Shown here: one piece after another, positions 1 through 64,000 of the stretch
Layout of the letters: each line of letters opens with the position of its first letter
Position numbering within the stretch: position 1 is the first letter of the stretch
Assembly: GCA_000002435.2 (NCBI GenBank)
Contig: CM018790.1
From: Giardia intestinalis
Taxonomy: Eukaryota
Length of the DNA: 64,000 nucleotides
Direction: 5' to 3' (one strand)
Notes under the pieces: generated by a model
Databases searched by the model: none
What the model saw: only the letters and a program-made list of their open reading frames with translations
Told to the model about the DNA's origin: nothing
Translations under genes and position numbers: made by a program

Positions 1-577
1 TCAGGATCCTCAATGGTGTGATGTGCTGCACATTCCCCAGCAGCAATGCAGTCATTAAGATCCCCAAGGTTTTAGAGGATTTGAAGACCATAGAGGTTGT
101 GTAAGAGACGTATTTCAGTGCCAGAAGAGAGAATACCTTGCCTAGAGCGAGCAGAATCTCGCAGACGATCAGAGACTGCGCCCATTTTAGCTCCGAATCC
201 GGATGCGCAAGAGCGTGGAAAAACTCGTGCACACGTAGGGTTTTGCGCGTGGTTTTGCTCGTGGTGTGTTCGACAACTCCTGAGACATTAACGCTGTTGC
301 TATTAGATGGCGCAGGTTCACCTCTGGCACCATCCTTCGCACTGTCTTCAACTCCACCCTCGGTCTTTTTAGCCCCATAGCCGTCGTATGCTTTACTGAC
401 CATGCGATACACCTCTGCAAAGATAATGCTCCAGACACCCTCAAAGATCAGCCCGATCCATCGGACGTCAATTTTGTGGGGAGGAGACGTATAGAGCGTC
501 TCTGCCAAGTAAGAGTTAGCAACATGGCAGACATAGATGCTCCCGACTATCAGAAGGAAACGGACAGTCTCGTTCAT
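1..577 (-). CDS. Partial gene with its 5' end in the window; ATG at 575-577 on the minus strand, open to position 1 and beyond. Multi-pass membrane protein, probably a UAA/SLC35B-type nucleotide-sugar transporter.
   Basis: Hand translation of the minus strand gives MNETVRFLLIVGSIYVCHVANSYLAETLYTSPPHKIDVRWIGLIFEGVWSIIF...MVFKSSKTLGILMTALLLGN with no stop down to nt 2. The hydrophobic helices and a KSxK(x)IPVM-like motif (FKSSKTLGILM) are typical of SLC35B/UAA transporters. It is absent from the ORF track because no stop codon falls in the window. Confidence 0.45.
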   Translation of the reverse strand, partial: MNETVRFLLIVGSIYVCHVANSYLAETLYTSPPHKIDVRWIGLIFEGVWSIIFAEVYRMVSKAYDGYGAKKTEGGVEDSAKDGARGEPAPSNSNSVNVSGVVEHTTSKTTRKTLRVHEFFHALAHPDSELKWAQSLIVCEILLALGKVFSLLALKYVSYTTSMVFKSSKTLGILMTALLLGNVQHITPLRIL

Positions 578-722
578 TTCCTATCTCTCTGCCAATTTTA
601 TAAGTCGGGCCTGTTTACTTTTAAGCTTTTACTTTTAAGCTTTTGTCAAATCAACTTTAAATGGCAAAGTTCTTTCAATTGCGGATTCAAAAGCTAAAAA
701 ACAAAAAGATAAAAATTAAAAA
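578..722. promoter_or_regulatory. Divergent AT-rich intergenic/promoter region between the transporter gene (minus) and the ankyrin gene (plus). A-rich initiator ...AAAAAGATAAAAATTAAAAAATG directly abuts the ATG at 723.
   Basis: AT-rich tract immediately 5' of both start codons. Giardia promoters are short AT-rich initiators. Confidence 0.45.
617..644. repeat. Tandem duplication of a 14-nt unit (ACTTTTAAGCTTTT x2) inside the divergent promoter region.
   Basis: Read directly: ttACTTTTAAGCTTTTACTTTTAAGCTTTTgtc. Confidence 0.6.
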
Positions 723-2051
723 ATGTGTTGCGGTGGGAAGAAGGACGACCTCGCCAACTGGATAAAGGCGGCGTCCACCGGCAACTTGACTGTTATAAAC
801 AAACAACTCTCGAAGATGAAGGGGAAGCGTGATACAAGGGCAACCAACACGGATGGTAGCATCTTCAATAGCTTTACCGCCATGCACTACGCTTGCTACT
901 TTAACCATCTGCAGGTTGTCCAGAAGCTTTTTGACTTTGAATATATGATTAAGACTGGGGACACTGTCAGGATTAAGTCCAAGTTCAGTTCTGCAGATGT
1001 AGAGATGAACCTCGGCAAAGATTCTACTCCTCTCATGATTGCCATTGCACGCGGAAGCATCCCGGTCGCGAAGTTCCTCCTTGAAAAGGCCAGTACTAGC
1101 GGCGGCGCCGTCTCCCGACAGATTCTTGGAGTTAGCAATGCATCAGGTCTTACGGCCCTTGGAATGGCCTGCTCTTCAGCAAACAAGGAGATGATCGACC
1201 TCATTCTCTTAAAGGACGCCGTGCTTCTTAAGACGGAACTCCACATGACGGCCGTCACGGGAACGAATGCAATACATCACCTGGCCTTGTTTGCGCGCAC
1301 AGAGGTCTTCGACAAGCTTACTAAATATATCTTTGACTCCGCTGAGACATCTCCGGAGAATAAGAAGCTTCGCATACAGTTCGTGGAGAAGCTCATGAGC
1401 AGGGACTCAAACCAGAACAGTGTCTTCGACATGGTCTATCAGAAAGCCATTGGCAAGAAGTTTGGGGTGACTGATGATCACAAGGATGCTATGTATAAAT
1501 CGCTTAGGACGATGGTGAGACGCGTGTATATCTGGGCGCTTCAGCTTAAGCACAACGAACTGGAGATCGCCAACGGCTTCCTGGGTGCCCCGTATGAAGA
1601 GATCTGCAAAGATGTGAGTCACGAGGTTAGTAAGGAGTTCCTTGAACGGTGCACAAAGGCCAGTACAGACCCAGAGACAGACGACACGTTGTATTTGATG
1701 CAGCAGCTGATTGATCAGTACTCTTCCAGCGTTAGCGTCAAGACTACGTCCCCTGTGCAGGAGGCCATGGAGTCTAGCCAGATATCGAGGAAGAGCGTGA
1801 GCAACAAGCCCATATCTACCACGGCCTCAGCTGTCGAATCTACGCGTGCGTCCCAGGCGCTTGAGGAGGGCTCGAAGACTGTTACGGGCCAAGCTTCCTC
1901 TGGAGATTACGAGAATATCCTCGTTGATAGTGCAGAAATTCCGTCGCACACCCCACAGGTAACTGGTACTGTTGAGACCGCTCAGCCCACCGAGACGATC
2001 GAAGATTCACTAGTCATCGATCCAACCGTGCTACCGCCGAGCCTAGCTTAG
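723..2051 (+). CDS. Ankyrin-repeat protein (Giardia 'protein 21.1'-like), 442 aa, with a Ser/Thr-rich low-complexity C-terminal half. N-terminus is MCCGG.
   Basis: Repeated ankyrin signatures: TAMHYACYFNHLQVVQKLF, TPLMIAIARGSIPVAKFLLEK, GLTALGMACSSANKEMIDLIL. ATG at 723 follows an A-rich initiator. Confidence 0.7.
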   Translation: MCCGGKKDDLANWIKAASTGNLTVINKQLSKMKGKRDTRATNTDGSIFNSFTAMHYACYFNHLQVVQKLFDFEYMIKTGDTVRIKSKFSSADVEMNLGKDSTPLMIAIARGSIPVAKFLLEKASTSGGAVSRQILGVSNASGLTALGMACSSANKEMIDLILLKDAVLLKTELHMTAVTGTNAIHHLALFARTEVFDKLTKYIFDSAETSPENKKLRIQFVEKLMSRDSNQNSVFDMVYQKAIGKKFGVTDDHKDAMYKSLRTMVRRVYIWALQLKHNELEIANGFLGAPYEEICKDVSHEVSKEFLERCTKASTDPETDDTLYLMQQLIDQYSSSVSVKTTSPVQEAMESSQISRKSVSNKPISTTASAVESTRASQALEEGSKTVTGQASSGDYENILVDSAEIPSHTPQVTGTVETAQPTETIEDSLVIDPTVLPPSLA

Positions 2052-2138
2052 CTTACTAGTTCCACATTGTAAATTGATTCATATCCATCTATTCCTTTGC
2101 TTGCTGTTGGGTTGCTCTTCTGATTTTCGATTTGGAAA

Positions 2139-4982
2139 ATGTCTGCGCAGCAGGACGAGGCGTGGTTTGCGGCAATAGAGCACGGTGACATTGAGACCGT
2201 GCGTTCATATGCTGCTGCTATGTCCAAAGTCACCGACGAGCAGGGCGTCACGTCTCTGATGAAGGCTGCTACAAAAGGCAATGTTACTATCATTCAGCTT
2301 TTACTTTCTGATGGGGTCAAGCGAAGAGACAGATGGGGACGCACCGCGCTCATGTTCGCCGCCATGAGTGGCTGTGCTGTCGCAGTGGAGATTCTCATTC
2401 CACACGAAGCTACACTCACTGATAGCGACGGCATGACAGGGTTAATGTATGCAGCCTTTCACGGTAACACAGATATTGTCCGCTTGCTCCTGCCCCACGA
2501 GCGTGGATATGCGACGCGTCACGAATCAGTCTTGCAGCTAGGCACCCAGACCTATGAAATAGGCGTCTCTGTCACAGCACTAATGATTTCTGTGCTTACA
2601 AAGCACGCGGAATGTGTTGAACTTCTCGTCGATAGTGAGGCAGGAAAAGTAGATTGTAAAGGCGAAACGGCACTGTACAAGGCTGTTGCATCTAACTTCC
2701 TGCCCGCTGTCAAGGTTCTTGCAGTCTTAGAGGCTGAACATAGAACGATAAGCGGCCAGTCGCCTATCTACTTGGCTGTGAAGACAGGTTTTCTGGATGC
2801 TATAGAGTGTCTAGTAACATATGAAGACGATGATAAGCGATACGGAAACGCTAAGGAGACCGTCCTGATGGCTGCTGTTGCTCAAAGAGACGCTCGAGCT
2901 GTGTCTATACTTGCCCCAACCTTGCACTCGGAGTTTTCTAAAGAAGGGATGACTGCGCTTATTCTTGCGGCACAGGACAACTTGGTAGAAATATGTAGCA
3001 TACTTATTTCATACGAATTTGGACTGACAACTCACCACGGTAAAAAGACGGCGTTAATGTTTGCAGCAGAGCTGGGAAACGTGGAATGTGTTCGATTGCT
3101 CGCCAATAAGGAGGCTGGCATGCGCACAGATGCTGGTGAGACGGCTCTCATGCTTGCCGCTCGAAGAGGCCAGCTTGAGTGTGTGGCCGAACTTATACCT
3201 TATGAAAAGTGTGCCGTTAGCAAGAACTATCACACTGCGCTTATGCTGGCGGTTATGAATGACCACATCTCTTTAGCTTCGCTTTTAGTCGAGCACGAGC
3301 AACGGATCCAGAACGAGAAAGGACAGACGTCGCTCATGCTTGCAGTACTCCGCCGGAACGCACCGCTTGTCACTGTACTTGCACCCTATGAGGCCGGGGT
3401 CTTCGATGCACAGCATCAAACGGCCCTCATCTTGGCAACAATAGACAATGAATACGACTTGGTTGAGATCCTTGTCAACTACGAAGCATGCTTAGCAGAC
3501 TGTGACGCCAGAACGTCTCTGATGCTGGCTGCCGAGAAAAACTATATGAGTCTTATTCCTCTCCTCTGTGAGAAGGAGTTCGGAAGGCTAGATCGCTTCG
3601 GAAGAAGTGCTCTATTCATAGCAGCACAGAATGGTAATGCTCACATTGTCAAGGAGCTGGTCTGTAAAGAAAAGAAGATGATTACGACCCGCAGGTTCCG
3701 TGTCGAGCACAATACACAAATATACATTGAGTTGGGCTCCACTGCTCTCATATATGCCACTCTATATGATAAGTTAGAAATAGTCCAGCTTCTTGCAGCC
3801 CACGAGTCAGGACTGCTTGACAATACAGGTCACTGTGCGCTGCACTATGCCATCCGTAGAAAGAATGCAGATCTCACCAGAATATTGCTTCAATATGAGC
3901 ACTACATTACTGATAAAGATGGGAACACGCCGCTAATGCTTCTAATAAAAGCTGGCATGGACCAGTTCATACCAGGGTTAGTACAGAGGTTATTAGGAGA
4001 AAGCTCTCAAGACACAAGCTCTATTATTGCCCAAAATAACAATGGAGACACTGCACTCTCTATCGCCTTGATACATAAGTCCTACTTAGCCGTGTGTGCA
4101 TTGTATAGCAACCCGCAGTTATCTTTTCAATTCTACGATAATACCGGAGCTTCACTTCTTGAGCAGTGCGAGGCCGTCGGAGATGACCCCATGATGCAAG
4201 TATTTTTGACATACTTTGTTGCAAGGCTGGCGTTTTCATCTGATCTAGTGAGCACGTTTTACCACGGGCTATCATCTGCTCTGCTAAATGAATATAGTGA
4301 TGCTGAGGATTGCAACTTCATCCTGCATTTTCTTGATTGTGTTTTCAATTATATTTTTATCAACGACCCTACTTGTGTCCATCTCCACAATCCGCTGAGC
4401 TCTCCAGGCTTCGAGGAAATATCAACTATGATAAGCGAGCAGATAGACCTGCAAGAAGGGGCGTGTAATATATGTTACAGTGATCTGGCAGTAGTGCTCT
4501 GCTTCCCATGCAAGCATGTGGTAACCTGCAAATCTTGTTGGAAGCAGCTTAATAATACACGACACAAGCGAGACGCCCTGCGCTGTCCTGTGTGCCGCGA
4601 GGCTATAAGCCACAATATAGTTCTCACCCAACTGGATGACTGTATCCTATCCCAGAAGGGCAAGCATGGTACAGGCTCCTTGAGTCTCCAGAGCGCGACA
4701 GAGCTAGTCTCCAAAAGATCGTTAGCTGCACAGATAGGACCAGGTGAGGATGGCGGGAACTCTAGTGCACTAACGTACCAGTTGATACCGACCTATGCAT
4801 CTGTCTCCGGTGTTCCCTCGGGCCAGATCATATGCCGGAATGTCTTACAATACGCAGAGTCTTTTGCTGAGATAGACGAGAGTAGTGAGGTTCCAGAGTT
4901 GGCAGACATGTACGAGAATGGGGAAGGTACAGCATGGAATGAAGACATTGATAATATTGAAGTAGAAGCGTTCTACAAGTAA
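2139..4982 (+). CDS. Ankyrin-repeat protein, 947 aa, with about 20 ankyrin repeats and a C-terminal C3HC4 RING finger of the IAP/MIB type; a putative E3 ubiquitin ligase.
   Basis: Many G-TALM-AA...V-LL repeats. The C-terminus CNICYSDLAVVLCFPCKHVVTCKSCWKQLNNTRHKRDALRCPVCRE fits C-x2-C-x(n)-PC-x-H-x3-C-x2-C-x(n)-CPxCR. Confidence 0.75.
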   Translation: MSAQQDEAWFAAIEHGDIETVRSYAAAMSKVTDEQGVTSLMKAATKGNVTIIQLLLSDGVKRRDRWGRTALMFAAMSGCAVAVEILIPHEATLTDSDGMTGLMYAAFHGNTDIVRLLLPHERGYATRHESVLQLGTQTYEIGVSVTALMISVLTKHAECVELLVDSEAGKVDCKGETALYKAVASNFLPAVKVLAVLEAEHRTISGQSPIYLAVKTGFLDAIECLVTYEDDDKRYGNAKETVLMAAVAQRDARAVSILAPTLHSEFSKEGMTALILAAQDNLVEICSILISYEFGLTTHHGKKTALMFAAELGNVECVRLLANKEAGMRTDAGETALMLAARRGQLECVAELIPYEKCAVSKNYHTALMLAVMNDHISLASLLVEHEQRIQNEKGQTSLMLAVLRRNAPLVTVLAPYEAGVFDAQHQTALILATIDNEYDLVEILVNYEACLADCDARTSLMLAAEKNYMSLIPLLCEKEFGRLDRFGRSALFIAAQNGNAHIVKELVCKEKKMITTRRFRVEHNTQIYIELGSTALIYATLYDKLEIVQLLAAHESGLLDNTGHCALHYAIRRKNADLTRILLQYEHYITDKDGNTPLMLLIKAGMDQFIPGLVQRLLGESSQDTSSIIAQNNNGDTALSIALIHKSYLAVCALYSNPQLSFQFYDNTGASLLEQCEAVGDDPMMQVFLTYFVARLAFSSDLVSTFYHGLSSALLNEYSDAEDCNFILHFLDCVFNYIFINDPTCVHLHNPLSSPGFEEISTMISEQIDLQEGACNICYSDLAVVLCFPCKHVVTCKSCWKQLNNTRHKRDALRCPVCREAISHNIVLTQLDDCILSQKGKHGTGSLSLQSATELVSKRSLAAQIGPGEDGGNSSALTYQLIPTYASVSGVPSGQIICRNVLQYAESFAEIDESSEVPELADMYENGEGTAWNEDIDNIEVEAFYK

Positions 4983-5100
4983 TACTAGATTTATACGCCT
5001 TATATGGGTCGCCCGCATATTTTTTTATTCTGCATTTTTCAATTGTTATTTTTTAATTTCAAAAAATTGATTTGATTGAAATTGTTATAACCAAGGATTG

Positions 5101-5703
5101 ATGCACTTGAGTTTCCGGGGTTTTCTTTACTTAACAGTCACACTTATTATTGCGCTTCAGATATACTTTCGATTGCTGGCTACAGACAAAGTTTTGGTCG
5201 TCCTTGGAAGTGGAGGCCACACAGCAGAAATGACTTACGTTCTCAACATGCCGGGCGTACTTGAACGTTTACAGCCTGCCCACTACCTTATTGCCAGGGG
5301 TGACGGTCATTCTAGAGCCGCTGCACTTCGACTTCCTGCCTCATCCCAGGCCAACATCCATTGTGTGACAAGGGCGCGCCGAGTACACCAGCCCTATCAC
5401 ACAGCTATTTTCACCACTCTTCTCGCCTCGTTAGAGACTGCGTGGCTACTCATTTGTCTCCGCCCACGACTTGTGCTTGCAAATGGTCCTGGGACCGCTT
5501 TCCCACCTCTTTGCCTGGCCTACCTATTTCGATCTCTGTTTGGGCTATCCGTTACTACTGTGTATATTGAATCATTCACTCGTGTCAGGCGTCTCTCTGC
5601 TACAGCGCGGTTATCTTCATGGGCGATAGACGCTCTAATCGTCAATTGGGAGCAGCTTGCAACGCAGAAGAATATGCTCCACATTCCTCTATATCATTTG
5701 TAG
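5101..5703 (+). CDS. ALG14: ALG14-like UDP-GlcNAc transferase membrane-anchoring subunit, 200 aa. The ORF track begins at a TTG (5098); the first ATG is at 5101.
   Basis: N-terminal transmembrane helix followed by the hallmark VLGSGGHTAEM motif of the ALG14 family. Confidence 0.65.
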   Translation: MHLSFRGFLYLTVTLIIALQIYFRLLATDKVLVVLGSGGHTAEMTYVLNMPGVLERLQPAHYLIARGDGHSRAAALRLPASSQANIHCVTRARRVHQPYHTAIFTTLLASLETAWLLICLRPRLVLANGPGTAFPPLCLAYLFRSLFGLSVTTVYIESFTRVRRLSATARLSSWAIDALIVNWEQLATQKNMLHIPLYHL

Positions 5704-5735
5704 CTTGATGCTTCGGTTTATCAGTAGAGGTATTA

Positions 5736-8700
5736 TCAGTAGAGATAGCCTGTACTGCAGTATGCCCCCTTAATGGAGACGTCAAGAGGTTGGAGGCCTG
5801 TTTTGTTTCTTAGGAACAACTGCATCCCACTGATGGTGCCCTCGATGATTACTGGAATGGACACGAAGCACGTTGCATGCTCATTTTCTTCTGCTGAGCA
5901 GTACGATGCTCCATCTATCCCTATCAGATCGTCAATCCCGTCTTCTGCGTCCAATGCATCGCCTGTCTTATTTGCATCTCCCATTTCAGTAGTTGTTCCA
6001 ACTAGGCCAGATTTATACATGTCCAGTGCTGTTTTGAGGTCGCTTCTATTCAGGCAACTGTTGTTATGCTCACAGTAATCAGTGTCTACCAAGACAGCGT
6101 AGAAAGTATATGATTGAGTATAGCCAAGAACAGACTCTGGTGTAGCGTCAGCGACGGTGTCCTCTATAGGGTCGTAAGCGATATTGAACAGTCGGAAGCC
6201 AGTTAGCTTTATCATGAATAAATCGGTGCTTGGTTTCTCACGCGCTTTCTTATCAAGTTTTTTCTTTTTGGCAACGTTAATTGAAAAGACAAGATTATTC
6301 TGGCAATCTATTTTATATTGTTGGATTGCGGTTGGTCTGCTGGCCAGTAGCACAAAGGTCTTCCGTTCTCTGTCCCTGCCTTTCCCAGTTGACTGGTGGA
6401 GGAGCATTGCCCATTTGAGAATGTTCCCTAACACGGATTGGTAGATATCTACCCTAAGCTCCCAATACATGTCGCTATATATCTTAAAGACGGGCGCACG
6501 CTCTGTGAGGGATGTTCTGAAGTAGGGAAGGGTGGTTCTCCTGGTCTGACAGTAGCCATCTGAAAGATACAAGATTGTCCTAATGCTCTTCAGCAAGTCT
6601 GCCTCTTCTTGTTGAATAGTAGTGTCTGCAAACATATTCTTATACACGGGATGGCCATCTAGGTATGTCATTACCTCCTGGGAAAGACCAATAGTAAAGA
6701 TCTCCCGGTACATTCTATTACAGAGGGAATTGTCGTATGTGATAGGCACCATATTAAAGACTTGGTATTTGAGCGCTTCAAGAGATGAAAGATCGCTAGC
6801 CGTTAGTTGCGTTAGCCGCTCTGCCTCAGCTGGGGACCTTTCCTTCTGAGAACTGTCCTTTAAAATGATGTTATGCTCATACCGCTTAATCGTCTTCAAT
6901 ATGCGCTCGATGGCCAATGCCCCCTCTTCATTGGGAAGCCTAAGGAAGGACGCTGTCTTGCTATCACAGGACACCTTTTCAATCTGCCTGGTTCTAGGTA
7001 CAATCTTCGTCAGCTCGGTGGCAGTAACTTCAAGCCTATTCTCCAGCAGTGTGGCATCATCGTTTAAGGCCTGTCTGGTAAGAACACTTGTCCCCTCGCT
7101 TGTATGCGTGTTTTGAGTTGATAGTGCAGAGCTGGTACTACCTACGCTTGACATAGACAGGGAGCTAAGGGCCTCTGATGATTCATCGCACTGTGCGTTT
7201 CTAATATCTAGAAGGATGTCCTCGATCTCACTGGTGTCAGCCTCAACTGATGCCCGTCCTAACCTAGCCCTGGCAATAGTCAATGCAAGCGATGCCTGGT
7301 CAAATTTGCCATCTAGTATGAGATGCACAGAGGACGCATCTGCAAGCCACTTACAGGGCATACCGAAGAGCATTTTAGGAACATTGTGACTGTAGTAAGT
7401 GCTTAAAAATGCCACTGTTGGGCCCGAGATTGCTGGATGCGGGCCAAAAAAGTTGCAATATATGGATAGGTGGGCTTCCCGATCTGACTGATGAATGTCC
7501 AAAGCCGGTGACACATTACCAGCTTTCTTTGCGCTGATAGAGGCTTCATCTTGGCTCCTAGCAGCAAGTATATACTCTGATATAAGCTGCGATGACAAGG
7601 AAAGCATTCCTTCAGCCTTTTTCATCCCAATAAGATGTAGCAGAGACGTTAGAAATCTTGAGTCTGAATACATACGTCCACGATCGCTTTTCAGCAGTGC
7701 ATTCTGAAGTAGTAGCGAGCAGTATAGCGCAAAACTCTTGCTATTTAGGCTGGAAAGGTCCAAATCGTGCTTTTTAAAGACGCACAGGGAGATTGTCACT
7801 AGATACACCACAGCGTCTGAAAGTGTCTTTGGGCCTTCTATATAGTAACGAGAGCCATTAGATATAGACATAAATACTCCCAACGAATAGCTGAGACTAT
7901 TGTATTGCACCTGGGGATTGCTGGCGGCCATATGGTGGGTGTCTGCTTCATTTTCTAAGAGCCTTGAGCGCTGCTCCTTACGAGATATAGCTTCCTCGGC
8001 ATAGAATTGGCCTACGTGGACGGGAATCAGCACAATCAGTAGGCTTGCTGCCCTCCATCCTTTGTTATACATCGTTATGAGCCTGTCAATTGTTTCCTTT
8101 GTGTCAATAGAAGCATCAACAATAACCGTTTTTGTTCGGAAATCATCCTCGGTCGGCCTAGACGTTATTACGCATGGAGCCAACTTGAGCTCATCGAAGA
8201 GACTACGTTCCAACCTGTCAATGACAAGGTCCAGTATGCTCATACCTTCCTCATAGAAGATAACAAGAGTGCAAGAGCCTATTCCATCGGCATAACTCCT
8301 TGACGACATCTTCCGCTCGTAGCGTGTGTCTGTAGTGAGCATAGGCTTAATGCAATGAGCGGGATCGTAGGTGTGGGAACTTTTCCCTATGGTTGCTATA
8401 TCGGGAATGTATCCACACACCATTATGATGTACCAGACTATCCCTATCACTGCTGGATACGTCAATTCAGGAATGAGGTTTTGGTTTTTACAATATGCTT
8501 CGTGTGCTTCTTTGAGGATGGTATCTCTATGTTGTATTTCGTTTCTGAAGCTACATAACCTATTGGCTGTGCCAAAAAGCTTGAAGTTTTGAGACAAATG
8601 TAACTGTGTGATTGATAAGCTAAAGACCAACGACTGGAGCACGTTATTATAGCATGGAACCTGCAAGTCAGTAGGAAGAGGGAGCTCCGCATTGCTATGG

Positions 8701-11700
8701 TATATATTCTCACACTCTTCCGTAAACAGAGGCGTGATGTAGGACTGCTCGGATACATTACCAGTCTTATCTGTGGTGGATGCATGAGCCTTCTGAGATT
8801 CCTTGAAGATGTAATGGCCAAGTATCATTTTGTATGGATCTAAGCTTGTCACTAGACTGACAAACATAAAGTTGTTGCTTGTGAAGTAGTCCAGCCACGA
8901 GAGTACTCGCTCTGAATGGGGGTAAAGTAGTGAGATGTTCCTCCATGTATAATTAGTTGCTATGGATGCCTGAAATGAAAATGGTGCTGTATCCATGAGG
9001 TCTCTGGCTCGCTGACACCGCTCGTCGTGGATGTTATAGAATGGGCTAACTCGAATAGCCTTTTCTCGCAAATCCGAGCTTAAAATGAACCTGAGAAGAA
9101 ATAGGTTATCTATGGAACATTCGCTGAGAGCACACGAAAAGATAAGGCTCATCAAGTCGCAGACAGGCATTCCCCAGGCCTTTGGAACCATTCGGTATAC
9201 TCTGGCGTTAATATAAGGAAGAAGAATATGGGATATTACGTGGGAAAGAGGTACACCCTTCCACTGAGGCGTTTCCAGTTGCTCATCTAGGTACAGGAAG
9301 AAGTGCGCAAAGAAATGATCGGTGAAGATTCGTGCTAAGGTAGGCATCACACAGCTCAGCTTCTGGCATATGATGAGAATGGAAACCATGCCCCTTGCAC
9401 AATGCTTGGCAAACTCTGCTTTAGATGCTAGTTCAGTCGCCTCATGCTCAAGCTGTAGCCGAAAGTTTGCAAGAGCAATAGATCGCTCACAGAGGCGCAT
9501 AGCCAACTCTAAGTCAAAATATGAAACGGGTGTGGTCAGAAGGAACGTCATCTCATCACAAGTATCGTGGTTCAGACAGTTTCTTCGCTGCTTGCCTAAC
9601 CTTTGACCGGAGGAGACATCGTCTTCATTCTCATCCAGCAGGTGAACGAATGTCCCTGGATTCATGATTGCCTTTTTCAGATGGGTCCCATGCTTCTCAA
9701 TGACAAACTTACTGTTGATTTCACTGCTTCTCTTCAGCAATCTCATGAGATCAGCTGTGGAAAAAAGAAGACGATGTCCCATCATTGGTCGCGTCTTCTC
9801 CAGTGGAGTGGTGAGATACAAGAGAACGTTCTGCAGGTGAGCTTCTGTAAAACTGTATGTTTGTACCACTTGTAGTTCAAGAGCACTTGGAGTCTGTAGT
9901 TCTAAATATTTTAGATATAGATTGATATTGGAATACTTTGGCTGGATCAAGATAGAAGAGTTAATCACTTCAAAGCTCATGATCCCAGAGGCCACAATTG
10001 AGCTGAACTTTGTCCCCTGAGATAGACCAATATAGTACCTGTATTCATGAAGAGGACGCACGGGGGTGATAGATATGCCGTTCAATTTAATGGGGGACTT
10101 CTTGTCTGACACACGAGATCCAACTAACTTGAAGAGCGCCATGAGAGTGCGCATGTTGAGGACGGAGATTTCGCTTTCATGGGCGTTCGTCTGATGCACG
10201 TTAATTTGAGTGATATTTTCAAAGAGCACGTTTGTAAACCCTATCGCCTTGTCTTGGGAGAAGGCCTTGGCCAGCTCCAAGTTGAATGTGGCAACGTTCT
10301 GTGCTGCATTTATCCAATAAATGATCCCGACAAGGCTTTCCAGAGTGTACCGCCCATCGTTTCCGCGGCATGCTGCTAGCTCTTCCTTGCGCTCTTCATA
10401 TTCCTGAGGAGTCGTTGTAATGAAGTGGAGCTCAGAAGCGATAGCAAGCGGAAGTGCGAGAGCCTTTTCAATGAAACACAAACGTGTCCCCAGAGAAATT
10501 GCAAGGATCAGGCTTAGTATTTCTTGTAGCACCGTAGCGTTTGCAAAGAAGATGAACCGCGTCAAGTAGCATGCTGCGCCCACATCCCATTGCGGATAGA
10601 AGGAGTCTAGACAGATCCCTAAAAAGGCAGATGGAAAGGCGGTGAGGTTAAAGGGCAGTGTACTGTTGCGGGCCATGAGTATCTCTGAATAATTCTTTCC
10701 TGGTGGAGGAGCGTTTGCCTTAAACACTTCGCTTGATTGGTGAGCCTCAGCAAACGGTACATCACAATCATCGAACATACACGTGATAGTATCTATGATG
10801 TCACGTAGATACGTATCTGTGATGACATCTAGACCCGCTTTGCTAGACCCAAACAAGGTATCTGCAAAGCCCCCAGTTCCTGCATTATGAATAATTGATA
10901 GCCTATCAAATCCAGTTGTCTTAAGATGTTGAGAAAGAGCTGTTTCAAATGCTTCATCAGAGGCGATTGCGTCCTTACGGAGTGATCCGGCATATACACG
11001 TGCTACAGCTGCAGGGCAGTCACAGGGGGCGTTGCGAAGTAACACAAGTGCACGTTTGTAATAAGGATAGAGATAGTTCTTCAGAAGTGTTAAATTATCT
11101 TTGTACGCTATGATATTTTCGCGTATCGTTGGAGAAAACATTTGGCAATAGATTCCCGTGTTTAGCAACTTGATTGTTTGCAAAAGAATATCACAAGAAT
11201 GTAGAAATGCAGTGTAGTATCTCACACGCTGCTCGTACAGTAGTTTTGAGAGCTCTGCGAACCTTTCAAAGGTCAGAAAAATCGAGTCCGGAAGAAGATT
11301 GGCGGTGACAAATAAATAGACATGCAGTGTAGCTGCTGCGACCGCCTCTGTAGTAGCTAGAATATGAATGTAGCGGACTCCTCGATACCTCTTGCCCTGT
11401 GCATCGAGGCCGGCAATGTCCTGTTTGTATCCAGCTGCTAGTGTAAAATAGTTGCGATTTAGCGAAAAGTAGCGCTGATTCTCCGAGAGTAAGAGCAGGG
11501 GAATACTACTCAAGACAGACTTCCGTACCAAAGATGTGTTAGCAATAGAGAAGCTCACTGCACGAGACATAGACGAAGAACCATGAGCAGCAGCCGTGTC
11601 TTCTGTCCCAGACTGCATTGAGATAGCACTGATGTCTGTTGCAAAGTGCCTTAGCACCGGGCTTTCCGGGAGCTTCATACCAATTGGGGTAGGCATGTCC

Positions 11701-14700
11701 GCAATAAGGAGGATGGCTAAATTGCGAGACGCTATACTAATTAGTGTACTAGTATCTATGACGACACCCAATTTGTGACGCTCGCTAGCTAAAAGGCAGA
11801 GAGTAACTAGCTCAGCTGGTGTAAATAACCGTAAAGAAATGTTTCCAGCATGGCCCAAGGACGACAAGCCATGAATGACCTTAAGAGAGTCTACGTGCTG
11901 CAGATGCGCAAGGGAACTGACCACGAAGAAGGAGTATGTTGGTTCAATCCAGACATGCTCGAGAGACGAGATGTTATAAATGGCGAAGAACTCACGCAAA
12001 TGGGCATCAAGTATATTGCTGGAGATTATGTCTGGGTTCACCCCGTTGTTGACCTTGCAAAACTGCAGGGCCTCCATGAACGTTATTGACTTTAGCGCGA
12101 GTATGGGATTGATCTGTAAGGCCAATAAGAAGACTCCTCGAAGAAGGTAGTATACCATCTGCGACTCTCCGCGACGACCTACATTGCTTATCAAGGATTT
12201 GATGAACTCATCAAATATACTGGACGGTACTTGGGAGGGGGTTAACTTTTCTGTAGAGATGCTCAGCCCCGAAGAAGAGTTTTTGGCAGCCTGTACTACA
12301 TCATCGCTCAAGTCCAGGTTTTGCTGAGTCAAGAACACGTCTACACTCAGAATAATCTTGTATGTTTTTCTATCAAGAGACTCGTCTGCTGATTGTGTCT
12401 GTGTCGTATCATCTATATCAAAAGCAGAATACTTCTCTAGTTGACGCTCTATTTCTAAGCTATCGCGGACCTTTATATCTAGGTGTTGCGCCAGCTTAGT
12501 TTTAGTGATCAATGTAGAAGATGACGACTGCGTCCGGTCCTTGCTTGCAGCGTCCTTTTTCACAGAGCCTAGGGCTGCAGCTATAGCGGCACGTGTACTG
12601 TCATCATTAACCTCCTTGGCACCTGTTGAAGCAGTGCTTTCTTTGTAAACCTGAGTGTCTAGCGTTGCCGGACCAAGGGTGTATTCCATTCCACTAGATG
12701 GAACGCGGAGAAGGAGCTTGATGAGCGCTCTACCGCCGTACAGCTTGTAGCCCCCAAACGAAGCCAGCATAAGAACAATATCTAGTAGAGAGCTGCTAAT
12801 ATCTTGCTTTCGAAGAATTGTGGTAATTATATCCAGCTGTAGCCGGGAGAAGTATTCCAGTGCACTATCTCCATGCTGCTTTCGGAACCCGTGTGGATTG
12901 CGCAGGCTTTGGAGCATCATTAAGACGCTTTTCTCACGCAGCTCTAGATCATATTGAATGGTTAGGTGCACGGTGAAAATTCTGTTGGCCAAGCCTGGTG
13001 AACACCTTGTCACTACATACTTGGTGAAGGCGTGAATATACGCCTTGAAGACTTCACTACTACTCTGTCTTAATCCTAGAGATGTCTGGGAGCTTATTTT
13101 CACGCCTCTGAAAGCTTTTAATCCGAGAAGAATCTTTAGCTTCTTCCGCATTTCTATGTAGCCCCGCATCTGCACACACAGAGATGGCACAACGCAGCTC
13201 TCCTCAAACTTTGTTAAGGACGGATCTGTTGCGGTTTTTTGTGACTGTTTTTCTGGTTTGGGGCCATCTACTCGTAAAATTGCTGGAGGCTGACGAAGGT
13301 GAGGTTTAAAGGAAGAATAGGACCCTGCCACCTCCGAAAGACTTTGATCGTTGCTTGCTTCAGATGTATCACAGGTACCATCTATGACTGTGTCACTGTC
13401 AGACGCTTCTGAGTCTTCCAGGATCTGCGAGTTTTCGCGCGCAATTCGAAGAGTTTCGGTTTCCCATGACAGCTCCATTTGTAACTTTGTTACCCCGCAG
13501 AGTTCTAATAGCTTATTAGCCTTTGCAAAAGCAGCCGTATCAGAGCTAGTAAGAATACCCCAGGGACCGATTGGACTCAGCTTGCCCATAGCGAGTGATC
13601 CACGTAGGGCATCTATAATGTTGATTATGGTTGGGGCTGTGATTTCAGAAATGAAACGAAGCGCCAAGAAGACAGAAGACGCAGTAAAAAGCCGCATTTG
13701 GATGTCCTGGACTTGATCTGTGGAGAAAATGCTGAGCCGTTTCATCTCTGCAAGCAGGCGAAGAAGGCTTACAGGTATTTGATCTTTTACGAGCAAGAGA
13801 CCGTCAATGAGTTGCTTGATCCATGTGGCAGAAAGCTCATTTAATGAAGTTATGGCTTGATCTGTGGTCAAGTTGAATCCAGGAGCTATCTTCGTAGTTT
13901 CATTAGCACTAGCTTCTTCTTGGCAATTTAATCCGGGATACACTCTAGTAAGTATGGAGGAGATGTCGAGATATCGTCTTTGGTTTAGCAAGAGATCAAT
14001 CAGGAAAGCGCGTCCAGTGTCAGGAACCACTATGTTAATTAGTTGGCTGCACTGGAGTTGCGGTGGATAAAATTCGCTCTCAAAGGTAATAGAAAGGGTT
14101 GGTGCGTCAACGGTTCCTAAGAGGGATTGGTGACTATCGCCCTCTGGAGATATTGATATATTGCCGGGAGAATTGAGAGAGAGAACACGTTCTCCCAGGA
14201 AAAGAGCGACTATATCTAGACCGGCGTGCTTTGTAAGCTCGTCGAGCACACTTTCTTGGGCCTGCTCAAACTTGCCATTGTCTAGAAAAAGAACGGTAAA
14301 GTGCATATGGAGGATCTGTCGGCCTGGAAACCTGAGTTCGTTGCCGTTGGTCAGATACAATTCACGGGCTGCATCTGCCAAAAAGATCTTATTTTCCTCA
14401 CAACTGCTGGGTAGGTAGAGCTGCATCACAGAATATTCATGGATGAGAGCATGTGCAGCTTGAATCAGCGTTGTCTTTCCAGAATAACGAGGACCGAGCA
14501 GGTGGACGGAGACACCGCCCAGAATGCAGATTGCAATGAAGAAAATAAGCTGAGAGCGAAGCATGTCAAAGTGTAGAGCAAGCTTGTGTACAGATGTCGG
14601 CTTCAGATAGTTGTCCGTCTGAGAGCTGGTCATCAAACTCTGGCCAAACTTGTAAGGAAGAAACTTTAGATAAGTGTAGTGGTTTGTCTGCTCTTTTATA

Positions 14701-17700
14701 GCTGAAGATGTGCGAGAGGATTGCTTAGCAAGAGGGCCTGTCGTCAACGGAGGAACTACAGCCCCGGCACTTGCATTGCCATCACGTTTGTGCTTTGCTG
14801 ACTTCAGTATAGGGTTTGTTGATCGCTTGTTAGGCATATTTCCATGTGCCCTGTTTGCAGAGGTGTACTGCATGTATGATCCTTTCTCAGTTACAACCGC
14901 CAAGTATGCATACTTATGTTGCTCGTAAGGATACTCTGGCGGTAGCGTCTCTTCAATGTGCGTAAGACACACCTCCAGGCTCTTCTGAAGAAGCTTGTCA
15001 TTAGAGAACCTACTGAGAAGAAGGGGGATGGTATGCTTGCTGTGAAAGCTAAGGTACTTCATCCAGAGTTTAGAGAGCCTGTGCACTTTCCCTCTTATGT
15101 ACTGAACGTATGCCAAAGACACGCTAGTCCAGACAGCAGCGAAGACAGGACATAGGAGATTGAAACATGCCTGCTCATAAGATTCGGCCCTATAAACATA
15201 CTCTATAAGGAACTCATCCGACAGAGAAATATCAAAGAAGGTAAATCGGCGCTCTCCAAACATGGCCAAAGCGCTGGAGAATGAGCCAATATGCTCGGCA
15301 CACCAAACATGCGACAGATTGATCGTTGTATGTGCCGAAAACTGAAGCTCAGCCTCTGGTTTTAGACTATTCATCAGATCCATGTTGGTCCCTTTTGGAG
15401 TCTTTGAAGGGTCTGTTTGCGTAGTTGGGCTCTTCATGCTAGGTGTCCTTGGGATAATGGTAAGGTCATGTCGTGTGGATAACGAGGATAAGGAAGGATT
15501 GATCAGGTTGGTTAATCGCGCAGTTCTGTTAGTATTGCAGCTGGCGACAGTACCTGCATCTCCACGTCTTGAACTGATGCCTCCGAGGCCCTTGCTTGAC
15601 GGGCTTTGAAGGGCTGGCGGTTTGCTTTGAGTAGTAATAGAAGACTGGTGCTGAGGCTTACGTGTTAGCTGCTGATTGGTAGCCACCAATCGTTCTGCTA
15701 GTTGCTCTGCTGTGAACGAGCGCACATCTGGGGGCTTGAACACACATACCTTGCAGCAAACAAGATAGTAGTAGAATGTGCTGCGAAGGATCCTCCAGCC
15801 CCGCAGGTCTGGCGCCATCGAAAAGACCGCTGTTGCTTGGTCGAAATAATGTAATACTAAGATATAGAACAAACTGCTAATAAATCGTAGTCGTCGCAGG
15901 CCCATCTGCAGGGCCGACGCCTCATCTGTACACGGTGGTGTGCACATCTTACGGAAGTACTCCTTTGCCGTGTCTAGGTTTTCAATATTGTCTATGGTGC
16001 ATTGAGTCATCTTTTCGTGAATATAGTCAAGCATGTGATTGGCAGTAGCAGAAGATAGCTTAAAAGAGTTTAGCACAAGCAATTTAATAAGGGCCTCTGT
16101 ACGCATGACGGACGAGTCTATGACGATTCGGTGAGGGATCAACCCCATTGGTGTGGCCAACATTTTGTCCTCCAAAAATGATCCTGTGGTGATAACTAGA
16201 ACCTTAGGGCGTCCATACTTACTGACAAGAGAGTCTCCAGTGTGAGAAGCATTGAACATTGCCGACAACTCGCAATCTAGCTCTACTCCATTCGTCATCG
16301 AGAGGTGTGGTACTGGGTTCATAAACGCTAACAAGGCGCCATACAGGCTCGGTCCCAGATTCCCTGTTGTATCATTGATAAGAAGAACAACAAGAGCAGA
16401 TGACCCCAAACGGCGAATAGTATCACTGTGGTGATGTAAGTCGTTGATGGAATGGACAAAGAAGGGCTGCAAGCGTCCAAATTTGGAGAGTATTGTTGCA
16501 TAACACTCTAGCACTTGTACGCTCTGATTGTTTGAGAAAAGGGCGCAAGGTCCTAATTGTAGAAACTCCAGGCAGACGAGAAGCAGATCTGTGCCCAGAG
16601 GACCTATTATATTGACCTGCTCTGATGCTGCCTCGCAGAACTGTACATACTGTGATGATAATGTTTGCTTGATGCAAGCCCAGATGTTCTGGCTCAATGA
16701 GGCAGTTGGGCTTCTGGTATAATTTATCTTAAAAGTGTCTGCTTCAGCCTGAACATTAGTAAGTTGGTTATCTTCCTGCTCACTATCATGCTGCTTATCT
16801 TGCTTCTGCGCGGTACTGTGGTCTGCTGAAGTATCATATACATGTGACCGAGATGCAGGTATATCACGCGCTAGAGCCTTCTTGAGGACGGGTTCTTCAG
16901 TACTAAGATTAAGTAACTTGTTTAGGCTAGCGACTATCTTGTGAATGTGGCTGACTTGAGCACTTGTGAGTCGAAAGGCAAAGGCAACTACCTTGATAAG
17001 AAAATCCCTTATTGAGAGGGAATAGACCTGTCCAATCAGCAAAAGAGCAGTAGTAATGGCCACACTGAAAGTGTTTGTCGTGTCACGAGCTCGTTTATAT
17101 ATGATATCAATATCGTCTGGATACAGTTTTGGACACGCGCTCTGCATGGCATTGAGAAGGAGAGATATCTCATAGAAGGACTCTGCGTGAGCTTCCCCCT
17201 TCTTCTTAAAGAGGTGGTAAAGAACGTGGTTGCTTGGGATAGGCATCAAGACCTCAGCGTTAGGAAGACACTTGAAGGTAGTCCGCACAAGTGTAGGGTC
17301 AAAGTGTACAATTCCGAGAAAATCCGTAAGAATGGCCCCATACAGCTGCGCCATAATCTTACAGCGGGGCTTTCCTTCCGGTAAGTCACCGCGTTCATTA
17401 GTCAACCGCGTACCTGGGGGCTGCCTGCTGCCAGTTGGTAAAGACACGGAAAGATTGCAAAGAGCCCCTGTAAGGAGGGTGTTCAATTTGGTGGCAGAAG
17501 TGGCCAAACTAGAACCAAAACTGTCAAGAAAAGCTTCTATTTTTGCCTGGTTGAATAGGCTATTCATATTACGACCAGTTGTCGAGAGGCTAATCGATCC
17601 ATCTTCATGATATATGAGTTCAGGAAGGATGATGACGATGTACCCTGTGAACATGCATGTTGAAAAGTCATTCAGAGCAAGCTCTCCTGGTACCGATCCA

Positions 17701-20700
17701 CCGCTCTGGTACTTGACAATCGGAAAGCTCCCCCGAGCAAGGTATATGGTGTTGAAGCAGTCAATCAAGCGCGCATGGTGCTCTGTTGATAAAAACTCCA
17801 GGCCATGCAGGTAGACCCCGTATCCAGCCATGAAATAGGAGATAATCTGAAGAATTATAAGGTTCGCTGGGGAATAACTGGTCAGCGAGAGAAAGATGTG
17901 CCGCGTACAGAGTAATCGACTGGTGTATTGTGCTATGATCTTAGTATCTAGAAGGTTGTATCCACGCAGCTTGTCAGAGTAGATGAATATAGGCTTGCGC
18001 TGAACAAACCCCACTATTATCTTAGCAACGACGGCTAGCTGCTTATAGTTAAGCGGCAAAGAATCCAAGATAGTCGCCTTTCCCAGATAGTGTGGGCCCA
18101 GATTGACCATGGATGACCCCACAAAGAGCTTGCAATCCTGTGTAAATGTTATAGACCCTGTAGTCCTGTGAGAATCCACGGAGACCTTTTCTTCTGAATC
18201 TCTTGCTCTAGAAGCACTGGCGGCAGAGTTAACAATATTGACTGCTGCCTTTCCAAAGCCCCGTGTCGCACACCGAAGAGTGGCATCCTCTGCAGTCATC
18301 ATTACCCTTGTCGGAGGAGCAGAAGACATCTGGGATGGTTTGATGAATGCATCTGTAGTGTCGTCTCTTAGCACGGAGGAAGAAATGAACCCATAAGCAA
18401 GGCTACTTAAAATCTTATTTGTCTCCACATTAAGACTGCATCCAGCGCTCGTTAGTATGGACCGATGTATTTTTGAGTGATGGATCTGCACAAAGATCTC
18501 TCGAAGTTTGGAAATTGTTTCCATCGATAACGCCTTTGCAAAGTCCGGCTGTGAGATGGCCTCAATCCTTATACTCTTTGCCTTCTTGCGAGATCCCTTT
18601 AACGCAGCAATCTCTGCATCTGCATAGTGGTCATTATAGTATTCTATTGTTTGGTGTATAATGAGGTTTAAAAGCTGATCGTATTCGAAGACACGGGCAG
18701 CAATTGCCTTGAAGCAAAGGTATCTTTGACAGCGCCGCTGTTTGTAGTACTGTATTTTGGCAACCTTCTCTACGCTCTTTGCCAATAGCTCATCATCATT
18801 AGACATCGGCCCTGTCAACCCGAAAAGCTCTCGGCGGATGGTATTGATATAAGTCTCGGGTATTTTGTAATCTGACGAAAGCAAGGTATAGTCAACCTTT
18901 TGCTCTAAGCTGTCGTGGAGTTCTGGGCTTACCAAGTGACGCTTTAGCTGCTCGAAAATGGTAAACTTCAAAGTAAAGAAGTGGTCAACATTCCCATCCA
19001 GGTGTAGGCAAAAGACAACAGTCAGTGCATAGATTATGCTCTGGTAGAGACACTGGCAGAGAAGCTCAGAGATCCTGAGAGATATAAGAAGAAGAACCGC
19101 TCGCTTGTGTTCGCGAAGCAGACCCTCTCGATGGAGCCGCATATCATTTAGCATTCCAGAAAGAAGGAAAAGTTCTTGCGGTGCTCTGAGTCCATACTCA
19201 AAATACAGACGCTCAAAACCTGATTCTAAACCAACAATGATGATATCGGAAGGGCTAAGATGAGGAAGCGCGTGCATACTAGACTTCTTATTGAATCCTA
19301 CCTCACAGTAGCTCATATTCCTGGGGTTGCCCAGGAGTACGCGATCAAAGTTAGGGAGCACTGACTGATAGACTGCAGGGCAGTAGTATAGTGTGTTGAG
19401 ATTTTCTTGGAGAGAAAAGATGCTATAGAAGATGGAGGGAATCTTTGGAAGAAGAAGGGCACAGGCCACAGGCTTACCGTTGTAATGAGGAATCATCGGA
19501 ATAGATAACACATGCGTGTATACATTTTCTAGAATGCTACTTAAGTCATGTGTGCAGTGGGCAAGCTGTGTGAATAACTGAGGCTTGCCAGTGATCAACG
19601 CCAGAAACGATCCCGGACCAGGGTTCACACTAGATAGCTTGTTTGCTTCACGGAGGACGTTTAGGGTGTTAAAAATGGTCCGTTTGTAGTCTCCAAAATC
19701 ATTATACAAGCTAAGAAAGGACATATCTTGAACCCCGTTCCTGACAATGGTTAGTCGAGGTAGAATATATAGGAGTTCAGGGAGCAGCATAGAAACCCGA
19801 CTAATAGAGATAAGTGCGCTGCGCAAGAGAAGAAGCTGTACCTCCAGTTGGCGAGCTCTTGCCTGGACTGTATGAGGGTGCTTACGAGAAAGGATGTCAG
19901 CCACGAAAAAAAGGGCCTCCCGAATGACTTTCAGCAACCCCGAGTGTACCTGGATGAAAGGTAGCACAGTTTTGCTTGCGTGCGAGAGCATACTATTAGG
20001 TGTCATGGAGCCTGCAGTGGAGGTCGGGGCACCGGAGGTACTTGCAAGCAAATTTTCCTTTGAGCCCGAACTCCAGTGGGATATTATAATACCAGATGTT
20101 TCAGGTGTTTCTTCCGCAGTTGATAATTCGTCCACATTTAGTTTGAGAGAACTAAGACGTGAAAATGCACGGGCTTTGGGACCTTTTGGCGCATTGGAGG
20201 AAGAACTGGAGGCATTCTGCTTATTCTTATCATCAGGCTCGTTGTTGGGCTGAGCCGACAGAGCCAGACTTAGCTTGCTTCCACGACGACTGGTCCCACG
20301 AGGTGGAACAGCAGATAGCTGAATTGGTGCCGTCTGGGGCTCGTCTAAGTCCTGATTCTGTTGATCCTCTTCTAGAGTAGCCATGGAGTCGGAGTTCTGC
20401 CATTTATTAAACAGTACCCCTAGCTCATTAGACAGATTGATGTGGATAACAAGTTCGCAGGGGAAGATCTGAAGGTTCTGAAGAAAGGTATCGATTTCGG
20501 CCAGCTGCAGAAGCGTCTGTGTGCTCTTTTCCGCTCGAGTAAAGATCATTCTGGCCAAACGAAGTGCATAATCAAAATCAGAAATGTCGAGAAGTTGGGC
20601 ATTTGGAATCAACTTATCTTCTGTGAGGGGAAGCGAAAGTTCCTCAGCCAGCTGTTTGAAGTCAGCAGCCATGAGGGTAGGGGAACTAAGGCAGTGCAAG

Positions 20701-23700
20701 TAGAAAACCTTGGGGCCCAGCGTTAGTAAGTCTGCCTCAGCGGCTTGAATGGTGTCTGCCCAGAGACGAAAAGAGGGATTCTGCTTTCCTATAACGATGG
20801 CCTGAGCGGCTTCAGACAAAAGGGTCATGAAATCTTGAACGTTGGTATCTTTCAGGAGGATTGTTTGCAGATGTAAGTACCGCTGCTTTATGCTATACAG
20901 TGAAGTAATGAGTACAGATGCGGGATGAATGATGGATACAATCTCATTCGGATTGTCCGCCAAATTAAGTGTCACTCCGAGGCAGTCGGCCCAGCGGAGA
21001 GCCACTTGATGGATTTGATGCAGCACGTCGCTTATGTACAGTAGCTCATTGAAAATTTCAAATACGTTATAGAATAGATTCGGACATTCTGCTAGGGAAG
21101 TTGCGTTTTCTTCAGTATCGCATGCGGTTCTTAAATCTGCAATTTTAAGAGGTGCCGAAGATGCTGAGAGAGGGCGTGTGTCGCAAGTGCTTTCTGTTAA
21201 TGCTTGAGCCAGTTCATTAGCAGAGGAACTGGATGGTCCTCCTTCTTGATTAAAAGTTAGTTTGAATAACTCTGCATCATTTATGTCAAGAGTAGACTCG
21301 TCGCTGCTTGTAACGTTACGGATAAGCATAGCTTCGGCTGGGCGAAAGTATTGAGCCATAAATCGACGACTATGGGGGCCAGAATGCAGAGAGTCCTGGA
21401 TAGCAGCTGTGCGAATGGTTGCACGTGTCAATGGTTGTGTCATGCGGAGACGAGACCGCTCAACTGGGGAACGGAGCAGCTGAAACCCTTTAACGTAAGC
21501 CTGGATTGACTCAAGAAATTCCATAACAAGCTCATCTTCTAAAACCTCGAAGTTATCGTCGAGGAAGGATATATTCAAATCTTTTGTAAGGAAGAAAAAG
21601 GACTGCTTGAATTGGCGAGGGTAGAACCGTGCTATGAAGATGTCCCGATAGCTCATCCGCAGTACCTCCTTGCAGTATTCATGTAGCAGTACTGTTGTAT
21701 CAGAGACCCAATCACTTAACTTTAGTAGGTGCCTTGCAAATGTACGTGTGTGAGATTTTATTATGTGCCGTGCAATCTTCTGAAGACCTGTTATCTTAAA
21801 AATTTTAACTAATAGAGCGTGTACATTGAACGATCGGTGGGGAGCATTGTTGAAGTAGTCTAGTGTGACAGCAAACTCAGAATCGTTAGTAGCATCAGAG
21901 GCGGGTGCAGAAGGGTCAACCGCTGCGAAGCAAGAAAGCAGATCTGCAGACAGTGGAGGCAGAACATCGTTAGGAACATTATCTGGTGTATTAGTGCATA
22001 CTTGCTCTGTATGGGGATTACAGTCCGCTCGAATAGATTGCACATCTGTGCCTGAGCCATCTTCTAGTGTGTTATTCTGTACAGGTGCGCTGCTCTCACT
22101 ACTGTATAAAGCCGAAAAGGATCCCCATACACAAGAAGCATCGGGAGCAGGCTTAGCCACTTGAACAGAAAGAAAGTCCAAATACCCGCTTTCTAGAAGA
22201 CGCATTTCCATAAGCAGATCCACCAATACTAGACCTGTTGGTATCCACGACTTTACAAAATTGTCGTAACATTCGAGGCCATTGATCATTAAGGCAAGGT
22301 CATCCGGAGACTTGGGTTCTTTCCCCATGATAGACTCTGTCAAAACGACTATTCGAAAGAGATGCGAAGTAACCGTTCTCACTATGAGATGGGTATGATC
22401 AGCTACAGTCCTGCGAAGGGTACACATGGCCTTGATGACTGCTGCCTTGAACTGCAGGTTGTTAAATCGAATAACCTTATTCCCAATTAGCGAAGGAAGC
22501 GATATAATATGATTGAGAAGAAAATTATCTATTTTAGATGTTAGGATAGTAGCATTGTGAACGAGCTTCATTAGAACCGAGGGCTTCTGATGTAGTAATA
22601 TTTCAACATCGTTGAACGTCAATAGCCGAGGCTGCAAGGAATCGGCACTAGGATCAGTAGTACTTTCTACACCTTCTACACTATATACCACTAATGCGTC
22701 TTCCGAACTGTCTTGGATTTCAGTCTTAAGACTGACTCCTTGGGTCTTTGAAACATCTATAGCGGCAACATCATCTCTGGACAAAAATAGCAAATTATAA
22801 CCACCAATATCTAAATTAAATATAATCTGTGGTGGAAGAGATATTGGTTGCGGGGCTTCGAGGATAGGGCAGGTCTGCTGAAGAACGGTTTTATCTGCAA
22901 GCTTCCGCAACTCTTTAAGCCCAACCTCATCAATAAGAATATCACATGCTAGCCGTATGACGCCAATAAGCGAGTCGAATAGATCTCCAAAAAGTCCTTT
23001 AGTAGGCTCTGAAGCTGGAGACACAGAAATCTTATGATCACACTCCGAGCACATATCTAGAAACGGCTTGCATCCATAGATGTCATCATTAGTCAGGGCT
23101 ACCTTTTGGTAGGATTGGTTTTCGTGATCTAGTTGATATTGGAAGATTGTCTCTACCCACTCAGCAAGAAGAGCCTTTCGGCGAGCCAAGAGCCCAGCAA
23201 TTAACTGGGAGTCTGTCTTGCTAAGTCGTGTATACTCCAACATATCTGTCTCTGAAATAAGCCCAGAATATGCAGAGAAAATCTCCTTAGCCAGATCTAC
23301 ATCGTTTGTAGAACGTGGTCTTTGCTGAGAGACACTAACCATATTGGCACCATGTGCGCCTTTCCAACCTGGAGCACTTATGAACGGCGTCTTCTTGGCC
23401 TGGGCCTCTTGCTGCACTTTCGTGAGTGTGCTTGAGATAATCTTATCTAGTGGTGCACTCCTCAATGGAGCTAAAATCTGTGCCTCAAGCGCCCTATATT
23501 CTTCAAGCACCTTTGTGGAACCCACATCTGCTGATAAGAAGACCAGATCGTCCCTAGGGATAATGCCTCTTGCAACGTAGGTTTTAAAGAACTCCTTGAT
23601 AATTATGTAGAGATAGTTTGAGCTATCGAGTGCACAGAAAAATAGCTCACGGAGAGAATCGATAATTGCCTCAGGAGGCGGATTGGTGTACAATCCCGTT

Positions 23701-25955
23701 ATGTCTGTCTTACTCTGGTTGATATCTGCTACAAAATCCAGTTCAATTTGCAGTACGTTGGCAAGGGTGTCCTGCTCCTCATCAACTGGAAATAATCCTA
23801 GTGTTTCAAGGCGCTCCAGAAGTGAACTCTTGACGAGCCCATCGGGATGAGCCAAAGGTCGTTGATCGGAAACTGCTCTGCCGCTCATGACGTCCATGTA
23901 TTCGAGCATGTCTGTCTGCCACTTCAATGCTGCATCTGCGTATTCATCTGCGCAAATATTGGCTAGGATGCGCACAAAGAGCATATAGACCTTTATGATA
24001 TCCTCCGGGCATCTCAATGTGGACTGCTGTGCTTCGTTTGCTCGCATCGTTCGAACGTACTCCTCACACATGATGCAGGCAACAGAGGACAAGAGCCGCT
24101 CTACAAGGAACTTATTCAGATGTGTGTAGAACTGAGCCTTCCTGAGCTTCACTCCTCTCTTTTGTCTATTTCTAGACGATACCACTGCCTTTTTTAATCG
24201 CACAATCAGTTCTGTTTTGTAAGTGGGTAGCTGCTCTTCCTTAATCAATGAGGCAATAGCACTTGCAATCCTGGAATTAGACGATAAATCTTTAGTAGTA
24301 CATATTAGATTGTAAAGGTTAGACCCTAGAACAAAGTGTATAAAGTCCACATAGGTGGATGGTACCAAGCAGTCTGAGAATAGAACCACTAGATCCACTA
24401 CTTCTTCCCGAAGACTATCTAGGAAAGGAACGATATTATAAAACGGATGTGTCTGTAGCGAGTTAGTCTCAAGGAACTGGAATATACAAATGAGGGCATC
24501 GATCAGGGTGTGAAGGTCGGTGTCTCCGATGGATCCCAAAGACAATACAAATAGATGTATCTTTGGAAGAAGAACTGCAAGGTATTTGTTTAGAATTCTC
24601 TGGAATTGCTTTTCAAACTTGGTGGACGAAGTTAGGGCAGCGTAACAAGTTCTGAATCGTTCTCTACTATTAGATTTGTTGATTGCACGGTCATAATCAT
24701 CTTCAAGATGCTTCAGGAGTGCATCGCAATTACAGGATACTCGTTGATAGAGGTCTCCGATGTCCACAAGATTATCTTGAGCGCAGGTTGCAAACAGGCT
24801 AAGACCTGATTGTAATAAGAGCGTATCACAGACAAATGCATTCTTCGTTGTTGACATGTCCAAAGCGTTTTTCACTGCCGTCAACGAAAGAAGGTATTCC
24901 TCTGAAAGGTTCTTCAAGAGACGTTTCTTCAGTCCCACCAGATCAGAGCCATCAGGGAATCTCAGTCGCCTGAGCTCACGGTCTACGAGGTCACTTAAGC
25001 ATGTATAAGCTTTGTGGTGGAAAAGAGGATTGTACCGTGAAAAGTAAAGATCACCTATGCAAATAACCAGTGGCTTCCTTGCATGATTCTTAGCACCGCC
25101 ACTAAGGGAAGCCGATACTTCTGAAACCACATCGCTGTACTCTGTGTCAAGTATTCCCGAAGCTTCTGTGGGCTCATCGTCTGCGACATCGTATCCTGGC
25201 TGCCTTATGCCCATGTGTGACAGCTCAGTCGGTGTCAAGGCGCCCAGAAACGCCTGATTGCATCGCGGTGGAACAACCAGCTTCTGGACCAGATTCGTTT
25301 CTGCGGTCTGAAGAGTCTGGCATATGGTCTTCGCAGCAGACTCTGTTTCCTCTACAATTCTGACTGCCATGCCACTATCAGCAGCCACGGAGGATTGCAG
25401 CAAGTCACGAGGGAGCTTGGTCTCCTTCAAATAGGCAGAGTAGGCCAGCGTCCCAAGTGTCCCGACGAGGCCACCCTGTCGAAAGTGAGGCACAAGCATC
25501 AACGCGCTCGTCGGAACAGTCACAAAGAGCTCCAGCAACTCTGCATTATACGCCGACGGGACTCGAACGACGGCTTGCCTCGTTCGTGGGCTGATGGAAA
25601 GGAGATAAGCAGGCAGAATACCATGCGCGCTGTAACGATAGAGAACCGGCAGGCCACCACAGAGCCTGTCCATGTCTGCCACGAATATGGAGCACACGTG
25701 CGGAGAGGGGGCCACAGCATTGCTCTTGTCCCATTGTGTGCATGAACTATTCAATGGAATCGCTGACGAGCTCGATCTGTGCTCTCCGACTGGGCGGGCC
25801 TGCGGTGGCAACTCGACGTTAACACCTGACCCACCTGCGCTAGAAGCTGTCTTGCTCGGCGCTTTATGCAGTTCTTTATGTTCTGGCTTAATATGTTCAC
25901 TCTTCTTAAGGGATTCGCCACCCAGCATCGCTGGTACACGAAGTGGCTGGGTCAT
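5736..25955 (-). CDS. Giant uninterrupted ORF of 6,739 aa (20.2 kb). Function unknown. It carries a single Walker-A P-loop, LLGPRYSGKTTL, at about aa 3815 (nt ~14468-14500), with a possible Walker-B a short distance downstream.
   Basis: One continuous frame with ATG at 25953-25955 and an AT-rich initiator upstream (gttaaaatagaATG). No other recognisable motifs by eye: no repeated dynein/midasin P-loops, no FATC tail, no RING or UBR. Confidence 0.6.
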   Translation of the reverse strand: MTQPLRVPAMLGGESLKKSEHIKPEHKELHKAPSKTASSAGGSGVNVELPPQARPVGEHRSSSSAIPLNSSCTQWDKSNAVAPSPHVCSIFVADMDRLCGGLPVLYRYSAHGILPAYLLSISPRTRQAVVRVPSAYNAELLELFVTVPTSALMLVPHFRQGGLVGTLGTLAYSAYLKETKLPRDLLQSSVAADSGMAVRIVEETESAAKTICQTLQTAETNLVQKLVVPPRCNQAFLGALTPTELSHMGIRQPGYDVADDEPTEASGILDTEYSDVVSEVSASLSGGAKNHARKPLVICIGDLYFSRYNPLFHHKAYTCLSDLVDRELRRLRFPDGSDLVGLKKRLLKNLSEEYLLSLTAVKNALDMSTTKNAFVCDTLLLQSGLSLFATCAQDNLVDIGDLYQRVSCNCDALLKHLEDDYDRAINKSNSRERFRTCYAALTSSTKFEKQFQRILNKYLAVLLPKIHLFVLSLGSIGDTDLHTLIDALICIFQFLETNSLQTHPFYNIVPFLDSLREEVVDLVVLFSDCLVPSTYVDFIHFVLGSNLYNLICTTKDLSSNSRIASAIASLIKEEQLPTYKTELIVRLKKAVVSSRNRQKRGVKLRKAQFYTHLNKFLVERLLSSVACIMCEEYVRTMRANEAQQSTLRCPEDIIKVYMLFVRILANICADEYADAALKWQTDMLEYMDVMSGRAVSDQRPLAHPDGLVKSSLLERLETLGLFPVDEEQDTLANVLQIELDFVADINQSKTDITGLYTNPPPEAIIDSLRELFFCALDSSNYLYIIIKEFFKTYVARGIIPRDDLVFLSADVGSTKVLEEYRALEAQILAPLRSAPLDKIISSTLTKVQQEAQAKKTPFISAPGWKGAHGANMVSVSQQRPRSTNDVDLAKEIFSAYSGLISETDMLEYTRLSKTDSQLIAGLLARRKALLAEWVETIFQYQLDHENQSYQKVALTNDDIYGCKPFLDMCSECDHKISVSPASEPTKGLFGDLFDSLIGVIRLACDILIDEVGLKELRKLADKTVLQQTCPILEAPQPISLPPQIIFNLDIGGYNLLFLSRDDVAAIDVSKTQGVSLKTEIQDSSEDALVVYSVEGVESTTDPSADSLQPRLLTFNDVEILLHQKPSVLMKLVHNATILTSKIDNFLLNHIISLPSLIGNKVIRFNNLQFKAAVIKAMCTLRRTVADHTHLIVRTVTSHLFRIVVLTESIMGKEPKSPDDLALMINGLECYDNFVKSWIPTGLVLVDLLMEMRLLESGYLDFLSVQVAKPAPDASCVWGSFSALYSSESSAPVQNNTLEDGSGTDVQSIRADCNPHTEQVCTNTPDNVPNDVLPPLSADLLSCFAAVDPSAPASDATNDSEFAVTLDYFNNAPHRSFNVHALLVKIFKITGLQKIARHIIKSHTRTFARHLLKLSDWVSDTTVLLHEYCKEVLRMSYRDIFIARFYPRQFKQSFFFLTKDLNISFLDDNFEVLEDELVMEFLESIQAYVKGFQLLRSPVERSRLRMTQPLTRATIRTAAIQDSLHSGPHSRRFMAQYFRPAEAMLIRNVTSSDESTLDINDAELFKLTFNQEGGPSSSSANELAQALTESTCDTRPLSASSAPLKIADLRTACDTEENATSLAECPNLFYNVFEIFNELLYISDVLHQIHQVALRWADCLGVTLNLADNPNEIVSIIHPASVLITSLYSIKQRYLHLQTILLKDTNVQDFMTLLSEAAQAIVIGKQNPSFRLWADTIQAAEADLLTLGPKVFYLHCLSSPTLMAADFKQLAEELSLPLTEDKLIPNAQLLDISDFDYALRLARMIFTRAEKSTQTLLQLAEIDTFLQNLQIFPCELVIHINLSNELGVLFNKWQNSDSMATLEEDQQNQDLDEPQTAPIQLSAVPPRGTSRRGSKLSLALSAQPNNEPDDKNKQNASSSSSNAPKGPKARAFSRLSSLKLNVDELSTAEETPETSGIIISHWSSGSKENLLASTSGAPTSTAGSMTPNSMLSHASKTVLPFIQVHSGLLKVIREALFFVADILSRKHPHTVQARARQLEVQLLLLRSALISISRVSMLLPELLYILPRLTIVRNGVQDMSFLSLYNDFGDYKRTIFNTLNVLREANKLSSVNPGPGSFLALITGKPQLFTQLAHCTHDLSSILENVYTHVLSIPMIPHYNGKPVACALLLPKIPSIFYSIFSLQENLNTLYYCPAVYQSVLPNFDRVLLGNPRNMSYCEVGFNKKSSMHALPHLSPSDIIIVGLESGFERLYFEYGLRAPQELFLLSGMLNDMRLHREGLLREHKRAVLLLISLRISELLCQCLYQSIIYALTVVFCLHLDGNVDHFFTLKFTIFEQLKRHLVSPELHDSLEQKVDYTLLSSDYKIPETYINTIRRELFGLTGPMSNDDELLAKSVEKVAKIQYYKQRRCQRYLCFKAIAARVFEYDQLLNLIIHQTIEYYNDHYADAEIAALKGSRKKAKSIRIEAISQPDFAKALSMETISKLREIFVQIHHSKIHRSILTSAGCSLNVETNKILSSLAYGFISSSVLRDDTTDAFIKPSQMSSAPPTRVMMTAEDATLRCATRGFGKAAVNIVNSAASASRARDSEEKVSVDSHRTTGSITFTQDCKLFVGSSMVNLGPHYLGKATILDSLPLNYKQLAVVAKIIVGFVQRKPIFIYSDKLRGYNLLDTKIIAQYTSRLLCTRHIFLSLTSYSPANLIILQIISYFMAGYGVYLHGLEFLSTEHHARLIDCFNTIYLARGSFPIVKYQSGGSVPGELALNDFSTCMFTGYIVIILPELIYHEDGSISLSTTGRNMNSLFNQAKIEAFLDSFGSSLATSATKLNTLLTGALCNLSVSLPTGSRQPPGTRLTNERGDLPEGKPRCKIMAQLYGAILTDFLGIVHFDPTLVRTTFKCLPNAEVLMPIPSNHVLYHLFKKKGEAHAESFYEISLLLNAMQSACPKLYPDDIDIIYKRARDTTNTFSVAITTALLLIGQVYSLSIRDFLIKVVAFAFRLTSAQVSHIHKIVASLNKLLNLSTEEPVLKKALARDIPASRSHVYDTSADHSTAQKQDKQHDSEQEDNQLTNVQAEADTFKINYTRSPTASLSQNIWACIKQTLSSQYVQFCEAASEQVNIIGPLGTDLLLVCLEFLQLGPCALFSNNQSVQVLECYATILSKFGRLQPFFVHSINDLHHHSDTIRRLGSSALVVLLINDTTGNLGPSLYGALLAFMNPVPHLSMTNGVELDCELSAMFNASHTGDSLVSKYGRPKVLVITTGSFLEDKMLATPMGLIPHRIVIDSSVMRTEALIKLLVLNSFKLSSATANHMLDYIHEKMTQCTIDNIENLDTAKEYFRKMCTPPCTDEASALQMGLRRLRFISSLFYILVLHYFDQATAVFSMAPDLRGWRILRSTFYYYLVCCKVCVFKPPDVRSFTAEQLAERLVATNQQLTRKPQHQSSITTQSKPPALQSPSSKGLGGISSRRGDAGTVASCNTNRTARLTNLINPSLSSLSTRHDLTIIPRTPSMKSPTTQTDPSKTPKGTNMDLMNSLKPEAELQFSAHTTINLSHVWCAEHIGSFSSALAMFGERRFTFFDISLSDEFLIEYVYRAESYEQACFNLLCPVFAAVWTSVSLAYVQYIRGKVHRLSKLWMKYLSFHSKHTIPLLLSRFSNDKLLQKSLEVCLTHIEETLPPEYPYEQHKYAYLAVVTEKGSYMQYTSANRAHGNMPNKRSTNPILKSAKHKRDGNASAGAVVPPLTTGPLAKQSSRTSSAIKEQTNHYTYLKFLPYKFGQSLMTSSQTDNYLKPTSVHKLALHFDMLRSQLIFFIAICILGGVSVHLLGPRYSGKTTLIQAAHALIHEYSVMQLYLPSSCEENKIFLADAARELYLTNGNELRFPGRQILHMHFTVLFLDNGKFEQAQESVLDELTKHAGLDIVALFLGERVLSLNSPGNISISPEGDSHQSLLGTVDAPTLSITFESEFYPPQLQCSQLINIVVPDTGRAFLIDLLLNQRRYLDISSILTRVYPGLNCQEEASANETTKIAPGFNLTTDQAITSLNELSATWIKQLIDGLLLVKDQIPVSLLRLLAEMKRLSIFSTDQVQDIQMRLFTASSVFLALRFISEITAPTIINIIDALRGSLAMGKLSPIGPWGILTSSDTAAFAKANKLLELCGVTKLQMELSWETETLRIARENSQILEDSEASDSDTVIDGTCDTSEASNDQSLSEVAGSYSSFKPHLRQPPAILRVDGPKPEKQSQKTATDPSLTKFEESCVVPSLCVQMRGYIEMRKKLKILLGLKAFRGVKISSQTSLGLRQSSSEVFKAYIHAFTKYVVTRCSPGLANRIFTVHLTIQYDLELREKSVLMMLQSLRNPHGFRKQHGDSALEYFSRLQLDIITTILRKQDISSSLLDIVLMLASFGGYKLYGGRALIKLLLRVPSSGMEYTLGPATLDTQVYKESTASTGAKEVNDDSTRAAIAAALGSVKKDAASKDRTQSSSSTLITKTKLAQHLDIKVRDSLEIERQLEKYSAFDIDDTTQTQSADESLDRKTYKIILSVDVFLTQQNLDLSDDVVQAAKNSSSGLSISTEKLTPSQVPSSIFDEFIKSLISNVGRRGESQMVYYLLRGVFLLALQINPILALKSITFMEALQFCKVNNGVNPDIISSNILDAHLREFFAIYNISSLEHVWIEPTYSFFVVSSLAHLQHVDSLKVIHGLSSLGHAGNISLRLFTPAELVTLCLLASERHKLGVVIDTSTLISIASRNLAILLIADMPTPIGMKLPESPVLRHFATDISAISMQSGTEDTAAAHGSSSMSRAVSFSIANTSLVRKSVLSSIPLLLLSENQRYFSLNRNYFTLAAGYKQDIAGLDAQGKRYRGVRYIHILATTEAVAAATLHVYLFVTANLLPDSIFLTFERFAELSKLLYEQRVRYYTAFLHSCDILLQTIKLLNTGIYCQMFSPTIRENIIAYKDNLTLLKNYLYPYYKRALVLLRNAPCDCPAAVARVYAGSLRKDAIASDEAFETALSQHLKTTGFDRLSIIHNAGTGGFADTLFGSSKAGLDVITDTYLRDIIDTITCMFDDCDVPFAEAHQSSEVFKANAPPPGKNYSEILMARNSTLPFNLTAFPSAFLGICLDSFYPQWDVGAACYLTRFIFFANATVLQEILSLILAISLGTRLCFIEKALALPLAIASELHFITTTPQEYEERKEELAACRGNDGRYTLESLVGIIYWINAAQNVATFNLELAKAFSQDKAIGFTNVLFENITQINVHQTNAHESEISVLNMRTLMALFKLVGSRVSDKKSPIKLNGISITPVRPLHEYRYYIGLSQGTKFSSIVASGIMSFEVINSSILIQPKYSNINLYLKYLELQTPSALELQVVQTYSFTEAHLQNVLLYLTTPLEKTRPMMGHRLLFSTADLMRLLKRSSEINSKFVIEKHGTHLKKAIMNPGTFVHLLDENEDDVSSGQRLGKQRRNCLNHDTCDEMTFLLTTPVSYFDLELAMRLCERSIALANFRLQLEHEATELASKAEFAKHCARGMVSILIICQKLSCVMPTLARIFTDHFFAHFFLYLDEQLETPQWKGVPLSHVISHILLPYINARVYRMVPKAWGMPVCDLMSLIFSCALSECSIDNLFLLRFILSSDLREKAIRVSPFYNIHDERCQRARDLMDTAPFSFQASIATNYTWRNISLLYPHSERVLSWLDYFTSNNFMFVSLVTSLDPYKMILGHYIFKESQKAHASTTDKTGNVSEQSYITPLFTEECENIYHSNAELPLPTDLQVPCYNNVLQSLVFSLSITQLHLSQNFKLFGTANRLCSFRNEIQHRDTILKEAHEAYCKNQNLIPELTYPAVIGIVWYIIMVCGYIPDIATIGKSSHTYDPAHCIKPMLTTDTRYERKMSSRSYADGIGSCTLVIFYEEGMSILDLVIDRLERSLFDELKLAPCVITSRPTEDDFRTKTVIVDASIDTKETIDRLITMYNKGWRAASLLIVLIPVHVGQFYAEEAISRKEQRSRLLENEADTHHMAASNPQVQYNSLSYSLGVFMSISNGSRYYIEGPKTLSDAVVYLVTISLCVFKKHDLDLSSLNSKSFALYCSLLLQNALLKSDRGRMYSDSRFLTSLLHLIGMKKAEGMLSLSSQLISEYILAARSQDEASISAKKAGNVSPALDIHQSDREAHLSIYCNFFGPHPAISGPTVAFLSTYYSHNVPKMLFGMPCKWLADASSVHLILDGKFDQASLALTIARARLGRASVEADTSEIEDILLDIRNAQCDESSEALSSLSMSSVGSTSSALSTQNTHTSEGTSVLTRQALNDDATLLENRLEVTATELTKIVPRTRQIEKVSCDSKTASFLRLPNEEGALAIERILKTIKRYEHNIILKDSSQKERSPAEAERLTQLTASDLSSLEALKYQVFNMVPITYDNSLCNRMYREIFTIGLSQEVMTYLDGHPVYKNMFADTTIQQEEADLLKSIRTILYLSDGYCQTRRTTLPYFRTSLTERAPVFKIYSDMYWELRVDIYQSVLGNILKWAMLLHQSTGKGRDRERKTFVLLASRPTAIQQYKIDCQNNLVFSINVAKKKKLDKKAREKPSTDLFMIKLTGFRLFNIAYDPIEDTVADATPESVLGYTQSYTFYAVLVDTDYCEHNNSCLNRSDLKTALDMYKSGLVGTTTEMGDANKTGDALDAEDGIDDLIGIDGASYCSAEENEHATCFVSIPVIIEGTISGMQLFLRNKTGLQPLDVSIKGAYCSTGYLY
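14466..14500 (-). other. P-loop (Walker A) coding segment within the giant ORF.
   Basis: The reverse complement reads ctg ctc ggt cct cgt tat tct gga aag aca acg ctg, giving LLGPRYSGKTTL. Confidence 0.7.
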
Positions 25956-26381
25956 TCTATTTTAACTCTGCCTTGAGGATGCCCAGGTATCAGAAAGACC
26001 GCCTTCAGAACGCAGCCACAAGGCAGCAGGGCCTCCATGGCGGCATTCCTGGGCTCTCTGGCTGTCTGTCCAAATCCATCCTTTTTGAAATCGGTTGATC
26101 GGGCACCCCACATGAATCTCAGAGACCTGCCACCTCAGCATAACGAAGGACAGAGGGGTCTTGGAAGTCTCATGCATTCAGCGCAGTAACAGAGTTGCGA
26201 AAACAGAACTTCATTCTCAGCACAATGCCACGGGCAGCACTTACATGCTCTGCGCACCGTGGCGTTCCAAAGCACTCAATGGGTTCTGTAACTATTAAAC
26301 TAATCCTTTTATGCACCTTATGATATTCGTAAGTATCTTTAGTATTTTTGAAAAATCAATTCGGCAGGAAATCAATTCCAG

Positions 26382-29300
26382 ATGTCCGCTTCCGAGACAC
26401 TTTCGTCAGGTGCCGTGCAGGACGGGCAGAAGCAGGCAGCAGGGCACGTCAGGAAGGGGTGTTGCACTAAGAATTACCCTCCTCCACCATCAGACTTTGA
26501 CAAGGCCAACTTCAGCACCAAGCGTCCGCTGCAGAGCCTGTACTGCAGCTGCCTGAACCCCTTTTTCACGTTCATGTCCCCGATAATCAAGAGGTCCGGC
26601 CGCCAGGGAACCCTCTACCTGTCCGACCTCCACCCTCCGGTTGACCGGCACTGCCCTCAGATCGCTGCGACAGACTTTGTACGGGAGTGGAATAAAAAGG
26701 TATACAAGGGGAAGCAGCCCAGCATCATACTGTCGGTCATCAGGGCCTCCATGGGCAGGTTTATTACTGCCTGCATCATGATCCTGTTCTTCGTCGCTGC
26801 ACAGATGGTCGCCCCGTTCACAATCCAACGGATTAGCAATCACCTCATTACAACTGTTCCTGGCAGCATCGGTCAGCAGAAAAATACCTGGGACGCCATT
26901 GTCGCCGTTTTGCAGATTACATACCCATACATTCTAGCCGTGTTCTTTGGGCAGCTCATTTACGCTCTTTCCGACTCGATCCTGTGGTATTTGCTATCAG
27001 ACATGGTGTCGCGCTTCCTGGGCGGGACCCTGGACATCCTGTACAACAAGATGCTGTCTCTTTCGGACATCACCCGCCAAAATTCTGCCGCCGGCAACCT
27101 GGTCAACCTCCTCTTCGCAGACACGATGAGGATCTCGAACTTTATGCTTTTGCTCATCTTCGTGATGACGATGCCGCTGATGTTTGTCTGCTACCTGGTC
27201 TACATGGCCATCGAGATCGACCCCAAAGGGATTGGAGGCCTGATTGCTCTCTTCATCATCCTGCCGATTGTTGGACTGATCCTGTTTGCCTTTACCCGGC
27301 TCCTCTTTTCCTTGCTCAGCATGACAGACCTGCGTGTCAAGAAGATCTCTGAGGTCCTCAACGGAATGAAGGTCGTCAAGCTCTTCGGAATGGAGGATGT
27401 CCAAGAGGCGCGAGTGATGAACATCCGCAACAAGGAGATAGGGATGATTTTCCGCTTTGGCATCATTCTCTCCGGCTTTGGTCTTGTCGTCAACGGCGCT
27501 GCACCGTTGATGTCCCTCTTTGGGTTCCTCTTCTTCATGACCAGCTCAAGCTTTGACGTTGCCAACGCATACACCGCGGTGTTCGTATACAACATGCTGG
27601 GCCTGGTGTTTGTCTTCATGCCACTGATGATGTCCGGGATTTCCGAGTCGAAGATAAGCTCCAAGCGCATCCTGACCTTTATAACGCTTCCGCAGCCGGA
27701 CTACGGGGTCGTCACCCGCGAGAGGTCCTATACCCTTACCAAGGGCGAGACGGTGCCCTACGCAATCAAAACGTCCAACCAGCCCAGCTTCTGCTGGGGC
27801 CTGAGGGAGGACTCCATTATACCGCCGCTCCTGGACCCGATGTTCAAGGACAACATGAAGAAGCAGAGGCAGGTCTTGCAGCTCTATCCCCGATTTAAGA
27901 AGCACTACGAGAAAAAGGTCAAGGAGTACAAGGCGTGGAAGACAAAGAACCCCTCCGTATCCGTGGACGCCACCGAGGAAGACATCCTGCTGAATCGATT
28001 CGACTCTATCGATGTTACCGACAAGGAGGCCGATGCGATGCGCTACATCGACTCGTGGGTCATTGAGTTCGGCCTCCTACCGCCCGACAAGGTGACGTCG
28101 TTCGGCGCCTACATTCCCCAGGCCTACCAGGCGTCCCCGGACGATAACCCCTACCAGGTGCTGAAGAAGACGTTCCTGCACCGGATTGTGGTACGGGGTC
28201 TCTACGACCTGGCCGCCGAGCAGAACCAAGTGTCGCGCGACCTCAAGAAGTACAGGAAAGACCCTGCCAGGTGCAAGCAGATCATTGACGCGCAGCTCGA
28301 CAAGAACCCCAACCACGTTGATCTGCCTCCACGCATCAAGAACCTCGACCTCAGCATACCGAAGGGCTACCTCGTGGGGATCTGCGGGCCTGTTGGCGCC
28401 GGCAAGACCACGCTGTTCTCTGCTCTGCTGGGCGAGCTGCGCCTGGTGAGAGAGCAGCGTGCAAAGCTGGACTCCTACAAGTTTAACAACCTGGAGATCA
28501 AGTTCGACTACCAGACCGGCTTAACGCCTCCTACCTCGTTCGTCGAGAAGTACTCGACGGAGGACCCCAGGTTCGACCCACAGATCCCCCACGTCCACAT
28601 CTACGGGTCCGTCGCGTACTTTGCCCAGTCGTCCTGCATCTTCTCTGGCACCCTGCGTGACAACATCGTCTTCTACCGGCCCTTCGACCGTGCTCGCTAC
28701 GAAAAGGTGCTCGACATCTGCTGCCTGATACCCGACCTCAAGCTCTTCAAGGCGGGCGACCTGACAGAGATCGGTGAAAAGGGCGTCTCTCTGTCGGGCG
28801 GGCAGAAGGCGCGCGTCGCTCTGGCCCGGGCCGTGTACTCGGGCTGTGACATCCTGCTCCTTGACGACCCCCTCTCCGCCGTCGACTCGCACGTCGGGCA
28901 GAGGCTGTGGAACGAGGTCATTTGTGGATTCCTGAAGGAGCAGGGGACCACCGTCTTGATAGCGTCCCACCAGACGCAGTACTTCGGAAACTGCGACCTT
29001 GTCATCAGGATCGAGGACGGGGAGATCGTCCACAGCGACACGCCGGACAACCTGATGAACAAGGGCATCGACTTCGGATTTTCCCGCACCACGTCCGTGG
29101 CCAGCGGGCTAAACAATGCCGGACGCATCGAGAGCGTGGCGAGCCAGCTCGTTATTCCAACCCAGACCGACGAGGAGAAGAGGCGCGACCTGGCGCTGGT
29201 GACCGATGACGGCAACGAGGCCAAGGGGAAGCTCATGCTTGCAGAGGCCTTTGCTCAGCAGGGGTCCGTCTCAGGGACGTTCTACAAGCGCTGGTTCAGG

Positions 29301-31178
29301 TCCGGGTCTCGCTGCAGCCTCCTCTGCTACCTCGTGTTTGTCTTGCTATGGCAGGGATCCACCCAATACCAGGGCGTGTTGATCAATCACTGGGTTAAGG
29401 ACCAGTATCATTTCAAACTGTCTGACACCGATAAGTCGTACAACTACAAGTACATCGGGATTTACGCCGGAATGACCGTGTCTACGATGCTTATGGCCTA
29501 CCTGTCGTCTGTCTTCCTCGTCTCGTTCATTAATTCTGCCGCGCGCGCACTCTTCAAGAAGATGCTCCGATCTATCTTCAGATCGCCGATGTCGTTCTTT
29601 GACACAACTCCGACGGGGCGGATCCTCAACCGCTTCAGCAAGGACACAGACTCCATGGACATCCAGGTGATGCGGTTCATAAACCAGGCGCTGGGGAATG
29701 GCGCGTCGCTGGTAGGGATGCTCGTAATGATATGCGTCCTGGCCTGGCCGGCCCTTATAGTCGTCATCCCGACGATCATCCTCTACGCTGTCATCTTCTT
29801 CATGTTCCGCCGCGTTGCCCCGCAGGTGAAGCGACTGGAGAGCATAACCAAGTCCCCGGTCATCAACATCTGCACAGAGAGCCTTGGGGCTCTGCCGTCG
29901 ATTCGTGCGTACAGCTTCGAGTCCCACTTCATCGCCAAGGCCCGGGAACAGATAACGATCAACTCGTCGGCATACTGGATGCAGATCTCTCTCCCCCGCT
30001 GGCTGAGCTTCCGACTGAACGTCATTGGGGCCTTCTTTTGCGGCTTCATCGCTCTTATCAGCTGCGTCATTGCGCCTGTCAACATCGGCGGGATACAGTT
30101 CATTCAGTATGCGGGCCTGATACTGTCGTACTCCTTCAACATCCAAATGATACTCAGTCAATTCGTCACGGCGTGGGTCCAGGCGGAGGCCGAGGTCACA
30201 TCCATAGAGCGCGTCATGGAGTACGGCGACCTGCCTGCAGAGGACTTGAGCGATAGGGCTAACAAGATCATTGAGTCATGCACGCTGGCGAGCGAACTTT
30301 GGCCCCGTGCTCCAGAGGCGGGAATCAAGGTCAAAAATCTCAACTTCCGCTACCGCCCCGATCTGGATCTAACGCTCAGGGACTGCAACTTTGAGATCCT
30401 GCCCGGCGAGCACGTCGGGGTGGTCGGGCGCACAGGGGCAGGGAAATCGTCGCTGACCGTCGCGTTCTTCCGCCTTGCAGAGCCGGACGCCGGCAGCTCC
30501 ATCGTCATCGACAACGTCAACCTGCTGGCGGATGTTGGCCTTCACCAGGCCCGCCAAGCGATCGCCATCATTCCCCAGGAGCCCTTCCTGTTTTCAGGCA
30601 CGCTGCGCCAGTCCCTCTGTGCTTACTCTGCTTCCGTTGCAGAGGGACTGCAGCCGGGGCCTGGCGTTGAGAAAGTTCCGGACGAGAAGCTCTGGCGGGT
30701 GCTCGAGCAGGTCCGCATGCGCGAGTACTTCGAGAAGCAACCCGGCGGACTCGACGCCAAGATCGCAGCCAATGGGGACAACCTCTCTGCAGGTCAGCGT
30801 CAGCTTGTCTGCGTGGCTCGCGCACTGGTTCGAGAGCCCCGCTGCGTCGTGCTCGACGAGGCCACCGCCCAGGTCGACCGGGAAAACGACCGACTCATCC
30901 AGGACGCTATTCGGGAAAACCTGGCCGACACGACAATCTTCTCGATTGCTCACCGCCTCGACACTATCATAGACTTCGACCGCATTCTCGTCGTTGACGC
31001 AGGTAGAATTGCTGAGTACGACACTCCTGCCAACCTCCTCCGCAGGGAAAACTCCATCTTCAGTCACCTTGTCGCCAAGACGGGGGAGGAGACCGCTGGG
31101 AAGCTCAGAGCCGCGGCCTTCTTGGCGGAGCAGCAACGTGCGAAGGGCGAGAAGGTGGACATCTCTGCGTACTTTTAG
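26382..31178 (+). CDS. ABC transporter of the ABCC/MRP subfamily, 1,598 aa, 'short' type: TMD1-NBD1-TMD2-NBD2 with no TMD0. A ~230-aa lysine-rich insertion sits between TMD1 and Walker A of NBD1, and a ~50-aa insertion lies between Walker A and the Q-loop of NBD1.
   Basis: NBD1 has GICGPVGAGKTTLFSALLGE, LSGGQKARVALARAVY and ILLLDDPLSAVD. NBD2 has GVVGRTGAGKSSL, LSAGQRQLVCVARAL and VVLDEATAQVD. The N-terminus carries the ABCC-type motif (FDKANFSTKRPLQSLYCSCLNPFFTFMSPIIKRS). GC3 is high. Confidence 0.85.
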   Translation: MSASETLSSGAVQDGQKQAAGHVRKGCCTKNYPPPPSDFDKANFSTKRPLQSLYCSCLNPFFTFMSPIIKRSGRQGTLYLSDLHPPVDRHCPQIAATDFVREWNKKVYKGKQPSIILSVIRASMGRFITACIMILFFVAAQMVAPFTIQRISNHLITTVPGSIGQQKNTWDAIVAVLQITYPYILAVFFGQLIYALSDSILWYLLSDMVSRFLGGTLDILYNKMLSLSDITRQNSAAGNLVNLLFADTMRISNFMLLLIFVMTMPLMFVCYLVYMAIEIDPKGIGGLIALFIILPIVGLILFAFTRLLFSLLSMTDLRVKKISEVLNGMKVVKLFGMEDVQEARVMNIRNKEIGMIFRFGIILSGFGLVVNGAAPLMSLFGFLFFMTSSSFDVANAYTAVFVYNMLGLVFVFMPLMMSGISESKISSKRILTFITLPQPDYGVVTRERSYTLTKGETVPYAIKTSNQPSFCWGLREDSIIPPLLDPMFKDNMKKQRQVLQLYPRFKKHYEKKVKEYKAWKTKNPSVSVDATEEDILLNRFDSIDVTDKEADAMRYIDSWVIEFGLLPPDKVTSFGAYIPQAYQASPDDNPYQVLKKTFLHRIVVRGLYDLAAEQNQVSRDLKKYRKDPARCKQIIDAQLDKNPNHVDLPPRIKNLDLSIPKGYLVGICGPVGAGKTTLFSALLGELRLVREQRAKLDSYKFNNLEIKFDYQTGLTPPTSFVEKYSTEDPRFDPQIPHVHIYGSVAYFAQSSCIFSGTLRDNIVFYRPFDRARYEKVLDICCLIPDLKLFKAGDLTEIGEKGVSLSGGQKARVALARAVYSGCDILLLDDPLSAVDSHVGQRLWNEVICGFLKEQGTTVLIASHQTQYFGNCDLVIRIEDGEIVHSDTPDNLMNKGIDFGFSRTTSVASGLNNAGRIESVASQLVIPTQTDEEKRRDLALVTDDGNEAKGKLMLAEAFAQQGSVSGTFYKRWFRSGSRCSLLCYLVFVLLWQGSTQYQGVLINHWVKDQYHFKLSDTDKSYNYKYIGIYAGMTVSTMLMAYLSSVFLVSFINSAARALFKKMLRSIFRSPMSFFDTTPTGRILNRFSKDTDSMDIQVMRFINQALGNGASLVGMLVMICVLAWPALIVVIPTIILYAVIFFMFRRVAPQVKRLESITKSPVINICTESLGALPSIRAYSFESHFIAKAREQITINSSAYWMQISLPRWLSFRLNVIGAFFCGFIALISCVIAPVNIGGIQFIQYAGLILSYSFNIQMILSQFVTAWVQAEAEVTSIERVMEYGDLPAEDLSDRANKIIESCTLASELWPRAPEAGIKVKNLNFRYRPDLDLTLRDCNFEILPGEHVGVVGRTGAGKSSLTVAFFRLAEPDAGSSIVIDNVNLLADVGLHQARQAIAIIPQEPFLFSGTLRQSLCAYSASVAEGLQPGPGVEKVPDEKLWRVLEQVRMREYFEKQPGGLDAKIAANGDNLSAGQRQLVCVARALVREPRCVVLDEATAQVDRENDRLIQDAIRENLADTTIFSIAHRLDTIIDFDRILVVDAGRIAEYDTPANLLRRENSIFSHLVAKTGEETAGKLRAAAFLAEQQRAKGEKVDISAYF

Positions 31179-31194
31179 TCCGAGTGCACCCGTG

Positions 31195-31212
31195 TTTACT
31201 TACTGAGTAAAC
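31195..31212. terminator. Overlapping convergent polyadenylation signals: AGTAAAC on the plus strand (31206-31212) for the ABCC gene, and AGTAAAC on the minus strand (31195-31201) overlapping the WD40 stop codon.
   Basis: Read directly: ...gtttacttactgagtaaac... The Giardia polyA consensus is AGTRAAY. Confidence 0.6.
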
Positions 31213-34082
31213 GAGAAGTAGCTATAGCTCATGTCGATTAGGGCACAGTCTGCGCGAAGGAGCTGGATCTTCCTCAGGTAGTTACTCATGAGCCGGGCCA
31301 GCTCCTCGACTGTGCTGGCGATGCGATCCCCATATGCAGAGACGATGGCACCTACCGGATAAGCACGGAATGTCGCTAGCAAGAGGATGGAGCCTAGCCT
31401 CGAGAGACGTCCGTTACGCATCCAAATCTGTGCCAGATGAAGCAGCTCTGGTACACGAATAAGACCTGTGGCCTCGATAGCCTCCGCCAGAAATCTCATT
31501 TGGTCCTCAGAATCGCATACCTTTGCTATGATCTTTTGCAAGTAAATGTCTGCATCTCTGACAGATCGTGCTGTATGTGGGACCGTGTCTATTCGATTCT
31601 TTGATGTATAAATGTTGAGAGCTAATCGAAAAGCCTTGACAACAGCATCTCGGTCTAATGAGGAGCCAACAAGTACGCTTTCAACCTCTTCCTTCTGGAG
31701 GATACAGAGGCTTTCCGCTTCTTTCTCCTTTTGTCGCACCTCCTCTGTGTTATCGACATACCAGCGTATAATACCGTCGCTATCTCCGGTAATACAAGCG
31801 CGGCCATCATCTAAAACTATGAGGCCCCACATTTTCCTGAGACTCTCTGTGCCATACAGATGGTCAACTTCAAGACCGAGGTCGCGGATCTTCCGTGCAT
31901 TTTGTAAGGACAACACACAGTCTGCTGTCTCCAAATTCCAGACCTTTATTAAACCGTCTGCTCCAACAGATACAAGCTGCTGCCCATGAGACATGAAGCA
32001 CGCCCGCATAACCGCGTTGCCATGTCCCTCTAATGTTTTGAAAAGAGAGAGCTTCGTGTCACCACTATTACCCCTCCCAGTTATCTGCACTAAACGAATA
32101 CGCTTATCTCCGCAGGCAAGAGCGAGCAGCTTTTCATGCAGTGAGTACTCAACAGACCAAATGGTGCGCTTAGCAGCCTTTTGCATTTCTACGATAAATT
32201 GAGGATGCGATAGATCATCAACGCCCCACAACTTCAAGCTAAGATCTGCTGAAACAGTGGCTAACTGCCGTTGATTCGGAGATAGAGCAATATGGTTGAT
32301 AGAATCAAGGTGAGCCAAAACCGTTGCAGTAGGATGGAGCGTCCTGGGCGTAAGGACACTGTCATCACTTAGTTGAGCAAATGCAGATAAATCGTAGATT
32401 CGTAAGCATTTATCCGCTGCACCTGTTGCGGCAAACCACCGTTTGCCCGCACATAGCACTACACAGTCTATATCAGAAGCAGCATCCTCTAGTATGGCTG
32501 TGCATACCCACGGTGTAATTGCCAACTGAAGGGGGTAGGCCAGAACATTCTGTTCATTGCCAGCAGAGTGAGAGACCTGCAGTGAGGCATAAAGGTCAGT
32601 GGTGCTGATATCTACCTCTAAAGGAAGGCGCTGCCAAAGCCGAACAGTCCCATCCTTTGATGCAGTGCAAAAGGCGCTCGACTCAGCAGATGCCCCAATG
32701 CACGTCACGTAGTCGCTGTGGCCATAGCACGAATAGTTTTGCACAACAGTTACTGCCCCCGACTCTTCACTGCTCTCGAGGTAACGAATGACACGGACCT
32801 GATTGGAACTAGTTCCTATAGCCAGCTCGTTGCTTGAAACCTTCTTAATGTCAAGCACTTCCCCGCTATCAGAGCAGATGGTAGAGACGACCAGCATGCG
32901 AAAACGTGGAAGCTGACTGTACTCTGAAATGGAAAGGGGGTCTGGTAACTGCTTACCTGGGGGACAGATGTATTCCATGGTTGTAGCATCAAAGAGGAGA
33001 ATAAGTAGATCCGACGTCGTTGATAGAAGAAAGTGGTGCACGGCAGCATCGGATGGTCTGCTCGAACCCACCGAATAAGGAATCTTGTAGGAAAAGCTGC
33101 AGATGCCGACATAGCTGTTATGCTTACGGCTCCCCGGAGGGTCGGAAACGAAGTCCTCGGCAAACGGACGGCCCAAGTACTTTGAACAGTAGTGGTGATT
33201 GGTACTCATAAGATCTTTGCTGTAGTTGAGATCCATTCCTGTCGAGGCATAGTGATTGACGTAGTTCTCTGTGGTCTTTGTGTTGAAGACCTCAGACAGC
33301 ACAAATCGCAACATGTCACCATCGCTTGTAGAAGGGCCGACAAGAGCATCTCCGCAGACGACCATATCAACAAACGTGCTGTGAATGTTGACAATGCGCT
33401 TCTGAATAAGTGATCCTGCAGCTATTTGTGTAATAACTAGGACCTTGTCTTCACCGGACGAAATTAGGTAGTCATCCAGCAAGGTAAATGCAAAAATGGT
33501 GCTTAGATGTGCAGTAATTTTCCCAATGCATTGCTTTGAATGCAACTCGTGGACGAGTAGCTCAGAGCGTGATAGAGTAATGAGATACAAGTATTGATTT
33601 GGGGACTCCATGTCATAGAGAAACATGGACTTAACACACAGTGTTGAAAAATCTCTGAAGCAGTGAGTGTCGTAGAGACCATCGTAGTTACACACACGAA
33701 CGCTTTTATCCGCAGATGTAGTGGCAAAAAGTGACCCGGTTGCGTCGAAGACTATGCAGGTTATTACAGCCTGGTGACTGGATTTACGGGTCCGGAGGAC
33801 CAAACCCTTTTCCAGGTCGACAACATAAATGACTCCAGATTTGCTCGCAACTACGGCCTCATCCCTCGTGGGGTGTATTACCATGGCAGTGAGCATATCC
33901 CCCTCGTCGCTAACTGAGATGGAGGCATCGTAGCGGCCATGTGGTACGGTCAGGAGGGACAGACGATTGTCGTAAAAACAGACTAATCTAGCCCCATCCT
34001 TCGTTGGTAGAACGGGACCACCTGTATAGAACTTTTCTAACGATAGTACTTGGTTAAAGCTCGTGCGAAGATGCCATGCCAT
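31200..34082 (-). CDS. WD40-repeat protein, ~960 aa, with a C-terminal helical domain; probably a small-subunit processome UTP-type protein (Utp12/Utp13/PWP2-like). The ORF track start at 34085 is a TTG; the first ATG is at 34080-34082.
   Basis: Multiple WD repeats (e.g. SLFATTSADKSVRVCNYDG, DGTVRLWQ, DLSLKLWGVDD, DGLIKVWNLET) followed by a ~200-aa alpha-helical tail, as in Utp12-domain proteins. Confidence 0.6.
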   Translation of the reverse strand: MAWHLRTSFNQVLSLEKFYTGGPVLPTKDGARLVCFYDNRLSLLTVPHGRYDASISVSDEGDMLTAMVIHPTRDEAVVASKSGVIYVVDLEKGLVLRTRKSSHQAVITCIVFDATGSLFATTSADKSVRVCNYDGLYDTHCFRDFSTLCVKSMFLYDMESPNQYLYLITLSRSELLVHELHSKQCIGKITAHLSTIFAFTLLDDYLISSGEDKVLVITQIAAGSLIQKRIVNIHSTFVDMVVCGDALVGPSTSDGDMLRFVLSEVFNTKTTENYVNHYASTGMDLNYSKDLMSTNHHYCSKYLGRPFAEDFVSDPPGSRKHNSYVGICSFSYKIPYSVGSSRPSDAAVHHFLLSTTSDLLILLFDATTMEYICPPGKQLPDPLSISEYSQLPRFRMLVVSTICSDSGEVLDIKKVSSNELAIGTSSNQVRVIRYLESSEESGAVTVVQNYSCYGHSDYVTCIGASAESSAFCTASKDGTVRLWQRLPLEVDISTTDLYASLQVSHSAGNEQNVLAYPLQLAITPWVCTAILEDAASDIDCVVLCAGKRWFAATGAADKCLRIYDLSAFAQLSDDSVLTPRTLHPTATVLAHLDSINHIALSPNQRQLATVSADLSLKLWGVDDLSHPQFIVEMQKAAKRTIWSVEYSLHEKLLALACGDKRIRLVQITGRGNSGDTKLSLFKTLEGHGNAVMRACFMSHGQQLVSVGADGLIKVWNLETADCVLSLQNARKIRDLGLEVDHLYGTESLRKMWGLIVLDDGRACITGDSDGIIRWYVDNTEEVRQKEKEAESLCILQKEEVESVLVGSSLDRDAVVKAFRLALNIYTSKNRIDTVPHTARSVRDADIYLQKIIAKVCDSEDQMRFLAEAIEATGLIRVPELLHLAQIWMRNGRLSRLGSILLLATFRAYPVGAIVSAYGDRIASTVEELARLMSNYLRKIQLLRADCALIDMSYSYFSFTQ

Positions 34083-35095
34083 CAAACCTTAAAAATACAA
34101 TTATTTCTTTTTTAATGCCCGCTACACTCCATGTTGTCACGCCTGGCAAGCTTCCTTTGGGGTCTGTAGCACGCGCAGCCTATGGAATTCGTCGCAGCCC
34201 CATTTATGAAGTCGTAGTTGCGGATAGCCTTGATTACCTCCTTGAGTCTAATTCGACTGCCGAGCAGGTAGACGCCCGAGGGCTACTTTGTCGAGCGGCC
34301 ATAGATTCTCTTACTAAGGTCACTGATGGTCAGCATGTGCGATGCCTATCTGAGCTCCTTCTGCCCTGTACCAGTTGCGATCTTTTATGGCCGGTAACCT
34401 TTGAAGTGTCGCGGCTGATGACGCTTGAGCATGCTTCCGCCGTTTTTGACAAGAAGGTAAAGAACCTCCTGGCCTCGGAAACGCTTCTGCCATGCATTAT
34501 CTCCGCTCTGGCAAAGACCCACCAACGCTATCCTATCCGGGTCTGTGTCAGCGAATACCCTACCTTGGATGGCTTTCTGAATGCTCCTACAAAGCCATGT
34601 CTCCTTCCAACGGGGCAATTGTTTAGGACAACTCGGGGGAGGATAGTTAGCAAAACACTAACACCCCTTCCATATCTTAGACAGAATCCCGTGACAGAAG
34701 TGGACAAGGAGCACTCAACCATATACTGCACAGATACACCGGCAGAGATAGCAAAGAAGATCGCAAAAGCTTATTGCCAGCCCACAGACATAGAGAACAA
34801 CCCTCTTTTGGCATACCTAGAGGAGATTGTATTCCCGTATAGCAAACTAGTCACAGGGAAACCTATACACATAAATGCCGTAGTTTATAATGATATGGAA
34901 GAAGTCCGAAGAGCGTTCCGTGAGGATAAGATCACGCCCCAGTGTCTGAAGAAGGTTATGGCAGAGAAATTAGGGGAGATCGTCTCGCGTATCCAGGGCT
35001 TCCCACAGTATGCTGAGGCTGAGGCACTACTGAAGACCGTGCTCGATAAGGAGAAGCAGGAAAAGAAGAGTAAGAAAGACAAGAAGCAAAAGTGA
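34076..35095 (+). CDS. Hypothetical protein, 339 aa (326 aa if it starts at the second ATG, 34115, which directly follows the AT-rich initiator). It has a Lys-rich C-terminal tail (KEKQEKKSKKDKKQK) and no recognisable domain.
   Basis: Clean ORF. The ATG at 34076 overlaps the 5' end of the divergent WD40 gene by 7 nt. The ATG at 34115 is preceded by cttaaaaatacaattatttcttttttaATG. Confidence 0.5.
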   Translation: MPSNLKNTIISFLMPATLHVVTPGKLPLGSVARAAYGIRRSPIYEVVVADSLDYLLESNSTAEQVDARGLLCRAAIDSLTKVTDGQHVRCLSELLLPCTSCDLLWPVTFEVSRLMTLEHASAVFDKKVKNLLASETLLPCIISALAKTHQRYPIRVCVSEYPTLDGFLNAPTKPCLLPTGQLFRTTRGRIVSKTLTPLPYLRQNPVTEVDKEHSTIYCTDTPAEIAKKIAKAYCQPTDIENNPLLAYLEEIVFPYSKLVTGKPIHINAVVYNDMEEVRRAFREDKITPQCLKKVMAEKLGEIVSRIQGFPQYAEAEALLKTVLDKEKQEKKSKKDKKQK

Positions 35096-35097
35096 AT
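35091..35097 (+). terminator. AGTGAAT polyadenylation signal overlapping the TGA stop (35093-35095) of the 34076-35095 gene.
   Basis: Sequence ...caaaAGTGAATcact... The minus-strand gene's stop codon starts 1 nt later, at 35097. Confidence 0.55.
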
Positions 35098-36527
35098 CAC
35101 TCGTTGAAGATGGCCCACAAGGACCGAGATTCTTGCTCGTGCTCGTACTCATAGTCCACCTCGCTACTGACAGCGTTGTGGAGGCTCGACTCGCTCCGGA
35201 AAGAGTCTAGTGCCCCTCCTTCCAAGTGGCTAGCGAGGTCTTCACGAATACTGGCAGGCAATCCGCGATCGTTGCGCACGCTTTCTGCAGCAGTGAGCCC
35301 GCTATGCTCAGCTCGCTGTCTTTTACGTTGCACAGAAGCATCCTCTTCTGGATCGACAGTTCCCTCTCTTGCTGCTTGAAGAGCGCGATAAAAGTCTCCG
35401 TGCTGAGCATCAAATAACTGAAGCTTTGCTTGCCTGACACCTGCAGGAGCAATATATTCCTGAATAGAGATGTCGCTTGCCAGACTCAAATCAATTGGTA
35501 TGGACATTGCAGTCGCCTGTGCGCCCTGAGCTAAAAGCGATCCTAGACTTGCCAACTGTTCGTGTGCTGCAGATTCTGCATAGTGCCGATGGTAAAGATG
35601 TCTGCGTACAAGAGATGGGGGCCGTACGTCTACGCCCTCAAGGTCGAGGTCTACATTACGAAGAACATCACCAATGGTTAGCTTGGCGAATAGCTCTGAT
35701 GATTGCATTTCTTGGAGACGGCGCGCAATGGTGTCTGGAGAACAAAAGACACAGCGGGAAATGCGATGAATGGGTATCCCATAGTTTAGTAACTTAAGCG
35801 CAACAAAAATACTGGCGCCTAACAAGCCTGATGGAAGCCTGCCGGTGTGAATATTAATAGCGGTAGAGGCCTTAAGAATGTACTTAGATACAACAAGAGT
35901 ATGCTCACGGAGCTGATCCACAGATGTTATGTGGATATTAGCGAAAAGCATACAATCTCTGTTGTCTTGAAATGCAGTCGTGAACTCTTCTTTCAGAATA
36001 CTATCCACAAACCGTGGTAACAGTGATTCAAGATCCTGGTAAGGTAGCTTGATATTATATTGACGCAGAAATGGCTGTATGTACTTGTTGAGCGTGAAAA
36101 CAGAAACGTTAAGAGCATCTGCATAGTCTATCAGAAGATGGGAGAGGTTGTGCTGTCGCCCCACAATGTAAAGAAGAGCTGCTGCCAAGAGATTGTTTCT
36201 CCGTCCTCTCGTTGCTTTGTCGCGCAGACAATTGGCATAGTAGTCGCTGGCTTTCCGAACAAGCTCCATTGGTAAATTTAGAATCATTGCAATTGTCTCT
36301 AGCTCCTTGGAAAAGTGTTTGATTGCAAGACTGCGAGCCGTGGAGGAGGTGTTAGCGCTTATGAAGTTCCCCATCACGGTGGACACACCATTTTGATCTT
36401 GGTAGATTAGATCATTGACAATGAGAGTGTCCATGATTACAAGCCCACAGTTACCACAGAACACTTTTGCTTGGCCCTCGTCAGTTATCGTGCTATTGGA
36501 AAGGCAAAATGGACATGAAATGGACAT
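35097..36527 (-). CDS. TFIIB-related transcription factor, 476 aa: an N-terminal zinc ribbon and two cyclin-like repeats plus a ~150-aa C-terminal extension. BRF1/TFIIIB-like or TFIIB.
   Basis: MSISCPFCLSNSTITDEGQAKVFCGNCGLV is a C-x2-C...C-x2-C zinc ribbon. Two cyclin-fold repeats follow (…LLAAALLYIVGRQHN…; …GLLGASIFVALKLLNYGIPI…). ATG at 36525-36527 with an AT-rich initiator. Confidence 0.65.
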   Translation of the reverse strand: MSISCPFCLSNSTITDEGQAKVFCGNCGLVIMDTLIVNDLIYQDQNGVSTVMGNFISANTSSTARSLAIKHFSKELETIAMILNLPMELVRKASDYYANCLRDKATRGRRNNLLAAALLYIVGRQHNLSHLLIDYADALNVSVFTLNKYIQPFLRQYNIKLPYQDLESLLPRFVDSILKEEFTTAFQDNRDCMLFANIHITSVDQLREHTLVVSKYILKASTAINIHTGRLPSGLLGASIFVALKLLNYGIPIHRISRCVFCSPDTIARRLQEMQSSELFAKLTIGDVLRNVDLDLEGVDVRPPSLVRRHLYHRHYAESAAHEQLASLGSLLAQGAQATAMSIPIDLSLASDISIQEYIAPAGVRQAKLQLFDAQHGDFYRALQAAREGTVDPEEDASVQRKRQRAEHSGLTAAESVRNDRGLPASIREDLASHLEGGALDSFRSESSLHNAVSSEVDYEYEHEQESRSLWAIFNE

Positions 36528-36589
36528 TCTTTTTTGATTGTTTACTCTGTCCCAGCAGATGATGATTCACTCCACCCAGCGGTTGCTCC

Positions 36590-36875
36590 CAGTGCTGTGC
36601 TGCCAGATTTACCTGCGGGTATGGTCTAGCAATCTTGTGGGTAAATTGTCGCTTAATTCCTAGCCAATCCGGAGACGACTGTTGGTCATTGATAACATAA
36701 CAAGAGGGTCCTCTCCAGTGATACATCCAGGGCCCGGTACATTTCTCTTCCGTTTCATGGGCGTGTGCTCTGTCTGGATGTGCACGTCAGCCTACCTAGG
36801 ATTCAACTTACTTGCCCATCTGCGTCGTCCACCAGTGATTTCTCTCCTTGGTCTACCGCTCTGATGGTGGAGGGT
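36590..36875 (+). repeat. Copy A of a diverged direct repeat of ~285 bp, roughly 65-75% identical by eye to copy B at 42062-42350.
   Basis: Matching blocks: GTGCTGCCAG/GTGCTACCGG; ccGGAGACgActgTTGGTcaTTGATaACATAACaAGaGG vs ccGGAGACaAaggTTGGTtgTGGATgATATAACgAGgAG; GTGTGCTCtGtCTGgaTGTGCAC vs GTGTGCTCaGCTGAgTGTGCAC; CaTCtgCGTCGTCCACCAGTG...CTCTCCTTGGTCT vs CATCGTCCACCAGTG...CTCTCCTTGGTCT. Confidence 0.55.
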
Positions 36876-37495
36876 CTTAACAGTTGATGTTCCTGGACCG
36901 ACGCCTCGACAGACCGAAGCATCACCCAAGTGTGCTGTGCAGATGGACCAGCCCACACGTCACCGAGCCAGACGCACTGCACAGGGTGAGCGTCGACATG
37001 ATCTCGCGCTGGATGGTGGAGCACCTCTGCGATCCGTGAGCAGAGGGTCATACTTCTCCCCCGACACCACCGCATAGGAGCTGTCCACTGGCATCCACGA
37101 ATGCGTACTATGACTCCAAGATAGAGGCGCACGGGGAGCGCACCTCCGATCATACTCGGGACCGATGCTCGCTTCATGAGAAGACGAAGAGGCACCCGAG
37201 GAACGGGGTAGATACCCGGGGTCGCGGTGTGCAATCTCCGTCGTAGAGCATCAGCACCACAAAGCTACTCCGGAGTGCATGGCCAGAGTCAACTGCTCTG
37301 AGGCCAGATCGCCGCGACAGACGCAAGGCCCGAGACAGCGGGTGCTCAATAGATGTCAGACGATAGCTGACCCAAGCCAGTCAGAGAGAAGAGACGCCCC
37401 GGAGCGCATAGTGGAGCACCCAACGGCTCCCAGGCGGGATGCACAAGGCTCTTCTCCAGAGTGGGCGGCATCCGAGCTTCGGACTCTGGACGGGT

Positions 37496-39633
37496 TTACT
37501 CGGACAGGAGCTGGCAAGCCGACATTGTTGAAACAGAGTAGATCTCGTTTGGGAGGATGCCTACTATCTCCATGCGATCCTTCTTCTTAGCGATATTGAG
37601 GGCAGTGGTACCGGGCGAGTGACCATGGCAGCTGCAGGTTGTCTTCAGATCTTTCTCGTTTTCCTTAAGAAGTCTTGCACACTCCACGGTGTTACTATAT
37701 GCCGCACTCATAAGGGCGATCTCCCTTGGTCGTTTGCATGCCGCCTTCCTCCTTCATTAGGAGCCTGACGCACTCTGGATGATCATTGCACACCGTCCAT
37801 GTGAGGACAGTCTGATGCTCGTTGTTCCTTATGCCAGTCTCCTGCTCGAGTAGCTCTACGATTCCTTCGTGCCCTCGTGCTGCTGCATACATGAGCTCCG
37901 TCCACCCTGAGATACTGCTCTCATACTCCATCAAAAGCTCAACGTGCCCAATATAGTCCACCAGGGGGTCATTGGAACGGTCGCACCGTGCCGCGAATAC
38001 GAGAGCGGCCCAACCGCCTACTTTCTCTCCCTTTTCGTGCTCTGCTAGCAGTTCTACTATTTCTGCGTATCCATTGCCGCAGCCATCATCAGAGCTGTTC
38101 CTTTGCGCATGTACCATCCGCTTCTTGTGACCTCTTTGTATGTTTTCCTCCCCCTCTGGATGGGTAAGAGTGCTTTTACAGCCCCCGCGTCGTTTCTATT
38201 GACAGCTCGCATGAGCGCCGTGACGCCGTTCTCATCGGTTGGGTCGATGGCCTCCACCACGGTTCCATGTCCTGCCTCTGCCGCAATCACCAAGGCCGTC
38301 TTGCCTTCGCTGCCGATCCGGTCCTTCTCATATGGGACCAGAAGGGAGGCAGCTCTTGCATAGTCCTCCTCTGTGGCGATCATCAGGTAGTCCAGCCATT
38401 CTTGTCCTGGAGACCGTTCTCCTCCCCAACAAGCAACTCGACGGGACTGATGCGCCCCTGCTCGTCGCGCTGACCAACACCGAGTCTTTCTTCAAGCAGC
38501 ATCCAGACGGTCTCCGTGCTATTCGTATGCGCGGCACGCATCAGCCCGGGCAACAAAAAGAGGCTGGACTGAGGGTCAGTCGTGTTCATCCTGTCATCGA
38601 ACTGTGCAAGCTTATTCTCCAGTGCCTTAATCATAGCTAGATGTTCCTTGCACTGATCTTCAAGTGCGTCGATCTAGTGGATTTAGTCTTAACATCCTCT
38701 TCCAGCAGCGCGATCCTGGCGTTAGCGCCATTCAGCGCAGCCTCCAAGGATCTGCACCTGTACCTCAGCATCACGCACTGACCCCCCAGCTCACTAACTG
38801 GGATGTCGAATGTAGCGAGCGTCTCGTGCAGCTCCCTGGCCGTCGGCCTCCTTCCAGGATCCAGCACGAATATCCCCTCCAGAACATTCTGCATGAAGCC
38901 ATCAGTGACACCGCTCAGGTCCGGCCTCCATCCATCAACGAAGACCTCTGCTGGCTCCTTGCCCCCCAAGAAGTTTGGTCTCCTCAGAGTAGTAAGTTCA
39001 TAAATGATGACCCCGAGGCTCCACACGTCGGAAGCATGGCTGGTCTCATTACGGAGGAGAATCTCGGGGGCCATGTATACTGCCGTGCCTGCAATGGTGC
39101 TCCCGCATCTCAGGGCGTCCTTACAGAGGCCGAAGTCGGCGATGATGAAGTGTTCACCATCTGCGCTGACGAGGACGTTCGCAAGCTTGAGGTCGCGGTG
39201 GACGAGGCCCTTGTAGGGGCGACCGTCGGCACCCACTCCGCTGAGGCCGTGGAGGTAGGCGAGGGCGGCGGCGACCTGCTTCATGACAGAGAGGATCACA
39301 GCGATAGGGACGGGGATCTTCCTTCGTTTGTGCTCGGTGAGGAGGCGCTCAAGGGTCTTGTCGTGCCGGTCCGTGACGACGTAGATGAGGCCCTCGTCTT
39401 CAATCACTTGATGATACTTGAGGACCCGGGTGAAAGATGTTAAGAAGGGCGGCCAGCCTACGCTTAATAGCATCCACACCGTGCTGATCCAGACCGTCGA
39501 GCCGGATCTCCTTCACAGTGAGGTGGGGGCATCCCTTGGGAGAGTAGATAACACTGAAGGCCCCCGCTGAGCACGGGGATGCCACCAGCGCCCATCGGCT
39601 CTGCAAAGCCGCTAACTGCACTGTTACTAGCAA
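37496..39633 (-). pseudogene. Disrupted NEK-type protein kinase plus ankyrin-repeat gene. The kinase N-lobe, the catalytic core with a coiled coil, and at least four ankyrin-repeat segments lie in six different ORF fragments separated by at least five frameshifts or stops.
   Basis: Fragments 39400-39633 (…SAGAFSVIYS…VKEIRLDG…LNIFHP), 38637-39479 (VLKYHQVIEDEGLIYVVTDRH…HRDLKLANVLV…DFGLCK…YMAPE…coiled coil), and 38383-38634, 38057-38383, 37695-38117, 37496-37711 (ankyrin repeats). The frame changes at ~39425-39430 (a CCCGGG run), ~38640-38675, 38383, ~38057-38117 and ~37700. Confidence 0.55.
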
Positions 39634-40263
39634 CTCCTAGGGCGCCCTCTGCGGTGGCTGGGACAGGGAGTGGAGTCAACAGCCATCGCTAATCTTAACG
39701 CAATCCGGAGCCACCCTTTGGAGTGGCCTTGGCTACTGCCCGAGCAAGGCGCCCAGTGTGAGCTGCCGATGACAGGCCAAGGAGGGCATACTCGCGGCTC
39801 GTATGGTCCTAAGCAGGTCGGATTCTGGAGGCTAACACGGAGCGCCCCGACAAAACACGCCGACTGGGGACCACACTGAGCTCTGGATGCATCAATAGAG
39901 AGAAGCTCTTAGTATGTTATCCACAACCAGACCTCGTCTCCGGACGGCTGGGAAGTGAGCGCGGCTTACCCGTGGGACCTCTGAGCGCACCTGCAGGCGG
40001 CCCCAGCGATACAGTGACGGCAATGTACAGGAGTGCACCCCGAGCAATCACTCCACAAGAGAGGTGCGATTTGAGTCTGGCCCTCACTGGTCCTGTTCCT
40101 ATGGAAGTCAGAGAGAACTACACTATCAGCTGGCCTCCAGTGAGCGTGCTCCTATCTTGTCCTTCTTCAGTCCAACTGGTTAAGGGAGCAAGAGCAGCTG
40201 TCTCTCACTGCTCGCGGCAACACATCAGCCTGACAGAAGAGCAGTGGCATACTAACCCGGCTA

Positions 40264-42027
40264 ATGTTGGTAGGATTTCTCCTAGTTTGTGCAACAGTGC
40301 TGGCAAAGGACAGCGGGAAGGACACATGCTTCCCGGGATACACCCTCAACCCCACCACGAAGAAGTGCGACAGGAACTCCGCGCCGTGCGAGGTCGAGGG
40401 CTGTGATGTCTGCGAGGAAAGCAACCCCCAGCAGTGCAAGACGTGCGGCTCAGGCTACACCCTCAACCCCACCACGAAGAAGTGCGACAGGAACTCCGCG
40501 CCGTGCGAGGTCGAGGGCTGTGATGTCTGCGAGGAAAGCAACCCCCAGCAGTGCAAGACGTGCGGCTCAGGCTACACCCTCAACCCCACCACGAAGAAGT
40601 GCGACAGGAACTCCGCGCCGTGCGAGGTCGAGGGCTGTGATGTCTGCGAGGAAAGCAACCCCCAGCAGTGCAAGACGTGCGGCTCAGGCTACACCCTCAA
40701 CCCCACCACGAAGAAGTGCGACAGGAACTCCGCGCCGTGCGAGGTCGAGGGCTGTGATGTCTGCGAGGAAAGCAACCCCCAGCAGTGCAAGACGTGCGGC
40801 TCAGGCTACACCCTCAACCCCACCACGAAGAAGTGCGACAGGAACTCCGCGCCGTGCGAGGTCGAGGGCTGTGATGTCTGCGAGGAAAGCAACCCCCAGC
40901 AGTGCAAGACGTGCGGCTCAGGCTACACCCTCAACCCCACCACGAAGAAGTGCGACAGGAACTCCGCGCCGTGCGAGGTCGAGGGCTGTGATGTCTGCGA
41001 GGAAAGCAACCCCCAGCAGTGCAAGACGTGCGGCTCAGGCTACACCCTCAACCCCACCACGAAGAAGTGCGACAGGAACTCCGCGCCGTGCGATACTCCC
41101 AACTGCAAGGCCTGCGACAACCCCAAAACAGACAACGAAATCTGCACTGAATGTAATGATAACAATTATCTCACTCCAACCAGTCAGTGCGTATCTGACT
41201 GCACGACCCTCAAGGGCTACTACGGAGACGATAGTGGCAAAAAGACATGCAAGAGGTGCAACGATGCGTGCGCAGAGTGTAAGGGTGAGGGTGCTGATAA
41301 GTGTACGGCCTGCCCTGCTGGGAAGATGCTTCAGTATACAGATGCTGATACTCCTGCCAATGGGGGCACGTGCATGAACCAGTGCAGCGTGAGCCCTGCA
41401 AACGATGGATGCGCAGAGTGTGGGGCCCAAATAGGAGGAACTGCATATTGCTCAAAGTGCAAGAACACTCAACAGGCACCACTGGATGGCAACTGTGCGG
41501 CCAATACGCGAACACGATTTTGCACTACGGTGAGTAATGGAGCATGCACTCAATGTGAAAATAACTACTTCCTCAAAGATGGCGGTTGCTATCAAACAAA
41601 TAGACAGCCTGGTAAACAAGTGTGCACCCAAGCTAACGGAGGAAAGTGTCAGACATGTGCCAATGGCTTAGCAGCAACTGATGGCAACTGTGCAGAATGT
41701 CATCCTACTTGTGCTACGTGCTCGACTGCAGGTACGGCTGACAAGTGTAAGACCTGTGCCACTGGGTATTACAAGGAAAACGGTAGCGATACCACTACTG
41801 GGTTATGCAAGAAGTGCTCAGAGAAGATCTCTGGATGCAAGCAATGTGTGTCATCATCTGGCAGTTCAGTCATATGTTTAGAATCAGAAGTAGGCACTGG
41901 TGGAAGCGTCAACAAGAGCGGCCTCTCCACGGGGGCCATCGCGGGGATCTCCGTTGCTGTGATTGTTGTCGTCGGAGGGCTTGTCGGATTCCTTTGCTGG
42001 TGGTTCCTCTGCCGCGGGAAGGCGTAG
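40264..42027 (+). CDS. vsp: Variant-specific surface protein (VSP), 587 aa: signal peptide, six and a half identical 39-aa Cys-rich tandem repeats, a unique CXXC-rich region, a transmembrane helix and the invariant CRGKA tail.
   Basis: MLVGFLLVCATVLA signal peptide; many CXXC motifs; C-terminus …IAGISVAVIVVVGGLVGFLCWWFLCRGKA*. Confidence 0.9.
   Translation: MLVGFLLVCATVLAKDSGKDTCFPGYTLNPTTKKCDRNSAPCEVEGCDVCEESNPQQCKTCGSGYTLNPTTKKCDRNSAPCEVEGCDVCEESNPQQCKTCGSGYTLNPTTKKCDRNSAPCEVEGCDVCEESNPQQCKTCGSGYTLNPTTKKCDRNSAPCEVEGCDVCEESNPQQCKTCGSGYTLNPTTKKCDRNSAPCEVEGCDVCEESNPQQCKTCGSGYTLNPTTKKCDRNSAPCEVEGCDVCEESNPQQCKTCGSGYTLNPTTKKCDRNSAPCDTPNCKACDNPKTDNEICTECNDNNYLTPTSQCVSDCTTLKGYYGDDSGKKTCKRCNDACAECKGEGADKCTACPAGKMLQYTDADTPANGGTCMNQCSVSPANDGCAECGAQIGGTAYCSKCKNTQQAPLDGNCAANTRTRFCTTVSNGACTQCENNYFLKDGGCYQTNRQPGKQVCTQANGGKCQTCANGLAATDGNCAECHPTCATCSTAGTADKCKTCATGYYKENGSDTTTGLCKKCSEKISGCKQCVSSSGSSVICLESEVGTGGSVNKSGLSTGAIAGISVAVIVVVGGLVGFLCWWFLCRGKA
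40336..41091 (+). repeat. Perfect tandem repeat inside the VSP: a 117-bp unit (39 aa, GYTLNPTTKKCDRNSAPCEVEGCDVCEESNPQQCKTCGS) in six full copies plus a 54-bp partial seventh. Copies begin at 40336, 40453, 40570, 40687, 40804, 40921 and 41038.
   Basis: Read directly; the copies appear nucleotide-identical. Confidence 0.9.
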
Positions 42028-42042
42028 ACTTAGGTAGTAAAC
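42028..42042 (+). terminator. VSP extended polyadenylation element ACTTAGGTAGTAAAC, containing AGTAAAC at 42036-42042, immediately after the TAG stop.
   Basis: Sequence ...ggcgTAGACTTAGGTAGTAAACgcatt... matches the conserved VSP 3' motif ACTYAGRTAGTRAAY. Confidence 0.75.
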
Positions 42043-42061
42043 GCATTACTTTATGTAGCTT

Positions 42062-42350
42062 ATGTGGATGTGCTACCGGGTGCTTGTAGGTACGATCCAG
42101 AAATCTCACGAATAAATTCTCGCTCCTTTGGCCGTGTCCGGAGACAAAGGTTGGTTGTGGATGATATAACGAGGAGCTCCTCTCTTTTAGTATATCTAAA
42201 ACCTGGCACCTTCCCTGGTCGCTCCGCAGGGGTGTGCTCAGCTGAGTGTGCACACCCGGGAATGCTTGCTCAGTCGGCCTGGGATTCCGCTTACTCACCA
42301 TGTACATCGTCCACCAGTGGCGCCTCTCCTTGGTCTTCCTTCACGGTGGG
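42062..42350 (+). repeat. Copy B of the diverged direct repeat (see 36590-36875). It starts ~35 bp after the VSP polyA signal and is followed by ~430 bp of very GC-rich sequence with no ORF.
   Basis: Alignment blocks listed under copy A. Confidence 0.55.
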
Positions 42351-42977
42351 TGAAGCCCGGGTCGCCGTCTTTTTTAGATGCCCCGTCTGTCAGGGGCTGC
42401 CACCGGGCTCTCCGCTGGCTGGGCCCTCGGTGTCCGTCCGGCTGTGTCCCGGTCCAACTGGTGGGTAGAGGCAGGGGGATTGCTGGGGCAGTGAGGACCG
42501 AGTGGGTGGTGTCCATCTGTGCCCCTGGGCTCTCGGTGGGCCATTGGGGCGGTGGGTGATTCTCGCTCTGTTTGCTGCAGTGGTTGTGTCTGATCTCCAG
42601 CCCGCGCTGCACGAGATATAAGCCAGGCACCGACGATCACACTAGGTCCCTGGTCGTCCCTCTGCAAGAGTAGAGGGGAGCCCCTGTCTGCTGTCACAAC
42701 TACCCCACCCCCAGGCGGGTCCGGCAGCACCACAATGAAATCTTCAGCATGCACATTTTCTGCTCGTGTCATCGTAGTTTAGATTGTGCATATCTTAGTT
42801 ATACTAAACTCTACTTCATCAGCCACTAGAACTAGCATAGCTTGGAGCAGCGCTTATTTACTAACTATACTGATGTGTGCTTTACAGCTACACAGTAATC
42901 CACATAGAATACTAATCCATGTCAAGTTGCAAACTACTAAGGTTAGCGCTCATACTTCTTACGGTCCCTTCATGGCC

Positions 42978-45900
42978 TTAAATATCAGAACTGCCTGTGC
43001 TACACTGCCCAATTGATGTATTGCTACTTGTGACGCCAGAGGCTTTATTGACATGCATTGTGGATGGAACAGTGGATTGTATTGCTAACAGATTTGCCAA
43101 GGGAGCCGATTGGGCTATATCGGAAGCACTATGAGTGGAAGACGTATCTGAAATACTTGAAGGAGCCTTTGCTTCAACCACGTCTGTAGTTATCTTAATA
43201 GTTGATGTCTTTTTCCGTGAGTCTACATGTGATGGTGTAGACGGTGAGCTGGTATTTGATTCCGCTATGGGGTCGTCTAAATTCGCTGGTCTCTGGTCAG
43301 TACTATTGCCAAGAAAGCACAACTTTGGTATTATGGGGTGTGCACTCATTGTTTTCGACTGAAGATCTGTATCATCGTCGTCTTGGTTAACTAAGCGAAT
43401 GCGTGTGATTGGTGTCTTGATACCTGCGGACTCTTTCGGAAGGGACTGCAAATTTAGTGCAGGAATTACTAGAGGGCTCCGTGGAGAAGTGGGGCGCAGC
43501 TGTGGCTTAGCATCGCTACCCGCTGGAGTCCCTGTCGAAGTGCTACTTTCTCCTTTCACAGTGAAATCATTCCATCGCGTCAGTTCGTACTGGATTGATG
43601 CATTTATCCAATGCAGTGGAAGATTGATGCGCCCTATCAAGAGAGTCCTAAGTCTCCGCAAGAAGAGACCCCTGGGGAAGCTGGATTCCTGTTTGCTAAG
43701 AACACACGGGTCCCATGAAATATGGCGCCCATACCGGTAAAGAAAACAATAGTGTGCGGTTAGTAGTTGAATGCGGCACAGATTGAAGCCTTGCATATCC
43801 ACCTCAGGCCGTGTACACTTGCAACAACAGCACATATATTGTGAGGTCCCATGACCGATATCTGGAAAGATAGTAGGCGGGGGGTATGAGTATCTGTACT
43901 CTGGAGTAGAGCCGACTAACGACTCTTGCATGCTGTTAATAGGCTCGTCTGCAGAAAAGTGGAGCGTAGAAAGAGTAGGAGGACGGGCCTGTTGCTGTTG
44001 ATTGGATGGCGTAATTGTGCTGTTATTAGTAACAATACTTGTTGTGCGTAGCTTGCTTAAGGATCCTGTTGTACGAGTTTGGCGTTTATTACGCATTAGT
44101 ATGATATCTGAAGCATTCTGCTGGTCATCTTCATTGTAGGGCTCATAGTAGAAGCTGTTATTCCTACTCACTATACTATGTTCTCCGTGAGGTTCATCAT
44201 CGACATTGTCGTCATCGATAGTTGTGCAAATCGAGTCATCAAAGATGCTTGTAAGACCTCCTACATCCTTTAGCTCTTTGCGGATCTGAGACGCCACAAT
44301 ACAATCCTCCAAAGAGCGTGTAAACATCCTATCCCGATATAAAAAGCGTTGCTCAGCCCCCATATCCTTGAAAATCTCTGGATTCCCTGTTTCAGTCGAG
44401 CTTTCTCGTTCCTTAAGACTGGTCTGCTTCTGGTGTCCTTCTATTCCTGCGAGTATTTTGCCTATAGCTGTTCTATTGTATAACTTGTTCCGCTGGATAT
44501 ACTTGTCATTCAATGCGGAATCAAGGGGCTTCTCCGGTTGCTCATCAACTACGTCTTGCTCTCTTTCAGGCTTAATACTACCAGAGAGATCAACGCTCTT
44601 CTGAGACATAGCGCTACTTATTGAGGCTTCTTTTGCATCCAGTTCTCGTAGTACCGGCGAGCTCGGCTCTGGCCTGGCATGAAATTGTTGTTGTTGTTGT
44701 TGTTGTTGCTGTTGCTGTTGAGGCGATTGATTTGGTGTGGACTTAGTATTCCGCGTGGGAGAAAGCACGCAGCTTTGTGATGTAGCTAGAGTGGAGAACT
44801 GGAAGGCGTTTCCCGGTAAACTACGTGCAGACGGTCTCTGTGAAAACGCCTTTGACTTCACCTGATTATGATCTGCAAGTGGAGCAGAGGTCATACTGAT
44901 ATGTTCAATTTCAGAAATTTCTTGAATATCCAGTTTGATCCCTGAAAGCGTCTTTGTGGACAGAGGAGGGTTGGAGTACAAGGGGTTAGAGAGCGCCTTA
45001 ATCGGAACCGATGCAGACGATTTGTGTTCTGAGAACCCAGCAGTTAATTGATTGAACGGGGAGCTTGCGCGACTGCTTTCTAATGACTCAGTTAAAGAAG
45101 AGCTAGCACTTTGCGCACTAATGTCAGAGTGCTGAAGCATATGCGGTTGACTTTGCACTTCTGCCACGGGAAAAAGAGGCCCAGGCTGGAAACTATTAAT
45201 ATCATCTTTTAGATAGTATTCTACGTCTCTCTCATTGCCCAGGGTCTCTGAGAAAGACCTGGTAAGCATCTGATACCATAGTCGCGTTCCCAATTCATAA
45301 AAGGACGATCCTACCGTTAGCGTAGTTAATCCATCAATTACGTTTTGCAACTGCATTCGCTTAAGCTTTGCAATGATGCTTCTAAGCGTGGGGCACTTTC
45401 TGATGGTGTTGAGGGTCTCCTGATCATCCAAATCGAAAAACGAGTTGGCATTATGGGCGTTTCCGTGAAGCAGACGAAGAGAAAACTCGACAGCATTCTG
45501 GGAGCTCCCAATATAAACATCCAAAGGGGATATCTTTTCAGACCAATCAAAATTATGAATATGGAGAATATTTTTCTCATCGACAAGGGCGTGAAGTACA
45601 TTTTCAAAGGAGTCGGACAGTATGGAGTCAAGGGTGTTCGACTCAGGTCCCTGTGAGCCATTCCCAGCCACACCATACTCTTGTCTCATAGAGGCATAAG
45701 CGTCGAGAAGAGGATGCTCAAAGCGGGCCGTGCTTTTGCTATCCAGTGAGGACACCCGCAAGTCGGGAGCTGAGAGAGAAACCTTGAGCGGTGGCGCAGA
45801 AGAGATTGGAGCCTGTTCGTGGGTTAGACTGCGCTGATATTTCTTGAGAAGCTTCTTGATGTAGTTGAAAATATGCTTACGACGGGGATAGAGGGATGCA

Positions 45901-48900
45901 GCCGACGACGCTTCAGCGACGAATTTCGAAGAATTAATAATCGACAGCAGTTGCTTGCTCCTTGTTCGTTCATTCAAAACAGGCGACGGAAGCCTGTATA
46001 GTAAGCTATCGGGGCTTCCATCATATAGTGATTCTGAGAGTACCCGTTCCAACAACGTTTTGACATGACGTGCCTCGTCCATTAGAGATACCGAGTTGCG
46101 CCTCACATTATCAGTGTGGAAAGTCGGCGAGGCTTTGGAGACCGTTTTCCGGTGTTCAAATATCCGGTCAACCATACAAATACCTGTGGATTTTCTGACC
46201 ACGTGTGCCTGTGCAATCTCAGGCACAGTAATATATACCGACTTATTAAACTCTGTGTCCGACAATAAATCAGATTGCCCTTCAGAGTCGAGACTAAAGG
46301 ACATGTGCCTGTTCAGAACATCACTGCTACTCATTGGACTCTTCGCTCTATTCTTTGAGCACAGCTCTGTTTTTGTTTTAAGCTTTTCTGAAGCGATGAT
46401 GTGGGCATGAGTATTAATCTTCTCCCCACTGGTAAAGTCATCTATGCGGTAACCTGTATGATTGAGCACATCATGTTTGGACTTTCTAAATAGCTTAGAA
46501 GAGAAGAGGGCCAGTGTGTTAGCCAGCAGAGGAATATCGGTGCACGTATAGATCATACTGTTGTCAATGGTGCTTGCAGTGATACACTTGCTATTATTAG
46601 CCAGCACGTATTGTCTGCGGCGCATAATTATCAGCATGTGAAACCGTCGGAGCTGATGGTAGTCTCTCTTCGCTTCTCTCCACAACGCACGGATGTTCCC
46701 AGACTTACTGGTCGCTACGGAGTGTGCGTGAGACAAAACAGAGTGCATCGTCGTTACACTGATGTCCGAAGTCCCCTTTGCCGGAATGCTCATTGGCAGC
46801 TTAAATTGTCTTGGATTGACAGCAGGATGATACATGCATTCAAACAGCGTGTATCTGTGACTTGGAATCTCGTCTAGAAGACCACACAGCAAGTCGGTAA
46901 TCAGCAATCCAAAGGTTCCACAGAGAGCAAAGGCTTCTTGGCTATACCTGTACAGAGGGGTTCGTCTGACCAAGCCTGTGAGTGAATGAAAAAGCATAAC
47001 TCCTGTTTGCCAAGCGTCTGCATGTACAGCTGAAAACAGGGAATGAGCCCTGTGTGGGTCGTGGTCACTACACGTCTGCATAACAGCGCGAGACTCGGGA
47101 GAAAGAATAGTCGGAGTCCCTGTGGAACTGCTAATAAAGTAGGTATTCCTTGGCATAGCCGGAAACGTGTTGATCTGTCTAATAGATGAGAGGTAGGATT
47201 GTAGTGCCTGCCCAACCTTGTTAGTCTCTATCGTCTCCTGAATGAAGTCTTCAATGCGGCTGATAGTGGAGAGAAGCGCAGCGTCTCGTTGTGACAGTGA
47301 GCTATTTGAAGTCTTAATTGAGCAATCAATGGCTGGCACCAACAAGGAGTTGTCAGCAGGGAAATCTGCGTCTAGATGGGTATGACCTTTGCATGTTTTC
47401 TCTGCAAGTCCAGTTCCATCGGGTGTTAAGTCAGTCAATTTCAAGCTCAGCGCGTCAGTGTGAAAAGCTTTTTGGAAGGTTGCCGCATGCGAATCATCGT
47501 CGAGCAAAGGAATGTCTACACAAGGCTCTAAGTTGCCTAAAAAGGCGTCCTTTTGGTCATCCAAGGAAAGAACCAGAGTAAGGCAAGAAGAGTGAAGCGC
47601 TCTTGTCACAGAACTTTTGTCACTAGTACGTGCAATATGAGCCGTATCAATGCTTGCATTGGGCTTTGCAGCAGTAACTGTTGCTTGTCGTAAGCTGAGA
47701 GTAGTATCCTTGCATGAAGAGTTGTTTGGTTTAATACTTATTTTGTCAAAAATAGGCTCCGACATATCAAATGATTGTGTCTCGTAGATTCCAGACATCC
47801 TGCATATCCCTATACTTCCATTAAGGGTGTCCATATCTATTTGTGAGGGCTTCAAAGACTGCTGTGAGTCGTCCAGCTTAGCTGCCTCAGTGCATATGGC
47901 AGTGCCCTCTTTGACTAAGATGTCAGCATTGAAGCTAAAGGCCGACGAAACTAAGTCGGCCTCTCTCCTAGATGAAGCATGCACACAGTCAGAATCCATA
48001 GAGGCTACTACATCATGACCCAACAAAAGGCTGCCTTCGTCTTCTTGTGGTAAAATACGTTGCCGCACAAGGTCATTAAAAAAGCATGTAAAGCTCTTGC
48101 GAAGAAGAGAAAGGTGTCTATTGTATATGCTTTTTAGTGTCTCTAGGACGGTCTGTGCTGTTGGTAGTCTGACCCCCTCTTCCTCGAGGATGATTGCAGT
48201 ATCAAAGTCACTGATCTTTGCACGGTAGGGTGCAGTATCCGAGTCCCCTAACAGATAGTACGTTATATCTGATGACTCTTTTAGTGATTGAAGTCTGTAC
48301 CGAGATCCGCTTGGAAGCAGCAAAGGAGAAAGAACGTTGTCATTGAGGCGAGAGGATATACGTGTAGGCCCTCTGGGCATAACAGTGGGCGGATTGGCGG
48401 CGGTTGGTAGTGCATTTTGTAAAGGAAGCTTCAAAGAAAGTGGGGGTATATTGTACCTATCTTTAGGGTCCCTCCTCAGCGTATTCTCAATTGGGTTGCT
48501 ATGAGATGGATCACTACTCAGAGCAGTACTTGCCAAGGGAGTGCTGGACTGAGATTGTACGGTCCCAACTGCAAAGTCACCTATTGTGCCTGAGGTGCTA
48601 GTAAAGAACAGGTCGGTCGTTCTGGGGACCTTCCGTGGAAGTAGCTTACTTGCAGGAGGTATCGGTGTCTTGAAATTGCTTTGAAGATCGGTGGTGATGA
48701 TGATGTTCTCTAATTTGATATCTTGGTGTACAACGTTGCAGAAGTGCATGTAGCAGAGAGCATCGACAACCTGATAGAAGAGTATCATGATCTTCTTTAG
48801 ATCTGCTGTGCGTACAACCTCCTGGAGGGTCCCCCCGTCACAGTACTCTATTATGAAAACGAAGTTATCATCATAGTTCATGGTGCACCGACCTGTGTTC

Positions 48901-49715
48901 TGATAGCGTGGAGTCAGGTTGGAGTCCAATTGGGAGCTACGGGCCGAGTATTGTTTGAGCTTACTGCCAGCCGATGGCATACGTCTATGGGCAAGCTCCG
49001 ATCCCTGGGTCAATGGTTTAGCAATACCATTAAGAGCCATCGGATTGTGCAAAAGAGGCTGCAAATCGGAGACAAGCTCTGGTTGTAGCATCCCCTTGGC
49101 GTTTGAGAGTTGATCAATAATAGATTGATACTTGCAGGGAAGCTCACATATCAGGTTGACCTGCTGTGCAATAGACAGGATTGTCTGAACCCACGGGGGC
49201 AAGCTTCCCGGTGTTACGGCGTACTGACCGGCAAACGTAGAACCAGGAATTAGGGACTCCATAGAGTTCTCCACAGAGCAAACATCAGCGTAAATAGGGT
49301 GATGCATCACCTCAATGAGGTTAAGAATAGATGGGTGTGCGGTGGTCAAGAAATCCATGACCCGGGAGCAATTCCAAAGGAATTTGTCCGCAGATTCCTG
49401 GGTTAAGAGCTTACGCCTCAGAGAAGTTCGGTTGATCATGCGCATGGCTGCTTTTTGCTCTGTAAGCGGGTTATGGCATAGTCTCACGTTGGCATAGGCA
49501 CCCCGACCGATTGTTCTCTGTATGATCCACTCGTTAATGCACACGTTCCCCTGGGCTGTCGTTGTAACCCAGATCCGATCCTTGACTGGAACTCGAAGCA
49601 GTCCTGGCAGAAATGGAGCAGAGATGCCTGTCAAAAGGTGGAAGACGCCTGTCGCTGACTCTGACGTACTAGATGTGCTGTCAGTACTTGCATGGTTCAC
49701 TTCATGCAAGGCCAT
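42978..49715 (-). CDS. Large protein of 2,245 aa with an N-terminal protein-kinase-like domain split by long insertions (probable pseudokinase or very divergent kinase), a polyQ tract, and a long low-complexity C-terminus.
   Basis: Subdomains I-II IGRGAYANV…KAAMRMI (the beta-3 Lys is Arg), HPSILNLIEVM, a ~200-aa insert, FVFIIEYCDGGTL, VHQDIKLENIII (HRD replaced by HQD), a ~170-aa insert, ISDFDTAII (DFG replaced by DFD), DAWQTGVMLFHSLTG, and PSHRYTLFECMYHPAV. Confidence 0.6.
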   Translation of the reverse strand: MALHEVNHASTDSTSSTSESATGVFHLLTGISAPFLPGLLRVPVKDRIWVTTTAQGNVCINEWIIQRTIGRGAYANVRLCHNPLTEQKAAMRMINRTSLRRKLLTQESADKFLWNCSRVMDFLTTAHPSILNLIEVMHHPIYADVCSVENSMESLIPGSTFAGQYAVTPGSLPPWVQTILSIAQQVNLICELPCKYQSIIDQLSNAKGMLQPELVSDLQPLLHNPMALNGIAKPLTQGSELAHRRMPSAGSKLKQYSARSSQLDSNLTPRYQNTGRCTMNYDDNFVFIIEYCDGGTLQEVVRTADLKKIMILFYQVVDALCYMHFCNVVHQDIKLENIIITTDLQSNFKTPIPPASKLLPRKVPRTTDLFFTSTSGTIGDFAVGTVQSQSSTPLASTALSSDPSHSNPIENTLRRDPKDRYNIPPLSLKLPLQNALPTAANPPTVMPRGPTRISSRLNDNVLSPLLLPSGSRYRLQSLKESSDITYYLLGDSDTAPYRAKISDFDTAIILEEEGVRLPTAQTVLETLKSIYNRHLSLLRKSFTCFFNDLVRQRILPQEDEGSLLLGHDVVASMDSDCVHASSRREADLVSSAFSFNADILVKEGTAICTEAAKLDDSQQSLKPSQIDMDTLNGSIGICRMSGIYETQSFDMSEPIFDKISIKPNNSSCKDTTLSLRQATVTAAKPNASIDTAHIARTSDKSSVTRALHSSCLTLVLSLDDQKDAFLGNLEPCVDIPLLDDDSHAATFQKAFHTDALSLKLTDLTPDGTGLAEKTCKGHTHLDADFPADNSLLVPAIDCSIKTSNSSLSQRDAALLSTISRIEDFIQETIETNKVGQALQSYLSSIRQINTFPAMPRNTYFISSSTGTPTILSPESRAVMQTCSDHDPHRAHSLFSAVHADAWQTGVMLFHSLTGLVRRTPLYRYSQEAFALCGTFGLLITDLLCGLLDEIPSHRYTLFECMYHPAVNPRQFKLPMSIPAKGTSDISVTTMHSVLSHAHSVATSKSGNIRALWREAKRDYHQLRRFHMLIIMRRRQYVLANNSKCITASTIDNSMIYTCTDIPLLANTLALFSSKLFRKSKHDVLNHTGYRIDDFTSGEKINTHAHIIASEKLKTKTELCSKNRAKSPMSSSDVLNRHMSFSLDSEGQSDLLSDTEFNKSVYITVPEIAQAHVVRKSTGICMVDRIFEHRKTVSKASPTFHTDNVRRNSVSLMDEARHVKTLLERVLSESLYDGSPDSLLYRLPSPVLNERTRSKQLLSIINSSKFVAEASSAASLYPRRKHIFNYIKKLLKKYQRSLTHEQAPISSAPPLKVSLSAPDLRVSSLDSKSTARFEHPLLDAYASMRQEYGVAGNGSQGPESNTLDSILSDSFENVLHALVDEKNILHIHNFDWSEKISPLDVYIGSSQNAVEFSLRLLHGNAHNANSFFDLDDQETLNTIRKCPTLRSIIAKLKRMQLQNVIDGLTTLTVGSSFYELGTRLWYQMLTRSFSETLGNERDVEYYLKDDINSFQPGPLFPVAEVQSQPHMLQHSDISAQSASSSLTESLESSRASSPFNQLTAGFSEHKSSASVPIKALSNPLYSNPPLSTKTLSGIKLDIQEISEIEHISMTSAPLADHNQVKSKAFSQRPSARSLPGNAFQFSTLATSQSCVLSPTRNTKSTPNQSPQQQQQQQQQQQQFHARPEPSSPVLRELDAKEASISSAMSQKSVDLSGSIKPEREQDVVDEQPEKPLDSALNDKYIQRNKLYNRTAIGKILAGIEGHQKQTSLKERESSTETGNPEIFKDMGAEQRFLYRDRMFTRSLEDCIVASQIRKELKDVGGLTSIFDDSICTTIDDDNVDDEPHGEHSIVSRNNSFYYEPYNEDDQQNASDIILMRNKRQTRTTGSLSKLRTTSIVTNNSTITPSNQQQQARPPTLSTLHFSADEPINSMQESLVGSTPEYRYSYPPPTIFPDIGHGTSQYMCCCCKCTRPEVDMQGFNLCRIQLLTAHYCFLYRYGRHISWDPCVLSKQESSFPRGLFLRRLRTLLIGRINLPLHWINASIQYELTRWNDFTVKGESSTSTGTPAGSDAKPQLRPTSPRSPLVIPALNLQSLPKESAGIKTPITRIRLVNQDDDDTDLQSKTMSAHPIIPKLCFLGNSTDQRPANLDDPIAESNTSSPSTPSHVDSRKKTSTIKITTDVVEAKAPSSISDTSSTHSASDIAQSAPLANLLAIQSTVPSTMHVNKASGVTSSNTSIGQCSTGSSDI
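44686..44721 (-). repeat. (CAA/CAG)n microsatellite, read as (TTG)n on the plus strand, encoding a ~12-residue polyglutamine run in the kinase-like protein.
   Basis: ttgttgttgttgttgttgttgctgttgctgttg; the protein has QQQQQQQQQQQQ. Confidence 0.7.
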
Positions 49716-49848
49716 CCTTACCGCAGTTGGGAGACAAGACCAGACGTACTTTTAAAGGTGTACTTTTAAATTGGACGTCCTCCGTCAGTGAGACGGCAGA
49801 AGCCCAAAGAGCCGAGAGAGGCATTCGCCTAGAATCTCTATCGTCGCC

Positions 49849-49855
49849 GTTTACT
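49849..49855 (-). terminator. AGTAAAC polyadenylation signal on the minus strand, ~15 nt downstream of the stop of the TPH coiled-coil gene.
   Basis: The plus strand has gtttact; its reverse complement is AGTAAAC. Confidence 0.55.
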
Positions 49856-49869
49856 TAAGAGTCTTGTGA

Positions 49870-51357
49870 TTACCAGGAAATGCTCCGATCTCTCCTATTA
49901 ATATTACGGATAACTATCGCATACGCTCGCCGGACACGCTCGTCCTCTTCGGCCTCTGCCATCTTTCTGCAACGCTCAACGAGCTCCCTGGCCTCTCGTT
50001 GATCCTTGAGAACTGCGCATTTATCACAGAAACTTTCAAACTCTTTTTCCTTCTCTCTTGCTAACCTCAATTTGGCAATTTCAGCAAGGGTTTCCGTGGC
50101 CATGCGCTTTGCCTCTGCGCGCTTCTCCTCAGCCAGCATCTTCTCATACTCCGCCTCCCGGACATGCTCAAGATGCTGCTTTTGGTTGTACTCTAAATCG
50201 GCCATCTCTTCGACGGCCTTACGTGCAAACTTGTCTGCCACGTTAAACTCGTTTATCTTCCGTGCTTCATCCTCGAGTTTCTTGTATTTTGCTGCACGTG
50301 CTTGACGCGCCTCCTCCGCACGTACGTTAGTGATATCCTGGCCCTCACACCTGAGCATCGAGTTAATGCGCCGTTCCTCATCTGCCTTAATCTGTTTGGC
50401 CACAGCTAGCTGAGCTATTTCCGTGGCAGCAGCCTTCTTCTCTTTCAAGCTCTTCATCCGGGCCTCATGGATGGCGTGTCGTTCGTCAAGTTTTTGTTGA
50501 ACCATCTGGATCTCTAAGTCGGTAGCCATCTCTTCAAGGGCGCGAATGTTGTCCTGTTTCTTCTTTTCTTCAACCTGCTTGTCAAGGATAGATCTGCATG
50601 TCATATTTCGTCTACGAGTGTCTTCGTACTCTTTTCTATGGAGTTCCTCGTCGAGAGCTTTCAGCCTCCGCATTTCCACAAGTTCATTCTCTCGTTCACG
50701 GCGTTCCTCTTCGCGCTGGTATTGGCCCTTCTGCGTCTGGGCCAAGTTCACCCTATCGACACGCTCTCGTGCGGTCCGCTGTGCCAGTGCCTTCTCAGCA
50801 TTGGCATCCACTTCTTCCTTGTAGAGTCTGTACGCTGTCTCCTTTTCCTGCAGCCCCTCCTGAAGTTCGGCTTGTCGGCGCTCTTCCTTGATGCGCTTAG
50901 TCTCTGCAAGGTCCTTGAGGCAATCTGCCGTTATCTTAGCACTGCGGAACATACGCATGTAGTCATTGTCGAGCTCCTTGTGACGCCGGTACTGCTCCTG
51001 GACAGCGTCAGCCTTTTTCTTCTCGCGCTCGAGCCACGCCTGTTCCAGCTCACGGATCTCTTGCTCCTTTGCCGCTTCTTGATCGGCCATCTTTTGCAGA
51101 CGCGCCTGGCGCTGATCCTCGATCGTATTTTTCCAAGTTTTCGTGCGCTCAGCTCCTATCTGCGCCCTGATAATGTTATTTCGGTTAAAGATTGTGTCAT
51201 CGCGGCCAGAGACAGACTCTGTGGGATAAAGTGGGCCAGCACGGTGCCGAATCATGTTCAGATCGTATTGATCCAAAACGATCGGCTTATTGGATTTGGT
51301 CATGCGTTGTGTGATCTTCGGTTTGGTTGCAAACAGCGTGGTATCGGTGTACGGCAT
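49870..51357 (-). CDS. Coiled-coil protein of 495 aa with a trichohyalin-plectin-homology (TPH)-type E/R/K-rich coiled coil; probably axoneme-associated (MNS1/CFAP45/CFAP53-like).
   Basis: Charged coiled-coil heptads along nearly the full length (…EERRERENELVEMRRLKALDEELHRKEYEDTRRRN…). Its size and composition match ciliary TPH proteins. It shares a divergent promoter with IFT46. Confidence 0.5.
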   Translation of the reverse strand: MPYTDTTLFATKPKITQRMTKSNKPIVLDQYDLNMIRHRAGPLYPTESVSGRDDTIFNRNNIIRAQIGAERTKTWKNTIEDQRQARLQKMADQEAAKEQEIRELEQAWLEREKKKADAVQEQYRRHKELDNDYMRMFRSAKITADCLKDLAETKRIKEERRQAELQEGLQEKETAYRLYKEEVDANAEKALAQRTARERVDRVNLAQTQKGQYQREEERRERENELVEMRRLKALDEELHRKEYEDTRRRNMTCRSILDKQVEEKKKQDNIRALEEMATDLEIQMVQQKLDERHAIHEARMKSLKEKKAAATEIAQLAVAKQIKADEERRINSMLRCEGQDITNVRAEEARQARAAKYKKLEDEARKINEFNVADKFARKAVEEMADLEYNQKQHLEHVREAEYEKMLAEEKRAEAKRMATETLAEIAKLRLAREKEKEFESFCDKCAVLKDQREARELVERCRKMAEAEEDERVRRAYAIVIRNINRRDRSISW

Positions 51358-51508
51358 GGCGACAACAACTGCTATGGAGAATTTGTAATTTATGTTTTGT
51401 AAATAAAATTGCTAAAGATTAATTAGGACTTTTAAATTAAATTGCATATAAACTAGCACTTTAAAAGATGGCAAAAAGTTAGCACGCTCTGGGATACAGG
51501 GTTGACAG
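51358..51508. promoter_or_regulatory. AT-rich bidirectional promoter of 151 bp between the TPH-domain gene (minus) and IFT46 (plus).
   Basis: …gtaatttatgttttgtaaataaaattgctaaagattaattaggacttttaaattaaattgcatataaac…. Confidence 0.45.
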
Positions 51509-52468
51509 ATGTTCAAAAACAGGAAAACGAAAAAGGGGAAGGCAGACGAGGTGCTTGAATATGAGGGAGCGACGTCACTTGAGTCTAACCCCGTGGAAGA
51601 TTACGATGACCGTGAGGACTCGAAGGACCAGGACTCTCCTACTGCGGGAAGACACGGCAATCCAGGCCCTATGAGCCTCAGAGAGATCGACGACGCAGGC
51701 TACAATATCCCCCTTCCGCCAGAGCCGGACCACGTTGATCCGTCCATCAAGAAAATGAAAAAGGGACTCGCTAAGATGTCGGAAAAGGAGCTCTTCAACC
51801 TCTTTCACGCATTCCAGCCTGTTGAGCTGAGCCTCGAGACTATATACGTTCCCTTTCTTCCAGACTATACTCCGTCCATCGGTGACGTGGATCCATTTAT
51901 CAAGGTGCCCCGGCCCGACAACAAGGTAGAGGCACTGGGGCTTGTTGTCTTGGATGACCCATGCATCAATCAGTCAGATCCAACAGTCTTAGGGCTTCAA
52001 TTGAAAGACACGACCAAGGCGGTTAATCTGGACCTAGAGGTTGATCTAGGAGCTAGCGGAGGAGACACAAACAATGATCTCCATGTGCGCAAGGATGTGA
52101 TCAAAATGGTTCCTTCTGCAGACGACCCAGTCAAACAAGTTACTAACACAAAACAAAATGTTAATTCATGGATCCAAAAGATAGACGAGCTGCACGACAA
52201 AATAGGCCACAACGCTGAATATGCATATTCCCTGCCTATCCCGGACACAATAATGAACCTTTGGGAGCCCCAATTCATTGAGTTGCTAGAGAAAGTGGAC
52301 CTACCAACTGCCAACATAGAGCTATCTACAGAAGAGTACGCCCGGTTGGTGTGCGCGCTTCTCGATATACCCGTGGGGGAGAGTCTCATCGAGTCTCTTC
52401 ACATGCTGTTTATAAATTATCTGGACGTTCAAGATAATTTGAAGTTAGCACAGCACGGTATCCTATAA
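51509..52468 (+). CDS. IFT46: Intraflagellar transport protein IFT46, 319 aa.
   Basis: PDYTPSIGDVDPFIKVPRPDNKVEALGLVVLDDPCINQSDPTVLGLQL aligns closely with the IFT46 core (PDFIPAVGDIDAFLKVPRPDGKPDNLGLLVLDEPSTKQSDPTVLSLWL), and …LPTANIELSTEEYARLVCALLDIPV matches …LPTAEIDCSLAEYIDMICAILDIPV. Confidence 0.8.
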   Translation: MFKNRKTKKGKADEVLEYEGATSLESNPVEDYDDREDSKDQDSPTAGRHGNPGPMSLREIDDAGYNIPLPPEPDHVDPSIKKMKKGLAKMSEKELFNLFHAFQPVELSLETIYVPFLPDYTPSIGDVDPFIKVPRPDNKVEALGLVVLDDPCINQSDPTVLGLQLKDTTKAVNLDLEVDLGASGGDTNNDLHVRKDVIKMVPSADDPVKQVTNTKQNVNSWIQKIDELHDKIGHNAEYAYSLPIPDTIMNLWEPQFIELLEKVDLPTANIELSTEEYARLVCALLDIPVGESLIESLHMLFINYLDVQDNLKLAQHGIL

Positions 52469-52512
52469 CAAGCGTCCTTGTGGCATCGCTGCCTCTTCTT
52501 CAGCGTATAGAC

Positions 52513-52519
52513 AGTAAAC
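52513..52519 (+). terminator. AGTAAAC polyadenylation signal ~45 nt downstream of the IFT46 stop.
   Basis: …atagacAGTAAACacctt…. Confidence 0.45.
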
Positions 52520-52577
52520 ACCTTGCATATTATGGTCGATTACTCAATGTTCAGCACGCCGATATGAGCAAAAAACA

Positions 52578-54119
52578 ATGGCTCATAATAGTATGAAGCT
52601 ACTTCCCGGAGACTCCCTCTTTGCTGAGACTCCCCAGGGAGAGATTCTGACCGTCAACGTTTTCTCTGGGCTTCTTGAGACACCGGGATGCATTGTCCCT
52701 CTGCGCAGACCTTTGAAACTAACTCACTCTTCGGCACTCCTTTTTTCCTCATCGAACAATACGCGTGTCAATGTAACCTCTGCGCAAAAGCAGAAGGACC
52801 CCTGGACGTGGACAGCTCCATACCCCTGCGCTGAGCTGAAAGCGCTCTTCCAGCACATTATGTCTGTTGCTCACACAGGCCTTGTACCTTGGGTCGGTAT
52901 AGTAGGGCCTCAGTCATCAGGAAGAAAGACCATTCTGTACACTTTGGCTGGCTGGCTTACTCGAGCCGGAGTAACCACCATAGTGGCTGACTATGACCCC
53001 GCTGGAACAGCAGTGGGGTATCCTGGGACCATTTCAGCTGCACACTTCCTTGTAGGAGAGGAGCCCGGGTCCATGCTTTGTACCTGGGGTGTATGCTCCT
53101 TTTGCGACAGTAGAAAGGCCCCCAATTACCTTACAACTACAATTCAAGATCGTATCTTTTCGTTGCTCACCAATCACGATGTTCGCGGGCTCGATAAGCC
53201 AGTAGTTGTCCTTTATCGAATGCGTGCATATCAAAATACAATTGAGGGTCGCCAACAGCTGCATGCCCACTTTTCTAATATGTGGTCGTTCCTAGAAGAT
53301 CGAGTATATACTTACAAGGCGCCAACATTTACTCAGCCCCAAGGCCCCACTGGGGCGACGATGGCCCACTTTAATAGGTTTATGAGCGAACTAAAGGATG
53401 AGATAGGCACATTGACATACCTTCAGGCTATTAAGCACTTTGGAAAGTATATTCCCATTATTATATCCACTAGAAACCCCGTCCAGTTAGGCACATTCAC
53501 CATATCACGGTCCACAGAGGACAAAGCCAAAGACCCTTTGCCCCAAAGCGCCCCGGTGCCAATTGTGCACGTAATGATCGATCCTCTTTTGAAAGATGTA
53601 ACGCCAACAGCACGAATGCAGCAACAACGTATAAAGGAACACTTCTACGGCTACAACTGGCAGCTTGCCCCAATGGTTCTCAGGTTCAAGTACGCTACAC
53701 GTGTCGAGAAGGCCATGCCCGATATCGACAAGGGTGAGCAGCATGAGTTTTGTAGTATCATACAGCTTATGAGAGACGAGGACACAGACTACGCACGCAT
53801 TCTTACCCACCAGGACTTTACTGGCGCTACGCCAATGAACCTGCATGAGCGAGTTTGTTACGTACCAAGATTTCACGATGAAACCCAGGGTGCGGAGATA
53901 CTTGGACAGCACGAGGCAGGTAAGCTATCAGAGTTTTTGGAGAGTGAAGAAGGTGCTATAGTTCTTTTGAATGCAAACATCATAGGTCTTGCTGTGATTA
54001 AGGGGTATGAAGCCCGTGATGACGAGCTATACCTAGAGATCCTTTTGCCAACAAAAACAATTGTTTCTGAGATTATGCTGCTTATTCTCACAGAGCACTA
54101 TGCTGGCGGATCCCTATGA
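52578..54119 (+). CDS. Clp1/Grc3/NOL9-family protein (polynucleotide 5'-kinase / mRNA 3'-end cleavage factor Clp1-like), 513 aa, with a non-canonical Walker A (GPQSSGRKT).
   Basis: IVGPQSSGRKTILYTLAGWLTRAGVTTIVADYDPAGTAVGYPGTISA parallels the Clp1 segment VVGPTDVGKSTxCRxLLNYAVRxGRRPxxVxLDVGQGxxxIPGTxxA. The downstream IKEHFYGY matches Clp1 IREYFYGF. Confidence 0.6.
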   Translation: MAHNSMKLLPGDSLFAETPQGEILTVNVFSGLLETPGCIVPLRRPLKLTHSSALLFSSSNNTRVNVTSAQKQKDPWTWTAPYPCAELKALFQHIMSVAHTGLVPWVGIVGPQSSGRKTILYTLAGWLTRAGVTTIVADYDPAGTAVGYPGTISAAHFLVGEEPGSMLCTWGVCSFCDSRKAPNYLTTTIQDRIFSLLTNHDVRGLDKPVVVLYRMRAYQNTIEGRQQLHAHFSNMWSFLEDRVYTYKAPTFTQPQGPTGATMAHFNRFMSELKDEIGTLTYLQAIKHFGKYIPIIISTRNPVQLGTFTISRSTEDKAKDPLPQSAPVPIVHVMIDPLLKDVTPTARMQQQRIKEHFYGYNWQLAPMVLRFKYATRVEKAMPDIDKGEQHEFCSIIQLMRDEDTDYARILTHQDFTGATPMNLHERVCYVPRFHDETQGAEILGQHEAGKLSEFLESEEGAIVLLNANIIGLAVIKGYEARDDELYLEILLPTKTIVSEIMLLILTEHYAGGSL

Positions 54120-54201
54120 GGCATCTTTGTTCGAGGACAAGGCAGGGCTGGGTAAATAATTAGAAACTTTAAAACAAATCAGGGTGTCGGAGTCGGTCTG
54201 A

Positions 54202-56226
54202 ATGTCCGGAAAGTCAAAGAGCGACGAAGTCACGCGCATTGCAATTGTCAACAAGGACCGGTGCAAGCCGAAGAAGTGCAACCAGGAGTGCAAGCTACTA
54301 TGTCCCGTCAACAAAACAGGGAAGCGCTGCGTTGTTGCGTCCTCAGAGGGCAACAAGACCGCCATGATATCTGAGAAACTGTGCATAGGCTGTGACATCT
54401 GCGTCAAGAAGTGTCCCTTTGATGCTATAAGGATCATCAACTTGCCATCGTCCCTGGACTCACAGGTCTCTTATCGCTACGGCATTAATAGCTTCAAACT
54501 GCACCGCGTACCAATACCTAAGCCTGGGCAGGTCCTGGGGCTGGTTGGAGAAAATGGCATTGGAAAGTCAACTGCGCTTGGGATACTCGCTGGAAACATC
54601 AAGCCCAACTTCGGAGACCTCAAGAATCTTGATCCAGACTGGGAGGAAATCGTCCAGCACTACAGAGGAACGGAGATCCAGGCTTATTTCATGAAGTTGA
54701 AGGACGGCGAAATTAAGGCCGCACATAAAGTCCAGTATGTCGACGCCATCACCAAGACGGATAAGCGCACTGATACCCTGGCCACCATATTCCAGAAGCG
54801 CAAGAAGAAGGCGCCAGAGCTTTACAATCGTGTTGTGCAAATGATGGAGCTTGAAAACCTGCTTGAACGTCAGCTGGGGAACCTCTCTGGCGGGGAACTA
54901 CAGAGGTTTGCCCTCGCTTATGTAGCCATGCAGAACACGGCCATATATCTTATCGATGAGCCTTCGTCCTACCTGGACATCAAGCAACGCCTGACGGCGG
55001 GAAGATTGATACGATCCTTAGTTGAGAAAGACCTGGACAAGTACTGCGTCGTTGTTGAGCATGATCTGGCTGTTCTGGACTATTTGTCAGATTACACCAG
55101 CCTGCTGTATGGTAAGGCGGGTGTTTTTGGGATCATTTCGATGCCATCCTCTGTCCGTGAAGGCATTAACATATTCCTTTCTGGATACCTTCCATCAGAG
55201 AACATGCGCTTTCGTGACGAGGCCCTGAAGTTCCAGGTGACAGACAGTGTAGAGGAAGAGGAACAAAGGGACGCCAAAGGCTCTGAAAAAAGTCGTATTC
55301 AGACGTACCCTGCCATGGAGATATGCTTTAGCATTACTAAGTCTAACGGGTCTAACTCCGACTCGGACTTTGTGGAAGACGACCCAGATGTCGCCAACCG
55401 TGTGCTGGATACCGCTGTTATCCCAACAGATACCAACGACGTGGTTCCTACCTCGACTCTATATGATAAGCAAAAGGCTCGAGACTTTAGTTTCCGTCTG
55501 CGCGTAGAAGCAGGGCACTTTGAGTACAGTAAGATCACGCTGTTGTTAGGCGAGAATGGAACTGGTAAGTCGACCCTTATAAAAGCATTGGTTGGGGCTG
55601 TTCAACCCGTCGCCGTTGAGGGCTTCCTCCCTACCCTACCGTTTTCGCTGAAGCCCCAGACAATAGCTCCCTCGTTCAAGGGAACCGTTCAAGAGCTATT
55701 TCTAAGTCGCATCGCGGAAACGTACAACCACTCTGGCTTCCAGGATGACGTTGTGAAGCCACTAGACATCAAGCACCTCCTAGAAAGGAAGGTCACACAA
55801 TTGTCTGGTGGTGAATTGCAGCGTGTCGCCTTAATCCTGGCTTTGGGGAAGCCTGCAGACGTTTATCTCATTGACGAGCCCAGCGCCTACCTCGATGCAT
55901 CACAACGCCTGGTGTGTGCAAAGGTTATCAAGCGGTTTGTCATAAACACCAAGAAGGCCTGCTTCGTTGTAGAGCACGACTTTCTGATGGCTCTTTATCT
56001 GGCCGATAGCGTAGTAGTTTTCACAGGGACGCCTGGTGTAGATGCCGTGGCCTGTAAGCCCTGTGGTGTGACTCAAGGCTTCAACAAGTTTCTTTCAATC
56101 ATCCAAGTAACGTTTCGCAGGGACCCTGAAAACCTGAGGCCCAGAGTCAACAAGCTCAATAGCGCGAAGGACCGTGAGCAGAAGATCAGCGGCCAGTACT
56201 TTACCAATTTCACTGACGACACATAA
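54202..56226 (+). CDS. ABCE1: ABCE1 (RNase L inhibitor/Rli1) ribosome-recycling ATPase, 674 aa, with an N-terminal Fe-S domain and two NBDs. A ~55-aa acidic insertion precedes NBD2.
   Basis: RIAIVNKDRCKPKKCNQECKLLCPVNKTGKRCV…CIGCDICVKKCPFDAI forms two 4Fe-4S clusters. NBD1 has GLVGENGIGKST, LSGGELQRF and IYLIDEPSSYLD. NBD2 has LLGENGTGKST, LSGGELQRVAL and VYLIDEPSAYLD. Confidence 0.9.
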   Translation: MSGKSKSDEVTRIAIVNKDRCKPKKCNQECKLLCPVNKTGKRCVVASSEGNKTAMISEKLCIGCDICVKKCPFDAIRIINLPSSLDSQVSYRYGINSFKLHRVPIPKPGQVLGLVGENGIGKSTALGILAGNIKPNFGDLKNLDPDWEEIVQHYRGTEIQAYFMKLKDGEIKAAHKVQYVDAITKTDKRTDTLATIFQKRKKKAPELYNRVVQMMELENLLERQLGNLSGGELQRFALAYVAMQNTAIYLIDEPSSYLDIKQRLTAGRLIRSLVEKDLDKYCVVVEHDLAVLDYLSDYTSLLYGKAGVFGIISMPSSVREGINIFLSGYLPSENMRFRDEALKFQVTDSVEEEEQRDAKGSEKSRIQTYPAMEICFSITKSNGSNSDSDFVEDDPDVANRVLDTAVIPTDTNDVVPTSTLYDKQKARDFSFRLRVEAGHFEYSKITLLLGENGTGKSTLIKALVGAVQPVAVEGFLPTLPFSLKPQTIAPSFKGTVQELFLSRIAETYNHSGFQDDVVKPLDIKHLLERKVTQLSGGELQRVALILALGKPADVYLIDEPSAYLDASQRLVCAKVIKRFVINTKKACFVVEHDFLMALYLADSVVVFTGTPGVDAVACKPCGVTQGFNKFLSIIQVTFRRDPENLRPRVNKLNSAKDREQKISGQYFTNFTDDT

Positions 56227-56242
56227 GCCTTGGAAGTATGGA

Positions 56243-56249
56243 AGTAAAT
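56243..56249 (+). terminator. AGTAAAT polyadenylation signal for ABCE1, 8 nt upstream of the next gene's ATG at 56257.
   Basis: …ggaAGTAAATtaaaaatATGgat…; the intergenic gap is 30 nt. Confidence 0.5.
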
Positions 56250-56256
56250 TAAAAAT

Positions 56257-59200
56257 ATGGATTGTGAGCAGGAGCTCCGACCTGCATACAATATTTCTCC
56301 AAGTAAGAAGTGCAACTCGACGGATCCTATGGTATATAAACAATTTCTAGAGGAAAAATCCAGACAAAACGCTCTGAAACGTCGCCAAGAGGAGCTCGAG
56401 AACAGGTCGGCCAAAGCGCAGAGAGAGCAAGGATGGTCCAAGTATGTGAATGGTGAAAATAAGGGGACAGCGCGCAAGGCTAACTCATCAATGTCTAACG
56501 CAAATAACCCTCCTGCGCGACGGAGGTCAAGTCTATTTCCAAATCAGCAAAATACGCAGTGCACATCTTTACCATTATTTCCAGGAGCTCCCATCATGCC
56601 ACGGTCTGGGCCACCACCCATTAGTGATTCACAGCAACACCCTATTAGTAAGTCTATTGCCCAGGGTGGTCAGCAACGACGAGAGGGCGCTCGTGAATCG
56701 TGGGGGTGTCTTAACTATAATGAGTCTCTTAAACCTAGTGATGCCGGTCCTTATCCAACCAATCCGTACTTAAATCAGAGACAAGATTCCATGGAATACA
56801 TGGACAGCCTCCAACCAGGCGTACCATTGATTCACCAAAGCCGCTCGGATACTTTCTTAGATGGGAAGACACAGGAAATCGTGTTCAGTGGCACTGGAAC
56901 CATGTTTGAAGAAACACTTTTCTCATACGATTTTGAGGCCACAGGAGCAGGACTTGCAGACCCAGCTGTTGAGATACGCCTTACTGAACCTCTAGCAAAT
57001 CAAAATTGCAAGTATACTGGAGAGGAACATGAGGCTGATTTGAAGGAGGAGATACATGAGAGCGAAAGGTTTTCTGCTCTAGAAAACACAGGGAAGTTTA
57101 CGCACGAAGAAAGCACTTCTTTGTTTGGGTCATTGCTAAACACGCAAGAAGAACCAGACTCAAATGCAAGCATGAGCATTCCAGATAGCCTAATGATACT
57201 CGTCGAAAAAATGGATCAACTTCCCCCTAGCTGCTTCCAACCCCACGAGAACCTAGCAGCTACTGATAACCAGCCTCCTCCACTTGGCCGTGACGAGCTA
57301 AGAGGCGATTCTCGAAATGGCACTCGGCCACGCTCGTCGTTCCAAGAACTAAGACAGCAAGCACATGATCTCAAGACAGCGTTTACTAAGCTGAGCACCA
57401 ATGATCCTAGCGCTATTGCAGACTACGTTCTTAGTATGCCCCAAGAGTTCCAGATAAAACTGATGCATCTCATCAGGAAGGGAATGAGTGGTGACCAGCA
57501 GTCTTTGGGCGAGCTTCATGTCTCCTTTCAGCAAACGTCACTGATGTCCGAGATGGGTGACTCCCTTGTGACACCCATGTCGTTTTGTGATAAGTCCTTG
57601 GCCTCTACGCCAACTCGTGAAGTAAGACGCGTTAAAGAAGTAGTTACATCATCACCTCAAATAACCTCTACCCCTCTGTTAGCTCATCGCGCCAATCTTC
57701 CTGCTTTTGACGGTGATCTTAGCTTTAACCAATATAGGTCTCCTTCTCCAAAGCAGCCATTTCAGCCTACACCAACTCCTGCGTTCTCCAAATCATTGAG
57801 AGGTACTACCTTCGACAGTCCAGACTCTCCAGAAGAGAAGCCCATTACATCAGTTAATCAGCACACATTGCAACGCGCAACTCTGCGACGTGCCAGCCTA
57901 TCTCCAGTTGACGCCAATGCTCCTGCTGTGGACATCCATATACCAGCGGCGCCATCGGACGAAGTGGCCGTGCAGGACTGTGGAGGTAATATTCAAGAAT
58001 ATTTCGACCAATATGCACAGAGACACAGCCAAGTACCATCTACCGACTATTATAGAAGTATCTCTGACTGTTCCATCCAAGATGATACTGGCTCCAGTGA
58101 TGATGCCGAATCTAAAAGTCCTCTGGATGACATCAATAGAATCCTCCGAATTGAAGAGGCTCTCAGAGATTCTTCTGCAAACAGGCGCTTTTCTGCAAAG
58201 CCCCTTCTTACTGCTTCATCAAAGAGTTTTGCTGTACCGGAGGGAAAGCCCCCCGTTGTGCTTGAGAGTCCTCTACTTGTTGCTGAGTCCCAAAGACCAA
58301 GCAGACCGCATAGCCATTACACGCCCCGCTCCAGCAATACAATGCGGGTCTCCTATGGTCCTCACTACTTGGAAAAGGTGCAAAACGTGGAGCATCACTT
58401 GCCTATCCTGCTCCTTAAGTTTACGTCGACACACCCTAACTTCACTGCCAACCTCCGCGCCACCATGCTTCCAAATATACTGCAAGACGGGAACACAATT
58501 ATATACACAGCAGAGTATTTAAGTCTAAGCCGCGGAGTCTGGAAGACACGACAGCGACAGGGCGACATGTGTGTCGTAGACGCCATTCCATCACAGAAAG
58601 ACCCTATTTATGTATACCTAAGCTGCCTGTACTTGCCAGGAACCCCAAAATACTCTGTTGCCCAAGAGACCAGGAGAACACGGGATCCGACCCTAATTAT
58701 GCACCAGTTCACCGCCAGTGTTTATGCATTCTATCTTTCTGCTGCTGAGAACTATTGCAAAAAGAGTTTACATGGTCACTCTTACGAAAAAACGATTGCA
58801 GATCTGCGCAAGCTCTTTCCCAGTGGACACCGTGCTAATGTAGGAAATTCTCCCACTCTCCGAAAGGTTGTTTTAGACATATCCTCGTTAATAGCCAAGG
58901 ACCAAGATTTCCGAGTTGCAACTTGCATTGAGACACATCGGTGTATAAATGGCCTTCCAGCAACAACATTAGGCTCAGCCACAGATGTACTGATAGATCC
59001 TGCACCGATTCCCTTCACACCTGCCTCGAAGCTCTCGCCACGAGGCCCATCTCAGCACCAGCGGGTGCGGATTGATGGAAGCTCAATAACCCTATCCAAT
59101 AAAGCAGATAGGGCAGTACTCTATGACAAGATAACGATAAATATTCTTTCTAATCACGGAGACATAGGATTCGTGGGACTTGTAGCCCTCCAATTCTACG

Positions 59201-61683
59201 ACTCGGAAGGGGTAGAGATCTCTCCGTTCTATGATGCCATTTCTGGGCCGGACTCTGCCACTGTCGCGGCCTACATCAGTACAGACCCGAAAAAGAGCTC
59301 CATAATACCGCCTGGATCAATATATAATTTGCTCAACTTTGAATGCAGAACCACCGACCCAGATAAGATGTGGGTAGTTCGTCGCAACTTGGCAAAGCAG
59401 ATTGTCATTACTGTTAGTATACCAGTAACCCGACGTGTTTCTGCGGTGCGCTTCTGGAACTATAACAAAAGTCCGACAACAACAGACCAGGGTGTTCGCC
59501 GTGTTATAATTAAGCTGAACGCAGCAACAGTAGCAGACACAGAAATCAAGAAGGCCACTGGAACGCTCTCTGGGTGCTGCTCATGCGCTACCCTAATTGT
59601 ATTGGGGCATCAAAGTAGAGACTACGTAGAAAAAGTCCTCACTAGAGACAGATATAGAGAGATTATTGAAGAGGAGAACCAGGAACGTGAACGGTTAGCA
59701 AAGCTCGGAGAGGTTCCAAAAATAGATTTCTCCACAGCTGCATATAACCAACGAGGAGCTAGGCAATCGTCACACTGTAAGTTTGGTCCTCTTTCTACAA
59801 GCACCCTGTCTCTCATGGTTACTTCCATGTACGGAGACTACTCTAAGACAGTAACACTGGGCAACATAGCCCTAATAGATCATACTAACACCGTTTTACT
59901 GCCACGAAAGGTCCAGGTCCACGGTTCAGATGCAACCCACGTTGTCAGAGGACACTGCATGGGCAGAACAGAGAGAGTTGCAGTACTTACACCAGAGTTT
60001 AACCTCGAGCAGAGCTGTTTCATAGGGACCGCTACAAAGAACATCGCCTCCTATGATGAGTGTGCAAACGGACAGGAGCGAGTTGTAGCAGATGCTGTGA
60101 GCGAACCACTATGGGTCTGTTCGGTCGAAAAACATAATCACGAAGGAGGTACAGATGTAGTACCGCACGTGCAGGACATCCTTGCTAGCAGCTGTGGCGC
60201 AGGAATAACTGTCTGGTTCAAGGCAGCAGGAACTGTGGCAGAGGACGGCCTGATAATGTCCTCCAACAGTCCTGCCACTGCCTCAAGAGTTTCTGATAAG
60301 GCAGATGAATCCGGAGAGGCCGAGGAACCGGTGCGATACATTAAAAATGTTATACTCATTAATACGGCCGGAAATCAATCCTCTAATATACGGTACGTTC
60401 TTCTTTTTGTCAACGGGACGTTGTGGACGCCGTTTCCAGGCGTGTTCGTGCGTCCTAATTGTTACTCTAACTACTTTGCTACTCTCACGTCATCCCTCAA
60501 GAACATTATCAATAAAATTTCAATCATTGTAAAAGCACAACGCCAGCGCAAGGAAGTAGAAGATATAATGGAGGTATCTGTTGACAGAAAGGAGCAGCAG
60601 AGCAGAGGCATGGGCAGTAGCAGCGGCACGTCAACAGACGATGTCTTCGAAAAGCTCTATAAAGACGTGAGCGAAAAGGAAATACTCAATACTCCTGCGT
60701 TTGTAGAACCACAAATGGCCACGTTCATAAGGATTATGCACTCAAACGTTCTGTTTGGCCAATGGATAAGTATGGGACTGAATCAGCCCCGAGGAGCCAT
60801 GGAGATTACTAAAGAGCTAGGCTTGCAGAGCGATTATGACGCCCTCTTCAATTCGATCCATAACGAGCTGATAAAACGCGTAGAGAGAATCCAGGAACTT
60901 CAAGCGGGTACGGGCTATGGTGTAGGAAAGCGATTGGAGCAGGATCTATCTGACAATATCACATGCAATCAGAACCAGGTAGTGTATGTCTCACAGCACC
61001 TGTTACATGGCGGGCAACACCTGTCGTACATGTCTCTGAACTCTCCAAGGGGATACTGCTTAACCATCAACATTCTATCGCGGCATCCAGCCCAAAAAAG
61101 ATCAAAATCAGCGTCTTCTAGGCAATACTCTGATGGCAGTTTTCATAGTGTATTTAGTATTGGCCTCAACTCCATCAAAATATACGATGGAGTACACAAC
61201 CCCATCAACTTTAACACCACCGGGTGCGGAGTTTACTCCACGGCGCTATCCCAGACTTTAGCATACGACCTACAGGCATACAGGAACGTCAGTAGCAGCA
61301 TAGTGGTATCAGATGCAGAGAGCCCGGCAAGCAATCTTCTCAAGGGCCTCCCATGGGAGGTCACCTACAGGCTATCTCTTAATAGCTCTGCGACTTCTGA
61401 AATTGGAGATGAGGTCAAGGAGGCTATGCGCAGGATAGGGATATTTCGATCAGATGGGATCTTGATGGGTATCCACTTCATATCCTCCAGTCCCATGGAC
61501 ATCAGTGCCATTATATTCTGTAACAATAAGATTGCAGAAGTAAGCATTGCTATGGATACTCGCGTAATTTTTGAAGGGTGCCTGACAAATACCACGGACC
61601 CCCAAGTCATCGCTTTCTGCAAGAACCAGCAGCAATACAAGTCACTTGCTTCCGTAGGCATCAATGATAAACAAATGGTATGA
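56257..61683 (+). CDS. Large hypothetical protein of 1,808 aa. A repeated internal motif resembles the DUF4457 repeats of katanin-interacting protein (KATNIP/KIAA0556), a ciliary protein. This assignment is tentative.
   Basis: Clean ORF. Recurring motifs ITINILSNHGDIGFVGLVALQFYDSEGVEI, VILINTAGNQSS…, LTINILSRHPAQ and ALIDHTNTV. From memory, the DUF4457 consensus is …ILSTWGD.YYIGLNG[IL]ELYD..G..I…. Confidence 0.5.
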   Translation: MDCEQELRPAYNISPSKKCNSTDPMVYKQFLEEKSRQNALKRRQEELENRSAKAQREQGWSKYVNGENKGTARKANSSMSNANNPPARRRSSLFPNQQNTQCTSLPLFPGAPIMPRSGPPPISDSQQHPISKSIAQGGQQRREGARESWGCLNYNESLKPSDAGPYPTNPYLNQRQDSMEYMDSLQPGVPLIHQSRSDTFLDGKTQEIVFSGTGTMFEETLFSYDFEATGAGLADPAVEIRLTEPLANQNCKYTGEEHEADLKEEIHESERFSALENTGKFTHEESTSLFGSLLNTQEEPDSNASMSIPDSLMILVEKMDQLPPSCFQPHENLAATDNQPPPLGRDELRGDSRNGTRPRSSFQELRQQAHDLKTAFTKLSTNDPSAIADYVLSMPQEFQIKLMHLIRKGMSGDQQSLGELHVSFQQTSLMSEMGDSLVTPMSFCDKSLASTPTREVRRVKEVVTSSPQITSTPLLAHRANLPAFDGDLSFNQYRSPSPKQPFQPTPTPAFSKSLRGTTFDSPDSPEEKPITSVNQHTLQRATLRRASLSPVDANAPAVDIHIPAAPSDEVAVQDCGGNIQEYFDQYAQRHSQVPSTDYYRSISDCSIQDDTGSSDDAESKSPLDDINRILRIEEALRDSSANRRFSAKPLLTASSKSFAVPEGKPPVVLESPLLVAESQRPSRPHSHYTPRSSNTMRVSYGPHYLEKVQNVEHHLPILLLKFTSTHPNFTANLRATMLPNILQDGNTIIYTAEYLSLSRGVWKTRQRQGDMCVVDAIPSQKDPIYVYLSCLYLPGTPKYSVAQETRRTRDPTLIMHQFTASVYAFYLSAAENYCKKSLHGHSYEKTIADLRKLFPSGHRANVGNSPTLRKVVLDISSLIAKDQDFRVATCIETHRCINGLPATTLGSATDVLIDPAPIPFTPASKLSPRGPSQHQRVRIDGSSITLSNKADRAVLYDKITINILSNHGDIGFVGLVALQFYDSEGVEISPFYDAISGPDSATVAAYISTDPKKSSIIPPGSIYNLLNFECRTTDPDKMWVVRRNLAKQIVITVSIPVTRRVSAVRFWNYNKSPTTTDQGVRRVIIKLNAATVADTEIKKATGTLSGCCSCATLIVLGHQSRDYVEKVLTRDRYREIIEEENQERERLAKLGEVPKIDFSTAAYNQRGARQSSHCKFGPLSTSTLSLMVTSMYGDYSKTVTLGNIALIDHTNTVLLPRKVQVHGSDATHVVRGHCMGRTERVAVLTPEFNLEQSCFIGTATKNIASYDECANGQERVVADAVSEPLWVCSVEKHNHEGGTDVVPHVQDILASSCGAGITVWFKAAGTVAEDGLIMSSNSPATASRVSDKADESGEAEEPVRYIKNVILINTAGNQSSNIRYVLLFVNGTLWTPFPGVFVRPNCYSNYFATLTSSLKNIINKISIIVKAQRQRKEVEDIMEVSVDRKEQQSRGMGSSSGTSTDDVFEKLYKDVSEKEILNTPAFVEPQMATFIRIMHSNVLFGQWISMGLNQPRGAMEITKELGLQSDYDALFNSIHNELIKRVERIQELQAGTGYGVGKRLEQDLSDNITCNQNQVVYVSQHLLHGGQHLSYMSLNSPRGYCLTINILSRHPAQKRSKSASSRQYSDGSFHSVFSIGLNSIKIYDGVHNPINFNTTGCGVYSTALSQTLAYDLQAYRNVSSSIVVSDAESPASNLLKGLPWEVTYRLSLNSSATSEIGDEVKEAMRRIGIFRSDGILMGIHFISSSPMDISAIIFCNNKIAEVSIAMDTRVIFEGCLTNTTDPQVIAFCKNQQQYKSLASVGINDKQMV

Positions 61684-61742
61684 ATGATAAATGGTTAGGA
61701 GCTTATAAGTCAAGCCCGAAGGCTTAATTTTGGCTGTTTGAT

Positions 61743-61994
61743 CTAGCTATTTGATACCACCATAATCACATTGTCTCCGCGGAGCATAAAATTCTTTCGT
61801 TCTTCTGTATACTCGATGCCATTCTCCTCCCACGTCTCTGTGGCTTCTGAAAAGACGAGGTTCAAATGACGGTCGTATGCTTTTAGAACCCCAGTAATAA
61901 AGCGTCCTGAGCGCAGCTGAACGAGGACAGGCTTGCGCAGCGCCAGCACTTCGTCAAAGAACGCGTACGGTGAATCTGAGATCTTGTTTGACAT
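61743..61994 (-). CDS. Sm/LSm-family protein of ~83 aa, starting at the internal ATG at 61992-61994. The longer ORF-track version (to 62186) overlaps the MCM gene and is unlikely.
   Basis: The Sm fold signature VLVQLRSGRFITGVLKAYDRHLNLVFSEATE…RKNFMLRGDNVIMV fits the Sm1 and Sm2 motifs (G…D..MNLVL.D..E … R..G…IRG.N). Confidence 0.55.
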   Translation of the reverse strand: MSNKISDSPYAFFDEVLALRKPVLVQLRSGRFITGVLKAYDRHLNLVFSEATETWEENGIEYTEERKNFMLRGDNVIMVVSNS

Positions 61995-62076
61995 TGTGGT
62001 GACTATCGTGATTTTTTGTGTCTGGAAGTTCACTTTCCCACTTTCATCCACTTGGGCTGCACTAGAGTCTTCAGTG

Positions 62077-64000
62077 CTACTGTATGCCGAATGTTGGGGC
62101 AAGATGGGTAAATACATACTCACCTGGCGCGTCCTCGAGTAGCCAGCGATACTCCATGACCATTTTATCGAAGACCACCTTTGCAATGGCTCGACGTTCT
62201 ATTTCTGTCATCGTAGCATCTAGTGGCAGGTTGAGAACCAGCAGATTGATACTGGTATCATATGTAAGGCGCGAATGGCCTTCAGCAGCCATTATATACC
62301 GCATGCTTTGGCACATGGCCACTAATATAGTATATGATAAATCTATCGTTAGTACATTCGCAGAGGATTGGGATTGGTCTACAGTTCGCTCTGAGCGCCT
62401 CTCTCTGCCTCGTCCGTTGTCTTCATCAATGAGATCATCCGACCCATCCTGATCAATCTGACCCCGTGAGCCAGCTTTTGGCCTATTCAATAGATTGTCC
62501 AACTGTACCCTTCCATCAGTCAGCACTTCTACTTCGAACTTGATAATCTGATCTGCTACGTTAACGCAGGTCGTAGAAACCAGCTCAGCTGCCTTCTTTA
62601 CGTGCTCCTTGGTGATGGCCGTTGCCAAGCAGAGCCTTGCAAATGCCTCTGAGAGTCGCACAAGAGACTCCAGTTGACGTACAGTGATGCGAAAGCTCCT
62701 AGAGGTTGAGCCCACGTCTCTTCTACGAAGCTCAACCCATTGGTGAGAAATCTCGTCGATGGCGTCCTTTTGCAGTATGGGGCGAATAGTACGGCCTAAC
62801 GAAAGGTACAGTTGGATGATTTTGAAGGGGTACGGCACCTGGGGCTCTCCCCCAAGGTTCAGCAAGCTCCCTACGTTCTGGCAGTACTCCATGGCGTACC
62901 TCTCCTCCTGGGTAAGGTGATCAATATTAATCGGCTGAGATAAATTATTCTCCGGGTTGATTTCTTTTGCATATTGATATGCCGTGTTCCGGAGGACCTG
63001 CATGGTTATTATTCTGGATGCAACAAAGTTATCGACCTCCTTGTTGGGCTCATCTAGCAATACAAATGCCAGGTCGAAGCGGCTAAGGATAGGCTGGGAG
63101 ATGTTTATGTTGTTCTTAAGGGACTTGTTGCGTTGGTACCTTGAGCCTATCGGATTCATGGCGGCGAGCACTGGGGTCTTTGCTTTCAGAGTAATTGAGA
63201 TACCTGCCTTATTGATCGACACGCTCTGCTGCTCTAAACACTCATGCAGGGCTGTTTGATCGGTTACGCTTATCTTTTCAAACTCATCTATGAGGCACAG
63301 GCCGCCGTCTGCACGGATTAGAGCCCCTGCTTCCACAGTATATTCTCCTGTATCCGGATCAGTCACAACTGCAGCAGTGAGGCCTGCAGCAGTGCTGGAT
63401 TTCCCACTTGTGTAAACTGCCTTTTGATGAAAGTCTGCGGTATACTGAAGAAGCTGAGATTTAGCAGTGCTGGGGTCGCCAATGAGAAGAATATTGATGT
63501 CGGACCTAATTGAGAGATGCTCTGATCTGGTTATTTTCTTGATACCGCCTAGAAGCTGAAGGAGAATACCTAGCTTGACTGTCTCGTGTCCATAGATATG
63601 TGGGGCGAACGATGCAACCAAGTTAGAAACGATATTGGGGTCGTTGCGCATATTGGATACAGCCTCACGATACTCATCTGATAAGGAATCGAGCATGGCT
63701 GCAAGCGTTTGCTCCACGTCTTCGTTCGCTACCTCATCAGAGTGCTTGGTCAGCTGCTCTTCAAATGCGATCAGGAACGACGGTTTGTGAGCGTTGTAAT
63801 CCATGGGATCGTTATCACTGGCTCCATCTATTGCTTCTGGTTGATTGCCTCCCTCTGGAACTGGTCCAAAGATATCTTTGCTCATCTTGCAATATATGTG
63901 ACTTCCAATTATGACGTTTCTATAGGTAATTTCCCGGAGGCCTACACCTGTTATGCCAGTAACCCCCTCCTCATATCTTCCTCTCTGGATGTTGTCTTGG
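62077..64000 (-). CDS. MCM-family replicative helicase (MCM2-7 type). The C-terminal ~640 aa lie in the window; the ORF stays open past nt 64000, so the N-terminal domain is outside the window.
   Basis: Walker A ILLIGDPSTAKSQLL, Walker B CLIDEFEKI and arginine finger SRFDLAFVLLD. Hand translation upstream of the listed Met (63885) shows no stop to the window edge (…QDNIQRGRYEEGVTGITGVGLREITYRNVIIGSHIYCKMSKD…). Confidence 0.85.
   Translation of the reverse strand, partial: QDNIQRGRYEEGVTGITGVGLREITYRNVIIGSHIYCKMSKDIFGPVPEGGNQPEAIDGASDNDPMDYNAHKPSFLIAFEEQLTKHSDEVANEDVEQTLAAMLDSLSDEYREAVSNMRNDPNIVSNLVASFAPHIYGHETVKLGILLQLLGGIKKITRSEHLSIRSDINILLIGDPSTAKSQLLQYTADFHQKAVYTSGKSSTAAGLTAAVVTDPDTGEYTVEAGALIRADGGLCLIDEFEKISVTDQTALHECLEQQSVSINKAGISITLKAKTPVLAAMNPIGSRYQRNKSLKNNINISQPILSRFDLAFVLLDEPNKEVDNFVASRIITMQVLRNTAYQYAKEINPENNLSQPINIDHLTQEERYAMEYCQNVGSLLNLGGEPQVPYPFKIIQLYLSLGRTIRPILQKDAIDEISHQWVELRRRDVGSTSRSFRITVRQLESLVRLSEAFARLCLATAITKEHVKKAAELVSTTCVNVADQIIKFEVEVLTDGRVQLDNLLNRPKAGSRGQIDQDGSDDLIDEDNGRGRERRSERTVDQSQSSANVLTIDLSYTILVAMCQSMRYIMAAEGHSRLTYDTSINLLVLNLPLDATMTEIERRAIAKVVFDKMVMEYRWLLEDAPGEYVFTHLAPTFGIQ

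What the first reader, a model, noticed from the sequence alone, without database searches (positions are those of the whole stretch)
36590..42350. Diverged ~285-bp direct repeats bracket a 5.5-kb GC-rich cassette holding a dead NEK/ankyrin gene and the VSP
Copy A (36590-36875) lies just outside the TFIIB/BRF promoter. Copy B (42062-42350) starts right after the VSP polyA signal. Both have the same orientation and share clear blocks (…CGTCCACCAGTG…CTCTCCTTGGTCT…). The bracketed segment is far more GC-rich than its neighbours. This looks like a footprint of a VSP-associated flanking element or a recombination or insertion boundary that may mediate turnover of the VSP repertoire. Translations of both copies give similar peptides (VIDNITRGSSP… vs VVDDITRSSSL…) but no convincing ORF.
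Basis: seen in the sequence. Interest (0 to 1): 0.6.

Follow-up and report, generated by a model that had tools for sequence, protein, structure and literature searches.

The report
Triplicated VSP–NEK spacer in Giardia island
The two repeats are real, but they are two of three old, diverged copies of the non-coding spacer that joins a surface-antigen (VSP) gene to a NEK kinase gene, and they sit in a known type of fast-changing Giardia genome island whose parts are repeatedly overwritten by recombination.

Summary
Copy A (36590-36875) and copy B (42062-42353) align over about 240 bp at 74% ungapped identity (z = 17.6 against shuffles).

This element ("U") has no conserved ORF, no Rfam match and no unusual RNA fold. 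Two other Giardia loci show what it is. L010 reads VSP stop, U, NEK start. L011 reads U, NEK start. U is therefore the spacer of a VSP→NEK gene-pair module.

The window is G. lamblia WB. Isolate DH (AII) has the same island with all three copies. GS (assemblage B) has a VSP+ankyrin island at the same site without U. P15 (assemblage E) has only 367 unrelated bp there. The island is probably ancestral rather than a fresh insertion, and U is not a target-site duplication.

WB and DH are 98-100% identical outside about 36677-42590 and 50-97% identical in 200-bp bins inside it. The VSP is swapped from just after the signal peptide to inside copy B. Some orthologous U copies are less alike than some paralogous ones, which indicates patchy gene conversion.

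Verdict: an ordinary low-copy repeat in a known kind of variable island. A dedicated recombination role is not shown.

The parts
36590..36875 (+). U copy A. Diverged copy of the VSP-NEK spacer, 63 bp upstream of the BRF start codon. It sits at the left edge of the variable island.
   Evidence: nhmmer match at 36591-36874, E = 4.9e-82. Alignment to B has z = 17.6. WB and DH are identical up to 36677, differ in a patch at 36677-36800, and are identical again at 36800-36876.
37545..39621 (-). Dead, chimeric NEK kinase + ankyrin gene. GTG replaces the start ATG at about 39620. Frameshifts lie at about 39425, 38673 and 38386.
   Evidence: Pfam Pkinase and Ank hits on ORF fragments. ORF 38637-39479 is 100% identical to XP_001706213.1 of G. 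lamblia ATCC 50803. The first 65 codons are 86% identical to P0045. The kinase domain is 80% identical to P0005-type NEKs but only 46% to P0045. Identity to L010 and L011 falls from about 90% to about 50% at about 39420. The C-terminus maps to 37612-37553.
39713..40018 (-). U copy C. Inverted copy lying directly 5' of the dead NEK gene and 246 bp 5' of the VSP start.
   Evidence: Inverted repeats I1 and I2. blastn hits. nhmmer E = 5.3e-58. It runs colinear with L010 1267-2376 and L011 1-1072 through into the NEK gene.
40264..42027 (+). Intact VSP gene (587 aa) with a TAatgTT initiator, a signal peptide and a CRGKA tail. It contains 6.5 identical 117-bp tandem repeats at 40339-41093.
   Evidence: Pfam PF03302, E = 5e-87. 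Translation. Tandem Repeats Finder. In DH the body from about 40305 onward is a different VSP.
42062..42353 (+). U copy B. It starts 35 bp after the VSP stop codon.
   Evidence: nhmmer E = 5.5e-73. The VSP 3' end plus the start of B is colinear with L010 1061-1245. WB against DH is only about 60% identical over 42064-42310, then about 90% from 42311.
42354..42766 (.). Island-specific DNA of unknown origin between copy B and the conserved 3' flank of the 2245-aa kinase gene.
   Evidence: No match in P15 before window position 42767. WB and DH reach about 99% identity only from about 42590. No NEK or VSP remnant was detectable. The first roughly 75 bp are shared with the ENA ORFs P0069-P0071.
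36559..42766 (.). The whole variable, GC-rich island as defined by loss of synteny with Giardia P15.
   Evidence: P15 locus L007 has 367 unrelated bp here. Homology stops at window 36558 and resumes at 42767. GC is 0.568 against 0.48 and 0.46 in the flanks.

Best explanation
The repeated ~290-bp sequence (U) is non-coding. It is the spacer of a VSP→U→NEK gene-pair module: the 3' flank of a VSP gene running into the 5' flank of one NEK kinase subfamily.

The stretch between BRF and the 2245-aa kinase gene in G. lamblia WB is one of Giardia's variable VSP/NEK islands. It holds three old, diverged copies of U: A (+), C (-) and B (+). C still leads into a now dead NEK gene. B still follows a live VSP. 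A has lost both partners.

Shown here:
- the three copies exist;
- they are colinear with complete modules at other loci;
- the island is present in assemblages AI, AII and B and absent in E;
- identity between WB and DH is mosaic.

Inferred:
- The copies arose by direct and inverted segmental duplication of module parts, followed by deletions.
- Since then the copies, like the rest of the island, have been overwritten in patches by gene conversion, both with each other and with paralogous modules elsewhere.
- In that process U acts as one of several homology tracts. The others are the VSP signal-peptide region, the conserved VSP 3' end and the NEK leader. Exchange tracts start or stop in these tracts.
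- U therefore takes part passively in VSP turnover. It is not a dedicated element.
For: **The repeat is real.** Three copies with z = 15-21 against shuffles.

**It is non-coding.** No shared ORF, no Rfam hit, and no fold or covariation signal.

**It belongs to a module.**
- L010 reads VSP stop (1186), U (1250-1499, E = 7e-30), NEK start (1598).
- L010 is colinear with window 41902-42072 (VSP end plus the start of B) and with window 39948-38830 (C plus NEK).
- L011 (DH paralog) reads U (1-202), NEK start (282), and stays colinear down to window 37401.

**State of the site in other isolates.**
- DH has the same island with A, C and B.
- GS has VSP, ankyrin ORF, BRF at this site.
- P15 has the site empty.

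**Gene conversion.**
- WB against DH is 98-100% identical in the flanks and 50-97% in 200-bp bins between about 36677 and 42590, in patches.
- Copy A exists as three haplotypes with clustered multi-base differences.
- In the core block, DH-B is closer to WB-A (80%) and DH-C (83%) than to its ortholog WB-B (70%). WB-C against DH-C is only 71% there, but 88-91% in the adjoining blocks.
- The NEK gene is chimeric, with a junction at about 39420.
- The VSP swap runs from just after the signal peptide to inside B.

**Literature.**
- Variable VSP/NEK islands are described in PMC3091692 and PMC4570179.
- VSP duplications carry 139-729 bp of flank (PMC2996952).
Against: - The order of duplication events cannot be reconstructed.
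- No NEK remnant follows A or B, and no VSP remnant precedes C. The origin of copy A is therefore a guess.
- I could examine only two extra-locus copies with context, because the chromosome-level WB assembly was not retrievable.
- Part of the WB-DH divergence could instead reflect old haplotypes kept in a polyploid, largely asexual genome, rather than ectopic conversion.
- Short blocks stay conserved in all copies (GTCCGGAGAC, TGGTTGTGGATAACATA, CTCTCCTTGGTCT). This could mean some constraint that a purely passive model does not predict.
Confidence: 0.7

Rival explanations
1. One reading: A and B are the two ends of an inserted VSP/NEK cassette. They would be terminal direct repeats, a long target duplication, or the footprint of an insertion or excision by recombination between them.
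For: A and B are direct and lie near the island edges. A starts 32 bp inside the left synteny break with P15 (36558). In the 3' part of U, A and B are each other's closest relatives, at 71% against 55-61%. P15 lacks the island.
Against: - A third, inverted copy sits in the middle.
- P15 has no solo U and carries 367 unrelated bp instead.
- The right boundary lies 240-410 bp beyond B.
- GS has a VSP/ankyrin island at the same site without U. The simplest history is therefore an ancestral island that P15 lost.
- A-B divergence of 26-35% exceeds the 10-18% A-E divergence of the flanks.
- No transposase or reverse transcriptase, and no short target-site duplication.
Confidence: 0.08
2. U is a selected cis element. 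It could be a recombination boundary that delimits VSP cassette exchange, working like the 70-bp repeats of trypanosome VSG cassettes. Alternatively it could be a regulatory region: a NEK promoter or leader, or a source of VSP antisense transcripts.
For: - Short blocks are kept in all copies despite about 35% overall divergence.
- The downstream end of the WB/DH VSP replacement falls at the conserved block CCAGTGGCGCCTCTCCTTGGTCT at 42311.
- C-type copies are about 90% identical across three loci and continue into the NEK leader.
Against: - There is only one observed exchange boundary.
- U is missing from three other VSP 3' flanks and from one other NEK 5' flank (L009, L011's VSP, L015).
- Orthologous copies differ by up to 50% between WB and DH, which argues against strong constraint.
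- The high identity of C-type copies stops abruptly at a chimeric junction, which fits recent conversion better than selection.
- No RNA structure signal.
Confidence: 0.14
3. U is a decayed fragment of a coding gene, a non-coding RNA gene, or a small non-autonomous mobile element.
For: Translations of the copies resemble each other (VIDNITRGSS / VVDDITRSSS / VVDNILRAS). Copy B lies in a 134-aa ORF, and ORFs were called on similar DNA in ENA contigs.
Against: - Similarity is equal in all six frames, and the frames shift between copies.
- No Pfam hit for the B ORF.
- No Rfam hit at E <= 1 inside U.
- Folding z-scores range from -1.3 to +0.1.
- The covariation term is weak, at -3.4 kcal/mol.
- No terminal inverted repeats or target-site duplications.
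- No other copy in the 64-kb window.
Confidence: 0.04

Closest known systems
Variable, non-syntenic, GC-rich VSP/HCMP/NEK/Protein 21.1 islands of Giardia genomes (the 'variome'; Jerlstrom-Hultqvist 2010, PMC3091692; Ankarklev 2015, PMC4570179)
   Same: - GC-rich segment holding a VSP and a NEK/ankyrin gene.
- Breaks synteny with P15.
- Sharply raised divergence between assemblage A isolates, while the flanks are 98-100% identical.
   Different: Those papers describe the islands at gene level. The triplicated ~290-bp spacer, the exact exchange boundaries and the chimeric NEK at this locus are, as far as I could find, not described there.
Duplicated VSP units with co-duplicated flanks: inverted identical VSP pairs whose flanks stay identical for 139-729 bp (Adam 2010, PMC2996952), and VSP pairs separated by NEK/ARP genes or pseudogenes in G. 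muris (PMC7641422)
   Same: - A few hundred bp of VSP flank travels with the gene.
- Copies C and B form an inverted pair around the VSP.
- A NEK pseudogene lies next to it.
   Different: There is only one VSP here, not a pair. The repeats are 60-80% identical, not near-identical. A third, direct copy is present.
70-bp repeats and conserved 3' ends that bound VSG gene-conversion cassettes in Trypanosoma brucei (my own knowledge; reviewed in PMC6893398)
   Same: A repeat in the flank of a variant-antigen gene, at which one observed replacement tract ends.
   Different: - U lies downstream, not upstream, of the antigen gene.
- It is not in tandem arrays.
- It is absent from the other VSP flanks examined.
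- Giardia switches VSP expression without DNA rearrangement.
- Only repertoire evolution, not switching, could be involved.

Membership tests
Giardia variable VSP/NEK island | Contains members of the VSP and NEK/ankyrin families | tested here: met
   PF03302 VSP at E = 5e-87. Pkinase and Ank hits on the dead gene. 100% match to an annotated WB NEK.
Giardia variable VSP/NEK island | Higher G+C than the conserved core around it | tested here: met
   0.568 against 0.481 and 0.464.
Giardia variable VSP/NEK island | Breaks synteny between assemblages and shows raised divergence between isolates | tested here: met
   Absent in P15. Different content in GS. WB against DH is 50-97% identical in 200-bp bins inside and 98-100% outside.
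Segmental (low-copy) repeat derived from a VSP-NEK module | Copies at other loci are colinear with the same neighbouring genes | tested here: met
   L010 reads VSP, U, NEK. L011 reads U, NEK.
Segmental (low-copy) repeat derived from a VSP-NEK module | Low copy number genome-wide, always beside a VSP or NEK | not testable with these tools
   No complete Giardia genome could be searched. WB chromosome look-ups failed and JGI metagenome scans found nothing.
Transposable element with terminal direct repeats or a target-site duplication | Empty site in a relative carries one copy of the duplicated target or the intact target | tested here: not met
   The P15 site has 367 unrelated bp and no U.
Transposable element with terminal direct repeats or a target-site duplication | Element-encoded transposition protein, or terminal repeats that mark both ends exactly | tested here: not met
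   The island carries only a NEK pseudogene and a VSP. Copy B ends 240-410 bp before the right boundary. There is also an extra inverted copy.
Inverted identical VSP pair (Adam 2010) | Two identical VSP ORFs, head-to-head or tail-to-tail, 2-4 kb apart | tested here: not met
   tblastn of the VSP finds only one VSP in the 64-kb window.
Structured non-coding RNA | Match to a known family, or a fold more stable than shuffles with compensatory changes | tested here: not met
   No Rfam hit in U. Folding z from -1.3 to +0.1. Covariation term -3.4 kcal/mol.
Dedicated recombination boundary (VSG 70-bp-repeat-like) | Present beside most cassette genes, with conversion tracts ending in it more often than expected | tested here: inconclusive
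   One tract ends in copy B. U is absent from three other VSP flanks. A genome-wide test was not possible.

The most novel reading that the evidence does not exclude
U, and especially its conserved 3' block ...CCAGTG-N5-CTCTCCTTGGTCT, would be a preferred end point for gene-conversion tracts that replace the antigen-coding body of an expressed-type VSP. The signal-peptide/initiator region would act as the other arm. Giardia would then have cassette-like boundaries for VSP repertoire renewal, comparable in logic to trypanosome VSG cassettes.
Probability: 0.1. Interest if true: 0.7.

Novelty: new member of a known kind. Interest (0 to 1): 0.33.

Why it matters
The locus gives a base-pair-level picture of how one Giardia surface-antigen island changes. 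Three isolates can be compared against flanks that are 98-100% identical.
- The same site holds a different VSP in WB and in DH.
- The swap begins right after the signal peptide and ends inside a flanking repeat.
- The neighbouring NEK gene is a dead chimera.
- The three spacer copies trade patches.

This supports the view that ectopic gene conversion renews the VSP repertoire. It also offers a small, well-bounded locus for measuring that process by long-read sequencing. It does not reveal a new kind of element.

Tried and rejected
- **Coding.** Six-frame translation and tblastx gave equal similarity in every frame and no shared ORF. The minus-strand ORFs that end inside A and B are unrelated. 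Coding was rejected.
- **RNA.** An Rfam scan at E <= 1 found nothing in U. RNAalifold and single-sequence folds gave no signal. A structured RNA was rejected.
- **Other copies in the window.** An nhmmer profile of the three copies found no other copy in the 64 kb.
- **Lost partner genes.** I searched for NEK remnants after A and B and for a VSP remnant before C. Nothing was significant.
- **P15 filler.** The 367-bp filler in P15 showed no similarity to U or to the island.
- **Look-ups that failed.** Exact-protein look-ups of the window's VSP and the B ORF were not on record. Look-ups of the WB paralogs P0011 and P0046 were also not on record.
- **Metagenome scans.** Two JGI scans, one for an A/B-type block and one for the NEK leader, gave 0 hits.
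- **NEK paralog locus.** L009 in DH contains no U.
- **Protein search with the B ORF.** It found three more B-type versions.
Full report

Yes. Copy A (36590-36875) and copy B (42062-42353) are direct repeats. The best local alignment joins 36618-36857 to 42089-42339 with 170 matches, 59 mismatches and 33 gap columns. Its score is 58, against 18.5 +/- 2.2 (maximum 32) for 500 dinucleotide-preserving shuffles, giving z = 17.6.

The other details also check out:
- A begins 63 bp upstream of the BRF/TFIIB start codon. BRF is ORF 35097-36527 on the minus strand, with TFIIB and zinc-ribbon Pfam hits.
- B begins 35 bp after the VSP stop codon and 21 bp after the AGTAAA signal.
- The DNA between the repeats is GC-richer, at 0.568 against 0.481 and 0.464.
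- The copies share no ORF. Similarity is seen in all six frames and the frames shift between copies.

**2.

There is a third copy, C. It is inverted and lies at about 39713-40018 on the minus strand, between the dead NEK gene and the VSP. Its alignment to A has z = 21 and to B z = 15. A profile built from the three copies recovers all three (E = 5e-82, 6e-73, 5e-58) and nothing else in the 64 kb. I call the element U.

On the + strand the locus reads as follows:

| Feature | Coordinates | Strand |
|---|---|---|
| BRF | 35097-36527 | - |
| U copy A | 36590-36875 | + |
| unassigned DNA | about 670 bp | |
| dead NEK+ankyrin gene | 39621 down to about 37545 | - |
| U copy C | 39713-40018 | - |
| intact VSP | 40264-42027 | + |
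| U copy B | 42062-42353 | + |
| unassigned DNA | about 410 bp | |
| 2245-aa kinase gene | 42978-49715 | - |

The VSP contains 6.5 perfect 117-bp repeats at 40339-41093.

**3. What U is not**

- It has no Pfam hit for its longest ORF.
- It has no Rfam match at E <= 1.
- It folds no better than shuffled sequence, with z from -1.3 to +0.1 on either strand.
- A seven-sequence RNAalifold consensus has only a weak covariation term of -3.4 kcal/mol.
- It has no terminal inverted repeats or target-site duplications.

**4. What U is**

The NEK fragment at 38637-39479 is 100% identical to XP_001706213.1 of G. lamblia ATCC 50803, so the window is isolate WB, assemblage AI. BRF is XP_001706220.1.

I fetched loci of related NEK genes, and two of them contain U:
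- **L010** (ENA contig, locus of P0045) reads VSP stop at 1186, U at 1250-1499 (E = 7e-30), NEK start at 1598. L010 1061-1245 is colinear with window 41902-42072, which is the VSP end running into B. L010 1267-2376 is colinear with window 39948-38830, which is C running into the NEK gene.
- **L011** (isolate DH, a paralogous locus) starts inside U (1-202). The NEK start follows at 282. The locus stays colinear with the window down to 37401.

U is therefore the spacer of a VSP→U→NEK gene-pair module. In the window:
- C keeps its NEK partner.
- B keeps its VSP partner.
- A has neither. No NEK remnant follows A or B, and no VSP remnant precedes C.

U is not a general flank. It is absent from another NEK/VSP locus in DH (L009), from the VSP in L011 and from the GS locus.

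The copies fall into two subtypes:
- C, L010 and L011 are about 90% alike in the 3' part of U and continue into the NEK leader.
- A and B are closest to each other in the 3' part, at 71% against 55-61%.

A protein search with the 134-aa ORF over B found three more distinct B-type versions in ENA contigs. These are P0069-P0071, at 52-59% identity to WB (BLASTP), with tblastn identities to DH-B between 60% and 78%. I could not fetch their contexts.

**5. History of the site**

| Isolate | Assemblage | Locus | State of the site |
|---|---|---|---|
| P15 | E | L007 | BRF and the big kinase 709 bp apart. Homology with the window ends at 36558 and resumes at 42767, with 367 unrelated bp and no U between. 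|
| DH | AII | L012 | Same island as WB, with A, C (carrying a 58-bp deletion) and B. |
| GS | B | L015 | A VSP, then an ankyrin ORF resembling the ankyrin tail of this NEK subfamily, then BRF 38 bp later. All are on the BRF strand, and there is no U. |

Assemblage B is generally placed outside A+E (my own knowledge, in line with the tree used in PMC3091692). The simplest reading is therefore that a VSP/NEK island at this site is ancestral and P15 lost it. Independent gains cannot be excluded.

A-B divergence of 26-35% exceeds the 10-18% divergence of the flanks between A and E. This also argues against a recent insertion that created A and B.

**6. Dynamics**

WB and DH are 98-100% identical up to 36677 and again from about 42590. 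Between those points, identity in 200-bp bins ranges from 50% to 97%.

- **Copy A.** The sequences are identical up to 36677, differ in a dense patch at 36677-36800, and are identical again to 36876. A third haplotype (L001) carries a different patch at about 36836-36850.
- **VSP.** The two isolates share the 5' flank and the signal peptide (MLVGFLLVCATVLA in WB, MLLGFLLVCATVLA in DH). From about 40305 the extracellular part is a different VSP with a different repeat. The difference extends through most of B, where 42064-42310 is about 60% identical, and ends at 42311 in the conserved block CCAGTGGCGCCTCTCCTTGGTCT.
- **U core block.** DH-B is closer to WB-A (80%) and DH-C (83%) than to its ortholog WB-B (70%). 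WB-C against DH-C is 71% in this block, but 88-91% in the neighbouring blocks.
- **NEK gene.** U(C) plus the first 65 codons are about 90% identical to L010 and L011. Identity then collapses at about 39420, where a frameshift lies, and the kinase domain belongs to another NEK subfamily. It is 80% identical to P0005 and 46% to P0045.

These block-wise conflicts and clustered changes are the usual signature of patchy gene conversion among repeated sequences. Retention of old haplotypes could contribute as well.

**7. Mechanism**

Shown:
- three copies of a module spacer;
- mosaic exchange within the island;
- one VSP replacement whose downstream end lies inside U.

Inferred:
- The copies come from direct and inverted segmental duplications of module parts followed by deletions. 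This fits the documented habit of Giardia VSP duplications to carry 139-729 bp of flank (PMC2996952) and to lie next to NEK/ARP genes and pseudogenes (PMC7641422).
- U now serves passively as one of several homology tracts for ectopic conversion.
- I found no evidence that U is a dedicated signal.

**8. Comparison with what is known, and novelty**

GC-rich, non-syntenic islands with VSP, NEK and Protein 21.1 genes are described (PMC3091692). So is their high divergence among assemblage A isolates (PMC4570179). In the papers I could search, I found no description of this particular triplicated spacer, the exact swap boundaries or the chimeric NEK. Even so, they are an instance of a known phenomenon.

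I file it as a new member of a known kind, with modest interest. The most novel reading not excluded is that U's conserved 3' block is a preferred end point for VSP cassette replacement. I give that about 10%.

Noticed in passing
window 39420-39430 (minus strand), within the dead NEK gene 37545-39621: The NEK pseudogene is a chimera of two NEK subfamilies. The leader plus the first 65 codons are about 90% identical to the P0045/P0047 type. The kinase domain is 80% identical to the P0005 type and only 46% to P0045. The junction coincides with a frameshift.
   Followed up: yes
window 40305-42310 against L012 (DH) 6281-5430: WB and DH carry different VSPs at the same site, behind a shared 5' flank and signal peptide. 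WB has 39-aa repeats (117 bp x 6.5). DH has about 3 copies of an unrelated ~40-aa repeat. The DH copy number may be collapsed by assembly.
   Followed up: partly
window 36701 (inside copy A); loci L002-L006: Short-read (Logan) contigs from at least 17 samples that encode the exact WB BRF protein all end at the same base, 36701. This lies in the patch of copy A that differs between WB and DH. It suggests either a second allele in the polyploid genome or a near-identical copy elsewhere. One sample (L001) reads through and carries a third haplotype.
   Followed up: partly
L015 (GS, AHHH01000039.1) 1-1975: In assemblage B the site upstream of BRF holds a VSP followed 48 bp later by a 233-aa ankyrin-only ORF. 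That ORF ends 38 bp before the BRF start codon, which leaves very little room for a BRF promoter.
   Followed up: no
L007 (P15) 9603-9969: The 'empty' site in P15 contains 367 bp with no detectable similarity to the WB island, to U, or to anything else in the window. Its origin is unknown.
   Followed up: partly
window 39815-39872 against L012 about 6715: DH lacks 58 bp in the middle of copy C that WB has.
   Followed up: no
window 36876-37544: About 670 bp between the end of the dead NEK gene and copy A has no assigned origin. Only 37401-37478 matches anything: it is 80% identical to the start of a 348-aa ORF with no Pfam hit, downstream of the NEK gene in L011.
   Followed up: partly
window about 2100-3950 (+): A long ankyrin-repeat coding region (probably a Protein 21.1-type gene) showed up as tblastn hits of NEK ankyrin tails. 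It is unrelated to the finding.
   Followed up: no
proteins P0069, P0070, P0071 (ENA metagenome contigs): Three further, mutually different versions of copy B plus the ~75 bp that follow it exist in public metagenome assemblies. None is identical to WB or DH. This stretch is either highly polymorphic or multi-copy.
   Followed up: partly

Follow-up and report, generated by a model that had tools for sequence, protein, structure and literature searches.

Organization of the locus

The window analyzed here, a 64,000-nucleotide stretch of the Giardia intestinalis genome (isolate WB, assemblage A1), carries an intact VSP gene on its plus strand and, head-to-head with it on the minus strand, a NEK-type kinase gene with ankyrin repeats whose reading frame is broken into a chain of short ORFs. 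In the ORF list this chain extends from 39633 to 37496 and comprises ORFs of 77, 280, 83, 108, 140 and 71 aa in alternating frames. The intact 769-aa NEK homologue P0004 of isolate P15 (assemblage E) aligns by tblastn with the minus strand collinearly from 39570 to 37499, in six pieces of alternating frame separated by five frame changes (at ~39426, 38675, 38385, 38075 and 37720). The block in which the two genes lie, and the six pieces in the order of translation, are as follows.

36559..42852, no strand assigned: strain-variable block (VSP gene and NEK pseudogene), 6294 bp long where the syntenic locus of P15 has a 554-bp spacer
40264..42027, plus strand: VSP gene, intact, head-to-head with the pseudogene, 587 aa with a CRGKA tail (ORF list; Pfam VSP E=5e-87)
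39427..39633, minus strand: piece 1, N-lobe of the kinase, in which the Gly-loop is degenerate (CSAGAFSVIY) and the beta-3 Lys is present (TVKEI); P0004 residues 33-81 at 39570-39424, tblastn frame -2
38676..39425, minus strand: piece 2, remaining kinase domain (HRDLKLAN, DFG, APE) and start of the coiled-coil linker; Pfam, and P0004 residues 87-332 at 39410-38658, tblastn frame -3
38386..38673, minus strand: piece 3, linker and first ankyrin repeat (damaged); P0004 residues 342-440 at 38673-38389, tblastn frame -2
38076..38383, minus strand: piece 4, ankyrin repeats with 71% identity to P0004 (Ank_2 E=1.6e-10); P0004 residues 473-576 at 38386-38075, tblastn frame -1
37722..38075, minus strand: piece 5, ankyrin repeats (Ank_2 E=8e-15); P0004 residues 577-694 at 38075-37722, tblastn frame -3
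37496..37717, minus strand: piece 6, last ankyrin repeat followed by a C-terminus typical of the family (...CQLLSE), 67% identical to the P0004 C-terminus; P0004 residues 697-769 at 37717-37499, tblastn frame -1

In the Pfam scan, a protein kinase domain is assigned to the 280-aa ORF (38637-39479, minus strand; E=3e-30), and the minus-strand ORFs at 38057-38383 and 37695-38117 match ankyrin repeats. When the six pieces are joined, the repaired protein is 708 aa long and matches Pkinase over profile positions 13-257 of 263 (E=2e-32) and Ank_2 in 5 stretches (E=2e-50). The kinase domain spans 39570-38660 of the locus, and GxTALM motifs are seen in pieces 3-6, where they form a C-terminal array of TALM-type ankyrin repeats. 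Pfam assigned no families to ORFs located in the flanking non-coding parts or to the 259-aa antisense ORF.

Each piece is closed by a TGA or TAG/TAA stop, and the 3' end of the gene is intact, with ...CQLLSE followed by a TAA stop that lies within AGTAAAC, a fit to the Giardia polyadenylation signal AGTRAAY. The conceptual translation contains TVKEI, HRDLKLAN and IADFG (K72, D166 and D184); the catalytic Lys is encoded in another frame than both Asp residues, so that no single product holds all three. The longest remaining NEK reading frame, of 280 codons, is without the N-lobe including the ATP-anchoring Lys. Additionally, the alpha-C Glu position is occupied by Arg in the pseudogene (KRRLAAL vs RLELAAL in relatives).

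The initial annotation of this DNA, which had placed all parts of a NEK/ankyrin protein on the minus strand in six frame-shifted pieces, is recovered by tblastn and Pfam with regard to the six pieces, the five shifts and their positions, but not with regard to completeness, as the ATG, the AT-rich initiator, 33 nt and one whole ankyrin repeat are missing.

Lesions and related copies

Three copies in isolate DH (assemblage A2; assembly GCA_000498715.1) resemble the pseudogene in their layout of kinase, coiled-coil and TALM-type ankyrin repeats and in adjoining a VSP gene; their overall DNA identity to it is 83-87%, distributed as a mosaic.

DH L011 (AHGT01000023, P0013): broken Nek-GL4 copy beside a VSP gene
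DH L023 (AHGT01000146, P0042): broken Nek-GL4 copy beside a VSP gene
DH L024 (AHGT01000153, P0002): intact 865-aa Nek beside a VSP gene

The flanks differ, with a HECT gene beside L011 and BRF beside the pseudogene, and the broken copies carry private lesions of their own, L011 having a deletion of 46 nt and L023 five stop codons. The four-way DNA alignment of the locus with these copies resolves the damage to the WB gene into the following lesions.

39634..39700, minus strand: degenerate 5' end, with no ATG and the AT-rich initiator deleted
39425..39430, minus strand: frameshift 1, a 2-nt deficit at CCCGGG, in the window only
38674..38675, minus strand: frameshift 2, a 1-nt deficit (ACTA-GATC vs ACTAGGATC), in the window only
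38383..38388, minus strand: frameshift 3, a 94-nt deletion relative to the intact L024 in which one ankyrin repeat and 1 nt are gone, giving WTT-TGA
38074..38076, minus strand: frameshift 4, a 1-nt deficit (GCGGCA-ATGG vs GCGGCACATGG) outside any homopolymer
37718..37724, minus strand: frameshift 5, a 2-nt deficit vs L023 (AAGGGCTGGACC), with DH L011 1 nt short there

At the 5' end, both the pseudogene and L011 are gapped where L023 and L024 carry AAAATAAA...ATG, so that both copies lack the start region. AT-rich initiators act as promoters in Giardia; the deletion of the AAAATAAA-type initiator together with the start codon accordingly amounts to a loss of both start and promoter. An in-frame TAG is also found two codons upstream of LLVTVQ. 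A 2-nt gap near 39612 in the four-way alignment tentatively suggests a sixth frame change, in a stretch where identity to L023 is only 41-54%.

Frameshift 1 lies in a short G run and destroys a Gly codon: the pseudogene reads CCGG--GTC where the three relatives read CCAGACGTT, CCGGGGGTC and CCGGGAGTC, all two bases longer. An earlier proposal that deleting one G from CCCGGG restores the frame is contradicted by this comparison, in which the relatives point to a 2-nt loss and not to a 1-nt gain. Further downstream, an in-frame 33-nt deletion in the first ankyrin repeat (QGRISPVELL), near 38462, is common to L011 and L023 and absent from the intact L024. Frameshift 3 is common to L011, while L023 has a 93-nt in-frame version of it, and the corresponding residues 441-472 of P0004, which make up one ankyrin repeat, are unmatched in the locus by tblastn; this repeat was probably lost through unequal recombination between GxTALM repeats. 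Frameshift 4 is common to L023, and L011 is intact at the site. Besides the 94-nt lesion, the gene thus carries four further deletions of 1-2 nt, of which those at sites 1 and 2 were observed in WB only, like the extra base at site 5, and its ankyrin array is interrupted four times.

The locus is already catalogued. GL50803_137735 (GK101) is curated as "Nek-GL4, Pseudogene" of WB in Additional file 1 of Manning et al. (2011, Genome Biol 12:R66), and the GK101 translation given there matches the window exactly over 71, 250 and 76 residues (397 in total) at 39639-39427, 39425-38676 and 38673-38446. That conceptual translation opens with "*ELLVTVQLAALQSRW..." and its X marks fall on frameshifts 1 and 2; the comparison covers the translation up to ...DEQGRIS, i.e., the first two frameshifts. 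If the window derives from the 2007 assembly that Manning et al. used, the two sequences are not independent of each other. The assignment to Nek-GL4 is made through this exact match to an entry classified there as Other/Nek/Nek-GL4, and the best homologues are all Giardia proteins named "Kinase, NEK". The table of the same study also lists non-zero SAGE values for GL50803_137735 (R 2.54, max%*1000 = 10.6), which allow for low-level transcription, with the reservation that the tags may be common to paralogues.

Mosaic ancestry and the strain-variable block

Similarity between the pseudogene and the DH copies changes abruptly along the gene. Identity to L011 ranges from 73% (39250-39033) up to 99% (38382-38083), and in parts L023 is the closer relative, for example with 92% identity at 39182-39083. 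Across 271 informative sites, scored as L011-like or L023-like, a runs test found 81 runs vs 129 expected (z=-6.2). Because sites of each kind are clustered and identity is patchy along the gene, we infer that gene conversion or recombination among GL4 copies produced the patchwork, a picture which the lesions common to different paralogues also fit.

The pattern of substitution has to be read with this ancestry in mind. Mismatches to L011 amount to 8%, 9% and 16% at the first, second and third codon positions, respectively, and the changes private to the pseudogene comprise 47 synonymous vs 61 non-synonymous ones, with no nonsense substitutions in ~680 repaired codons. Over the repaired codons dN/dS against L011 is 0.35 (omega about 0.35-0.4), in a copy whose mosaic structure confounds a test of neutrality; dN/dS as a clean neutrality test was set aside because the copy is mosaic. 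Substitutions that look non-neutral would, taken by themselves, suggest residual constraint and count against a pseudogene. Those that look selected here may have been inherited from functional donors or ancestors.

The VSP gene with which the pseudogene is paired contains ~6.5 tandem 117-bp repeats at 40336-41093, which are 99.8% identical in a self-BLAST. Together the two genes make up a block that is absent from the syntenic BRF locus of P15, where no Nek was found: the P15 contig ACVC01000066 (L021) aligns only to 52291-42853 and 36558-30678 of the window, and the genes flanking the block in WB, a TFIIB-like/BRF gene and a gene of ~2240 codons, adjoin in P15 with the 554-bp spacer between them. 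A second P15 scaffold in ENA (L022) starts 127 nt upstream of BRF and is uninformative. Comparison with orthologous loci of other isolates, which had been proposed as a check on the pseudogene, is in P15 therefore a comparison with a site without a Nek, while copies that share lesions were found in DH at non-syntenic positions. Judged from these alignments, the VSP-Nek block could be a lineage-specific insertion or could have been lost in P15. In DH, L011 forms part of a paralogous head-to-head VSP-Nek cassette, with ~87% DNA identity, at another genomic location, and the unit may have arrived by duplication or transposition of such a cassette. The position of the DH cassette beside unrelated genes agrees with the literature, in which VSPs, Neks, Protein 21.1 and HCMPs are described as marking breaks in synteny.

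These observations bear on whether the locus retains a role that does not depend on its protein, as a pseudogene whose transcripts enter small- or antisense-RNA pathways near the VSP gene or as a gene-conversion reservoir for live GL4 Neks. The mosaic ancestry implies that exchange between copies has occurred, the catalogued entry has a SAGE signal in the published table, and the Nek is physically coupled to a VSP gene in both WB and DH. However, conversion into a pseudogene needs no function and a mosaic does not mark the copy as donor, the SAGE tags are perhaps common to paralogues, and the whole block is dispensable in P15; we consider such a role unlikely. We would likewise give only a small chance to the broader proposal that the dead VSP-linked GL4 Neks serve collectively as a conversion reservoir from which the set of Nek-GL4 genes, and possibly the VSP cassettes linked to them, is diversified, much as pseudogene donors act in other parasites with antigenic variation. 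A reservoir is compatible with the mosaic pattern and with the lesions common to the non-syntenic DH copies, but these are not proof of a donor role.

Coding capacity and place among Giardia Neks

A different objection to a decayed gene is that the organism carries an intact gene and that the frame changes are errors of sequencing or assembly, arising from homopolymer miscalls, a poorly polished repeat or a consensus that is chimeric between paralogues. Each of the four window-specific differences from L011 is a 1-2-nt deletion, and two of the five sites (39426 and 37720) touch short G runs. The region also appears hard to assemble: contigs of Illumina data (Logan) from many sequencing runs, SRR10662860, SRR3568108, SRR3178016 and SRR1957175 among them, are 100% identical to the flanks but break at both edges of the block, at 36701 and ~42417, and exact-product look-ups with the 140-, 278-, 280- and 108-aa ORF pieces and the VSP yielded no independent short-read contig across 36701-42417. 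Nevertheless, only these two of the five sites lie in or beside a run of at least three identical bases, sites 2 and 4 being outside such homopolymers, and site 1 is a loss of 2 nt. Elsewhere in the window the long ORFs, which together span 56,280 nt and include one of 6739 codons, contain no frameshift, so that five within 2.1 kb exceed the local error rate (P ~1e-7 for five indels in 2138 nt under the 95% upper bound of the local indel rate). Moreover, DH copies that were sequenced independently and have diverged from the WB gene share frameshifts 3 and 4 with it, as well as the 33-nt deletion and the missing ATG and initiator, the flanks agree fully with the Illumina contigs, the curated WB sequence (GiardiaDB release 2.3) is broken identically at sites 1 and 2 over the portion compared (Manning et al., 2011, Genome Biol 12:R66), and repair of all five indels still leaves the gene without a start codon. 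Given the absence of frameshifts from 56 kb of neighboring long ORFs and the presence of lesions 3 and 4 in the diverged DH copies, sequencing error is a very unlikely cause of the frame changes, and we regard an intact gene at this locus as highly improbable. The initial annotation had likewise favored a real, decaying pseudogene beside the VSP gene over error, a judgment that is borne out by the catalogue entry, the lesions common to DH and the clean 56 kb of ORFs.

Continued use of the locus as protein, either as separate fragments (the 280-aa kinase core and the ankyrin ORFs) or by ribosomal frameshifting, can be all but dismissed: although HRD, DFG, APE and the beta-3 Lys are all kept in the conceptual translation, omega is low, nonsense substitutions are lacking and the tabulated SAGE values are non-zero, the 280-aa ORF starts with GTG, has its first ATG two codons downstream and leaves the Gly-loop and Lys in another frame, the five shifts are of two sizes and have no common slippery context, so that not all of them can be programmed, neither the start codon nor the AT-rich initiator is left, and the differing independent lesions of the paralogues form a pattern of decay and not a conserved recoding device.

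Since it has no start codon, encodes Lys and Asp in different frames and has an ankyrin array that is cut four times, the locus is predicted from its sequence to make no functional kinase or scaffold. Taken together with the catalogue entry, these features indicate with high confidence that the minus strand at 39633-37496 carries the non-functional remains of a WB Nek-GL4 gene with C-terminal TALM-type ankyrin repeats, the locus curated as GL50803_137735/GK101. Annotation should treat it as a single pseudogene instead of splitting it into several short "kinase" and "ankyrin" ORFs; in the DH assembly the equivalent copies are entered as separate proteins. Beyond such annotation hygiene its significance is small and no new question is opened, but the insertion of the block relative to assemblage E and the patchwork of similarity make the locus usable for studies of turnover and gene conversion in the variable regions of Giardia.

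Among full-length intact homologues, the closest is P0004 of P15, which is 58% identical across 98% of the length of the repaired protein and ends in the same C-terminus (...CQLLSE). It differs from the pseudogene in having one uninterrupted ORF, an N-terminus that begins with ATG, one more ankyrin repeat (441-472) and a non-syntenic position. The homologue search returned no match above 79% identity, an absence that is uninformative because the search also missed the window's own BRF cluster. The same TALM-type ankyrin repeats that make up the C-terminal two thirds of the locus are found in the Protein 21.1 family; that family is defined by ankyrin repeats without a kinase, and the kinase domain of the locus places it in class Nek. 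Manning et al. (2011, Genome Biol 12:R66) raise the possibility that Neks and Protein 21.1 belong to a single family.

By the count of the same study, GL4 accounts for 29 of the 30 kinase pseudogenes of WB, and the authors write of "rampant gene duplication and pseudogenization" (Manning et al., 2011, Genome Biol 12:R66), of which the present locus is a clean worked example. The identifier GL50803_137735 occurred in no article main text covered by our literature search. The locus is already known, and is an ordinary member of the well-described class of duplicating and decaying GL4 kinases: as far as the published GK101 entry extends, locus and entry agree in class (Nek, subfamily GL4, pseudogene, ankyrin repeats), with no difference of substance between them.

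The VSP-Nek block and its edges

In P15 (assemblage E), the syntenic locus on contig ACVC01000066 (L021) carries a 554-bp spacer (9416-9969), flanked by the BRF/TFIIB-like gene and a gene of ~2240 codons, in place of the 6294-bp block that holds the VSP gene and the Nek-GL4 kinase/ankyrin pseudogene in the window (36559-42852). Contigs of the Illumina-derived Logan collection, which elsewhere are 100% identical to the window, all stop at 36701 and ~42417, suggesting that genomic repeat sequence starts at these two positions. The window also contains two pairs of short related elements:

36650-36733 and 39880-39961, inverted, 75% identity
36787-36857 and 42270-42339, direct, 76% identity

The VSP gene adjoining the pseudogene (40264-42027, plus strand) is intact. 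Within it, at 40336-41093, a 117-bp (39-aa) unit is repeated ~6.5 times in tandem, with 99.8% identity among the repeats; a look-up in the contig collection returned no gene recorded for the exact product of this VSP gene.

Mosaic ancestry and broken paralogues

Compared with individual paralogues of isolate DH, the Nek pseudogene switches abruptly in similarity along its length (e.g., 39250-39033 versus 38532-37983), its identity to the copy on contig AHGT01000023 (L011) ranging from 73% to 99% (runs test, z=-6.2). These switches indicate gene-conversion tracts among the GL4 Nek copies. The DH annotation divides the L011 copy (10001-12079) into three proteins (411, 160, and 101 aa) and the copy on AHGT01000146 (L023; 3764-5910) into four (392, 159, 31, and 117 aa), with one of these fragment models starting at TTG. 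These separate proteins are pieces of broken genes, and their models are probably mis-annotated pseudogenes.

Assembly and search controls

One ORF runs without interruption for 6739 codons (5736-25955, minus strand) and served solely as evidence of a low indel rate in the assembly. When the BRF protein of the window was used as a homologue-search query, only clusters of ≤93% identity were returned and its own cluster was not among the results, despite exact BRF copies in many Logan contigs; the lack of near-identical matches to the Nek pseudogene in the homologue search therefore does not equate to their absence.

Comparison with the DH cassette

The paralogous VSP-Nek cassette of DH is flanked on both sides by a 371-bp inverted repeat, 99.5% identical (L011 7352-7721 and 12185-12555), one arm of which contains the end of contig AHGT01000023. 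In the window, related sequence occurs only once, downstream of the pseudogene (36894-37371).

What the first reader, a model, noticed from the sequence alone, without database searches (positions are those of the whole stretch)
40264..42042. Taxonomic anchor: a canonical Giardia VSP with CRGKA tail and the extended VSP polyA motif
The ORF ends with a transmembrane helix plus CRGKA and is followed by ACTTAGGTAGTAAAC. Both are diagnostic of Giardia variant-specific surface proteins. This fixes the window as Giardia nuclear DNA, so every other ORF should be read with Giardia rules: no introns, short AT-rich initiators, AGTRAAY polyA signals.
Basis: partly seen in the sequence, partly recalled or inferred. 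Interest (0 to 1): 0.5.

Follow-up and report, generated by a model that had tools for sequence, protein, structure and literature searches.

The report
Known Giardia surface-antigen gene vsp101
This is an intact, already catalogued variant-specific surface protein gene (vsp101, GL50803_115047) of Giardia intestinalis WB, so it correctly shows the window is Giardia chromosome 2 but is not a new finding.

Summary
ORF 40264-42027 (+) encodes 587 aa, ends ...FLCRGKA*, and is followed directly by ACTTAGGTAGTAAACGC. That is a full match to the published VSP-specific extended polyadenylation signal, and it occurs once in the window against 0 expected by chance.

Every published defining feature of a Giardia intestinalis VSP is present:
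- a signal-peptide-like leader;
- 79 Cys and 26 CXXC motifs;
- a GGCY motif;
- the conserved C-terminal transmembrane helix;
- the CRGKA tail;
- the TAATGTT initiator around the ATG;
- Pfam PF03302 at E = 5e-87.

The protein is 100% identical to XP_001706212.1 / KAE8302259.1. This is GL50803_115047, listed as vsp101 in Adam et al. 2010: clade II, six 117-nt repeats, chromosome 2. Eight of the nine neighbouring ORFs I looked up are also exact WB C6 proteins, so the taxonomic anchor holds.

The gene carries 6.5 perfectly identical 117-bp (39-aa) tandem repeats at 40339-41093. It also sits, with a frameshifted NEK-ankyrin kinase pseudogene, in a GC-rich block of about 6.3 kb that is absent at the syntenic site in assemblage E (P15). 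That insertion is already published too. Verdict: correct, ordinary, already known.

The parts
40262..40268 (+). VSP initiator / Kozak-like element TAATGTT (consensus PyAATGTT) spanning the start codon
   Evidence: Sequence. Consensus and VSP specificity. Adam 2010 Additional file 1 lists TAATGTT for this gene.
40264..42027 (+). Complete coding sequence of VSP GL50803_115047 (vsp101): 587 aa plus TAG stop
   Evidence: ORF. Pfam PF03302 E = 5e-87. Exact identity to XP_001706212.1 / KAE8302259.1 / A8BLZ5. Gene ID.
40264..40308 (+). Signal-peptide-like leader MLVGFLLVCATVLAK. The same leader, or one differing at one residue, is found in other VSPs and cysteine-rich proteins (P0001, P0003, P0004).
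   Evidence: AlphaFold helix at aa 2-16. No dedicated signal-peptide predictor was run.
40339..41093 (+). Tandem array of 6.5 copies of a 117-bp unit (39 aa, YTLNPTTKKCDRNSAPCEVEGCDVCEESNPQQCKTCGSG), 100% identical with no indels
   Evidence: TRF. Protein-level copies. The same unit is listed for this gene in published supplements. The repeat has no close relative elsewhere.
41065..41937 (+). Non-repetitive cysteine-rich ectodomain block (aa 268-558), 76-82% identical to other WB and Giardia VSPs. It includes the GGCY motif at aa 440-443.
   Evidence: AlphaFold pLDDT is mostly above 90 here. Furin-like and EGF-like fold matches.
41938..42009 (+). Conserved VSP transmembrane helix (aa 559-582, AIAGISVAVIVVVGGLVGFLCWWFL)
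   Evidence: Kyte-Doolittle maximum. Nearly invariant alignment columns. Model helix 559-584.
42010..42024 (+). Cytoplasmic pentapeptide CRGKA
   Evidence: Defining role described.
42028..42044 (+). Extended VSP polyadenylation signal ACTTAGGTAGTAAACGC, with the core AGTAAA hexamer at 42036-42041. It starts 0 nt after the stop codon.
   Evidence: Published consensus. FIMO hit GACTTAGGTAGTAAACGCAT, p = 8.7e-11, for this gene.
37496..39633 (-). Context: degenerate NEK-type kinase plus ankyrin-repeat pseudogene lying head-to-head with the VSP. It has at least four frame changes relative to an 85%-identical paralogue in isolate DH.
   Evidence: ORF fragments. Pkinase and Ank Pfam hits. tblastn frames -2/-3/-2/-1/-3. 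Listed as 'Kinase, NEK GL50803_137735' in the WB insertion.
36559..42852 (.). Context: block of about 6.3 kb (GC 0.52-0.60) holding the NEK pseudogene and the VSP. It is present in WB but replaced by about 550 bp of unrelated intergenic DNA between the BRF gene and the 2237-aa kinase gene in assemblage E isolate P15.
   Evidence: P15 locus L002. Alignment limits. GC profile. Published as 'Insertion of gene cluster in WB' CH991763(757605..763790).
36650..36857 (+). Context: left copy of a repeated flanking element 'E' (core GGAGAC..TGG..GAT.A.AT). Short-read contigs from many A1 isolates end at its core.
39880..40007 (-). Context: inverted copy of element E between the NEK pseudogene and the VSP promoter region
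42136..42339 (+). Context: right copy of element E, about 110 nt downstream of the VSP stop. The same element follows two other VSP genes in isolate DH.

Best explanation
Window 40264-42044 is the complete gene for variant-specific surface protein vsp101 (GL50803_115047, XP_001706212.1) of Giardia intestinalis assemblage A1 isolate WB clone C6, on chromosome 2. It encodes a type I membrane protein made of four parts. First comes a cleavable leader. Second is an ectodomain that starts with 6.5 identical 39-aa cysteine modules and continues with a 290-aa cysteine-rich block shared with clade II VSPs. Third is the conserved VSP transmembrane helix. Fourth is the 5-residue CRGKA cytoplasmic tail. 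Shown here: the sequence features, identity to the catalogued gene, family membership, and a rod of small disulfide-type beta-hairpin modules in the predicted model. Inferred from established VSP biology and not tested here: the protein is one of about 136 alternative coats, only one of which covers a trophozoite at a time. Transcription starts at the TAATGTT initiator and the transcript is cleaved about 15 nt after the AGTAAA core of the extended signal. The tail Cys and Arg are modified post-translationally. The perfect tandem array was generated and kept uniform by unequal recombination or slippage, and is likely to be an immunodominant epitope. As a taxonomic anchor, the gene correctly identifies the window as G. 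intestinalis nuclear DNA.
For: ORF, tail and 3' motif are at the stated coordinates. Pfam VSP scores E = 5e-87. All named hits among the 120 listed of 176 homologues are Giardia. Exact-sequence look-up returns KAE8302259.1 / XP_001706212.1 / A8BLZ5 'VSP', G. intestinalis WB C6, on a 1,539,535-bp contig, and 8 of 9 neighbouring ORFs looked up are also exact WB proteins. Adam 2010 Additional file 1 lists vsp101, GL50803_115047, clade II, TR117 x6, chr 2, TAATGTT, 587 aa, 79 Cys, 13.5%, 26 CXXC. My own counts are the same. The Rodriguez-Walker supplements give the same CDS, the same 117-nt repeat unit, the PAS hit and RNA-seq values of about 6-9 versus 90-200 in two sample groups. Transcript changes and a yeast-display hit are reported for ORF 115047. 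The AlphaFold model has mean pLDDT 83, an all-beta-hairpin ectodomain and a C-terminal helix. Its best local fold matches are R-spondin furin-like repeats (prob 0.99, TM 0.55-0.65 on the target) and EGF-like arrays.
Against: Nothing contradicts the identification. Four limits remain. Surface expression and switching of this particular VSP were not tested and cannot be tested here. The signal peptide was judged from sequence and the model only. Repeat copy number could differ between alleles or isolates. Fold-search matches for the whole chain are weak (TM on the query about 0.1), as expected for a flexible modular rod.
Confidence: 0.97

Rival explanations
1. The ORF is a non-variant cysteine-rich membrane protein (HCMP/CRMP) or a VSP pseudogene, not a functional VSP.
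For: Giardia has about 94 CRMPs and several hundred VSP pseudogenes with similar ectodomains. A close relative on the same chromosome (P0003) carries YRGKA and is annotated as a high cysteine membrane protein. The adjacent NEK gene is a pseudogene.
Against: The ORF is intact from a TAATGTT initiator ATG through to CRGKA and the extended PAS. CRMPs lack both CRGKA and the Inr. The gene is classed among the 136 complete VSPs and has RNA-seq signal.
Confidence: 0.02
2. The window comes from another Giardia assemblage or species, or from a non-Giardia organism that carries a VSP-like gene.
For: VSP-like cysteine-rich proteins occur across the Giardia assemblages and in G. muris.
Against: There are exact amino-acid matches to WB C6 for the VSP and 8 neighbouring ORFs, whereas the DH, GS and P15 orthologues are distinct cluster members. 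G. muris tails are GCRGK. The P15 syntenic site lacks the gene. No non-Giardia name appears among the listed homologues.
Confidence: 0.01
3. The perfect 6.5-copy tandem array is an assembly artefact, either collapsed or expanded, so the true gene has a different length.
For: [quoted passage not shown] Short-read assemblies do not recover this protein: only one contig is on record for it.
Against: The 2007 Sanger-based (XP_001706212.1) and 2020 long-read (KAE8302259.1) annotations give the identical 587-aa product. Adam 2010 independently lists about 6 copies. The 755-bp array is well within the length of a single Sanger or PacBio read.
Confidence: 0.05

Closest known systems
vsp101 / GL50803_115047 (XP_001706212.1, KAE8302259.1, UniProt A8BLZ5), G. 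intestinalis WB C6 chromosome 2
   Same: It is the same gene. Identical features are the 587-aa sequence, the 117-nt repeat unit, the TAATGTT initiator, the counts of 79 Cys and 26 CXXC, and the extended PAS.
   Different: Nothing differs.
Repeat-bearing VSPs such as VspA6/CRP170 (195-bp x ~22) and VspC5 (105-bp x ~25), described in Adam et al. 2010
   Same: The architecture matches: a short leader, then a tandem array of a cysteine module, then a non-repetitive block, then the conserved TM and CRGKA.
   Different: The repeat unit is unrelated in sequence and shorter in total (117 bp x 6.5). The repeats of each of the 30 TR-containing VSPs are reported as unique to that gene, which agrees.
O97448 'cysteine-rich protein' (P0004, 645 aa) and WB 'VSP with INR' P0001 (445 aa)
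   Same: The leader is identical or nearly identical: MLVGFLLVCATVLAKDSGKD in P0004 and MLIGFLLVCATVLAK in P0001. The C-terminal 310-aa block is 77-81% identical. Each has a tandem array inserted at the same position.
   Different: The arrays are unrelated: 76-aa period in P0004 and 37-aa period in P0001, against 39 aa here. Overall identity is only 53-65%.
HCMP/CRMP GL50803_101589-like protein (P0003, YRGKA tail) and its DH relative P0071 in a NEK(-)/VSP(+) cassette
   Same: The leader is the same, the C-terminal block of P0003 is 80% identical, and the head-to-head NEK-kinase/VSP arrangement with element E is the same. DH locus L001 is 84-86% identical to window 37027-40307.
   Different: The ectodomain N-terminal part differs and there is no tandem array. 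P0003 has Y instead of C in the tail. These loci are paralogous, not allelic. Equating P0003 with GL50803_101589 is my inference from the YRGKA tail, not a look-up.
Furin-like and EGF-like cysteine-rich repeats (R-spondin Fu1-Fu2, EGFR cysteine-rich domain, Pfs25, megalin EGF arrays)
   Same: The predicted ectodomain is a chain of small disulfide-type beta-hairpin modules. The local superposition on R-spondin Fu1-Fu2 has prob 0.99 and rmsd 3-4.4 A over about 107 residues.
   Different: Sequence similarity is not significant: there are no PDB sequence hits at E <= 0.01. Whole-chain TM scores are low. This is a resemblance of fold type only, with no implied shared function.

Membership tests
Giardia intestinalis variant-specific surface protein (VSP; Pfam PF03302; criteria of Adam 2010 and Rodriguez-Walker 2022) | Pfam VSP profile above the gathering score | tested here: met
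   292.7 bits against a cut-off of 31.4, E = 5.4e-87
Giardia intestinalis variant-specific surface protein (VSP; Pfam PF03302; criteria of Adam 2010 and Rodriguez-Walker 2022) | C-terminal cytoplasmic pentapeptide CRGKA directly before the stop | tested here: met
   ...FLCRGKA*. It is the only RGKA* in six frames of the window. The criterion is stated.
Giardia intestinalis variant-specific surface protein (VSP; Pfam PF03302; criteria of Adam 2010 and Rodriguez-Walker 2022) | Single, highly conserved C-terminal transmembrane domain | tested here: met
   Hydropathy maximum at aa 559-582. Residues 557-581 are nearly invariant in a 53-sequence alignment. Model helix 559-584.
Giardia intestinalis variant-specific surface protein (VSP; Pfam PF03302; criteria of Adam 2010 and Rodriguez-Walker 2022) | Cysteine-rich ectodomain with many CXXC motifs (the GGCY motif is added from my own knowledge) | tested here: met
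   79 Cys (13.4%), 26 CXXC, GGCY at aa 440. The published median is 26 CXXC per VSP.
Giardia intestinalis variant-specific surface protein (VSP; Pfam PF03302; criteria of Adam 2010 and Rodriguez-Walker 2022) | N-terminal signal peptide | tested here: inconclusive
   The hydrophobic leader MLVGFLLVCATVLAK is shared with other VSPs and modelled as a helix at aa 2-16. No signal-peptide predictor is available here. The published analysis states that all 136 VSPs have a signal peptide.
Giardia intestinalis variant-specific surface protein (VSP; Pfam PF03302; criteria of Adam 2010 and Rodriguez-Walker 2022) | Initiator / Kozak-like element PyAATGTT around the start codon | tested here: met
   TAATGTT at 40262-40268. 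Listed as TAATGTT for this gene.
Giardia intestinalis variant-specific surface protein (VSP; Pfam PF03302; criteria of Adam 2010 and Rodriguez-Walker 2022) | Extended polyadenylation signal ACTTAGRTAGTRAAYRY within 0-15 nt of the stop | tested here: met
   A 17/17 match at 42028-42044, 0 nt after the stop. Unique in the window, with 0 expected. Consensus.
Giardia intestinalis variant-specific surface protein (VSP; Pfam PF03302; criteria of Adam 2010 and Rodriguez-Walker 2022) | Mutually exclusive surface expression and switching (antigenic variation) | not testable with these tools
   Only indirect evidence exists: bulk RNA-seq values differ about 15-fold or more between two sample groups, and there is a microarray change.
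Tandem-repeat-containing VSP subgroup (30 genes in Adam 2010; 36 in Rodriguez-Walker 2022) | In-frame tandem repeats of 105 nt or more in the ectodomain, directly after the leader | tested here: met
   117 nt x 6.5, 100% identical, beginning at aa 26. Listed as TR117.
High-cysteine / cysteine-rich membrane proteins (HCMP/CRMP) | Cytoplasmic tail other than CRGKA, no Inr and no extended PAS | tested here: not met
   The tail is CRGKA, and both the Inr and the extended PAS are present. The gene is therefore not a CRMP under the criteria.
Giardia muris VSPs | C-terminal pentapeptide GCRGK | tested here: not met
   The tail is CRGKA. The G. muris criterion is.

The most novel reading that the evidence does not exclude
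The VSP and its NEK pseudogene neighbour are bracketed by copies of a 130-200-bp element E: a direct pair at 36650-36857 and 42136-42339, and an inverted copy at 39880-40007. This places the VSP between inverted copies. The same element flanks two other VSPs in isolate DH. Short-read assemblies of many A1 isolates break exactly at its core. E could therefore be the recombination or mobilisation substrate that inserted this 6.3-kb cassette into a housekeeping region in the assemblage A lineage, which would make it a defined 'VSP cassette' border and not just generic flanking similarity.
Probability: 0.12. Interest if true: 0.4.

Novelty: already known. Interest (0 to 1): 0.1.

Why it matters
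The value is practical. The gene fixes the window as G. intestinalis WB chromosome 2, so the remaining ORFs can be read against an annotated reference using Giardia conventions: very short intergenic regions, AGTRAA signals at or near the stop codon, and almost no introns. Biologically it is one ordinary member of the antigenic-variation repertoire. Its perfect repeat array and its lineage-specific insertion beside a decaying NEK kinase gene illustrate published generalisations about how the VSP repertoire diversifies, but they add nothing new to them.

Tried and rejected
- I suspected from memory that the repeat was the 40-aa 'toxin-like' repeat of CRP136. I rejected this because the period here is 39 aa (117 bp) and CRP136 is assigned to a different gene, GL_103142.
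- I looked for the same repeat in other isolates using a repeat-only protein search. The only hit was a 58%-identical two-module mini-VSP, P0217. The cluster representative for the query's own cluster is a 167-aa C-terminal fragment, so the gene itself does not appear in homology lists.
- Three exact-protein look-ups of WB loci failed: the VSP itself, P0003 and P0001. The WB genome is not in that gene-position index, so the genome-wide copy number of element E in WB could not be counted.
- I took DH contig AHGT01000023 to be the orthologous locus because it also carries the neighbouring genes. Its VSP (P0071) turned out to sit in a paralogous NEK/VSP cassette at the contig start, only 84-86% identical, with different downstream genes. 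The true DH syntenic interval could not be fetched.
- The assemblage B contig ends 128 bp from BRF and is uninformative.
- An Rfam scan of the whole window found nothing at gathering thresholds.
- A PDB sequence search found no solved relative.
- The 362-aa ORF in another frame across the repeats (40289-41377) arises only because the repeat lacks stops in that frame. It is not a gene.
- The MCM ORF at the right edge looked N-terminally short, but its reading frame simply runs off the window.
Full report
**Observation**

The window carries an ATG-initiated ORF at 40264..42027 on the + strand, 587 aa long, ending ...GGLVGFLCWWFLCRGKA followed by TAG. The next bases, 42028-42044, read ACTTAGGTAGTAAACGC. 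The degenerate 15-mer ACTYAGRTAGTRAAY occurs once in the 64-kb window on either strand, and none of 100 dinucleotide-preserving shuffles contains it. The 17-nt published consensus also matches only here, and RGKA-stop occurs once in all six frames.

**What it is**

Pfam's VSP family (PF03302) matches at 292.7 bits, E = 5.4e-87. A search of 5.8 billion proteins returned 176 hits. Every hit among the 120 listed that carries a name is from Giardia, covering WB, DH, GS/assemblage B and P15.

An exact-sequence look-up shows the protein is XP_001706212.1 = KAE8302259.1 = UniProt A8BLZ5, annotated 'VSP', from Giardia intestinalis ATCC 50803 / WB clone C6, on a 1,539,535-bp contig. Eight of nine other ORFs I looked up from the window are also exact WB proteins. 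They include BRF, a Maebl-like protein, IFT46, RNase L inhibitor and two ankyrin proteins. The ninth is an MCM gene that simply runs off the window edge.

Adam et al. 2010 (PMC2996952, Additional file 1) list this gene as vsp101, GL50803_115047. Their entry reads: clade II, TR117 (117 nt x 6), chromosome 2, complete, Inr TAATGTT, 587 aa, 79 Cys, 13.5% Cys, 26 CXXC. My independent counts from the window are the same. The supplements of Rodriguez-Walker et al. 2022 (bioRxiv 10.1101/2022.03.07.483299) agree on several points:
- the same CDS on NC_051857.1;
- the same 117-nt repeat unit;
- the PAS hit GACTTAGGTAGTAAACGCAT, p = 8.7e-11;
- RNA-seq values of roughly 6-9 in one group of samples and 90-200 in another.

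**Anatomy**

| Feature | Position | Evidence |
|---|---|---|
| Initiator TAATGTT (consensus PyAATGTT) | 40262-40268, spanning the ATG | |
| Hydrophobic leader MLVGFLLVCATVLAK | aa 1-15 | |
| 6.5 copies of a 39-aa unit (117 bp), 100% identical at the DNA level, no indels | aa 26-277; nt 40339-41093 | |
| Non-repetitive cysteine-rich block, 76-82% identical to other clade-II-type VSPs, with GGCY at aa 440 | aa 268-558 | |
| Conserved transmembrane helix | aa 559-582 | |
| CRGKA tail | aa 583-587 | |
| AGTAAA core of the extended signal | 8 nt after the stop | |

The repeat unit is YTLNPTTKKCDRNSAPCEVEGCDVCEESNPQQCKTCGSG. The seventh copy breaks off after ...CDRNSAPC and runs into CDTPNCKACDNPKTDNE, which begins the non-repetitive block.

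An AlphaFold2 model built on 53 homologues has mean pLDDT 83. It shows an N-terminal helix, an ectodomain made entirely of short beta-hairpins, and a C-terminal helix. Foldseek against the PDB gives only local matches to furin-like repeats and to EGF-like arrays. The furin-like matches are to R-spondin Fu1-Fu2, with prob 0.99 and rmsd 3-4.4 A over about 107 residues. The EGF-like matches are to Pfs25, megalin and the EGFR cysteine-rich domain. No solved structure is related by sequence.

**Relatives and the repeat**

Three proteins carry the same or a nearly identical leader and a 77-81% identical C-terminal block: P0001 (WB chromosome 5), P0003 (same chromosome, YRGKA tail) and P0004 (O97448 'cysteine-rich protein').

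P0001 and P0004 each carry a different tandem array at the same position, with periods of 37 aa and 76 aa.

A search with the repeat alone found one relative, a 149-aa mini-VSP from an ENA metagenome with two 58%-identical modules. This fits the published statement that the repeats of each TR-containing VSP are unique.

Perfect identity across 755 bp implies very recent amplification or continuing homogenisation by unequal exchange or slippage. That is an inference. The copy number itself is supported by identical products in the 2007 and 2020 annotations and by the six copies listed in 2010.

**Surroundings**

Upstream on the minus strand, at 37496-39633, lies a NEK-type kinase plus ankyrin-repeat gene. 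It is broken into at least five frame segments relative to an intact-kinase paralogue in isolate DH, so it is a pseudogene.

In assemblage E isolate P15, the BRF gene and the 2237-aa kinase gene flank the VSP/NEK block's position but are only about 700 bp apart. Nothing in that interval resembles the VSP or the NEK gene. Window ~36559-42852 is therefore a WB-lineage insertion, or a P15 deletion. It is GC-rich (0.52-0.60) against 0.45-0.49 in the flanks.

This exact event is already recorded in the P15 genome paper's Additional file 9 as 'Insertion of gene cluster in WB', CH991763(757605..763790). The entry lists Kinase NEK GL50803_137735 and VSP GL50803_115047. The same paper notes that VSP regions are GC-rich and associated with synteny breaks.

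**A repeated flanking element**

A 130-200-bp element, which I call E, occurs three times:
- at 36650-36857 (+);
- at 39880-40007 (-);
- at 42136-42339 (+).

The copies are 75-81% identical to one another. The cassette is thus bracketed by direct copies, and the VSP by inverted copies.

E also lies downstream of two other VSPs in DH, and upstream in inverted orientation of one of them. Short-read contigs from many A1 samples end within 3 nt of its core, which suggests it is multi-copy in those genomes.

Published work already reports conserved intergenic sequences and transposon relics around VSP genes, so I treat E as a side observation. The WB genome was not available for a genome-wide count.

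The anchor is sound. CRGKA, the Inr and the extended PAS are described as the defining and nearly exclusive marks of G. intestinalis VSP genes. G. muris VSPs end in GCRGK.

The derived 'rules' hold approximately:
- AGTRAA lies within -6..+45 nt of the stop in 8 of 15 large ORFs, against 1.7% of random windows. This matches the published figure of about 60%.
- Upstream AT-richness is variable, from 35% to 95%. The VSP itself is not AT-rich upstream.
- 'No introns' is a good working assumption, but Giardia has a handful of introns (introns are mentioned; otherwise my own knowledge).

**Mechanism**

The following rests on established VSP biology and is not shown here. The gene is one of about 136 alternative surface-coat genes, of which one product at a time covers the trophozoite. 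Switching is epigenetic or post-transcriptional. The disulfide- and metal-stabilised CXXC ectodomain resists proteases. The tail cysteine and arginine are modified post-translationally (notes that these residues are modified). Tandem repeats can be immunodominant, as shown for VspA6.

**Verdict**

The object is an already catalogued gene in an already described lineage-specific insertion, so novelty and interest are low.

Noticed in passing
window 37496-39633 (-): A NEK-type kinase plus ankyrin-repeat gene lies head-to-head with the VSP. It is split over at least five frame segments relative to an 85%-identical paralogue in isolate DH, so it is a pseudogene. No protein is annotated between BRF (KAE8302258) and the VSP (KAE8302259).
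   Followed up: yes
window 36650-36857 (+), 39880-40007 (-), 42136-42339 (+); also L001 2748-2862 (-) and 4380-4520 (+), L013 6799-6979 (+): A repeated 130-200-bp element 'E' has a conserved core (GGAGAC...TGG...GAT.A.AT...GAGAGGGTCCTCTC). It brackets the NEK/VSP cassette as direct copies and the VSP as inverted copies, and the same element flanks other VSPs in isolate DH.
   Followed up: partly
L005-L011 positions 1-31 = window ~36671-36701: Short-read (Logan) contigs from many independent A1 samples that carry the BRF gene all end within 3 nt of the element E core. This suggests the element is multi-copy in these genomes and breaks de Bruijn assemblies.
   Followed up: partly
window ~36559-42852 versus L002 9416-9969: A GC-rich block of about 6.3 kb (0.52-0.60 against 0.45-0.49 in the flanks) is present in WB. 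In assemblage E isolate P15 it is replaced by about 550 bp of unrelated intergenic DNA. This is already listed in the P15 paper as 'Insertion of gene cluster in WB'.
   Followed up: yes
window 5736-25955 (-): A giant uninterrupted ORF of 6739 aa has no Pfam domain in either half. An orthologue of 6729 aa exists in an assemblage-B-like metagenome contig (L003).
   Followed up: partly
window 34076-35095 (+) and 35097-36527 (-): Two convergent genes, a putative nucleotidyl transferase and BRF, have stop codons separated by a single base. AGTGAA overlaps the stop of the first gene. The first gene's annotated start also differs between genome versions (339 versus 326 aa).
   Followed up: no
window 40289-41377 (+): A 362-aa Arg/Pro/Ser/Thr-rich ORF lies in a second frame across the tandem repeats. 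It exists only because the repeat unit lacks stops in that frame and it has no independent support.
   Followed up: partly
window 62077-64000 (-): An MCM-family ORF has its P-loop domain starting at aa 74. The reading frame stays open to the window edge, so the gene is truncated by the window and is not unusually short.
   Followed up: yes
window 42978-49715 (-): A 2245-aa protein has only a partial kinase-domain match (aa 275-343). It is conserved and syntenic in P15 (2237 aa) and lies immediately downstream of the VSP insertion.
   Followed up: no
window 26382-31178 (+): A 1598-aa ABC transporter with two ABC_membrane and two ABC_tran domains. Its 3' end (30000-31000) is as GC-rich (0.60) as the VSP region.
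   Followed up: no

Follow-up and report, generated by a model that had tools for sequence, protein, structure and literature searches.

In the 64-kb stretch of Giardia intestinalis DNA analysed here (hereafter the window), the VSP gene vsp101 carries a nucleotide-perfect tandem array whose 117-bp unit encodes a cysteine-rich module. The explanation that best covers the whole of our results, and to which we assign a probability of about 0.88, is that this is the module array of a catalogued VSP, that it is kept uniform by recombination, that it presents a repeated epitope, and that the gene belongs to a modular subfamily.

We located the array with Tandem Repeats Finder, which returned, over 38–44 kb, a single array at 40339..41093 with a period of 117, 6.5 copies, 100% matches, 0% indels and a score of 1510. 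A direct positional test agreed: w[i]==w[i+117] holds for one unbroken run of 638 positions, a length that rules out chance as the source of the array. The repeat tract, on the plus strand, measures 755 bp or 6.45 copies: six whole units followed by a partial one of 53 nt, each identical to unit 1. The preliminary description of this DNA had spoken of six and a half nucleotide-perfect copies of 117 bp, and with zero mismatches by either method that description was accurate. Its coordinates, 40336-41091, were shifted by 3 and 2 nt relative to the exact borders; GGA at 40336-40338 lies outside the exact periodic stretch. No other long tandem array is present in the 64-kb window. The array begins in frame 0 of the open reading frame 40264..42027, and 117 nt equal 39 codons, so every copy yields the same 39 amino acids, YTLNPTTKKCDRNSAPCEVEGCDVCEESNPQQCKTCGSG. 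Directly upstream, the codons for DTCFPG (40321..40338, plus strand) resemble those of the unit end KTCGSG, a likeness that suggests the array has degenerate edges; set by hand against the final 18 nt of the unit, these codons gave 10 identities, which constitutes weak evidence.

The reading frame that contains the array (40264..42027, plus strand) encodes 587 amino acids followed by a stop codon. Its product matches the Pfam VSP family (PF03302) at 292.7 bits, the cut-off being 31.4 (E 5.4e-87), and ends in a CRGKA tail, results that bear out the earlier assignment of the gene to the VSPs. At every residue, the protein is identical to XP_001706212.1 / KAE8302259.1 / A8BLZ5 from Giardia intestinalis WB clone C6, which identifies the gene as vsp101 (GL50803_115047). 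It contains 79 cysteines (13.5%, within the 11-14% or so usual for VSP ectodomains), 26 CXXC motifs and a GGCY motif at residue 440. An initiator-like TAATGTT, read directly from the sequence at 40262..40268 on the plus strand, spans the ATG at 40264 and equals the Inr entry for vsp101 in Adam 2010. The protein opens with a hydrophobic leader and putative signal peptide, MLVGFLLVCATVLAK (40264..40308, plus strand), an assignment that draws on a predicted helix and on the sharing of this leader, with a presumed cleavage site; the leader sequence MLVGFLLVCATVLA is common to other VSPs and is predicted to be helical. In our AlphaFold model a helix occupies residues 2-15, after which confidence is low. 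Beyond the array, sequence comparison delimits a non-repetitive, cysteine-rich ectodomain stalk that includes the GGCY motif (41094..41934, plus strand), and the model together with an alignment of 45 VSPs places a transmembrane helix and the CRGKA cytoplasmic tail at 41935..42024 on the same strand (CRGKA at 42010..42024). Residues 558-583, AIAGISVAVIVVVGGLVGFLCWWFLC, are modelled as a helix, CRGKA comprises residues 583-587, and the transmembrane and CRGKA columns are nearly invariant in the 45-VSP alignment. The coding sequence is followed by a conserved VSP 3' element, ACTTAGGTAGTAAACGC (42028..42044, plus strand), which holds the polyadenylation signal AGTAAA (42036..42041) nine nucleotides past the stop codon; the 17 nt of ACTTAGGTAGTAAACGC are 100% identical directly after the stop in four VSP genes (P15 and GCA_000498715.1).

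The gene, its repeat period and its copy number were published in 2010, and the array is both already known and typical of its family. Adam et al. (BMC Genomics 11:424, PMC2996952, Additional file 1) list vsp101 as GL50803_115047, clade II, chromosome 2, complete, with the entries TR117, 117 nt per repeat, 6 repeats and Inr TAATGTT, and with a product of 587 aa, 61.5 kDa, 79 Cys, 13.5% and 26 CXXC. Every computable number in that entry was reproduced here, and the catalogued gene and the gene in the window are one and the same, with no difference between them. There the copy number is rounded from 6.45 to 6, and neither the module structure nor the base composition is given. As a discovery the array carries little weight, vsp101 having been listed in 2010 and tandem arrays having been recognised in roughly a quarter of WB VSPs: 30 WB vsp genes were reported to have tandem repeats of 105-516 bp in 2 to >20 copies (PMC2996952), and a re-analysis of the chromosome-scale assembly counted 36 of 136 VSPs with tandem repeats (bioRxiv 10.1101/2022.03.07.483299). 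The vsp101 array, 117 bp × 6.45 in frame 0, falls within the 105-516 bp range of these repeat-containing VSPs. We found no expression or antibody data for vsp101 in the literature. With regard to the switching, mutually exclusive surface expression that marks VSPs, the gene appears there through indirect mentions only: a change on microarrays when Topo II was manipulated, and its enrichment in a yeast-display screen.

Each unit contains six cysteines and two CXXC motifs (CDVC and CKTC). In an AlphaFold2 model built on the 45-VSP alignment (mean pLDDT 81.6), four beta-strands forming two hairpins are predicted per unit, and this pattern recurs at exactly 39-residue spacing; model confidence dips in the 10-residue blocks that hold the CDRNSAPC linker. 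A sequence search of the PDB returned no chain matching vsp101 and no VSP structure. Foldseek produced weak matches only, to EGF-like and furin-like disulfide-rich repeats, with E values from 7e-6 to 0.1, TM-scores of 0.06-0.44 and rmsd above 10 Å. The matched proteins, which include the EGF arrays of LRP2, Fu1-Fu2 of R-spondin, the cysteine-rich domains of EGFR, and Pfs25, consist of small disulfide-rich beta-hairpin modules in a row, as the vsp101 array is predicted to do, a resemblance of fold class and not of family membership. Given these weak matches and the lack of a match in the PDB, we go no further than to call the unit a small disulfide-rich hairpin module. On the predicted fold, one 117-bp unit corresponds to one self-contained 39-aa cysteine module. 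Since the unit is both a multiple of three nucleotides and a single module, adding or removing whole units leaves frame and cysteine pattern intact, and would change only the length of the ectodomain and the copy count of one epitope. The array occupies the entire variable N-terminal region of the protein, which is the membrane-distal half of the VSP ectodomain.

Comparison with related proteins places this array within a recurrent architecture. The 311-aa part that follows it, comprising the stalk, membrane anchor and CRGKA, shares 72-82% of its residues with the C-terminal part of at least 10 other VSPs with unrelated N-termini. At the other end, O97448 (P0006) has exactly the same leader, MLVGFLLVCATVLAKDSGKD, as far as residue 20, and P0003 and P0005 have nearly the same one. 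These comparisons with WB paralogues were made at the protein level. O97448, a 645-aa "cysteine-rich protein", has the same leader, then a perfect array of 76 aa × 4.2, then the same stalk junction; P0003, a WB "VSP with INR" of 445 aa, has a near-identical leader, a perfect array of 37 aa × 3.0 and the same stalk. In both, the stalk is 77-80% identical to that of vsp101 and starts at the same C(N/D)TPNCKxCDNPKTDNE junction, whereas their arrays have neither sequence nor period in common with the 39 aa × 6.45 of vsp101. P0005 combines a leader and stalk of the vsp101 type without an array. At the DNA level, reading of the VSPs in GCA_000498715.1 indicated that the sequence just past their differing arrays is nearly identical to window positions 41096-41180. 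The sharing of leader and stalk around differing arrays makes vsp101 a member of a modular subfamily, in which an exchangeable N-terminal region, often a tandem array, lies between a common leader and a common stalk.

Perfection of the repeats is likewise shared. Peptide-perfect tandem runs occur in 18 of the 123 proteins that we retrieved, almost all of which are VSP homologues and among which the query is counted. The VSP arrays of P15 and GCA_000498715.1 have 99-100% DNA identity between copies, and across all arrays inspected as DNA (P15, GCA_000498715.1 and one ENA contig) copies are 96-100% identical. Nucleotide-perfect copies are thus the rule in the VSP family and not peculiar to vsp101. 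The best-studied parallels are vspA6 (CRP170, vsp67) and vspC5 (vsp90), which, as described in PMC2996952, have a short leader, an in-frame array and a conserved C-terminus, as vsp101 does, and in which the repeats form most of the exposed region. According to the same article, their units of 195 bp and 105 bp, respectively, are present in >20 copies, and they are unrelated in sequence to the vsp101 unit. It also reports experiments on vspA6 in which its 195-bp repeat proved immunodominant, and experimental evidence of allelic copy-number variation in vspA6 and vspC5, for those two genes only.

We propose that the vsp101 array arose and stays uniform through out-of-register recombination or replication slippage between copies. 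Such events could proceed by unequal exchange between sister chromatids or between alleles, or by gene conversion, and the degenerate edges of the array may be leftovers of this process of copy exchange. The repeats would then form a reiterated and probably immunodominant surface epitope, by analogy with the 195-bp repeat of vspA6. By standard inference, identical copies point either to recent expansion or to ongoing homogenisation, two alternatives that one genome cannot separate. One very recent burst of duplication, after which homogenisation ceased and the copy number stayed fixed and not polymorphic, would agree with the equal copy number at vsp101 in the two WB assemblies, with the absence of "115047" from the searched text of the structural-variant tables of PMC7048089, and with the reported high similarity of sub-assemblage AI genomes, among which a comparison of Be-2 with WB-C6 (PMC11169602) describes overall conservation of VSP positions and gives no per-gene data. 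Yet perfect or 99% identical arrays recur in many VSPs from three assemblages or sub-assemblages, a distribution that a continuing process accommodates more easily than many coincident recent bursts, and the allelic copy-number variation documented for vspA6 and vspC5 (PMC2996952) also runs counter to a fixed array; we regard a lone burst as rather unlikely. The same analogy with vspA6 and vspC5 makes copy-number polymorphism of vsp101 between isolates plausible. We found no orthologue bearing the vsp101 repeat in other comparable isolates.

The unit itself differs in base composition from its surroundings. The array reaches a GC3 of 0.90, against 0.56 for the leader and 0.51 for the stalk. 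Within the stalk, 39-codon windows rise to 0.79 at most, and the other genes in the window range from 0.46 to 0.79. Within the protein, the best internal match of the unit is the adjacent stalk module (APCDTPNCKACDNPKTDNEICTEC...YLTPT), with a score of 59. Shuffled sequences scored 40.3 +/- 5.8 with a maximum of 58 (500 shuffles), and the corresponding DNA aligns poorly. We rejected a recent duplication of this module as the source of the unit, given a score marginally above that of shuffles, the poor DNA alignment and the strong difference in GC3; the sharp contrast of the unit (0.90) with leader (0.56) and stalk (0.51) itself indicates that it is not a recent copy of the adjacent module.

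An origin from outside the gene would be compatible with upkeep by recombination: the unit may have been imported as a cassette from a GC3-rich VSP, by recombination between the common leader and the common stalk, and then amplified. The successive steps in GC3 (0.56 to 0.90 to 0.51, with no comparably rich stalk window) are as such a transfer would leave them, paralogues with the same leader and stalk bear unrelated arrays at the same position, the near-identity of post-array DNA in the GCA_000498715.1 VSPs to 41096-41180 persists despite their differing arrays, and recombination among vsp genes has been reported (PMC2996952). In addition, an unrelated small VSP encoded on a metagenome contig in ENA (ERZ27287554 k141_331631, L001; the protein is P0123) has a homologous unit, and 67 of the 117 columns in the alignment are invariant. 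This protein was the single relative recovered when three units were searched against 5.8 billion protein clusters, a search in which the query's own cluster was represented by a 167-aa repeat-less fragment and in which clustering can hide members. Beyond P0123 we found no protein with a unit homologous to that of vsp101; amino acid identity between the two is 53%, and the DNA of P0123 shares GGTCGAGGGCTGTG and AACCCCAC.ACGAAGAAGTGCG with the vsp101 unit. Like vsp101, P0123 is tandemly repeated and GC3-rich; it differs in having a 108-bp period, 1.9 copies at 96% identity, and a length of 149 aa without a long stalk. An exact 55-mer across the unit junction had no match in metagenome contigs. 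No donor gene with the vsp101 unit was found in the search of protein clusters, which weighs against import. The high GC3 may instead reflect GC-biased conversion within the array, or may be general to VSP modules at the N-terminus: of two controls without repeats, one gave 0.72 against 0.58. On balance, we hold import of a cassette to be a possibility, and a tentative one.

In the two non-repeat relatives that served as controls, GC3 of the N-terminal region and stalk was 0.63 vs 0.63 in one and 0.72 vs 0.58 in the other, so that part of the effect may belong to N-terminal modules generally. With a similar N-terminal excess in one of the two controls, we discarded the GC3 excess as proof of biased conversion. 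It is suggestive of cassette import or GC-biased conversion, without being decisive. In eight of the eight VSP genes examined, arrays were richer in GC3 than their own stalks (mean 0.82 vs 0.59, Wilcoxon p = 0.008), and vsp101, at 0.90 vs 0.51, was the most extreme example among the VSP arrays examined. The broader proposition, that VSP arrays generally carry a GC3 of 0.7-0.93, well above that of their own stalk, and that GC-biased conversion during homogenisation could be the cause, strikes us as doubtful. Whether Giardia undergoes sexual or parasexual recombination is still debated. Were the proposition true, the GC3 signature would provide a sequence-only read-out of recombination activity. 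The GC3 step at array borders (8/8) offers an inexpensive way to look for GC-biased conversion across the whole Giardia genome.

Perfect repeats are a classic substrate for collapse during assembly, and Adam et al. 2010 warned that repeat copy numbers in the 2007 assembly are approximate and possibly condensed (PMC2996952); the array or its copy number could in principle be an artefact of repeat collapse or expansion. Against this, the array is only 755 bp long and easily spanned by PacBio reads, and the catalogue table, which goes back to the 2007 Sanger assembly, and a contig of 1,539,535 bp both give the identical 587-aa protein. The largest contig of the 2007 assembly is 870 kb (PMC2996952), so the longer contig must come from the PacBio chromosome-scale assembly AACB03. 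The agreement of the Sanger and PacBio assemblies on 587 aa makes an artefact very improbable. The preliminary description had named nucleotide differences between copies and misassembly as grounds for doubt: we found zero differences between copies, and the concurrence of two independent assemblies makes misassembly unlikely. The locus offers a clean, short, PCR-sized candidate marker of copy number for sub-assemblage AI isolates and for the alleles of the tetraploid. A six-fold reiterated epitope on one VSP would also be relevant if that protein were used in VSP-based vaccines or serology.

The repeat tract is also open in a second frame. An overlapping ORF at 40289..41377 on the plus strand, in the +1 frame, runs for 362 aa from a GTG, which the ORF tool accepted as a start under bacterial rules, or for 323 aa if the first ATG, at 40406, is taken instead; it covers the array and 284 nt beyond. 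Its length and the presence of an in-frame ATG in each unit are what one would cite for a real protein. However, the unit simply lacks a stop codon in the +1 frame, as expected at a GC3 of 0.90, and the ORF exists for that reason; the translation has a low-complexity composition rich in R/P/S/T/A that is dictated by the VSP frame, it matched no Pfam family, and it lies wholly within a gene whose own frame is very strongly supported by its match to the VSP family. That it encodes a protein is scarcely credible, and the earlier view of the ORF as spurious stands.

The gene is solitary, with flanks of 784 bp and 950 bp that contain no convincing ORFs; a Pfam search of four overlapping or flanking ORFs and an Rfam search of 38000-43500 gave no match. 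A decayed NEK-type gene occupies the minus strand upstream of vsp101; its kinase domain starts only at profile position 58, its N-lobe is found in another frame just upstream, and ankyrin fragments occur in several frames downstream. The VSP thus lies between this frameshifted NEK gene and a gene for a kinase of 2245 aa. Finally, a 53-nt inverted repeat brackets vsp101, and a third copy, which is longer, is present near 36.65-36.86 kb.

We compared vsp101 (GL50803_115047) with three paralogous VSPs, P0003, P0005, and O97448 (P0006), and this delimited two plus-strand segments common to the subfamily: window positions 40264-40323, which encode the 20-aa leader, and positions 41094-42024, which encode the cysteine-rich stalk with the membrane anchor and CRGKA tail. 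The leader is identical or nearly so in all three paralogues, and their stalks share 77-82% identity with that of vsp101. What lies between these segments differs. O97448 carries the vsp101-type leader and stalk but an array of its own, comprising 4.2 copies of a 76-aa unit; P0003 likewise retains both ends but bears 3.0 copies of a 37-aa unit; and P0005 joins the same leader and stalk without any array. Because the leader and stalk are common to proteins with differing arrays or none, the comparison of these sequences suggests that an N-terminal cassette has been swapped between fixed ends in the vsp101 subfamily.

The array is also set apart by its codon composition. Within the vsp101 coding region (40264-42024), GC3 is 0.90 in the array, compared with 0.56 in the leader and 0.51 in the stalk, and it changes abruptly at the array borders. 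Extending this analysis to array-bearing VSP genes from isolates WB and P15, assembly GCA_000498715.1, and one ENA contig (vsp101 compared with loci L001-L009), we found that array GC3 exceeded stalk GC3 in each of the eight genes examined, with means of 0.82 versus 0.59 (Wilcoxon p = 0.008). Two control VSPs lacking repeats gave GC3 values of 0.63/0.63 and 0.72/0.58.

A search of 5.8 billion protein clusters with the vsp101 repeat yielded a single relative of the unit, a very small VSP of 149 aa encoded at positions 521-970 of a metagenome assembly contig (L001; ENA ERZ27287554, contig k141_331631), in which 1.9 copies of a 108-bp repeat are homologous to the 117-bp unit of vsp101. The cluster to which vsp101 itself belongs was absent from the results of this repeat-only search, since the representative of the 90%-identity cluster containing the 587-aa protein is a 167-aa C-terminal fragment (XP_001704785.1, annotated "VSP, putative") that lacks the vsp101 repeats. 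Other repeat-bearing relatives could be hidden likewise behind repeat-free cluster representatives.

The vsp101 gene is bracketed by a 53-nt inverted repeat (39894-39945 and 42136-42188; 79% identity, pairwise E 1e-7), whose copies lie 318 nt ahead of the ATG and 109 nt past the stop codon. A third, longer copy, consisting of two blocks with 75-76% identity, occupies intergenic positions 36650-36857 and is oriented like the copy downstream of the gene. Approximately 200 nt upstream of the start codon is a 30-mer, TCCACAAGAGAGGTGCGATTTGAGTCTGGC (40052-40081), that is 90% identical to positions 274-303 of locus L004, the single match (E 8e-6) in a small search. Its counterpart is found about equally far upstream of a P15 VSP gene, and the 30-mer may represent a conserved upstream element.

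Both flanks (39000-40100 and 42200-42700) are GC rich, at 58-66% versus 48.8% for the whole window; Pfam and Rfam searches of the non-coding stretches flanking the gene returned no match. The downstream flank contains no convincing ORF, and the upstream flank includes, up to position 39479, part of a decayed NEK-type kinase that adjoins vsp101 on the minus strand (37496-39650). The Pkinase match of its ORF (38637-39479) begins only at profile position 58, the kinase N-lobe (…GAFSVIYSPKGCPHLTVKEIRLDGL…) is found just upstream in a different frame, and ankyrin-repeat fragments are spread over several frames at 37496-38383. This locus either is a pseudogene or contains several frameshift errors.

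In a metronidazole fitness screen based on yeast surface display, GL50803_115047 ranked fourth among the enriched proteins (PMC10187560). CRP136, another repeat-bearing VSP, was once tied to a metronidazole-resistant line (PMC5355454).

Elsewhere in the window, a minus-strand gene (42978-49715) encodes a 2245-aa kinase-domain protein containing a polyglutamine tract, QQQQQQQQQQQQ, encoded at 44685-44720, where the plus strand reads (TTG)12.
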